36,310 nucleotides of DNA from Thermodesulfobacteriota bacterium. Lineage in GTDB: Bacteria; Desulfobacterota; Desulfobacteria; Desulfobacterales; SURF-7. Positions 1-36,310 of this stretch are shown here, one piece after another. A program made the position numbers and the translations under genes. The stretch's first letter is position 1, and each line of letters opens with the position of its first letter. The notes below the pieces were generated by a model, which saw only the letters and a program-made list of their open reading frames with translations, did not search any database and was not told where the DNA came from. The stretch lies in assembly GCA_049320885.1 (NCBI GenBank), contig JBMORA010000068.1:1-36310 (forward strand), in the 5' to 3' direction.

Positions 1-710
1 TTGGTGACCACCAGATCGCCCTGATCGTTGGAACGGACATCCAGGCAGGCGATGATCCGCTTGGCCAACCGGGTCTGTCGGGGGGTCCGGGCCGGTCGCA
101 CGGGCCGGCAGTCCATGTCGATGAAATTTTTCAATATCCGCAGGCCCGCCTGCCCGCTTTTTTCCGGGTGAAATTGGGTGGCGATGATGTTGCCCTTCTG
201 GATGCTGCTGACGAACCGGCAGCCGTAATCCGTGGTGGTCAACACCACGCTTTCGTCCTCGGGCGCCACATGATAGGAATGGACGAAATACAATTTTTCT
301 TCCCCGTCGAGACCGTTGAAAATCCGGGATGGCTGCCGGACGGTGATTCCGTTCCAGCCGATATGGGGAACCGAGAGATCGACGGTAAACCGTCTGGTCA
401 TTCCGGGTATCAGGCCGAGGCCGGCCGTTCCGGGGGCTTCCTCGCTGCCGTCCAGCAAGGCCTGCAATCCCAAGCAGATGCCCAGAAAGGGTCGATCCGC
501 CAGAAGGTATTCCCGCAGCGGCTCCACGAATTGTCGCTGCCGGAGAATCCGCATCATGTTGCCAAAAGCACCTACGCCGGGGAAAATCAGTTTTTCAGCG
601 GCCGTGATGTCCGCTCCGGATCGGACGATGGCAACCGATTCTCCCGCCCGTTCAATGGCGTTGATGACGCTGCGGACATTACCGGCGCCGTAATCAAGTA
701 AAGTAATCAT
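1..710 (-). CDS. hisHF: Bifunctional imidazole glycerol phosphate synthase, HisH-HisF fusion (5' part; runs off the window)
   Basis: Manual translation of the minus strand from ATG at 710 (not in the ORF track): [15 protein letters not shown]...FPGVGAFG...GICLGLQ...FYFVHSY...TQFHPEKS (class I glutamine amidotransferase, HisH). It continues in frame into [23 protein letters not shown] (HisF N-terminus). Purine-rich RBS upstream. Confidence 0.95.
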   Translation of the reverse strand, partial: [236 protein letters not shown]

Positions 711-876
711 GTCGTCCCTTTCCTTTCAGCCGGGAAAGCGGCCCTTCCCGTCGTCTGCAACATCCGTTGCAGCCCATCTCAATATACCATAACGCCTCCG
801 GAAACAAGCAAATCATGCTCCCTCTTGGCATACCGCCATCCGGCAGGGAGGGGTTCGTTTTCCAAAGGCGCGGAAA

Positions 877-905
877 TTGACAATCGGCGACGGTTCTATT
901 AATCT
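877..905 (+). promoter_or_regulatory. Sigma70-type promoter for the HD-GYP cluster
   Basis: TTGACA (877-882), 17 bp spacer, TAATCT (900-905), about 55 bp upstream of the ATG at 960. Confidence 0.6.
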
Positions 906-959
906 GACGGAAATCGTATTCTCCATCGGTATTCTGGCCATATCGTGAGGGGACGGGGC

Positions 960-2225
960 ATGGAAACAGGCAGAATGAAAGTGAGTCTGGTCGATCTGGT
1001 GACATCCATCGCCAGGGTGGTGGATATCATGAGTCCGGCGGTGGGCGGACACCATCTGCAGGTCGCGTATCTGGCTTATCGCATCGGTGAGGCCCTCGGC
1101 CTGTCGGTCGGCGAGCGCAACGAATTGCTGGTCGCCGGCCTGCTGCATGATATCGGGGCCTTTTCACTTCATAATCGTCTGGATATCATGGCTTTCGAAG
1201 ATCTCAATCCCGGCCGGCACGCCCGGGCCGGTTATTATCTGTTGCGGGAGTTCAAACCCTTCTCCTCCGCCGCGCGGCTGGTCAAATATCACCACGTGCC
1301 ATGGGAAAACGGCCGCGGCTCCTATCGGGACGGGGAGACCATCCCCCAGGGAAGCCACATCCTCCACCTCGCCGACCGGGTTGCGGTGAAAATAACGAAA
1401 GACCGCCCGGTGCTGGCCCAGGTGAACGAGATCCGCGAAGCCATCCAGGCCTGCGGGACCGCGGTTTTCGTTCCCGAACATGTCCGCGCGCTGATGGAGC
1501 TGACCGGGCGCGACTATATCTGGCTGGAGGTTGCCTCGGATTTCATCGAGAGCATTCTGCGGCAGGTGTTTTTCCACCGGGAACAGGAACTGTCGTTCTC
1601 CGATTTGCTGGATTTCTCGCGACTGGTCTGCCGGCTGATCGATTTCAAAAGTGAGTTCACGGCCACGCATTCCAGCGGAGTGGCCGCAACGGCCGTTGCC
1701 CTGGCCAAACTGGCCGGATTTTCCGGACAGGAGCGGCGCATGGTGGAAATCGCCGCTTACCTGCATGATCTGGGAAAACTGTCGATTCCATCCGAGATCA
1801 TCGAAAAAAAGGACAAGCTCAGCGAGCAGGAATGGTTTGTCATGCGTTCCCATGTGTACTATACCTATCAGGCCCTGGCGCCCTTCGAGATGCTGAGTGT
1901 GGTAAATGCCTGGGGAGCCCTGCACCAGGAACGCCTGAACGGCACCGGCTATCCCTTCGGTTATACAGAGGATGCATTGCCTCTCGGCGCGAGATTGATC
2001 GCAGTGGCCGATGTGTTCACCGCTTTGACGGAGGATCGCCCGTATCGCAAGGGACTGGGGCGGGCGGATGCGGCGAATCTGCTTCACCTGATGGCCGACA
2101 ACGGTGAACTGGACCAGCGACTGGTGGATATGGTCGCCGGTCATTTTGAGGATATGAACCGGATTCGACAGGCAGCCCAGCGCCGGGCGCTGGATGATTA
2201 CAACTTGTTTGCATCCCGCATGTGA
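960..2225 (+). CDS. Tandem HD / HD-GYP domain protein, probable cyclic di-GMP phosphodiesterase
   Basis: Degenerate N-terminal HD domain (LLHDIG...YHHVPW...LADRV). Intact C-terminal HD-GYP domain (THSSGV, LHDLGK, HQERLNGTGYP, VADVFTALTEDRPYR). Start could be 960 or 975. Confidence 0.9.
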   Translation: METGRMKVSLVDLVTSIARVVDIMSPAVGGHHLQVAYLAYRIGEALGLSVGERNELLVAGLLHDIGAFSLHNRLDIMAFEDLNPGRHARAGYYLLREFKPFSSAARLVKYHHVPWENGRGSYRDGETIPQGSHILHLADRVAVKITKDRPVLAQVNEIREAIQACGTAVFVPEHVRALMELTGRDYIWLEVASDFIESILRQVFFHREQELSFSDLLDFSRLVCRLIDFKSEFTATHSSGVAATAVALAKLAGFSGQERRMVEIAAYLHDLGKLSIPSEIIEKKDKLSEQEWFVMRSHVYYTYQALAPFEMLSVVNAWGALHQERLNGTGYPFGYTEDALPLGARLIAVADVFTALTEDRPYRKGLGRADAANLLHLMADNGELDQRLVDMVAGHFEDMNRIRQAAQRRALDDYNLFASRM

Positions 2226-2285
2226 CGGGAGCAGGCGGCCGGGCAACCGGAAAAAAACAAACCCATCAAAGCGGAAGGAAGACCG

Positions 2286-2645
2286 ATGACGAATCATATC
2301 GTGATTGTATTGTCGTGCGGAACCGACAACCCCAACCGATCGACCCGCGGGTTGTTTCTAGCCATGGCAGCCCATAAGGAAGGCAAGCAGGCGACCCTGT
2401 TTCTGCTGGATGAGGGCGTGTATCTGGCGAGGAAGGGGATCATCGACCATCTGAGGGCGGCTACGGGGGATATTGCCGATGACCATTTGAGTTACCTGCA
2501 GGCCAACGGAGTGCCGATTCTGGTATGCACGCCCTGCGCCGCGGCGCGCCGGATCGGCGAAGCCGATCTGGTGGAGGGGGCGCGCATGGCCACGGCCGCT
2601 GAACTGATCCGGCTGTCCTGTGAAGCGTCGGTGATCAGCCTGTAG
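2286..2645 (+). CDS. DsrE/DsrF-like (TusD-family) sulfur relay / redox protein
   Basis: 119 aa. TLFLLDEGVYLARKG and ILVCTPCAAAR are typical of DsrE-family proteins, with the conserved Cys in a CxxC. GGAAGG RBS. Confidence 0.8.
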   Translation: MTNHIVIVLSCGTDNPNRSTRGLFLAMAAHKEGKQATLFLLDEGVYLARKGIIDHLRAATGDIADDHLSYLQANGVPILVCTPCAAARRIGEADLVEGARMATAAELIRLSCEASVISL

Positions 2646-2671
2646 GGAATCAAAAGAAGCGGAGAAACGAA

Positions 2672-3922
2672 ATGAAAGATGCCAGGGACCAAGCACCTGA
2701 CATGGTGATTGTTGGCGCCGGTCCGGCGGGGCTTGCCGCCGGAATCGCCGCCGCCGGAAAAGGGATGAAAGCGTTGGTTCTGGAAAAGGGCGCCATGGCC
2801 GGACCCCTGCCCCGGGGGGAAGGGGTAAACCGGCATCCGCTGCTCGATGAATATTTGGGGGCCGACTTCTGGGAGAATCAATGCCACCGCATGGACGGCA
2901 GTCTCGAATTTCACAGCCCGGGCGATGCAAAACAAACCTTCCTCAGGGGCAAGCGGGAGATCTATTTCTTCGAATGGCGCCGGTTCATGGAAAGACTCGT
3001 CCGGACCGCGGAATCAAGCGGGGTTTCCATCCGATACAATTCCCGGGTGATCGGTCCGCTGGTCAACAACGAACGGATTTGCACCGGTGTGCGGTATCGA
3101 GAGGAAAGCGGGGCGGTCCGGGAGGTGCATGGAAAAGCCGTGTTGGCTTGCGACGGTCATAAAAGCGTCATGGGGAAACACTACGGGGTGGACTATGAAC
3201 GGCTCAATTGCGCCATGGTCAAATGCATTGCGGGAAATGCCAATATCGATGCGGCCGCCAATCCGGCCCTGCGGTTTTTCCTCATCGGCAACGGCGATCT
3301 CTCCTATGCCCCCAATTTCCCGCCATCCGTGGCGTACGGGTTCCCCATCGGCGGCAAGCGGATGGAGCTGGGTCTCATGTGCCGGATGGGACAGGCCGCT
3401 CGAATGGGCGCCACCGTGAGGGCGCCGGCCAATAAGACGGTTCTGCAGGTATGGAAACGGCTGAAGGAGGAATATCCGGGATTCAGCTCCTTTTTCAAGG
3501 GGGCGGACATCGAATATGAAACGGTAACCGCTCTCAGCAACGCCCGGATGGTTCCCGAGCTGATCCCCATGCCCGGACTCGTGCTCATCGGGGACAGCGC
3601 CGGCTTCATCGATCCTTTCGGATCGTCCGGTATTTACTCCGGGATGTCCATGGCGGTTTTTTGGGCCACCATGCTGGCGGCTGAAATCCAGAAACAGGCG
3701 GAGGGGCGCCAGGGGCCGCACCGGCCGGAGGAAATGTGGCGGCCGGGCAAGATCCGAAAATATCATAAGGCGTTCAGAAAAACGCGGATTTTCCGTAAAA
3801 TCCACCGGTCCTATTTCCTGATGGGCCAATTCGAGTGGTATGTGTTCCGGCATCTGCGCACGCAGCGGCGCATCAATAACCGCTGGCCATTGATTTCCTG
3901 GTTGTTGCGCCGGGCGGGTTGA
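2672..3922 (+). CDS. NAD(P)/FAD-dependent oxidoreductase, geranylgeranyl-reductase-like
   Basis: N-terminal VIVGAGPAG...VLEK Rossmann motif, LACDG, and IGDSAGFIDPFGSSGIYSG second FAD motif. Confidence 0.85.
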   Translation: MKDARDQAPDMVIVGAGPAGLAAGIAAAGKGMKALVLEKGAMAGPLPRGEGVNRHPLLDEYLGADFWENQCHRMDGSLEFHSPGDAKQTFLRGKREIYFFEWRRFMERLVRTAESSGVSIRYNSRVIGPLVNNERICTGVRYREESGAVREVHGKAVLACDGHKSVMGKHYGVDYERLNCAMVKCIAGNANIDAAANPALRFFLIGNGDLSYAPNFPPSVAYGFPIGGKRMELGLMCRMGQAARMGATVRAPANKTVLQVWKRLKEEYPGFSSFFKGADIEYETVTALSNARMVPELIPMPGLVLIGDSAGFIDPFGSSGIYSGMSMAVFWATMLAAEIQKQAEGRQGPHRPEEMWRPGKIRKYHKAFRKTRIFRKIHRSYFLMGQFEWYVFRHLRTQRRINNRWPLISWLLRRAG

Positions 3923-3928
3923 GCGGGA

Positions 3929-3979
3929 GGAGCGGCTGCCCGCCGACCGTTTGGCATGTATCCCGGCCGGAGCCGCTCC
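3929..3979. terminator. Inverted repeat between convergent genes, possible terminator hairpin
   Basis: GGAGCGGCT (3929-3937) ... AGCCGCTCC (3971-3979). Large loop and no clear U-tract. Confidence 0.3.
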
Positions 3980-4009
3980 GCGGCTCCCGGAAGAACCGGC
4001 GGGAAAAGT

Positions 4010-5344
4010 CTATTCGAGGGATTGGAGATAGGTCCGGAGATTGACCTTTTTGTTGTTGAGACGGAGCTTTCTGCGGATATTGTCTCGATGGAAATCCACC
4101 GTGCTGACGGCCACATTCATGAGGAAGGCGATTTCTTTCGAGGTTTTTCCCTGTTTGATGAAATTGAGCACCTGGATCTCGTTGGGGGTTAGTTCCAGGA
4201 ATTTTTCCGGGATGCCTTTCAAGAACGGCTTGACGATATCGTTGACGTTCCGGGCCACGATATCGACATAATCTTTCTGTTTGTCCGTCAGCCCGCTGTT
4301 GGCCAGTTTTTCCAGCACGGGCTGGATCAGCTCCGTAACATTGAAGCGCATTTTCTCTTCCAGCCGGTGGCGGGTTTCATCCTTTTTTTCCAGGAGCACC
4401 TGGAGGGCGATATTGGCTTTCTCGAGGGCTTGATTGGCCTCCGTCAGCTCCCTGGTTTTTATTTTCAGCAGCGCGTCCATGGTCGCCTCGGCCTTCTTCA
4501 GATCCGTGACGTCCCGGGCTATGCCGCAAAATCCGGAGGGTTTCCCGTCCCCGTCTTTCAGCAGGAGGGCCGACATTTCGATCTGTTTTTCAACACCGGT
4601 CTGATCGACGATGGCGCACTGGAAACGCTTGATGGGTTCCTGGGTTTGATAGACCCGGTGAAAAGTGTCATAGATGATCCGCTGGTTTTCCGCATCCAGA
4701 AACTGTTTGTAATTCATGCCGATGAGGTCGGCGCGGCGAATCCCGGCGATGTTGCAGGCTTCGTCGTTGCAGAACCGGATCGTACCTTCGAGATCGAACT
4801 CGGCGTACCCTTCCTGGATATTGGCCAGAATGCTGCGGTATTTTTCCTCGTTGCGTTGAAGCCGCAGCTCGGCTTCCTTGCGCTTGGTGCAGTCGCGGGC
4901 CACCCCGACGATGCCGATGGTTTCCCCGTCATCGTTCCGGAAGAAACAGGCCGAGGCTTCCAGCCAGATGATCCGGCCGTCTTTATGGTACACCTCGAAA
5001 TCCAATGTCCGGGGCTCGGATTCATGTCGCTGCTCTTTCTCGTATTCCTGTAAAAAAGCGTTTTGGATGCTCGTGAGGGCGGCGGGTGTCAGAAAGCAGT
5101 CCAGCCGGGCGCCGGTGGCTTCGTCCAGGCTGTATCCGGCCACGCGCTCAACGGAGGGGCTCACGTATTCGAACCGGAACGTAACGAGATCCAGAACCCA
5201 GATGATGTCGGTGAGCCTGTCAGCCAGCAGACGGTATTTTTTATCGTTTTCCAGCAGGAGTTTTTTGGCGGTTTTCTCCAGGACGGCCGGCGGCGATGTC
5301 GGGCTTGGTGAAGCGGCTGATCCCACAATTGTATCCTTTATCAT
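4010..5344 (-). CDS. PAS-PAS-LuxR(HTH) transcriptional regulator
   Basis: Two PAS/PAC blocks ([13 protein letters not shown]...[10 protein letters not shown]...[18 protein letters not shown]...GIARDVT), a coiled coil, and a C-terminal LuxR HTH ([22 protein letters not shown]...[14 protein letters not shown]). Start set at 5344 because a consensus promoter lies inside the longer ORF-track call. Confidence 0.9.
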
Positions 5345-5387
5345 ACAGTTGTTGCGGAAATCCAACGGAAAATTTCCATCGGTCTGC

Positions 5388-5416
5388 ATCATAGCGCTAA
5401 AATTGGAATCTGTCAA
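5388..5416 (-). promoter_or_regulatory. Sigma70 promoter of the LuxR regulator gene
   Basis: Minus strand TTGACA (5416-5411), 17 bp spacer, TATGAT (5393-5388); near-consensus. Confidence 0.7.
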
Positions 5417-5456
5417 TGTCTTGTAAAATTGAGTCGTTGTATTTGAATTACCGTGC

Positions 5457-5485
5457 AATATGGGTAGGATGCCCATATTACCCCC
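5457..5485. promoter_or_regulatory. Palindromic candidate operator in the divergent intergenic region
   Basis: AATATGGG-TAGGATG-CCCATATT (perfect 8-bp arms, 5457-5479), followed by TACCCCC. Confidence 0.4.
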
Positions 5486-5725
5486 TGGATTTTTCCATGT
5501 TGCCTTTTTGGCGGTTCTAGACGAAAGTACTGTCTAAAGAACGACGTTTACTCAAAAAAACGTATATTTTATAACAACGCCGACGGAAACAGCCCGGCAA
5601 TTTTTCCCACCCTCGGATTTTTCTTGAAACGGTTATGGGCAGGCAACTGCCCGCGAGGGGTTCACCAGCAAAAAGCAAGCGGCCCTGGGTCATATATCAA
5701 CACACTTTTGCAGGAGGAGGTCTTT

Positions 5726-6412
5726 ATGAAGTTTGTAAAATTATTTCTGGCGATCGGCATGGCGGCGGGATTGATCCTGCCCATGACAGGCTGCAGTTTT
5801 GATTTCAACAATCCCACAGCCAGCGAGTATGATGTTCAGATTGTCGGCGATTCGGTCTTTGATTTATCCGGCGATATCCAGAAAACACTGAAAACCTTGT
5901 CCGGCAAGATGTACAAGGACAGATCCGTCAGCGGCGCCAAGATCGCGGCCATCCAGAGTCAGTTGAACACCGCCCTCGGCCGCGCCAGCTTGAAAACGGT
6001 CATTGCCGACGGCGGCGCCAATGACATCCTCCAGGGTTCCATGGATTGCGATTCGGATCCCCTGACCCAGGGCTGCGTGGATGTCATTGATTATATTGCC
6101 GACAAAATGGATGCCATGCTGTACAGCATGTATGTGGGGCCGCCCAATCACTGCGTGTGGCTCGGCTATTACCATGTCAAAGGCAGCGAGCTGGAAAAGA
6201 ACGAAGCCATCGACTTCTGCTATACGGATATCTATCCGGGCGTATTCAGCCCCTATCCCACCTCGGCTTTCCTGGTGGATCCCCGGGCGGCATTCGCCGG
6301 TCATGAAGCCACGTATATCAAGTCCGATGACATCCATCCCACCCTCGCCGGTTCCCAGGTGTTGGCGAACATGATCTGGAACACGATGGTCACGCAAAAC
6401 ACCTACCGGTAA
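5726..6412 (+). CDS. SGNH/GDSL-family hydrolase, lipoprotein
   Basis: Strong AGGAGGAGG RBS. Signal peptide ending MTG-C (lipobox-like). SGNH blocks VGDS, VSGA, GGANDI, DDIHP. Confidence 0.88.
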   Translation: MKFVKLFLAIGMAAGLILPMTGCSFDFNNPTASEYDVQIVGDSVFDLSGDIQKTLKTLSGKMYKDRSVSGAKIAAIQSQLNTALGRASLKTVIADGGANDILQGSMDCDSDPLTQGCVDVIDYIADKMDAMLYSMYVGPPNHCVWLGYYHVKGSELEKNEAIDFCYTDIYPGVFSPYPTSAFLVDPRAAFAGHEATYIKSDDIHPTLAGSQVLANMIWNTMVTQNTYR

Positions 6413-6445
6413 CGGAGATTTCATCCCGTTTGCGTCTTATCCGGA

Positions 6446-6473
6446 CGGCGGTTTGTGTTTCCACAGACCGCCG
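6446..6473 (+). terminator. GC-rich hairpin after the SGNH gene (terminator or mRNA stabiliser)
   Basis: CGGCGGTTTGTG-TTTC-CACAGACCGCCG: 12-bp stem with one G:U pair; no U-tract. Confidence 0.45.
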
Positions 6474-6576
6474 GGCCGGCGGCAAGGCGCGAAAGGATCA
6501 CGCTTGGGTCCGGAGCCGCTTGCTTTCTTACGATGGAAAAGAGGTTGTTGAATACCGGCAAGATTGTTTACGAAAG

Positions 6577-7287
6577 ATGAAAAAGAAGATCATTATCACT
6601 GGATTTTTCCTGACGTTTATGGCCGCGGGTGCCTATCTCGCCTTTTTCCCCGAAAGGGGGCCCATACCGGAACAACTCCCGCCCGTGACGGCGCAACCGC
6701 CGTCCGGGCAGGATGCGGAAAACCGGGGCCATTCTTCCGGCTTGAGCCGGTCGCTGGAAACGGATAACGGCCGGCCGGTCCCGAAGCCGGCTTCGTCCGT
6801 GGCAGCCGGGACAGACAACCCCCGGGAGGAGCCGACCGGGCCGCAAGTCAAGGAGTTCCCAACGGATATCGAGGAAATCAAAAGACAGATTTACGACCTG
6901 GACATCGAACACGTGGAGGATATCGTGCTGCTGGAAGAGGTGGTGCAGACCGGCAATGCGGATACCCAGCCGCTTTGGGGCGGGGACTGGGTCAGCGTGG
7001 ACGACTTCAAGAGCCAGAACAACGGCTTCAACCTGGAACCCCAGGGGGATGGGACCTTTGTTTTCTATCCGGACGAGGAGACCGCCAGGACCTATACCTT
7101 TTTTGAGTCTCCCAAGACATACTCCTATGATCCGGAGCGGCGGGAATTCTTCTGGGAGGAGGATTACTACGGCAAGACCATCGCCCACAGGGCCAGATTC
7201 ATCAACGAAAACGTGCTGGCCATGATGCTGATCAGCGGTAACAAGGTGACCCTGGATATTTACCAGAAGGACATGGGGCAGCACTAG
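6577..7287 (+). CDS. Hypothetical N-terminally membrane-anchored protein
   Basis: MKKKIIITGFFLTFMAAGAYLAFF signal anchor, Pro-rich linker, then an acidic/aromatic beta-rich C-terminal domain. Co-oriented with the SGNH gene. Confidence 0.7.
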   Translation: MKKKIIITGFFLTFMAAGAYLAFFPERGPIPEQLPPVTAQPPSGQDAENRGHSSGLSRSLETDNGRPVPKPASSVAAGTDNPREEPTGPQVKEFPTDIEEIKRQIYDLDIEHVEDIVLLEEVVQTGNADTQPLWGGDWVSVDDFKSQNNGFNLEPQGDGTFVFYPDEETARTYTFFESPKTYSYDPERREFFWEEDYYGKTIAHRARFINENVLAMMLISGNKVTLDIYQKDMGQH

Positions 7288-7292
7288 CGGGA

Positions 7293-8081
7293 TCAACAGC
7301 CGCTGATTTTCCCCTGAACCCGGATGATGAATTCCGGCCTGGCCGGATTGTCCGTCTGGATGTAAAGCGTATCCCGGATGGGACCGCCTGTCTTCCGGAT
7401 ACTCCTGGCCGTTATGCGGTATCCCTTCCGCCCCTCTGTTTCGACCTCCGCATAGGCATAGGCGATATCGAGGCCTTTCTTGGCCTTGATCCCGGTGATG
7501 GTGAAGGGGTACTCCGGCGCGGGAATCACAACGGAATCGCCCGCCACATCCTGGCTGCAGGAGCCGTCCAGCATGATTTTATGAACGGATATATCGGCGA
7601 ATTTTTTGACCGGGCAGGAAATATGGATGGTCAGATCCGGATGGGTTTTATGGTTGGTGACGGCGTGGACGACGCCTTTGATTTCCGTGCCGCCCCGGCG
7701 ATCGGTTAACAGAACGATGGAAATGACTCCTTCCTGGCCGGGCGGAATCTGTCGGCTGTAGTTCTCCACCAGGCTGCCGCAGCAACTTTCCACCTTCCGC
7801 AGCTCCAGCGGTTCAGCGGTGGTATTCTTGATCACAAAGTCATGTCTTACCAGATCGAATTGCAGGGCCGGCGGGAAGTCATACGCGCTTTCATGCCCCT
7901 CTACGACGGATTTGGAATACACCGGTTGAACCGGCATCCCGAAGTAGAAGGACATTTTTTCTCCCGGCGCGGGCGTCGTCGGTGCTTCCTTTTCCTTACA
8001 GGCCCAGGCGGTAATCATCACTCCCGCCGTCACAACCGCCAGCGTCACGCCATATCTCTTCCATTTCATGGTCCGGATCAT
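7293..8081 (-). CDS. DUF1573-domain (Ig-like) lipoprotein
   Basis: Signal peptide with AWA-C lipobox. HDFVIKNTTAEPLELRKVESCCGS...IPPGQEGVISI fits the DUF1573 pattern. Start could be 8081 or 8069. Confidence 0.75.
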   Translation of the reverse strand: MIRTMKWKRYGVTLAVVTAGVMITAWACKEKEAPTTPAPGEKMSFYFGMPVQPVYSKSVVEGHESAYDFPPALQFDLVRHDFVIKNTTAEPLELRKVESCCGSLVENYSRQIPPGQEGVISIVLLTDRRGGTEIKGVVHAVTNHKTHPDLTIHISCPVKKFADISVHKIMLDGSCSQDVAGDSVVIPAPEYPFTITGIKAKKGLDIAYAYAEVETEGRKGYRITARSIRKTGGPIRDTLYIQTDNPARPEFIIRVQGKISGC

Positions 8082-8212
8082 CCTCGGGGTTTCCCTTGTT
8101 TTCGGTTACGGCAGAAGCCGCTGTTATTTCCAGATTACCGTATGGTGTTTCTGAATAAATCAGTGGTAAGCCGGGTGTCAAGCGAATTTCACGGGATTCT
8201 TTCAGGTCCTGT

Positions 8213-8241
8213 TTGACAGGGACCGCCCCGGCATGTAGTAT
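8213..8241 (+). promoter_or_regulatory. Sigma70 promoter of the yceH-like gene
   Basis: TTGACA (8213-8218), 17 bp spacer, TAGTAT (8236-8241). A second TTGACA on the minus strand (8181-8176) may serve the divergent gene. Confidence 0.7.
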
Positions 8242-8286
8242 CGTCCCATTCCTTCGGGCAACTCAATCAGCGGGAGGTTTACCACC

Positions 8287-8955
8287 ATGTTTCCCTTCGT
8301 GCTCAGCGCGGTGGACGCGCGGGTTTTGGGAGTGCTGATCGAAAAGCAGATCACCACCCCGGATTATTATCCCCTGACCCTGAACGGGCTTGTCACCGCG
8401 TGCAATCAAAAAACCAATCGTGATCCGGTCATGGAGCTGGACGAAGAAACGGTGCTGCAGTCGCTGGACGGGCTGAAGGCGCATCACCTGGTATGGCAGA
8501 TCAAGACAGCCGGCAGCCGGACCCAGAAATACGAACACAACCTGAAGGATGTCGCGGATTTACAAGTCAGTGAACTCGCTGTTTTATGTGAATTGCTGCT
8601 CCGGGGGCCACAGACCGCCGGCGAGCTCCGTTCCCGAACCGCCCGCTTGACGGAATTCCACGGTTTGGCGGCGGTGGAGCACACCCTGAAGAAATTGATG
8701 GAACACGAAAAAGGGCCTTTCGCGGCGCGGTTGCCCCGTCAGCCCGGACACAAGGAATGCCGGTATGTCCAGTTGTTGTCCGGTTCGGAAGAATACCCGG
8801 AGGACGCGGCGTCGGATCCTGGAATCGCGGCAGAGGATTTCAGCGGATTGGAGCGGGACCGGATCGCTGATCTCGAAAGGCGGGTGGCCGTCCTGTCCGA
8901 TGAACTGGACCGGTTGAAGTCGCAGTTCGGAGAGTTCAAACGGCAGTTTGAATAG
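8287..8955 (+). CDS. yceH: YceH family protein (UPF0502 / DUF480)
   Basis: ARVLGVLIEKQITTPDYYPLTLNGLVTACNQKTNRDPVMEL and LLLRGPQTAGELRSR signatures; GGAGG RBS. Confidence 0.92.
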   Translation: MFPFVLSAVDARVLGVLIEKQITTPDYYPLTLNGLVTACNQKTNRDPVMELDEETVLQSLDGLKAHHLVWQIKTAGSRTQKYEHNLKDVADLQVSELAVLCELLLRGPQTAGELRSRTARLTEFHGLAAVEHTLKKLMEHEKGPFAARLPRQPGHKECRYVQLLSGSEEYPEDAASDPGIAAEDFSGLERDRIADLERRVAVLSDELDRLKSQFGEFKRQFE

Positions 8956-11089
8956 GGTCATCGGCGGCCTGCCGGAAGGGTCCGTTACGTATGTAACGCT
9001 CGATCAGTTCGTCGATTCGGCGGCTGGATTCCTCGGACACATCCGTGAATTGCACCGAGCATCTCAGCAGGTCTGCCGTTTTTCCCGTCTCCCGGGGAAC
9101 CGGCGCCAGGGAGACGACCCGGCATTCCAATTCCAGGGGATCCGGGTCGCTGGTCACCGTTTGGGCGCAAATGGCCAAAAGGGCGCTTTTTTCCACCCGG
9201 ATATCGCTCGCGCCCACGGCGAATTCGAACGCCATTCCGCCCCTGCCGATATCGATCACCCGGCTCTGAAATCCGGATGCCCCTTGGGAAACGGCGAGGG
9301 TGTCCGGCAGGGCCCGATAGCGGAAGCACTTGCGTCGGTCGTTTTTCTTGGCATCCAGCAGCCGGCGGACGGTTCTGGCCAGATCCGCCATGGATACCGG
9401 CTTGATCAGATGCTCGTGAACACCGGTGATATCCGAGCAATCCATGTTCCCAAGGCGATTGTATCCCGTGCACAGGACGATGGGAATGTCGCCGCGGATG
9501 GACAGGATTTTCCTGGCCAGAAGGTCGCCCGTCATTTCCGGCATGGTCAGATCCGTGATCACCAGGTCGAAGTCCGCCGGCCGGCTTTTGAAATGCTCAA
9601 GCGCCACGGCGCTGCTGGTCATCTGCGTCACCCGGTAGCCGAGGCTTTCAAGAACGGAACCCACCACCTCGACGATTTCCGTTTCGTCATCCACACAGAG
9701 GATCGACTCGCAGCCCGTGGGAATGGATTCGGGCCGGTGCGATTCCTCTTTTTCCACCGCTTCATGGATGATGGGAAAATACGCATGAAACGTGGTGCCG
9801 CGTTCGATCTGACTTTTGACCACCAATTCCCCGCCGTGGCTTTTAACGATGCCGTGCGCGACAGAAAGGCCGAGACCGGTCCCTTTCGCCGGATTTTTGG
9901 TGGTGAAATACGGGTCGAAAATGCGCGCGAGATGGACTGCTGGAATTCCATGGCCGGTATCGGTCACGGAAAGGCGGAGATATTCCCCGGCGCCGGGGCC
10001 GGACTGACGTCTGTCACGCACGGTTTCCCGTTGCAGCGAGACGGACAGGGTGCCGCCTTTCTGTTCCATGGCGTGAAATGCGTTGGTGCAGAGATTGACG
10101 AAAAGGCGTTGAATCTGCAAGGGGTCTCCCCAGATGGCGCCGCAATCCTCCTCCATATTCAGTTCAAAGGCGATGGTTGAGGGTATGGACGCCCTGAGCA
10201 GCTTCAGTGTCTCGTGGAGCACCGGCTGGAGCCTCATCGGCTTGAGTTCCGAGCTGGTTTTTCGGCAAAAGGTCAGGATCTGCTGGACAAGTTCCTTGGC
10301 GCGCTGGGTGGCGCTGAGGATTTTATCCAGGTTTTCCTGGGCCCCGGATTCCGCGGGCAGGTCCAGTTTCAGCAATTCGGTATGGGCGATGATGGGATAT
10401 AAAATATTGTTGAAATCATGGGCGATTCCACCGGCCAGGGTGCCGATGGCTTCCATTTTCTGGGCCTGCTGGAGTCGGGCTTCCAGCTGTTTTTGTTCCG
10501 TGATGTCCCGGAGGAAATTAATGGTCGCCGGTTTCCCCTCCCAGGTGATGGGGGCGGCATTCAATTCCACCCAGACTTCTTCCCCGGAGCGATGGATGAC
10601 CCGGAGGGAATACGTACTGGACACGCATTCCCCCTGCCTGCGGATGCGTTTCCGCGCCTGGATCAGGTTGCGGTCGTCGGGATGAATCAGATCCAGGTAC
10701 GGTATCCGGGCCAGTTCCTCCCGGGAATATCCGATCATCTGGATCGCCTTGGGATTGGGGAATTGGGCGTAACCGTTCTGGGCGATGAAAATGGCGTCGT
10801 TGGCGTTGTTGATGACCAGGCGGTATTTTTCCTCGCTTTCACGCAGGGCTTCCTCCACGGCCCGCCTTTCGGCGATTTCCCGCCGCAGCTGCTCGTTGGA
10901 CAATGCCAGCGCCGTCGTTCGTTCGGCAACCCGTTGTTCGAGAATGTCCTGGATTTCTTTCTGGTTTTCAGTGAGACGCGCGCTGACGGAGGCCCTTTCG
11001 GCGCAACCGGCGATGAGGCTGTTTTTTTCCTCAAGCGTCGCTTCGAGTTCCTGAATACGCTGCTTCAATTTTTCAAGGGAGGGGTTCAT
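8936..11089 (-). CDS. Cytoplasmic hybrid sensor kinase: coiled coil-PAS-HisKA-HATPase-REC-PilZ
   Basis: H-box GGIAHDFNNIL, N-box NLCTNAFHA, DTGHG, FDPYFTTK, GTGLGL. Receiver VDDE...ITDLTMP...KP. C-terminal DRRKCFR...DIGRGG is PilZ-like. Start MNPSLEK at 11089. Confidence 0.9.
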   Translation of the reverse strand: MNPSLEKLKQRIQELEATLEEKNSLIAGCAERASVSARLTENQKEIQDILEQRVAERTTALALSNEQLRREIAERRAVEEALRESEEKYRLVINNANDAIFIAQNGYAQFPNPKAIQMIGYSREELARIPYLDLIHPDDRNLIQARKRIRRQGECVSSTYSLRVIHRSGEEVWVELNAAPITWEGKPATINFLRDITEQKQLEARLQQAQKMEAIGTLAGGIAHDFNNILYPIIAHTELLKLDLPAESGAQENLDKILSATQRAKELVQQILTFCRKTSSELKPMRLQPVLHETLKLLRASIPSTIAFELNMEEDCGAIWGDPLQIQRLFVNLCTNAFHAMEQKGGTLSVSLQRETVRDRRQSGPGAGEYLRLSVTDTGHGIPAVHLARIFDPYFTTKNPAKGTGLGLSVAHGIVKSHGGELVVKSQIERGTTFHAYFPIIHEAVEKEESHRPESIPTGCESILCVDDETEIVEVVGSVLESLGYRVTQMTSSAVALEHFKSRPADFDLVITDLTMPEMTGDLLARKILSIRGDIPIVLCTGYNRLGNMDCSDITGVHEHLIKPVSMADLARTVRRLLDAKKNDRRKCFRYRALPDTLAVSQGASGFQSRVIDIGRGGMAFEFAVGASDIRVEKSALLAICAQTVTSDPDPLELECRVVSLAPVPRETGKTADLLRCSVQFTDVSEESSRRIDELIERYIRNGPFRQAADDPIQTAV

Positions 11090-11358
11090 GGTCGACCTCG
11101 CATCAATGGAGCGGAAAGAGCCTGTCGCCAACAGAAGGTGCCGCAAGGGGTTGTCCGGGATGCCATGGGACGATCCGTTTCCGGCCCTTGTCGGAACAAC
11201 GGGAAAGCGGATGATCTCTTGACTGTCGTTGGAAAAATTCGGAGCCGGATTATGTGAGCGTTATGGACAGCCGGACCAGCGGAGGGCGGCCGGAACAAGG
11301 AAGGTTCAGCCGGAATCGGAAAAATGCCTTGCAGCGGCGCCCGCCACCATTTCGGTAC

Positions 11359-11386
11359 AGTATAACAGATTTGAATTGAAAGACAA
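11359..11386 (-). promoter_or_regulatory. Probable extended -10 promoter upstream of the hybrid kinase
   Basis: Minus strand TTGTCT, 16 bp spacer ending TGt, then TATACT. Confidence 0.4.
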
Positions 11387-11436
11387 TCAAAAAAACAAGA
11401 ACCTTCCCGGGTACCGTCAAGGTTTGCCGGTTCGGT

Positions 11437-11802
11437 TTACCGGCCCGGGACGATGATCCGGGAATCGTTCCGCTGCTGGGCTTCTCTTTCCCGTTGCATT
11501 TCGCGAAGACTCTCGATCATATCGGCCAGGGCCTGCTGCATGGCCCGGGGGAAGACGTCCATGGCCTCCGTGAAATTATTGGCCTCCAGTTTCGCCTGGA
11601 TGGGCAGGGGGCCCTCGGGCGACATGAGCTGGGTATGGCCGACAAAGATGGTGGTGCGACCCGGATCGGGGCTGCCGTCGGCTTTGATGGGAATCAGCTG
11701 CCGGATGGTGGCCACCTTCAGATCGGTGACCGATTCTTCCCGGTAAAGATTGTTTCTGTCAACGGTGAAATTGATATCCTGTTTCTGGCCGGTTGCGTTC
11801 AT
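11437..11802 (-). CDS. Conserved hypothetical cytoplasmic protein
   Basis: 121 aa, GAGGA RBS. NLYREESVTDLKVATIRQLIPIKADGSPDPGR...GPLPIQ...RIIVPG resembles a proteobacterial family of unknown function (from recall). Confidence 0.8.
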   Translation of the reverse strand: MNATGQKQDINFTVDRNNLYREESVTDLKVATIRQLIPIKADGSPDPGRTTIFVGHTQLMSPEGPLPIQAKLEANNFTEAMDVFPRAMQQALADMIESLREMQREREAQQRNDSRIIVPGR

Positions 11803-11883
11803 TCCTCAGTCTCCTATTGTTCTGTTTGGTTGCTTCCCCATGGGCGGGTAAAGTGCCCACGCGGTTACCGGGCTTCTTCCCGT

Positions 11884-13125
11884 TCATCCCGCCTTGGCTT
11901 TTTCCATGAGATAATCGTGAATGGCTGCCGGAAGATCCCCCCCGACATCCTCCATTTCCAGACGGGGAAATCCGCCCCAGAGGCGAGCGGCCCTGCCGAT
12001 CACCGGGTCCGCGGCGGCTGATGTAATGGGAACAGGATCATAGTGGGAGGCATGGTACCACTGCCGAATCCCCCAGATATATCCGACAAAACCGCTGTTG
12101 AGCGAAGAGGGGATGCCCGTGTACGGATCATTGAACCAGGAGAGCTCGCCCGGCGGTGTTTCGAACTCCCGGTTCCAGAGCAACCAGCCCAGCGCCGCCA
12201 TGTCATGGGCCAGCAGCGAGTCGGACGCAAAGACGAGGCCGGTTTTCGGCGTGGCCACGTATCCCTTGTCGGGGCCGTAGGTGGACAGAACCTTCGTGGC
12301 CACGCTGAGAGTCAGCCGCAGCTTTTGCCGGAGGACCGGCGCATCATTGATTTCGGCGATTTTTTCGAAAAAGGTGTCGGCGTCCCGATGAAATTCCAGC
12401 CGGCTGTCATCCCGCAGCCAGCCGACGGCCGCTTTCAGACCGAGGGTGGTGCCGGCGAGGACATGCCGGCTGACCCTCGGCAGCAAAACGATGTGATCCA
12501 CGTGATTCAGGATATCGGGCAACATCAGCTCGTTCTTCCAGTTGCCGGGGGACGAGGTCCGATAGCCGCTGTATGCGTCGTACCCGTATTCGTCGAAATA
12601 ATGCATTTCGGCTCCGGATTCGATGGCCGCCACATGCAGGCCGACGCGGGTCAGGACGTCCCTGCTGGAGCCACTGCGTTCCTCCGGTTCATGATGGACG
12701 GTTATCACGCCGGGCTTGTCTCCGACAATAACCTTGCCGGCGCCTTTTCGGAGCAGGAGTCCCGTCATGGCCCTTACGGCCAGGGGAGACGTGACGGCCG
12801 GATAGGGATTCGGAGAATTGGCCACCGGTTTGATAAAAACCACATCTCCCCTGGAAAGCCAGGAGAAATCGGTGGCGGCTTCGGCTGTCCGTTGGACGGC
12901 CCGGATGATGTCCCCATCGGAAGCATTTGGGGGGACCGCCCGGATCGTCACCCTTCCCGGCAGGTTTGTCAACACCGGGAGCGGTGCCGGTTGCTTGCGC
13001 GCTTTGCCGCCGGCGCAGCCGTGATGACCGAAGGCGATCAATCCCGCGCCGGCCATTCCGGCGGTTTTCAGAAAACGGCGGCGATCCATGCAAAACAGGG
13101 GGCTGCCATGGTTCGGGTGATGCAT
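11884..13125 (-). CDS. DUF362-domain protein with twin-arginine (Tat) signal, possibly a lipoprotein
   Basis: AAAGGAG RBS before ATG 13125. DRRRFLK Tat motif, HHG-C. GDVVFIKPV...TSP...VIVGD and LPRVSRH...TTLGLKAAVG are DUF362-like. Confidence 0.8.
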   Translation of the reverse strand: MHHPNHGSPLFCMDRRRFLKTAGMAGAGLIAFGHHGCAGGKARKQPAPLPVLTNLPGRVTIRAVPPNASDGDIIRAVQRTAEAATDFSWLSRGDVVFIKPVANSPNPYPAVTSPLAVRAMTGLLLRKGAGKVIVGDKPGVITVHHEPEERSGSSRDVLTRVGLHVAAIESGAEMHYFDEYGYDAYSGYRTSSPGNWKNELMLPDILNHVDHIVLLPRVSRHVLAGTTLGLKAAVGWLRDDSRLEFHRDADTFFEKIAEINDAPVLRQKLRLTLSVATKVLSTYGPDKGYVATPKTGLVFASDSLLAHDMAALGWLLWNREFETPPGELSWFNDPYTGIPSSLNSGFVGYIWGIRQWYHASHYDPVPITSAAADPVIGRAARLWGGFPRLEMEDVGGDLPAAIHDYLMEKAKAG

Positions 13126-13217
13126 GTCGTCTCTCCTTTTCGCTGGGATTCGGTGCCGCTCGTCCGTCAAGATGCGCCGGCTCTTCATCCGGTTGTCCCG
13201 ATGATCCGTTTCAGGGG

Positions 13218-13424
13218 TTAATTGTCCATCCGGCCCCATCTGACTTTCAGGCGACGGTTCAGTTCGTCATCGATGACGAGGTTTGCCTCCCCGGGGGACG
13301 GAGCCGCGGTTTCGGCCTTGATTTCCTCCTCGATGACGGACAACAATTCCTGCAAGTCGCGGGTTTCCTCCTTCACCATCTGCATCAGTTCCTGCATTTC
13401 CTGTAGAATTTTTTCCTGTGACAC
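13218..13424 (-). CDS. Small acidic coiled-coil hypothetical protein (68 aa)
   Basis: GGAGG RBS before GTG at 13424; VSQEKILQEMQELMQMVKEETRDLQELL...; fills the gap in a co-oriented gene run. Confidence 0.6.
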   Translation of the reverse strand: MSQEKILQEMQELMQMVKEETRDLQELLSVIEEEIKAETAAPSPGEANLVIDDELNRRLKVRWGRMDN

Positions 13425-13458
13425 GATCGCGTTCCTCCATGGTCGATGCAACAAGCGT

Positions 13459-15039
13459 TCAATGGGATACGGATTGCGGGTAGCGGTTGGCAATCGAATC
13501 CGCCAGGAGGGACAAAGCCCCGCCGCGTCCCGGTTCATAGGCCCTGCCTTTCAGATACAGAGCTTTGATTTTCATGTCTTTCAGCCGGCTTGTCGGGATT
13601 TCAAGGGGGTTTTGATCCAGCACCACCAGATCCGCCACTTTCCCGTCGGACAAGGTTCCCCGCTGGCGTTCGTCAAAGGAAAGCCTGGCGCAACAGCCGG
13701 TATGCAGGCGCAGGGCGTCCAGGACGGAAATGCTCTCGTCCGGATTGGGATGGTTACAGGCCGCATGGATGCCGGCGATGGGATCCGGCAGGGTGCAGGG
13801 CGCGTCCGATCCGCCGGCCATGGTCAGGCCGTGCTGCAGCATGGTTTTGAGCGGAATCAAGTGGTTGATGCGGTCGCCGAGGATTTCCTGGAGATAGGAA
13901 ACCGGTTCCTGTTCCCAATGGAGAAAAGGCGCCTGCAGCGCAATGCAGACGCCCAGGCGGGCGGCTTTTTCGATCATCGCCGGGTTCATCAGGTCCGCAT
14001 GGATGATGATATGGCGATGGTCTTCCCGGGGAAAATCCCCCAGCGCGCTTTCAAAGGCCGTCAAGGCCTGTTCAATGGCGGCGTCGCCGATGGCGTGCAG
14101 GGCGACCTGCAGACCGTTGCGGTTGGCGATGGTGACGAAATCGGTTGTTTGCTGCTGGGAATAGAAAAGGGTGCCGCGGTTGTCGGAACGGTTGGAATAT
14201 GGCTGCAGGAGCGCCGCATCTTCGGAGCCGAAGCAGCCGTCCAGGGCCGTGGCGAAGCACCCGCCGATTCTGGGCAGCTTTCTCCGGAGGACCTTGGCGA
14301 CATCCATGGTCTGAAAAAAAGTGCGGAAGGTCTGGGGCAGTCCCCGGGAGGTGAAGCGCATGATATCGACATCCAGATCCAGGGGAAAGCCGACTCCTTC
14401 GGTGGTATGCACCAGGGCGATGCCATGGCGGGCGAGATAGCGGCTGCCGCCGATCATATTGTTGAATACCCGGGGGATGGACACCGATTTGGTGATATGG
14501 TTGATGGCCCGGTAGAAGGAGTTGAGATGGAACCAGCCGGATTCCGTATCGAACCCCTCGTCCTTTTGCAAAGCCGCTCCGGGCAGTCTGCGGATCAGGG
14601 CGCTGTTGCCCACGGCGGCATGCCCGTCGTATTTGACGAGGATCAGGGGATGGGTCGTGACGGCATCCAGATCCTTCCGGGTGGGCAGACGCCGCTCCTT
14701 GACGGTGTGGGCGGAGCAGCCGAACCCGACAATCACCTTCTCGCGGCCCCCCCGCCCGGTACTGTAATTCCGGATCAGGTCCCCGAGTTCCTCGAAATCC
14801 CGGACATGGCGGCAGTCCAGTCCCGCATGAAAATAGGCGAAGGATTCAAAATGCATGTGGGTGTCGCCGAAGGCCGGCAGAACGCAGGCGCCCTTCAGGT
14901 CCACCGGATCGGCGTGCCGGTAAGGCTCCGGCAGCCCGTCGCCGGTGAACACGATGTGGCCGCCGTCTTCCACCAGATGGGTGAAAAGGCGATTGTTGTC
15001 TTCACAGGATATGAATGCGGCGTTTTTGAAAACCTGCAT
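13459..15039 (-). CDS. Amidohydrolase_3 (YtcJ-like) metal-dependent hydrolase
   Basis: DLKGACVLPAFGDTHMH (HxH), LDG, ALHAIGDAA, IIHAD, GGSDAP, GTLSDGKVADLVVLDQNP. Confidence 0.9.
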   Translation of the reverse strand: MQVFKNAAFISCEDNNRLFTHLVEDGGHIVFTGDGLPEPYRHADPVDLKGACVLPAFGDTHMHFESFAYFHAGLDCRHVRDFEELGDLIRNYSTGRGGREKVIVGFGCSAHTVKERRLPTRKDLDAVTTHPLILVKYDGHAAVGNSALIRRLPGAALQKDEGFDTESGWFHLNSFYRAINHITKSVSIPRVFNNMIGGSRYLARHGIALVHTTEGVGFPLDLDVDIMRFTSRGLPQTFRTFFQTMDVAKVLRRKLPRIGGCFATALDGCFGSEDAALLQPYSNRSDNRGTLFYSQQQTTDFVTIANRNGLQVALHAIGDAAIEQALTAFESALGDFPREDHRHIIIHADLMNPAMIEKAARLGVCIALQAPFLHWEQEPVSYLQEILGDRINHLIPLKTMLQHGLTMAGGSDAPCTLPDPIAGIHAACNHPNPDESISVLDALRLHTGCCARLSFDERQRGTLSDGKVADLVVLDQNPLEIPTSRLKDMKIKALYLKGRAYEPGRGGALSLLADSIANRYPQSVSH

Positions 15040-15262
15040 GCCAGCCTCTTTCGAATGGGGAACATGGACGGAACCGGGCGTAACGGATACTGGTTATAGC
15101 GGTTGGGAAGGGAACTGTCAAATCATTCGGACCGGAGCGACCCGGCGACAAGCCAATCCATCGCTTCCGGTTCATTTCTCCTTGCCTCGGGAAAGCGACT
15201 GTGGTATAGAAAATGCCGAACATACCGATTTCTATAATCTAATTCAGTGGAGGAGGCGAACA

Positions 15263-15364
15263 ATGGCAAAATCGCGGGATACCAAAAAGGAAGTGAAAAA
15301 GAAACCGGAAAAGACCTTGAAGGAAAAACGCAAGGAAAAACAGGACAAAAAGTCCAAAGAATAA
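15263..15364 (+). CDS. Very small lysine-rich protein (33 aa)
   Basis: GGAGGAGG RBS then ATG 15263: MAKSRDTKKEVKKKPEKTLKEKRKEKQDKKSKE*. Confidence 0.7.
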   Translation: MAKSRDTKKEVKKKPEKTLKEKRKEKQDKKSKE

Positions 15365-15381
15365 CACGCCGAGAGTGGAAT

Positions 15382-15624
15382 ATGAAAGCGACCAAGGGCA
15401 AACCGAAATCCGAACGGGATGTGGAAAAAGGGTATACTACCCGGCAGATGGCGGCCAAGCTGCGGCGTTTGGCGGACTGCATCGAGACCGGGAGGCGTTT
15501 TCAAATTCAGATCGAAGGTGAGCGCGTCTCGGTGCCGCCGGAGGCTGTCCTGAATATCGAGCATGAACGCGAGGGCGGCCGGGAGGAAATCGAATTCCAG
15601 TTGAAATGGCGGACCAAAGATTGA
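15382..15624 (+). CDS. Amphi-Trp domain protein
   Basis: RDVEKGY...AAKLRRLADCIETGRRFQIQIEGERVSVP...IEHERE...EEIEFQLKW fits the amphi-Trp family (amphipathic helix, near-terminal Trp). Confidence 0.85.
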   Translation: MKATKGKPKSERDVEKGYTTRQMAAKLRRLADCIETGRRFQIQIEGERVSVPPEAVLNIEHEREGGREEIEFQLKWRTKD

Positions 15625-15647
15625 GCGGAACGGATCCTTTCACCATT

Positions 15648-15677
15648 TGAGGGACCGCGGCAACGCGGTCCCCCTCA
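15648..15677. terminator. Hairpin between convergent transcription units
   Basis: GGGACCGCG-GCAA-CGCGGTCCC (perfect 9-bp stem, GNRA loop), extendable with TGAG/CTCA. Confidence 0.6.
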
Positions 15678-15712
15678 TCTCCATCCCCTTTTCCTGGTAA
15701 CGACCCGGCGTT

Positions 15713-16237
15713 TTATCGATGATACAGCAGGTTCAGATCCAGTTCCTCGGCAAGGCCGGCGAGGGCGGATTTGATGCCGGCGATGGATTTTGCAGCCGGG
15801 ACTTCGGCGGCAAGCGTCAGATCGAACAATGGTGTCCCGGAAACGGGCGCATGACTGATCTGGGTATCCAGGGAAACGATATTGACCTCATGGTCATGCA
15901 AGAGACGGACAATTTTCTGCACAATGCCGGGATGATCCATGGATTGGATTTCCAGCCGCAGGGGCAGGGCCGGATCACCCCGCTGAATCATGGGGTCCGC
16001 GGCCTGGTGCAGAAGCGTTTGAAACCCTTTCTCTTCAAGCTGTTGTAGGTCGGTCTGAATGCCTTCCAGCCGGTCCGGCGTGCAGGAAAAGAGCGCCATG
16101 ATCGAAAAGCACCCCCCCAGAACGGCCATGCGGCTGTCCTCGATATTGGCGCCGGCGTCGTACAGCAGGGTGGAAACCTCATCGACGATTCCCGGCCGAT
16201 CCTGGCCGACGAGAATGAGAATGCGGTGAATTTTCAT
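15713..16237 (-). CDS. gcvR: Tandem ACT-domain protein, GcvR-like (glycine cleavage regulator)
   Basis: GQDRPGIV...GANIEDSRMAVLGGCF and SMDHPGIV give two ACT domains; last gene of the gcv-lip operon. Confidence 0.8.
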   Translation of the reverse strand: MKIHRILILVGQDRPGIVDEVSTLLYDAGANIEDSRMAVLGGCFSIMALFSCTPDRLEGIQTDLQQLEEKGFQTLLHQAADPMIQRGDPALPLRLEIQSMDHPGIVQKIVRLLHDHEVNIVSLDTQISHAPVSGTPLFDLTLAAEVPAAKSIAGIKSALAGLAEELDLNLLYHR

Positions 16238-17127
16238 TGTTGTCTCCCCGGCCTCGCGGCCGACTGCTCATAAATGGTTTTCGCCTGGTAGGAGCTGCGC
16301 ACATAAGGACCGCAGGCCGCCTGGGCAAAACCCATGGATAGGGCGCGCTCCCGCCATTCCGCGAATTCTTCCGGCGGGACATAGCGCTCCACGGGCAGCT
16401 GGCGCATGCTGGGCCGAAGGTATTGACCCAGGGTGAGCAGGCGGCAATCCGCTGTCAGCAAATCCCGGAGGGTCGCCTCGACTTCTTCCGGGGTTTCACC
16501 GAGTCCCAGCATCAGACCGGATTTGGTGATCAGGTCCGGACGGAGCGTCCGCGACCGGCGCAGCAATTCGATGGAGCGGGAATAGGATGCCTGGGGTCGG
16601 ACGCGTTTATAGAGCCGGGGCACGGTCTCGACATTGTGGTTCAGCACATCCGGTCCGGCGTCCAGGATTACCCCCAGGGCGGAGGCGTCGCCCAGCAGAT
16701 CCGGGATCAGCAGCTCGATGGTGCGGCGGGGCGTAAGACCCCGAAGAGCCTCAACCACGGCGGCGAAATGGCCGGCGCCGCAATCCGGCAGGTCGTCCCT
16801 GGTCACGGAAGTGACCACCACATAGTCCAGCCCAAGGCTCTTCACCGCGGCGGCGATCCTTTCGGGTTCACCGGGATCCGGCGGCGGCAGAGGGCCATGC
16901 CCCACCGCGCAGAAGCGGCAATCCCGGGAACAGTTTTCGCCCAGGATCATGAATGCGGCGGTATTCCGGTTGTAGCATTCCCAGATATTGGGACAGGCGG
17001 CTTCCTCGCAGACCGTATGCAGGCCGCTGCCCCGCACCAGCCGACGGACCGATTCAAAGGCCTGCCCCTCCGGCAGCCGTTTTTTCAGCCAGGCGGGTTT
17101 GGGTTGGATGGGTCTTGTTTTTTCCAC
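16234..17127 (-). CDS. lipA: Lipoyl synthase
   Basis: KPAWLK, CEEAACPNIWEC, CSRDCRFC (radical SAM), VRSSY. GTG start overlaps the lipB TAG (TAGTG). Confidence 0.96.
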   Translation of the reverse strand: MEKTRPIQPKPAWLKKRLPEGQAFESVRRLVRGSGLHTVCEEAACPNIWECYNRNTAAFMILGENCSRDCRFCAVGHGPLPPPDPGEPERIAAAVKSLGLDYVVVTSVTRDDLPDCGAGHFAAVVEALRGLTPRRTIELLIPDLLGDASALGVILDAGPDVLNHNVETVPRLYKRVRPQASYSRSIELLRRSRTLRPDLITKSGLMLGLGETPEEVEATLRDLLTADCRLLTLGQYLRPSMRQLPVERYVPPEEFAEWRERALSMGFAQAACGPYVRSSYQAKTIYEQSAARPGRQQ

Positions 17128-17840
17128 TATGGATTCTCCCGGGCCGCTGGAATCAAGGTTTTCAAATCGTCCGGCGCCACCACCACCGGCATGCGCTGGA
17201 AAACGGCGGCCATCTGTTCCCTGGCCCGGCCACGGGCTTCTTCCATGGTGACCTCCCGGCGGGCCTCGACAGCCAGGGATGTCATGCGGGTCCGGGCCAG
17301 CCCGCAGGGATGAATCCATTCAAACGGTGTCAGATCCGGGTGGACGTTCAAGGCCATGCCGTGAAAACTGACTCCCCGGCGGATGGCCACGCCGATACTG
17401 CCCAGTTTGCGGTCGCCGGCCCAGACGCCCCTGTTGATCAGGTTGCGGGAGGCGGCGACGCCGAAGGCGGAACAGGTACCCAGCATGACCGCTTCCAGGC
17501 GGTGGACGTAATCCGCCACCCGCAGCCGCCCGGCGGCAAGATCGATGATCGGGTAGGCGACCAGCTGGCCGGGCCCGTGATAGGTGATGTTGCCCCCCCG
17601 CCGGGTCCGCACCAGGGGGATGCCCCGGCGTTTCAGAAATTCCTCCGGCACCAGCAGGTTTTCTCCGCCGCCGCGCAATCCAAGGGTGAACACCGATGGA
17701 TGCTCCAGCCAGAGCACCACGTCCATGGCCAGGCGGCCATCGATACGGGCCGCCACCAGGCGGGTCTGCAGTTCCATGGCCGCGCCGTACTCCATCAGAC
17801 CGGCGTTCACCTCCAACCATGTTTTTTCAGCCATCGACAT
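17127..17840 (-). CDS. lipB: Lipoyl(octanoyl) transferase
   Basis: LEHPSVFTLG, RGGNITYHGPGQLVAYPI, KLGSIG, HGMALNV, IHPCG. Confidence 0.96.
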   Translation of the reverse strand: MSMAEKTWLEVNAGLMEYGAAMELQTRLVAARIDGRLAMDVVLWLEHPSVFTLGLRGGGENLLVPEEFLKRRGIPLVRTRRGGNITYHGPGQLVAYPIIDLAAGRLRVADYVHRLEAVMLGTCSAFGVAASRNLINRGVWAGDRKLGSIGVAIRRGVSFHGMALNVHPDLTPFEWIHPCGLARTRMTSLAVEARREVTMEEARGRAREQMAAVFQRMPVVVAPDDLKTLIPAARENP

Positions 17841-17900
17841 GCCCCACGAATCTTCCTCCCTGTTGTTCCCCCCAAAAGGTCATTCCCGGGGACGGCATTT

Positions 17901-19358
17901 TCAACCCGCCAGGCAGGGCTTTCTGGCCGCCGCGGTTTCATCCAGGCGCCGCAGGCGGCAGCGGTGGGGCGCCTCGCGCAGTACTTCCGGGTTCCGTTCC
18001 GCCTCGGCGGCGATGGTTTTCAGCGCGGCGACAAGGCGGTCCAGGTTTTCCTTTGATTCGGTTTCCGTGGGCTCCACCATCATGGCGCCGCTGACGACCA
18101 GGGGAAAATAAATGGTGGGAGGATGGAAACCGAAGTCCATCAGGCGTTTGGCCATGTCCAGGGTGGTGATTTTATAGGCGTGCTGCCGGCGGTCCGAGAA
18201 AACGCATTCATGCATGCAGGGACGGTCGTAGGGCAGATCGAACGCATCCTTCAGTTTTTCCTTCAGGTAGTTGGCGTTGAGCACGGCAAGCCGGCTCGCT
18301 CTGGTGAGATTTTCCGCCCCCATGCCGAGGATATAGCTGTAGGCCCGGATCATCACGCCCACGTTGCCGAAAAACGGATGCAACCGGCCGATGCTGTCGG
18401 GAAAGTCTTCCCCGAGATCATAGGTGTCGCCGCGCAGGATGATGCGCGGTACCGGCAGAAAGGGCGTGAGATGCTTCCGGACACAGACCGGTCCGGCACC
18501 GGGCCCGCCGCCGCCGTGGGGCGTGGCGAAGGTCTTGTGCAGGTTGAGATGCAGCACGTCCAGGCCGGTTTCGGCCATGTCGACAATGCCCATGACGGCG
18601 TTCAGATTGGCGCCGTCGCCGTATACCAGCCCGCCTTTCCGGTGCACGATGTCGGCGATCTGCCGGACATTTTCCTCAAAGAGCCCCAGGGTGTTGGGAT
18701 TGGTCAGCATGATTCCGGCGGTGTCCTCGTCCATGACCCCGGCGATCTCTTCCGGGGACAGGATGCCGTTTTCAGAGGAGCCGACCTTGACGGACCGGAA
18801 GTTGCAGAGCGCCGCGCTGGCGGGATTGGTCCCATGGGCCGTGTCCGGAACGATGATCTTGGTGCGCGGCCGGCCGTTTTTGCAATGAAAGGCATGCAGG
18901 ATCAGCATGCCGCAGAGTTCTCCCTGGGCGCCGGCGGCCGGTTGCAGAGTGACGGCGTCCATGCCGGTGATCTCGGCCAGAAAGCTCTCCAGTTCGGCCA
19001 TCAGGCCCAACAACCCCTGGGACAGGCGCGGCGGCGACAGCGGATGGGCGCCGGCAAACCCGCGGAGAGCCGCCTGGCGCTCGTGGGTTTTGGGATTGTA
19101 TTTCATGGTGCAGGAGCCCAGGGGAACCATGTTGGTGTCGATACAGAAATTCCATTGGGACAAGCGGGTGTAATGCCTGGCCACATCCACTTCGCTCAGT
19201 TCCGGGAAATCCGGCGCATCGCCGATGAGATCCGGGTCGAGCTCCGCGGCCGCCACGTCCCTTCGGGGTAACGACATGCCGATGCGGCCCGGGCGGCCCC
19301 GTTCCCACAACAGCGGTTCATTGAATGCCGTGCCGTTCGCAGCGAGTTCCTTTTTCAT
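17901..19358 (-). CDS. gcvPB: Glycine dehydrogenase (decarboxylating) subunit 2
   Basis: PLGSCTMKYNPK, QPAAGAQGE, AHGTNPASA, HLNLHKTFATPHGGGGPG (PLP lysine), EPTETESK. Confidence 0.97.
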   Translation of the reverse strand: MKKELAANGTAFNEPLLWERGRPGRIGMSLPRRDVAAAELDPDLIGDAPDFPELSEVDVARHYTRLSQWNFCIDTNMVPLGSCTMKYNPKTHERQAALRGFAGAHPLSPPRLSQGLLGLMAELESFLAEITGMDAVTLQPAAGAQGELCGMLILHAFHCKNGRPRTKIIVPDTAHGTNPASAALCNFRSVKVGSSENGILSPEEIAGVMDEDTAGIMLTNPNTLGLFEENVRQIADIVHRKGGLVYGDGANLNAVMGIVDMAETGLDVLHLNLHKTFATPHGGGGPGAGPVCVRKHLTPFLPVPRIILRGDTYDLGEDFPDSIGRLHPFFGNVGVMIRAYSYILGMGAENLTRASRLAVLNANYLKEKLKDAFDLPYDRPCMHECVFSDRRQHAYKITTLDMAKRLMDFGFHPPTIYFPLVVSGAMMVEPTETESKENLDRLVAALKTIAAEAERNPEVLREAPHRCRLRRLDETAAARKPCLAG

Positions 19359-20686
19359 GCACCCACCTCCCGGATGAAGGCATCCAGCTGTTCCCTGGTT
19401 TTGGTTTCCGTGACGGTCAGCAGATAATGGCCGGCGAGTTCGGGATAAAATGTTTCCAGGGGCAGTCCGGCGATGATCTTTTGCTGCAGCAGTTCCTCGT
19501 ACCGGTTCTCGAAGCCATCGGGGAAACGCACTACGAATTCGTTGAAGACCGGGGTCCTGAACGGGATAACGGCGCCCCCGGACGCAAGGCCGGCTTTCAG
19601 ATACGCGGTTTTATCGTGGTTCAGGCGGGCGATCTCGCGGAAGCCCCGCCTGCCGGCCGCGGCCATGAACATGGCGGCGGTCAGGGCGCAGAGGCTGCCG
19701 TTGGTGCAGATGTTGGAAGTCGCTTTTTCCCGCCGGATATGCTGCTCCCGGGTGGCCAGGGTCAGGACATACCCCCGGCGCCCTTCCACGTCGACGGTTT
19801 CGCCCACCAGTCTTCCGGGCAGGCTGCGGACGTATTCGCCTTTACAGGCCAGCATGCCGAGTCCGGGACCGCCGTAGCTCACGGGAATGCCGAGACTCTG
19901 CCCCTCGCCGCAGGCGATATCCGCTCCCCGGCTGCCGGGATTTTTCAGAAGACCGTAAGCCATGGCTTCGGTAAAAGCGGTGATGCAAAGCGCCTGCTGA
20001 CGGCGGGCGGTTTCGGCCGCAAGGTCCAGATCCTCGATGCAGCCGAAGAAATTGGGGGATTGGACGGCGATGGCGGCAAGATCGCCTGCGGACAAGGCCG
20101 GTGAAAGATCCGTGCGGCCGTCGGTGCCATAGGGCAGGAGGAGAATTTCATGATCGGTGGGCCCGAGATAGGTTTCAACCACCTTGAGAAACAGGGGATG
20201 GATCACCCGGGACAGGGCGATGCGCCGTTTCTTGGTGATGCGCATGGCCATGAGCAGCGCTTCGGCCAGGGAGGAGGCGCCGTCATACAGGGAGGCGTTG
20301 GCCACGGGAAGACCCAGCAGGCGGCCGGTGAGGGTCTGATATTCGTAAATGGCCTGGAGGGTTCCCTGGCTGACTTCCGGCTGATAGGGGGTATAGGCGG
20401 TGCTGAACTCCGGCCGGCCGGTGAGCGAGGGGATCAGGTGGGGGATGACATGTTCGTACCGGCCGGCGCCCAGAAAACTGGTATATTTTCCCGGGGCGGC
20501 CATGTCCCCGGACAGGCGGTCCATATGATCGTTCAGTTCCCATTCGGTCAGCGGTTCCGGCAGTTCAAGCGGTTTTTTCCGCCGGCAGGCTTCCGGGATG
20601 ACCCTGAACAGATCCTCCAGCCGCTCGAGGCCCACCGTCCTCAGCATGGCGGTCAGGTCTTCCTCCGTGTGCGGGAAATAGTGCAT
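19355..20686 (-). CDS. gcvPA: Glycine dehydrogenase (decarboxylating) subunit 1
   Basis: MHYFPHT start overlaps the gcvH stop. TAYTPYQPEVSQGTLQ, NASLYDG, TREQHIRREKATSNICTN. Confidence 0.97.
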   Translation of the reverse strand: MHYFPHTEEDLTAMLRTVGLERLEDLFRVIPEACRRKKPLELPEPLTEWELNDHMDRLSGDMAAPGKYTSFLGAGRYEHVIPHLIPSLTGRPEFSTAYTPYQPEVSQGTLQAIYEYQTLTGRLLGLPVANASLYDGASSLAEALLMAMRITKKRRIALSRVIHPLFLKVVETYLGPTDHEILLLPYGTDGRTDLSPALSAGDLAAIAVQSPNFFGCIEDLDLAAETARRQQALCITAFTEAMAYGLLKNPGSRGADIACGEGQSLGIPVSYGGPGLGMLACKGEYVRSLPGRLVGETVDVEGRRGYVLTLATREQHIRREKATSNICTNGSLCALTAAMFMAAAGRRGFREIARLNHDKTAYLKAGLASGGAVIPFRTPVFNEFVVRFPDGFENRYEELLQQKIIAGLPLETFYPELAGHYLLTVTETKTREQLDAFIREVGA

Positions 20687-21090
20687 CACTCCTCCGTTTG
20701 CAGGCGGTTCAGGTATGCCGCCCTGTCCATCAACTCCTCCCATTCCCGGGGATGGGCCGGCTCGACCTCCAGCATCCAGCCGTCGCCGTAAGGGCTGGTA
20801 TTCACCAGTTCCGGTGAGTCCCCGAGGGCGGTGTTGACGGCCGTGACCTTGCCGCCCACGGGCATGAACAATTCGGACACGGCTTTCACCGATTCCACCG
20901 TGCCGAACTCTGTTCCTTTTTCAAAAAAATCGCCTGGTTTTGGTAATTCCACGTACACGATTTCGCCGAGTTGATCCTGGGCGTAATCGTCGATGCCCAC
21001 CCGGATCCGTCCGTTTTCCCGGCGGGCCCATTCGTGATCCTCGCTGTAGCGCACATCTTCCGGCAGATTCAGTTCGTGCGGTTCTTTCAT
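20686..21090 (-). CDS. gcvH: Glycine cleavage system H protein
   Basis: YSEDHEW, GIDDYAQDQLG, VESVKAVSE (lipoyl lysine), PYGDGW; AGGAG RBS. Confidence 0.97.
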   Translation of the reverse strand: MKEPHELNLPEDVRYSEDHEWARRENGRIRVGIDDYAQDQLGEIVYVELPKPGDFFEKGTEFGTVESVKAVSELFMPVGGKVTAVNTALGDSPELVNTSPYGDGWMLEVEPAHPREWEELMDRAAYLNRLQTEE

Positions 21091-21133
21091 GCGGTCTCCT
21101 TCTTCCATGGGGTTCAAACTGCTTGCATACTGG

Positions 21134-22402
21134 TCAGCGCATGTCTTCGATCCGGTTCCGTGCCGTGCGATGCGGGCGTATGCCCGCGACGATTTCCGCC
21201 GGCAATCGCCGCCGCCGGTCGACCAGAAACACGGTTTCCCCGGTTTGCAGGGGTTCGCTTACGATGACGAATCCGCAGCAAAGCCCTTTCGGTGAATGCC
21301 CGTCGGGTTTGTCCGGGCCGGCCAGGCTGTAAATCCGGCCTTCATGGCGATCGATGGCCATATCCGTGACGCAGGTGGAAACCCGGCCGATCTCTTTTTC
21401 CGATCGGTTCAAGACCCGGGCCTGCTCCACGTCGATTTTGCGCAGATCAAAACCGGCGAAGGGGTAGGTATAGGATTCGGCCCTTGCCCGGAGCAGGGCG
21501 TCAGCGCCCAGAAACGGCTTGGTGAAGGTATTGGGCTCCGGTCCATGGGGCAGGGCGAAGGTCCAGGGGTTGTTTTGAAAGACCCACGCGCCGATGTCCT
21601 GATGGGAAAGCGGCAGGACGGCCCCGGCGCGCAGGGAATCCCTGGCCGCCAGGCCGCAGGGAAGCACGGTTTCCTGGCCGGCCGGTTTCAGCAGGGAGCA
21701 CCAGAGGTTTTCCAACGCCGCGGGTGCGACGAACAGCTCGAAGCCGAATTCTCCGGTATATCCCGTTCTGGACAGGAGGATGCCCGTTCCGTCGGCCAGC
21801 CGCACGTCCCGGTGGACGACGGGGCCGCCGGGCAGCGACCCCTGGAAGGTGAAATACGGGAATCGTTCCAGCACCGCTCCGGGTTGGTCCAGGACCTGGC
21901 GGAGCACCCTGGCGGAGAGCGGGCCCTGAAGATCCAGCTTGGCGAGACGGCCGGTGCGGTCATCGATCCGAACCGGCCGTTCCTTCACGTGATTTCCCAG
22001 GTGTCCGGCAACAATCGGGCCCATGCCGGCATTGACCACCACCATGTATTCATCGGCATGGAGCACGTAGACGACGGCGTCATCGATCACGCGCCCGCCG
22101 TCATCCAGGAAGACCCCGTAAGCGCATTTGCCGGGAGGCGGGGGGGAATCCCCGGTTCCCTTGCCGGGCCGCAGGTCCGCTGAAAAACAATAGTGCAGGA
22201 GATCGAAGGCGCCCGGACCGGAAAGACGGATGATGGACATGTGGCTCGTGTCGAAAAGTCCGGCGGCGGTGATGACGGCCAGGTGTTCGGCCCTGGCGCC
22301 GGTCGGATACCAGAGGGGCATGCTGTATCCGCCGAAGGTGCCCATGCGGGCTTTGTTCTGAACATGCCAGGGATGCAGCGGAGTTTGATCGGCCGGTGTC
22401 AT
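21134..22402 (-). CDS. gcvT: Glycine cleavage system T protein (aminomethyltransferase)
   Basis: TPLHPWH...FGGYSMPLWY, GLFDTSHM, LDLQGP, SRTGYTGEFGFEL, GLAARDSLR; first gene of the operon. Confidence 0.93.
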   Translation of the reverse strand: MTPADQTPLHPWHVQNKARMGTFGGYSMPLWYPTGARAEHLAVITAAGLFDTSHMSIIRLSGPGAFDLLHYCFSADLRPGKGTGDSPPPPGKCAYGVFLDDGGRVIDDAVVYVLHADEYMVVVNAGMGPIVAGHLGNHVKERPVRIDDRTGRLAKLDLQGPLSARVLRQVLDQPGAVLERFPYFTFQGSLPGGPVVHRDVRLADGTGILLSRTGYTGEFGFELFVAPAALENLWCSLLKPAGQETVLPCGLAARDSLRAGAVLPLSHQDIGAWVFQNNPWTFALPHGPEPNTFTKPFLGADALLRARAESYTYPFAGFDLRKIDVEQARVLNRSEKEIGRVSTCVTDMAIDRHEGRIYSLAGPDKPDGHSPKGLCCGFVIVSEPLQTGETVFLVDRRRRLPAEIVAGIRPHRTARNRIEDMR

Positions 22403-22497
22403 GATGATCCCTTTGATGGAAGAAAACGTGACCGGTTGTCCGGAATCGGTTGGCCAGCGTATCCGGGCGGAACCGTCGGTCCGGCCCGCAATGCCAA

Positions 22498-22527
22498 ATT
22501 ATAGGGGCATTATCCGGTTTTCGGCAA
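22498..22527 (-). promoter_or_regulatory. Sigma70 promoter of the gcv-lip operon
   Basis: Minus strand TTGCCG (22527-22522), 18 bp spacer, TATAAT (22503-22498). Confidence 0.55.
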
Positions 22528-22546
22528 GAAAAAAGACGATCCGGGC

Positions 22547-23446
22547 TCACAACAGCTGATAAAGCACCGGCAGGGTGGCGAAGCTCAGGACAATGCCGGC
22601 GCCGACCAGGGCGGCTGCCAGAGCGGGTGAGAGGCCGGCGAAGATGGCCAATGCGCCGGCGGACACCATGGGCGGCATGCCGGCCTCGAAAATGGAAACC
22701 CGCACGGCTTCGCCGCGCAATCCGATCATGTTGCAAAAGAGCAGGGCCGCCGCCGGTGCAAGGACCAGCTTGATGAGGAGCCCCAGGCACAGCTTGCTCG
22801 TCAGCTTCCGATCCAATTGCAGTTGCAGCTGGAAGCCCACGGCGATCATGACCAGCGGGACCAGGGTGGCGGCCAGTATGTTCAGGAAGCCCAGGGTGTG
22901 GGGGTAATACGGGGTGTATCGAATGAAGAGGGCGGCAATCAGGGCGATAAACGGCGGGAAGGAGGCGATCTTCAGCGCCACGCTCGCTAGGGTCGGTTTG
23001 TTGTTTCCAGCGCCCAGGAATGCCAACACAAGAGAACCGTAGGTCGCCAGGGCCGGGAAGGAGCCCAATTGATCATAAATGAGCGCATAGGAAACCGCCT
23101 GATCGCCGAAGAAGGCCTTGACCATGGGGAGTCCGAGAAACGAGGTGTTTCCCAGGGGAATCAGCAGCAGGAGACACCCGGTAATCTCCCGCTGCCACCG
23201 CAAGAGTCCGGACAACAGCAGGATGAGGCCGGCGGTGAAGAACAACAGACACCAGGGCATCAATGCAGGCACCAGCAGGTTTTTCGAGAAAACCAATCCG
23301 GGGATTTTCAGGAGCACCAGGGCGGGCAGGGATATATAGATGACAAAGAGATTCAATACATTTCCGGTTTGGGGCGGAAAATCCGGCAGGCGTTTCAAGG
23401 CCAGGCCGATCAGCAGAAATGTCATGGTCAGGGCGAAGTTTTCCAT
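22547..23446 (-). CDS. AEC (auxin efflux carrier) family transporter
   Basis: About 10 hydrophobic segments; VIYISLPAL, GNTSFLGLP, FPPFIA, EAGMPP motifs. Confidence 0.88.
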   Translation of the reverse strand: MENFALTMTFLLIGLALKRLPDFPPQTGNVLNLFVIYISLPALVLLKIPGLVFSKNLLVPALMPWCLLFFTAGLILLLSGLLRWQREITGCLLLLIPLGNTSFLGLPMVKAFFGDQAVSYALIYDQLGSFPALATYGSLVLAFLGAGNNKPTLASVALKIASFPPFIALIAALFIRYTPYYPHTLGFLNILAATLVPLVMIAVGFQLQLQLDRKLTSKLCLGLLIKLVLAPAAALLFCNMIGLRGEAVRVSIFEAGMPPMVSAGALAIFAGLSPALAAALVGAGIVLSFATLPVLYQLL

Positions 23447-23491
23447 TCCGGACTCCGGATGTCAGGCGGGCGGAGAAGGCGTATCCGCATG

Positions 23492-23917
23492 TTACTCCCG
23501 CGGATTTCGGTTTTTCCCGTGGCGCAGGACCTGGATCAACCCGGTGATCAGCAAGGTCAGGGAAACGCCGGAAGCGAATCCGCTGATGGTGGTATGCAGC
23601 AGAATGGATGCCCTGGCCCTTTCCCAAAGGTTCAGGCGGACGCCGATATCCCTTGCGACGACGGGAAACTGTTTGCCGTCGGTATCCGCGGCAAAGAGAG
23701 TCGAATCCGAAAGACGCTTTTGTAACGGCACGCCGCCGATGAAAAGTTCAAACTGTTTCCCGGTTTCCGCAAGCGGCAGTTTCATGTCCTGATGGGTCCA
23801 ATAGAATCCGGGATCGTCGCGGTAGGCCCGCGCCACATCCGTGATGAAACTGGTGCCGATGGTCAATGTGCCGATGATTCCGATCCATAAGAAGGGGTTG
23901 GTTCTCCAGGTTGTCAT
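23492..23917 (-). CDS. Hypothetical membrane protein (two TM segments)
   Basis: GGAGGA RBS; N- and C-terminal hydrophobic helices flank a soluble loop. Confidence 0.75.
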   Translation of the reverse strand: MTTWRTNPFLWIGIIGTLTIGTSFITDVARAYRDDPGFYWTHQDMKLPLAETGKQFELFIGGVPLQKRLSDSTLFAADTDGKQFPVVARDIGVRLNLWERARASILLHTTISGFASGVSLTLLITGLIQVLRHGKNRNPRE

Positions 23918-24020
23918 GCGTCCTCCCTGCTGAAGTCATGTTGGAATATCACCGCTTCCCCATATTATCTCCATATGGTTATGATTGAAAACAAAAAATC
24001 ATTCACGACAGGAGGATATT

Positions 24021-24206
24021 ATGAAAATCGGAAGATTGTCGAGCATTAACAACGGCCGCTGGCTTTTTTACCAGGATTGCGATATCGTCTGCCATGGTGT
24101 GGGTTTGACTTTCAAAGATAAGGCGTTCGGAAAAATAGGGAGCCGCCATGGAACTCCTGGATTCTTTCGGCAACGCTTCGGCGCCTTTTTTCGAAGCGAA
24201 ATATGA
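24021..24206 (+). CDS. Possible 61-aa leader ORF overlapping the start of the giant gene
   Basis: AGGAGGA RBS 4-5 nt before ATG 24021; no recognisable motif. Confidence 0.3.
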   Translation: MKIGRLSSINNGRWLFYQDCDIVCHGVGLTFKDKAFGKIGSRHGTPGFFRQRFGAFFRSEI

Positions 24207-27200
24207 TCGGTACCTGCAGGTGTTGGGGGCGGCCGATCTCGATCTGCGCAACTACCCCGTCAAATTAATTTTATTGAATATCCTGAAAAAAGAGGGCCTG
24301 CCCGTGCCGGACGGGGTCCTTGTCAATCTGAAACCGTTTTATGAAGCGTTGCTGGAAATTTTTCATCACAACCGGCACGACATCTGCCAGTATTTGAAAG
24401 CCGTGGCCAACGAAATCCAGTTCGCGGATAACGGTAAAATCGAAAAAGACATCATCATCAACGAACTGATGAATATCGGCAGCGCTCAATTTTCATATAT
24501 TATCAAGGATATTGAGGCGATTTTTCAGCTTGTTCTACAGTATCTGAAAGAACCGGATTTGCTCCTTCGCGGCGGCGATGACGACGTGGATGGCCAGGCG
24601 GGGAAAACCACTTCCCTGGTGATCCGGGATTTTTTACTGGCTTCGTTTGACGTGTTGGCCGGCTACACCAATCACGCCGGCATTCTGGAACGAAGCCAGC
24701 ATGTGGATGTGATTCTGCCGCTGAGCAATACCCTCACGGACCGATTTTTCTATACCCATGAACTCACCCCAATCGAAACCAATGTCATGGTCAGCCTGGC
24801 CCAAAAAATCGCCAAGACCAAACATGCCGGAACCATCAGCGTGGACGACAAATTCGTGCATATCGAAGTCAGCGATAAACGATTTTACCACGAAAATTCC
24901 CTGTCGCCGACATACACCATCTTTTACAACAAATCGACAGCGCTGCTGGAGGGCCTCGATCCAATCGCCCAGCGTCAGGTCCAACGGACGGTCGTTAAAA
25001 AAAATTGTTATGACTTGATTCGGTTGGCTGAAAAAACAAAAAAAATCGTGCAGAAAGTCAACCCGCTGTTCAACAGGATGCTGCTCGAGGTCTGTCTGAA
25101 CCTGGATGAGGAACATCTGTTGCCCGCCATTGTCCAGGTGAAAACGATTTATGCTCCTTTTGCTGAAACCGTAAGCCCGAAATCCGGGATATTTCAAATC
25201 AAATTGAACCCCAGGCAGTATCTGAACAAAAGCACGCGATTCTCTTGCCATGGTCCGGCCATTGCCCTGGAAAGACCCCAGGATATCGAGTTGCTGGATC
25301 CGGATTCCATCGCCGTTCTGAAAATCGAAGACTGGAAAAACATTGACCGGTTTCCCTGCTTCCCGCCCCGGAATCGCCCCCGGGTCATGCTGACCAATGG
25401 CGGCTCCATGGGCATGCATCTGATCACCCAGCTCAAAATGTACGGCGAAAACGTGGCAAAAATCGATAAAGAGGATTTTCAACCCCTATTTGAACTGGCG
25501 CTGGTGAATAAGGCCGAAATCCAAAAGGCCGCCACGCAAACCGTTCATATAACGGAAGTACTGATTGAACGGGATCACCGGGACGGCAAATTCGGACGGA
25601 TGAATTGGCGGTGTTACCGGGAATGCACGCTGCCGCCCGGAGTGCTCACGGAAAAAGCCGTCGAACGAATGAACGCCGAACCGGAATTCGGGAGCTTCCG
25701 GGACTGGGAATTCCGGAAGGCGCTGGATCAGCAGGCAGCCTTGAACCATCCGGCCGGGTATATCAATCCGGATTCGGAACTGATATCGTTTGTCACTTCC
25801 GTTGATGACGAGGAGGGGGATGGGATCCGGATATATAAGGGGCAGTACGTCCAGTTCACGATCCGCGCGGTTCACAAAAAAAGGATTGCCGGCATCATCC
25901 AGAATTCATACGAACTCAATCGATTCTGGGCTTTTTTGTCGGCGATAAGTGAAATGTTGGGGAATGACTGGCTCCATATCGATTACCAAAAATCGGAATC
26001 CCGGATCAAGCGGTGGATCGATGGAAACCACCCGGATCTGAAAGCGCCGCTCCTGACCGTATTGAAAACCCCCAAAGTGACCTGGCTGAGAATCCTGGAA
26101 GTGGAAAGGAATTCCTACGGAACCTTTAGCGGAAAGGTTCTGGATCCAGGCAAATACCGATATCTGAGCACCAAAAATGTTATCGATCTGGTTTTCCGGA
26201 GCGGGGTCACCTACAATCTTACCATCACGGCGGATGCGGTCAATGCCTGCAACCATCTGAGCACGCATTTTATCCTGAGAGCCGTGTTCGAGGGAAACGT
26301 GACGGCGATTCGGGGGAGCACCGCCGAGGGAAGGGTGGGATATGCGGACTCCTGGAATGGCCTTTACGAATATTATCCCCGGGACGAATACCTGGCCAGG
26401 ATCCCGGACCTGCTCAACAGTCTGTACACCCTTAAAAGCATCGGCCTTGATCCCTGTTTCGAGGTAAAATACATCCAGCGCTGGATAGAAAACGGCAGTT
26501 ATCAAATTGCCAATGCCATCCTGCGGGATGACCGGTTTGAGGAAAAAGTCGTCCTCCCCATCATCGACCATGTCATCCTGCCGGTGATCGATGTCCAGGG
26601 GGTCATTCATGCCATGATCCCTTTTTCGGTTTACAAGCACTGTCTCGAACTGCTGGATTATAAAACGGTGATTCCCAGTTCCAAGCGATTATGGGAAACC
26701 GTCAAGCGTTATTTCAACCATGAATCGTTAAAATCCGGGACCGCGCATCATATTTTTCAGGCGGAGGAAAAATGGGTGGCGGATATCATTTTCCCTGCCG
26801 ATATTCCCGGGCATCTGGAAAATCTTCTCGTGGTTTCCCCCGGTTCCGATCTGCATCCATCGACGGACGCCGAGGTGATCAATGCCTTGAAGGTGCTGGC
26901 AACCATCAGTCATACCACTCCGTTCACGCATGATCCGGCCATCCGGCCGCGTCCGGCGGGCATTCCCAATTCCGCTTACAGGAAACGCGATCTTACGGAA
27001 ATGCGATATCGCAAGTTGAGATGGCTCCAGTCCGCCGACGAGCCCGAGGCGGTATCCGCGGATACCTATTTCAATCGTCATGTATTGGGGTTGAACGAAA
27101 CGATCAAGGTGAGCCGGCTGCTGCTTGACCGGGTCCATCGGATGGAAGATGAATTGATCCGGATCGGGGAGTTCGACGCCTGCCTCCGCACGATGGCCGC

Positions 27201-30200
27201 GGCTTTTCTCGATCATCTCGGGTTCAGGCGGTTTGAGTTTTTCGATCTCTTCGAGGAGGATCAGGCTTGGCACGCCAGGTCCCGCTTGGCAATGGATCCG
27301 GAGGACCCCGCCGCGGGATATGGGATGGAAAACCCGGCCCTCAGGAGTTCATATTACCTGGAAAAAAAAGCCATCGTCCCGAACGGGATTCTCGATACCA
27401 CCCGGCAACAGGGGGCGCGCATTTATATCAATCCGGAAGTGGACCATTGCCCCATAGAGCTGCATTTCAAAACCCCCTTCATAACCGTCCGGGTCCTGAA
27501 CGGTTTCGGGCAGCCCATGGGCATCATCAAGGTGGATTCGGTATCCTTCACGCTGAACACCATCCCGAACTACAAGTATATTTTGAACATCATCAAACCA
27601 TATGTGTTTGTTCTGGAACAGCTAAGCAGCTGCCTGACCTGCGCCAGCATCGATGCCGCCGCGGTCCCAAGGGATTTGGGACAGGAGAAGGCCCTGGCTT
27701 TCAGAAAAAACGAAGCGCGTTCGCATCGCATCGACAAGTTCGTGAAGCTTCTGCTGAGACCGCCGGAGACATTCGCCGCCGCCCTCAACACCGTTGCCCT
27801 GGGGCTGATGCAGTATCCCTACAATTTTAAAATCGTAAAAATTTTTTCCTATGATCCGGAAACACGGGTTGTCTTGAGCGACCGGGTGTGGGCCGACAAG
27901 AACAGATTTCCCAGTGTCAATACGGAATCTTCCTTCTGGAATAAAGGCATGGGCCGGCATCTCAAAACGGGTGAAATATTCTGGGAGGCGATGGTTCACA
28001 ACAAGCCCGTCGTCGTCCTGAATCCGGCCAACGACCCGCGATGCAACACCCTGAAGTACCGCTTTTTGCCGGCCGGTCCCTGTATTATCGCGCCCCTTGG
28101 CGCGACGGAACTGATGGGGTTCATCAAACTCGAAGGCTATCCGGCGGGCAAGGACGATATTTCCCTGGCGAAAACCACCATCAAGGTGGATCATCTGGAT
28201 ATGGTCAGCCGGATGGAGCAGAGCTTATATGAAAAGGCCAAGTCCATCCAGCAGTTGACCAAACGTGATTTTCCCATTTTTTCAAAAATCACCCGCGCCA
28301 AACTGATTGAAAAAGCATTGACGACTTTCAATCAGAATGTGCCGAGCCTGCGACTGGACCCGAAACCGGTGGATATCGACACCAAAGTCAATCTTCTCTT
28401 GGGCGAGCTGAAAAAAAGACCCGGGAGCGGGCCCGAAACCGACACCCGAATCGCCGTCATTACCACCCTGTCCCAAATCGCATCCTCCGTGATCAACAAC
28501 CGCGAGATCATTCTTGGTTTTCTGAACATTCTTTCCGCGGCCGGAACGGATACCCGCACGGAAGCGGTCCTTGTTCCCTGCCTGGAATCCCTGTTCGTCT
28601 ATTGTCATGTAAGCGATGTGGCGGTAAGCGACAAAAAGGCGATCTATCACACCGTCACCCGCTTTTACATCGACCATTTTGATTCCTTCGCCCATGATCG
28701 GCGCATGAATTTTCAGGTGAAGAACAGCATATTGAGAACCCTCAGCCTGCTCCACATGCTGCCGGATGTGGCCTGGAACGATTGGGTCGACTTTTTCCAC
28801 TTTCTGGCCGGCCGCAGGGATGATCCCGAGATCATCGCCCGCGTCATCAACTGCATCATCACCTTTGTTCAAGAATGCCCCTCGCCGGAGGCGACCCTGG
28901 GGACCGTTGACCTCATAGACACCATTGCCAGGCACAACGAAGCCAACCAGAAAAACAAGTATGAGGCATGGGGATATATCGGCCCCCGCCCGGAGGTCCC
29001 GCAGGAAATGACGCGGCGGTGGGCCGATGAAATGCTGGATCATTTGAACGAGATTTCGGAATACCATGATGAAGCCATTCTGGTCTCCGAAAGCATCATT
29101 ACCGCCCTGGGGAACTTATATGCCGCGGATAAAATCGATGCGCATCAGAAGCAGCTGATTCATTTCAAACTGTTGACCGGTTTGAGACGAAAGGATATCC
29201 GCTACAAGCATTTCGTGCTGGCGACCGTGGGAGAAATTTGCAAAAACAGCCTGCTGGACATGAAAACCCGGCATGCCTTGATGGATCAGGTGATGCTGAT
29301 GCTGGGGGACGCCTCGGAAATGATCCGCACCCGCGCCGCCTCCATCCTGATTTACCTGGCCGGCGAGCATGTCAATTATTTGATCGACGCATTGCGCGGG
29401 ACGGCCTTTGATCCGGGCAAGCGGGGTTACCTCGAAAAACTGTGGTATGTTCTCTTCCGCTATCGCAACAACCGGATGTATGTAACTCCCCGGCCGCCGC
29501 GCAGCCTGTGGCTGCGGGAAGCCATCGAGAATCCGCCGGAACAGGTGGGGTATAAGGGGTTGGCCCTGGGCGAACTGATCCGTAAAACGGTTTCCGCCAC
29601 GGCCCTGGCCGACATACCCGAATCCGATAGGCATCTGTTGACCGGCATTCAGGCCATCATCCGACAATCCGCGGGTATGCCGGAAAAAGAACCGACCCTT
29701 GCGGACGTCGTCAAAAAACTCAATACCCTTTGTTTTACGCCGGACGGCAAAATTATCGGGAACCAGGCCTTTCATGCCTTTATTCACCACACCGGCTTGA
29801 TCGACATCATCCCCAATGATCTGCCGGCCGGTCATGATGCCGATCCCGTCGCCCTGCGGAAGCAGATGGAGGAGGAAGGCAAGGCCCTCGAGGCTTATTT
29901 CCATAAAGCCCAAATGCCGGAAGAAATCATTTCCATGCTCGAAAGGGATAGGACCAAGCTGATCTACCGCGGCGACAGCCAGGGGATTCAATTCAAAGGC
30001 ATCTCGCTCCGTTCCGCATCGGATGAGGAGGATTCCGCCAGACACGCCGCCGCCGGAAGATTCTCCTCCTACCACAACCTGAAATCCAATGATGAACTCA
30101 TCACTTATCTGAAATCCGTATGGGCGTCCGCCTGGTCGCCGGAAGCCCGGCTGCATCGGCATTTTTTCGCGCAAACGCCCAAAAAGGCCACCGACATCAA

Positions 30201-32196
30201 CATGGCGGTCATCATGCAGCTGATGGTTCCGGATGTGAACATATCCGGTGTCGTCTTTGTGAAAAAAAGCAGGGACGGCAATGGGTTCGATACGGAAATC
30301 AATGCCGGTTTGGGCCTGGAGGCGGGTACGCGCAGTGATGACACGACGGACTACTATTCGCTCAAGGACGGTGACACCTCCATTTTCAAGGATATCGGGC
30401 AGCAGCAATGGGTCATCATGCCGGCCGAGGAGGGGTTGACGAAAAAAATCAGCTTGCCGCCGGAAAAGGGGAATCAACAGAAGCTGTCGGATTACCAAAT
30501 CCTTTGCCTTGCCTATATCTGCCGTCGATTGACCCGGGAATTGCTGAAGCCCTGCATGGTGAAGCAGGACTTGATGGACATTCCGGAAGTCGCGGCCAAA
30601 ATCCAGGTGCTGTTTCCGGGGCAGGAAACGGGCAAATGGACCATTCATCATCCCGAGGAAATCAAGACCCTGGCCGCCCGGATCATTCAGGATCCTTCCC
30701 AGTTGGACCGGTTCCACGCGCGGGTGGATCAGGCCGTGCGGCAAAGCGGGGAAAAAATCGGAATCGATTTCGAATTCGCCGTCACCGAATCCCGGCGGAT
30801 TGCCTTGCTGCAACAACGGGAGATCTCGGCCGCCTCCCAGGGAAACGGACCGCTGCCGACCCGGGTCCGGTTTGACAGCTGTCACGGCATCAGCCTGCCC
30901 ATCGAGCCTTTTGTGTATGGATCGTGTTATGGCGAGATCATTTTCATGCGAAAGAAGGATCCGGCCGGCCGGATGGAGGTCCTGGAGGGCGCGGGCGGCA
31001 AGATCCTGATCGCGGATCATCTGGATGAACGCAATCTGGATCAGTTCATTTCCGGCCATCCGCCCCTGGGCGTCATTATCGAGGCAGGTTCCAAGAATGC
31101 CCATATCGTCATCGAAGCCAGGGAATATTTCAAGAAGAACCACCGATCCATTCCGGTCGTCAAGATCGCCAATGCCCTGGCGCTGTTCGCTGAATGCAAA
31201 ACAGTGGGCATCGTGGCGGAAGAGCGGCATGTTAGCGTATTTTTCCAGGACGCCCCCCAGCGAGACCTGTTTGCAAAGCGGCTGCGGCGACAGGGGACCG
31301 ACCGCCGGATCGCGTCCAAAGCCGATGTCCCCTTTGAAGCGAAAAACAATCCGGAAGGATTGGCGGTGCCGGATATTCCCGAAGACCGGGGCCGGCTGAT
31401 CCAGCTATTGCCTGCCGAGACGGCCCGTTTCAATGCCATGACGCCGGAAACATTCCAGGCCGATTTGACCCAGCTCTTTTTCATCAACCGGGCCAGAAAA
31501 CTGCATCTGGAAGCCATGTATCAATTGCATACGGAAAGCGAAATCTTTATGGACTATGAAGATGCCAGGGCGTATTACACCTTGCTCATGGCCTGCTGTC
31601 ATGCGGATCCGGCGGGTCCGGATTTCGGGGCACTGAAGAAGAAGATCGAGACCATGTTGTCCGGTTACGGATATGATATCCCCCTGGATGATATTTATCG
31701 AATTGCCGGCGCCGTTTTCCAATTCAGCCGGCGCTTCGACCAGGCCTGTCGCCAATATCAGTGGAGTCCGGGCATCCTGCATTTTTTTTCCGTCAATTCC
31801 AGCCGGCAGGTGATTGCCGCCCGGCGGATTTTTATTCTGCATCCCCAGGACGGCGAAATCGTGGATGAAACGCCGGATGCCTTCAAGATCGTCCATGCCG
31901 GTCTGGTTCCCATCAGCCGCCGGAAGCAGGAAGGGGGGTATTTGCGGGGCCGCATCATGGAATTCCGGGGCAGCGGCAGTGTCCTCTCCGGCGACACCCA
32001 TATGGAGCTGGGGCTGTTCGACAACTCCGAGTATACAACCCAGCATCTGGCCACGCGGGCCCTGGTCATGGCCGCCAGACAGTTATTGCATATCGGCTGC
32101 AACCCGAACATCACGGTGCATGTACTGCCCCGGCACATCCAGTATACGCGGGAACTCAAGGAAGAGATGCCGCTGCGGTCGCTGTCGGAAATCTAG
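24148..32196 (+). CDS. Giant (2682 aa) protein: two PEP-synthase-like ATP-grasp + phospho-His modules, GAF-like domains, HEAT-like repeats
   Basis: Uninterrupted 8049-bp ORF with AGGGAG RBS. C-terminal module: VGYKGLALGEL, LRSASDEED...AAAGRFSSY, VWASAWS, MAVIMQLMV, DFEFAV...LLQQREI, AGSKNAHIVIEARE. N-terminal module: K...EGLPVPDG, LLRGGDDD..GQAG, LLEVC...IVQVKTI, GGSMGMH. Confidence 0.88.
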   Translation: MELLDSFGNASAPFFEAKYDRYLQVLGAADLDLRNYPVKLILLNILKKEGLPVPDGVLVNLKPFYEALLEIFHHNRHDICQYLKAVANEIQFADNGKIEKDIIINELMNIGSAQFSYIIKDIEAIFQLVLQYLKEPDLLLRGGDDDVDGQAGKTTSLVIRDFLLASFDVLAGYTNHAGILERSQHVDVILPLSNTLTDRFFYTHELTPIETNVMVSLAQKIAKTKHAGTISVDDKFVHIEVSDKRFYHENSLSPTYTIFYNKSTALLEGLDPIAQRQVQRTVVKKNCYDLIRLAEKTKKIVQKVNPLFNRMLLEVCLNLDEEHLLPAIVQVKTIYAPFAETVSPKSGIFQIKLNPRQYLNKSTRFSCHGPAIALERPQDIELLDPDSIAVLKIEDWKNIDRFPCFPPRNRPRVMLTNGGSMGMHLITQLKMYGENVAKIDKEDFQPLFELALVNKAEIQKAATQTVHITEVLIERDHRDGKFGRMNWRCYRECTLPPGVLTEKAVERMNAEPEFGSFRDWEFRKALDQQAALNHPAGYINPDSELISFVTSVDDEEGDGIRIYKGQYVQFTIRAVHKKRIAGIIQNSYELNRFWAFLSAISEMLGNDWLHIDYQKSESRIKRWIDGNHPDLKAPLLTVLKTPKVTWLRILEVERNSYGTFSGKVLDPGKYRYLSTKNVIDLVFRSGVTYNLTITADAVNACNHLSTHFILRAVFEGNVTAIRGSTAEGRVGYADSWNGLYEYYPRDEYLARIPDLLNSLYTLKSIGLDPCFEVKYIQRWIENGSYQIANAILRDDRFEEKVVLPIIDHVILPVIDVQGVIHAMIPFSVYKHCLELLDYKTVIPSSKRLWETVKRYFNHESLKSGTAHHIFQAEEKWVADIIFPADIPGHLENLLVVSPGSDLHPSTDAEVINALKVLATISHTTPFTHDPAIRPRPAGIPNSAYRKRDLTEMRYRKLRWLQSADEPEAVSADTYFNRHVLGLNETIKVSRLLLDRVHRMEDELIRIGEFDACLRTMAAAFLDHLGFRRFEFFDLFEEDQAWHARSRLAMDPEDPAAGYGMENPALRSSYYLEKKAIVPNGILDTTRQQGARIYINPEVDHCPIELHFKTPFITVRVLNGFGQPMGIIKVDSVSFTLNTIPNYKYILNIIKPYVFVLEQLSSCLTCASIDAAAVPRDLGQEKALAFRKNEARSHRIDKFVKLLLRPPETFAAALNTVALGLMQYPYNFKIVKIFSYDPETRVVLSDRVWADKNRFPSVNTESSFWNKGMGRHLKTGEIFWEAMVHNKPVVVLNPANDPRCNTLKYRFLPAGPCIIAPLGATELMGFIKLEGYPAGKDDISLAKTTIKVDHLDMVSRMEQSLYEKAKSIQQLTKRDFPIFSKITRAKLIEKALTTFNQNVPSLRLDPKPVDIDTKVNLLLGELKKRPGSGPETDTRIAVITTLSQIASSVINNREIILGFLNILSAAGTDTRTEAVLVPCLESLFVYCHVSDVAVSDKKAIYHTVTRFYIDHFDSFAHDRRMNFQVKNSILRTLSLLHMLPDVAWNDWVDFFHFLAGRRDDPEIIARVINCIITFVQECPSPEATLGTVDLIDTIARHNEANQKNKYEAWGYIGPRPEVPQEMTRRWADEMLDHLNEISEYHDEAILVSESIITALGNLYAADKIDAHQKQLIHFKLLTGLRRKDIRYKHFVLATVGEICKNSLLDMKTRHALMDQVMLMLGDASEMIRTRAASILIYLAGEHVNYLIDALRGTAFDPGKRGYLEKLWYVLFRYRNNRMYVTPRPPRSLWLREAIENPPEQVGYKGLALGELIRKTVSATALADIPESDRHLLTGIQAIIRQSAGMPEKEPTLADVVKKLNTLCFTPDGKIIGNQAFHAFIHHTGLIDIIPNDLPAGHDADPVALRKQMEEEGKALEAYFHKAQMPEEIISMLERDRTKLIYRGDSQGIQFKGISLRSASDEEDSARHAAAGRFSSYHNLKSNDELITYLKSVWASAWSPEARLHRHFFAQTPKKATDINMAVIMQLMVPDVNISGVVFVKKSRDGNGFDTEINAGLGLEAGTRSDDTTDYYSLKDGDTSIFKDIGQQQWVIMPAEEGLTKKISLPPEKGNQQKLSDYQILCLAYICRRLTRELLKPCMVKQDLMDIPEVAAKIQVLFPGQETGKWTIHHPEEIKTLAARIIQDPSQLDRFHARVDQAVRQSGEKIGIDFEFAVTESRRIALLQQREISAASQGNGPLPTRVRFDSCHGISLPIEPFVYGSCYGEIIFMRKKDPAGRMEVLEGAGGKILIADHLDERNLDQFISGHPPLGVIIEAGSKNAHIVIEAREYFKKNHRSIPVVKIANALALFAECKTVGIVAEERHVSVFFQDAPQRDLFAKRLRRQGTDRRIASKADVPFEAKNNPEGLAVPDIPEDRGRLIQLLPAETARFNAMTPETFQADLTQLFFINRARKLHLEAMYQLHTESEIFMDYEDARAYYTLLMACCHADPAGPDFGALKKKIETMLSGYGYDIPLDDIYRIAGAVFQFSRRFDQACRQYQWSPGILHFFSVNSSRQVIAARRIFILHPQDGEIVDETPDAFKIVHAGLVPISRRKQEGGYLRGRIMEFRGSGSVLSGDTHMELGLFDNSEYTTQHLATRALVMAARQLLHIGCNPNITVHVLPRHIQYTRELKEEMPLRSLSEI

Positions 32197-35085
32197 CTAT
32201 TTCCGTTTGAATTTCAGTTCCGCTTGGGCGGCCGCAATTCTTCCGCAAGGTATCCGGGGCGATGACATGCTGACATAATCGAGTCCGCGCACGGTTTTCC
32301 CGATGCCTTTTTCCGTGATATCGACAAGGATGCCGTTCAGAAAATCGATGGACTGGGGATCGCCGCCATGCTCTCCGCAAATGCCGATCACGATGTCCGG
32401 GTTGGCCTGCTTCATGGCAATGACACACTGCTCGATCATTTCCCGGACCGACGGATGCAGCGTCTCGAATGGGTCCCGGGTGTATATGCCGTTTTCCAGG
32501 CAATGGGTGATATAGGCGGCCGTATCGTCACGACTGAGTCCAAGCACGGTCTGGGTCAAATCGTTGGTGCCGAACGAAGCAAAATCAGCCTCCCTGGCAA
32601 CGGCGGCCGCCATGATTTTTGTCGCCACCGACGGCAGTTCGATCATGGTGCCGATTTTCAGCCCCAGGTCGGCCCTGGTGACACCCGCGAGGGTCAAGGT
32701 TTCGTCGATGACGGGATCGATGATGCGTTTGATGGCGATCAATTCCTCCACATCACTGATCAGCGGCACCATGATCTCCGGTTTGACGTCGATTCCGGCA
32801 TCCCGGCATTCGGTGGCGGCGCGGATGATGGCCTTGGACTGCATGATGGGGATTTCGGGCCGGCTGAGCAGCAGCCGGACGCCCCGGGTGCCCAGCATCG
32901 GGTTCGATTCCCGCATTTTTTCCGTCAGTTCCGTTATGGCTTCCACCGGCTTGCCTAAAGCGTCGGCGATCCGTTGCCGGTCCGCCTGCCGGGTCGGAAG
33001 GAATTCATGGAGCGGTGGATCGAGAAGCCGGATGGTGACGGATTTTCCCCCCATATGCTTGAAGATCATTTTGAAATCATCTTTCTGGATGGCCAGCAGT
33101 TTTTCCAGCGCCGCGGCCCGGATTTCGACTGAATCCGCAAGCAACATGGTCTGGAACAAGACCACGTTGTGAAAAAACATGTGCTCCGTGCGGGCCAGGC
33201 CGATCCCCTCGGCGCCGTATTGGACCGCCCGCAACACCACGGTTTCTTCTTCCGCGTTGGCCTTGATGCCCAGGGCGCGAAATTGATCCGTCCACTGCAT
33301 CAGCGTGTGGAAGTGTTCGTCCAGTTCCGGGGCTTTTGTGGGCATCTTTCCCAGCATGATCTCGCCGGTTGTGCCGTCCAGTGAAATCCAATCCAGTCTG
33401 TTTATCCGCCGGGTCCCCATGGTGAGGACGCCCTTTTCAAGATCAAAACGCCACTGATCTTCCTGGCCCTTTTCCAGGGGTTTCATGCTCACCACGGCCG
33501 GCCGCTGCATTTGTCTGGACACAACCGCCGCATGGGAGGTTTTGCCGCCGATAAACGTTCCGATCCCCTGGCTGACTTCCATGCCGCCGATATCGTCCGG
33601 GGAGGTTTCCGGTGTGATGAGGATCAGTTTGTCCGCATCGGAGGCCGGATCCTTCTCCTTGATTTCCCGTGCTTCCCGATGCAATTCAATGGCGTCCCGG
33701 GCCGTAAAGACAGCCCGTCCCACGGCCGCGCCGATGGATGCCGGCGTACCCCTGGCGATCACCGGAACCACGTGGCCGTTTTCATCCAGCGCCTCGCCTT
33801 TTTCATTCCGTTCGAAGGTGGGAAGCAATAACTGCGTGATTTCGCTGGATGGAACCCGTTGGAGGGCCGCCGCCTGGGTGATGCCGAATTCGAGGGTCGC
33901 ATCGATGGCCGTCCGAATCGCCGCCCGGATGGTTCGTTTGCCGCTGCGTGTCTGCAGAATCCAGAGCTTGCCGTCTTCGATCGTAAACTCGACATCCTGC
34001 ATGTCGCAATAATGTTTTTCAAGCAGGACGAGGGTGTCGGATAATTGCTGATAGACGGCGGGCATCACCGCCTTCAGCTCCGTAATGTCCATGGGGGTGC
34101 GAATGCCGGCCACTACATCTTCTCCCTGGGCATTCAGCAGAAAGTCACCGTAGAATATGCGCTCGCCGGATGCGTCCACCATGATTTCCCCTGAATTCGG
34201 ATTGCGCGTGAATACCACACCGGTTCCGGACCGGGGGCCGGTGTTGCCGAAGACCATGGCCTGGATATTCACGGCGGTGCCGTTGGCCATTTCTTCCGTG
34301 ATCCGGTGGATTCGCCGGTATTGAATGGCCCGGTCATTGTTCCAGGACCGGAAAACCGCTGCTATCGCCTGCTGAAGCTGGTCGTTGACATCCTGGGGAA
34401 AGGGGGCGCCGGTTTCCGTTGCGACGAGGTTACGAAATTCATCGACGACGCGTTTCCAATCGTCGGCACTCAGATCCGTATCCACGATGGCGCGGCTGCC
34501 TTTTGATTCCTTTACGGCATTGATGACCCGATCGAATTTATCATTTTTGATTTCCAACACCACGTTGCCGAACATCTGGATAAACCGGCGGTAATTATCA
34601 AATGCAAAGCGTTCGTCATTGGTTTTGGCGATCAGGCCGTTAAGGGTCTGGTCGTTCAAACCCAGGTTCAGCACGGTATCCATCATGCCCGGCATCGACT
34701 CCGCCGCGCCGCTTCGTACGGAAACCAGCAGGGGGTTGTCACCGTCGCCAAACAGCTTGCCGGTCTCGGCTTCAATTTCCTTCAATGCCGCCATGACCTC
34801 ATCCATTACGATGGGCGGCAACCGGTCGGGAGTCAGGTGCGGCTGACCGGTTGCGCGCATGCTGCGGGCGATCAAAAATTCCAGATTGGTTCTGGAGTCG
34901 ATGGTAAAGGCCGGAGGGACGGGGATCCCGAGTTTGTTCATTTCGGCGATATTGGCTCCCTTGCCGCCCAGGACATGTTTCATCCTGGCGTTCCCTTCCG
35001 TTTTTTTGGCCGTCGACAGGAAGACCCGTTTCCGTTTCGGATAAAGCTGCGTCATCATCTGCGCGGATGAAAATTCCCGGTTCAT
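32197..35085 (-). CDS. ppdK: Pyruvate, phosphate dikinase (long, divergent copy)
   Basis: LGGKGANIAEM, LLVSVRSGA..SMPGMMDTVLNLGLN, QAMVFGN, NAQGEDVVAGIRTP, DVEFTIE..LQTR, GGKTSHAAVV (phospho-His), RTEHMFF, SFGTNDLTQ, GICGEHGGDP; AGGAGG RBS. Confidence 0.95.
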   Translation of the reverse strand: MNREFSSAQMMTQLYPKRKRVFLSTAKKTEGNARMKHVLGGKGANIAEMNKLGIPVPPAFTIDSRTNLEFLIARSMRATGQPHLTPDRLPPIVMDEVMAALKEIEAETGKLFGDGDNPLLVSVRSGAAESMPGMMDTVLNLGLNDQTLNGLIAKTNDERFAFDNYRRFIQMFGNVVLEIKNDKFDRVINAVKESKGSRAIVDTDLSADDWKRVVDEFRNLVATETGAPFPQDVNDQLQQAIAAVFRSWNNDRAIQYRRIHRITEEMANGTAVNIQAMVFGNTGPRSGTGVVFTRNPNSGEIMVDASGERIFYGDFLLNAQGEDVVAGIRTPMDITELKAVMPAVYQQLSDTLVLLEKHYCDMQDVEFTIEDGKLWILQTRSGKRTIRAAIRTAIDATLEFGITQAAALQRVPSSEITQLLLPTFERNEKGEALDENGHVVPVIARGTPASIGAAVGRAVFTARDAIELHREAREIKEKDPASDADKLILITPETSPDDIGGMEVSQGIGTFIGGKTSHAAVVSRQMQRPAVVSMKPLEKGQEDQWRFDLEKGVLTMGTRRINRLDWISLDGTTGEIMLGKMPTKAPELDEHFHTLMQWTDQFRALGIKANAEEETVVLRAVQYGAEGIGLARTEHMFFHNVVLFQTMLLADSVEIRAAALEKLLAIQKDDFKMIFKHMGGKSVTIRLLDPPLHEFLPTRQADRQRIADALGKPVEAITELTEKMRESNPMLGTRGVRLLLSRPEIPIMQSKAIIRAATECRDAGIDVKPEIMVPLISDVEELIAIKRIIDPVIDETLTLAGVTRADLGLKIGTMIELPSVATKIMAAAVAREADFASFGTNDLTQTVLGLSRDDTAAYITHCLENGIYTRDPFETLHPSVREMIEQCVIAMKQANPDIVIGICGEHGGDPQSIDFLNGILVDITEKGIGKTVRGLDYVSMSSPRIPCGRIAAAQAELKFKRK

Positions 35086-35104
35086 GCGGCTGCCTCCTAA
35101 AAAA

Positions 35105-36025
35105 TCATTGGTTTGCCAGTTTTATCGCTTTCGCTACCCTCGAAATCGCCGCGGCGATCTGCTCCGGTACCTCTTCCTGTAAAAAATGTCCGGCGTTGGT
35201 CTCCGTAACGCCGGCATGGGGCAGGAGGGTTTTGATCCTGGGAAGGACCCGGCCCAGGATGGGGTCTTTATTGCCCCATACGATTTCACAGGGCCCCTTG
35301 AATTGTTCCGCCAATGCCCGGCATTTTGCAAGCGGTTCCACCGACGGATGGATCAAGGAACTCGGCACCATGCGGGCCAGGGCCAGCGGTGCGGTTCGAT
35401 CCAGCAGCTTCCGCAGCGGGTATCGATAGGCCTTGGCCACATCCCCTTGGATGCTTCCGGGATCGCCCTGAACCTTGTGCAGCGCCGTCTGGGGAAACTG
35501 AAAGAGCCGGAACACCAGGTCGCTGATAAGCGGCATATTGGAGAATCGGTGGAATGCCGTGGGTCTGAAATTCGGTTTGGGCGGCAGGATGGCGGTGTTC
35601 GCGATCACAAGGCCTTTTAACAGATGGGGGCGTTCGGCCAGGGCCCGCATGCCGATGGGACCGCCCCAATCCTGAATGACCAGTATCAGACCTTCCACGC
35701 TCAAGCGATCGATCAGCGCTACCATCCAGGCGCCGTGGTTTTCCAGGCTGTGAGCGGCCATGCGTCGGGGTTTGGTGGAAAAGCCGAGTCCGATGAGATC
35801 GGGCGCGATGCATCGCAGGCGGGTACCGGCCAGGTGTTCGATGATTTTCCGGTATAAAAATCCCCAGGTGGGGTTGCCGTGGAGCATCAGCACCGGATAT
35901 CCTTCTCCGGATTCCATCACATGCATGTTTGTCCCGCTTCCCACTTCCATGCAATAGCGGCGGTGCGGTTTCGGCAGCAGGCTCTCAAGCCATTCCGGCA
36001 TGTCGGGCGGTTGCAGAGGATGCAT
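35105..36025 (-). CDS. Alpha/beta hydrolase, haloalkane dehalogenase / OleB-like
   Basis: LHGNPTWGFLYRK, APDLIGLGFS, QDWGG (Asp nucleophile), WGNKDP, GHFLQEE; AAGGAG RBS. Confidence 0.88.
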   Translation of the reverse strand: MHPLQPPDMPEWLESLLPKPHRRYCMEVGSGTNMHVMESGEGYPVLMLHGNPTWGFLYRKIIEHLAGTRLRCIAPDLIGLGFSTKPRRMAAHSLENHGAWMVALIDRLSVEGLILVIQDWGGPIGMRALAERPHLLKGLVIANTAILPPKPNFRPTAFHRFSNMPLISDLVFRLFQFPQTALHKVQGDPGSIQGDVAKAYRYPLRKLLDRTAPLALARMVPSSLIHPSVEPLAKCRALAEQFKGPCEIVWGNKDPILGRVLPRIKTLLPHAGVTETNAGHFLQEEVPEQIAAAISRVAKAIKLANQ

Positions 36026-36310
36026 GGGTTTCTCCTTGAATTCGCGTCAGCGGCGGGAGTAGTGTTTTTATTCCAGCGCAATGCTGGATGAAAACGAGTT
36101 GAACCGAGCCGCTCCAAAGATGATTATCAAATACATGTGGTCGTTGTAAAGAGGTTGTTCGGACGCTTCGGGGCACAGCTTGCGCTTGCCCGGAGATAAA
36201 ACGGAGATTCATGGTTGTTAAACGAAAATTTTGTTGTATTGAAAAGTGATGTAATTCTATGGTACCGTCTCAATACCAAACCGGATGGAACCCTCATCAC
36301 ACGGCCTAGT

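Follow-up and report, generated by a model that had tools for sequence, protein, structure and literature searches.

The question raised by this locus is what occupies the acceptor position of a giant dikinase-like protein from which the pyruvate barrel is missing, and whether that part of the protein was duplicated along with the rest of the module. The window, by which we mean the whole stretch of DNA analysed (36,310 nucleotides), is the entire contig C68 of a 5.6 Mb genome that is 98% complete, and on it lies the open reading frame for a 2,682-aa protein, P0001, with a glycine-cleavage cluster to one side and a convergent gene for a canonical pyruvate, phosphate dikinase (PPDK) to the other. 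An initial annotation had read the protein as a duplicated unit of three domains, in which an unrecognised domain X takes the place of the pyruvate barrel, with the first copy (X1) at aa 568-785 of P0001 (25849..26502, the flagged stretch) and the second (X2) at the C-terminus. The features of the locus, with the evidence for each in brackets, are as follows.

24148..32196, forward strand: gene for the two-module protein P0001 (open reading frame; full-length homologues; contig support)
24205..25152, forward strand: ATP-grasp-like domain of module 1, strongly diverged, aa ~20-335 (motif order in alignments, HHalign)
25180..25608, forward strand: His-swivel-like domain of module 1, aa ~345-487 (alignment to swivel 2)
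25609..25872, forward strand: helix and long beta-hairpin (543-576), aa 488-575 (kept in P0006; model, alignments)
25873..26085, forward strand: small helical element, aa 576-646 (absent from P0006; separate helical unit in model and fold searches)
26086..26208, forward strand: conserved strand and two helices, aa 647-687 (no X2 counterpart established)
26209..26472, forward strand: X1 core, aa ~688-775 (conservation, AlphaFold model, block scans)
26473..26910, forward strand: mostly helical continuation common to P0006, aa 776-921, unclassified (alignments, model)
27700..28347, forward strand: GAF-like region, aa ~1185-1400 (PF13185 E 0.012 in P0001, 0.0039 in P0004; weak, below cut-off)
28345..29487, forward strand: HEAT/helical-repeat-like region, aa ~1400-1780 (PF02985 E 0.037; weak, below cut-off)
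29500..30840, forward strand: ATP-grasp domain (PPDK_N) of module 2, aa ~1785-2231 (PF01326 E 2e-30)
30880..31257, forward strand: His-swivel domain of module 2 (PF00391 E 0.001, 18.9 bits, below cut-off 23.1)
31270..31797, forward strand: variable region before the X2 core, aa ~2375-2550, probably helical (sequence pattern)
31813..32115, forward strand: X2 core, aa ~2556-2656 (profile, HHalign, 25-row alignment)
32197..35085, reverse strand: convergent canonical PPDK gene (TIGR01828 1015 bits, cut-off 843)

The gene for P0001 is spanned gap-free by one contig in a sequencing run that may be the source, and its start (window positions 24001-26000, the first 2 kb) has a GC content of 49-51% against 55.8% for the genome. 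Among 5,003 candidates there are three full-length relatives besides P0001, at identities of 66, 50 and 50%, one of them carrying the NCBI name Candidatus Magnetomorum protein; X1 queries gave no match in searches of 17 genomes of the family, 400 of the order and 400 of the phylum. Inheritance of the gene thus looks patchy and was possibly horizontal. The stop codons of the P0001 and PPDK genes abut with zero spacer (32196/32197), and the adjoining PPDK has 962 aa, against 909 aa for the second PPDK of the genome. Beside the homologue P0004 there is no PPDK gene on either side within its locus, L003, and its neighbour genes are unlike those of the window. With two canonical PPDKs in the genome, and 15 matches to PF01326 spread over several distinct proteins as part of a large dikinase-type gene set, P0001 need not have a housekeeping role; this abundance, together with the differing neighbours of P0004, means that no pathway is indicated. 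As to the other genes, a 141-aa open reading frame upstream of the giant (23492-23917, reverse strand) matches nothing in Pfam or NCBIfam and nothing convincingly in PHROG; the glycine-cleavage cluster (15713-22402, reverse strand) is an ordinary one (T, H, P1, P2) with a lipoyl-synthase-like radical SAM gene and an ACT-domain protein; and at 8936-11146 (reverse strand) there is a PAS-HisKA-HATPase-receiver hybrid kinase with a PilZ domain at its C-terminus. A short gene 3' of P0004 (L003:18341-18928) holds several tandem 11-residue repeats.

Module 2 can be assigned directly. Its grasp domain scores 106.6 bits with PF01326 (cut-off 27) and aligns at HHalign 99.55% with 25 PEP-synthase-like grasp domains, its best NCBIfam and PDB matches being PEP synthase, PigC and rifampin phosphotransferase (RPH). 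An insertion of about 60 residues in this domain (aa ~2135-2200) is mostly missing in P0008, a homologue described below, and in the PEP-synthase-like query. In swivel 2, His2319 (31102-31104), placed correctly by the initial annotation, aligns with the TSH motif of P0008. The accessible text of PMC12167813 gives the His-swivel motif type as T/SxxGGxxxH; compared with a motif of this type, the His is invariant and just one of the two Gly is in register. The pyruvate barrel, PF02896, is absent from P0001 at E 0.1 while the adjacent PPDK matches it at E 1e-66, only about 310 aa follow swivel 2, and the modelled elements of X1 form no beta-alpha barrel, all in agreement with the original reading. 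Of the regions between the modules, the GAF-like one includes a highly conserved stretch (aa 1231-1330 of P0001), the start of which (27838-27864, aa 1231-1239) gives the top score in the protein for a block of the X2 family, F-x3-P-x2-G, possibly by chance. In the HEAT-like region of P0004 the Xpo1 and TNPO3 models reach E ~0.005, below cut-off, and at aa ~1587 of P0001 the AT-rich homologues P0003 and P0004 have a 77-residue insertion.

Module 1, judged from its alignments, is extremely diverged. Neither its grasp nor its swivel has a Pfam or NCBIfam match; its grasp is linked to that of module 2 by HHalign at E 0.013 (0 of 10 shuffles as good) and to the 25 PEP-synthase-like domains over 40 columns only (HHalign E 0.02, 0 of 8 shuffles). 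The two swivels align with scores above those of all shuffles in a 4x4 profile alignment (0 of 40) and in a second shuffle test (0 of 25). One could read this divergence as the mark of a pseudo-enzyme, module 1 being a nucleotide sensor and X1 a ligand-binding or structural regulatory domain that is never phosphorylated. The invisibility of module 1 to Pfam and NCBIfam, the replacement of the acidic residue two before E314 in four of the five module 1 sequences, and the fusion with GAF-like and HEAT-like regions are all in keeping with such a sensor. However, K39, R141, Q219, E314, Q330 and K332 of the grasp domain are invariant in all five sequences, down to about 30% identity, as is His424 of the swivel (25417-25419, the residue named in the initial annotation); and according to the accessible parts of PMC4844700 the essential residues in RPH are the equivalents of Lys22 and Arg117, the Mg-binding Glu being dispensable, where the mapping of module 1 grasp residues to PEP-synthase motifs is by motif order. 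We therefore regard a pseudo-enzyme as quite improbable.

Does the three-part unit exist in its own right? A profile of both post-grasp regions, searched against 1.84 billion representatives, gave four matches, namely P0001 itself, P0006 (E 4e-15), P0008 (E 3e-5) and a repetitive insect protein, which we dropped. P0006 (865 aa, pairwise E 7e-90) matches aa 22-921 of P0001 at about 27% and corresponds to the grasp-swivel-X1 region, while P0008 (969 aa, pairwise E 2e-22) resembles the C-terminal module, grasp-swivel-X2. Unlike P0001, these two metagenome proteins have neither a second module nor the middle region. Since they exist as single-module proteins, each module exists alone and forms a natural unit, so that the proposed unit of three parts holds. 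P0006, which may be truncated, is without aa 576-646 and has Leu at the position of His703, and it keeps His707, Arg722 and Gly728.

For X2 the evidence extends beyond dikinase-like proteins. A four-row X2 profile found matches in 4 of 400 other genomes, of which one, collinear over all motifs, is the C-terminus of a 664-aa GNAT-HATPase kinase. Such kinase tails occur in 30 of 151 genomes searched in another order, one copy being broken; the GNAT-HisKA-HATPase kinases that carry them lie at L010:8913-10907 (G470) and in loci L011-L039. A profile of 29 tails picks X2 as the best domain in six of six X2-bearing proteins (E 3e-5 to 0.04), and X2 aligns with the kinase tail at HHalign 94.7% (E 6e-8, 94 columns, 0 of 20 shuffles). 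In a 25-row alignment of 21 of these 29 tails with four X2 rows, F2562, P2566, D2577, H2583, R2600, G2601, G2622 and L2646 are invariant in all rows, and the members of the family have no Pfam match below E 0.04. By its pattern of conservation, then, X2 is a real, unnamed and mobile domain family with an invariant His, Arg-Gly and Gly. Its core ends the three architectures found, i.e. the giant, a single-module dikinase-like protein and GNAT-histidine kinases, and since it ends both kinases and dikinase-like proteins it follows a phospho-His donor in the contexts found. The tails of the orphan GNAT-HisKA-HATPase kinases share with X2 the same invariant His, Arg-Gly and Gly, but their phosphate donor is of the two-component type whereas that of P0001 is a dikinase, and X1 is only weakly linked to the family.

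Turning to X1, the flagged stretch is conserved and unclassified, neither copy of X having a Pfam match, and to that extent the proposal of an unrecognised domain holds; its boundaries do not, since aa 568-785 is more than one domain and covers the end of a beta-hairpin, a dispensable helical element and a conserved core. In an AlphaFold model of aa 485-921 (7-row alignment, pLDDT 66.6, pTM 0.64) the hairpin spans 543-576 and is followed by helices at 577-640, a strand at 643-650 and two helices. The core is predicted as beta-beta-His-helix-beta-beta-helix, with strands at 690-693 and 697-701, a helix from His707, strands at 721-726 and 729-733 and a helix at 752-764; beyond it the model, at low confidence there, has a helix at aa 769-779, whereas the sequence pattern of X2 there suggests a strand. 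Over aa 688-775, the best-conserved part of module 1, identities in four homologues are 79/88, 60/88, 63/88 and 29/87. His707 (26266-26268) and Arg722 (26311-26313), as well as L762 and G766, are invariant in all five X1 sequences; G723, the Gly that follows the Arg, is present in two of the five and G738, the equivalent of G2622, in three. The X2-type pattern against which these residues were compared has an invariant His, an Arg-Gly 14-17 residues further on, then a Gly and a helix that ends L..IG. The residues that had been singled out as retained and possibly phosphate-binding, His703 and Gly-Arg 728-729, sit at the positions assigned to them, but His703 is Leu in P0006 and Arg729 is Cys in P0003 and P0004. 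Searches with the X1 model found no match among solved and viral folds beyond matches limited to helical parts; because they cover helical parts only, a new fold is not shown by them nor a known one excluded. A GNAT fold, considered for X by eye, gave no Pfam match in the X1 and X2 pieces or in 25 family members, and it is not listed in the X1 fold searches, which barely tested the X1 core.

We now come to whether X1 is a copy of X2. The six block pairs on which this claim was based are all present in the open reading frame, at offsets of 1873-1884 and thus near one diagonal. Over the whole of aa 568-785, though, the likeness is no better than that of shuffled controls, the criterion that the initial annotation had set for itself: BLASTP gives E 0.084, a Smith-Waterman score of 26 is reached by 1738 of 2000 shuffles, 20 of 40 shuffles equal the score of a 4x4 profile alignment, and among 42 unrelated 240-aa windows of P0001 there are 15 that score as well as the X1-X2 pair. 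The HMM-HMM alignment that had been suggested as a check gives an HHalign probability below 1% and HMM cross-searches are negative; with a 35-sequence X2 family the probability is again below 1% (4-11 of 20 shuffles as good), and the X2 family profile run over the genome finds X2 only. The quoted register fares no better, as MAFFT picks another one and several look equally good. The segment that P0006 lacks, aa 576-646, contains the whole of blocks 2 and 3 and the greater part of block 1, and the helical blocks at aa 570-626 give no support to X1-X2 homology in either direction. These results are what one would expect if X1 were unrelated to X2, the grasp-swivel pair having been duplicated or acquired twice with different downstream domains and the block likeness being due to chance between amphipathic helices. 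The deep X2 family does detect true relatives at 27% identity and still misses X1, the block signal discussed below is absent in P0006, and X1 is longer, continuing to aa ~921 in P0006. On the other hand, X1 and X2 share the position after the swivel, and in both an invariant His and an invariant Arg lie a comparable distance apart, 15 residues in X1 and 17 in X2; and because module 1 has diverged to a point where even the grasp is hardly detected, the failed X1-X2 profile tests have low power.

What survives of the copy claim is the C-terminal part, namely an LKSIG..P block (7/20 identical) and a 52-residue ungapped block that starts from R722, not from G728-R729. The corresponding register, H707 on H2583 and R722 on R2600, was picked by eye using P0008, ahead of the discovery of the kinase tails. 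In this register the R722 block ranks first of about 880 positions in module 1 and of about 2,450 in the whole protein, and the His block ranks, independently, first at H707 within module 1 although not in the whole protein. With a profile of P0008 plus tails, the R722 register leads the 460 post-swivel positions in four of the five X1 sequences, and in P0006 it comes second out of 324. From 1.34 million decoy positions, and corrected for a search region of 450 residues, the p values are 0.001 for P0001, 0.001 for P0002, 0.044 for P0003, 0.137 for P0004 and 3.2 for P0006, and with a tail-only profile 0.008, 0.008, 1.2, 0.84 and 4.2, in the same order; a profile built from the X2 clade of the giant itself does no better than 0.46 on X1. 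The Arg722 match is thus significant mainly in the two closest X1 sequences, P0001 and P0002, which are kin and therefore amount to roughly one observation. Within the first 20 columns, the originally quoted register ranks 34, 39, 166, 109 and 15 in P0001, P0002, P0003, P0004 and P0006, and the R722 register 4, 3, 12, 53 and 224. In the reverse direction, for P0008 and likewise for the tail alignment, three of four block definitions bring the peak of an X1 profile to where X2 lies, most of the scores being reached by shuffles (4-13 of 15), while X2 of P0001 and P0003 is never among its top four peaks in eight trials; an F-x3-P-x2-G block adjoining the X1 core was not found. Weighing these ranks against the negative whole-domain tests, we consider it probable, from sequence comparison, that the cores of X1 (aa ~688-775) and X2 are homologous, and unlikely, though still deserving of serious weight, that the two are unrelated.

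How does P0001 compare with known systems? In PEP synthase (TIGR01418, NF005057; PDB 2ols, 8a8e) and PPDK (TIGR01828) an ATP-grasp domain is followed by a central His-swivel, as in P0001. However, P0001 is without the PEP/pyruvate barrel, scores 62 bits against a cut-off of 740, and carries two modules in a single chain, separated by GAF-like and HEAT-like regions. In rifampin phosphotransferase (NF041857; PDB 5fbs, 5hv1), PigC/RedH and the HpeHI/PpsAB phenol kinases, grasp and swivel are re-aimed at another acceptor domain, as described in the accessible text of PMC4844700 and PMC12167813. RPH has its acceptor domain in the middle and its swivel at the C-terminus, whereas both modules of P0001 have the order grasp-swivel-X with the swivel directly after the grasp; P0001 reaches 65.5 bits with NF041857 (cut-off 999), and neither by sequence nor by fold does X match the RIF-binding domain. 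P0001 thus resembles PEP synthase, PPDK and RPH in the way it works, yet falls outside these families. By analogy with RPH, PigC and HpeHI, P0001 might be a small-molecule dikinase, X binding a metabolite that the His and Arg position, with one or two substrates for the two modules. The known members with swapped acceptor domains act on small molecules, as far as these two sources (PMC4844700, PMC12167813) describe them in their accessible parts, grasp 2 finds its best matches in PEP synthase, PigC and RPH, and a PPDK gene is adjacent. But the X2 core has only about 100 aa and is also found on histidine kinases, there is no metabolic operon with the giant gene in the window or in L003, and the RPH-type domain order is absent. 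A metabolite kinase of this kind seems to us distinctly unlikely.

The reading that we prefer, tentatively, is that P0001 is a two-module signalling phosphotransferase in which the X1 core, as a probable copy of X2, may serve as docking and acceptor site for the phosphate of His424. As established for the dikinase family, the ATP-grasp domain would load phosphate from ATP onto the swivel His, and both modules of P0001 keep the grasp residues and this His, as seen in their sequence conservation. The accessible text of PMC4844700 and PMC12167813 describes how the swivel His shuttles from the ATP-grasp site to an acceptor site at some distance and back, and that of PMC4844700 how RPH needs Lys22 and Arg117 at the first of these sites and, for the second transfer, the pair Arg666-Glu667 of its acceptor domain. 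With the pyruvate barrel absent, X would stand in the acceptor position, and the X2 core, in the contexts found, both dikinase-like proteins and GNAT-histidine kinases, follows a phospho-His donor. In X, H707/R722 and H2583/R2600 could bind the phosphate and hand it on to the His of X or to a bound protein, while the GAF-like and HEAT-like middle may regulate and scaffold the two modules; this middle would point to signalling rather than to metabolism.

New here are the two-module architecture, one clear module and a probable second one in a single chain, and the link of the X2 domain to the histidine-kinase tail; no description of the two-module protein was found in the literature searched, most subscription journals being outside its coverage. 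Being very rare, the giant has a limited biological reach; the family of X2-tailed kinases is commoner (30 of 151 genomes searched in one order). The link between X2 and the kinases also provides small tractable objects, namely the X2 core of about 100 aa, P0008 and the 664-aa kinase, in which candidate residues can be named. The known re-aiming of grasp and swivel, so far as PMC4844700 and PMC12167813 describe it in their accessible parts, is towards small-molecule acceptors, whereas here histidine kinases, too, end in the domain that occupies the acceptor position. A bolder reading, which we hold to be rather unlikely, is that X is a His-phosphate receiver serving two unrelated kinase chemistries, the swivel His of dikinases (X1 and X2) and the His of two-component kinases (the GNAT-kinases), and that the giant would represent signalling built from duplicated dikinase machinery with a new phosphorelay output module. 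If it is true that X takes phosphate on its His, X would be a new kind of receiver domain.
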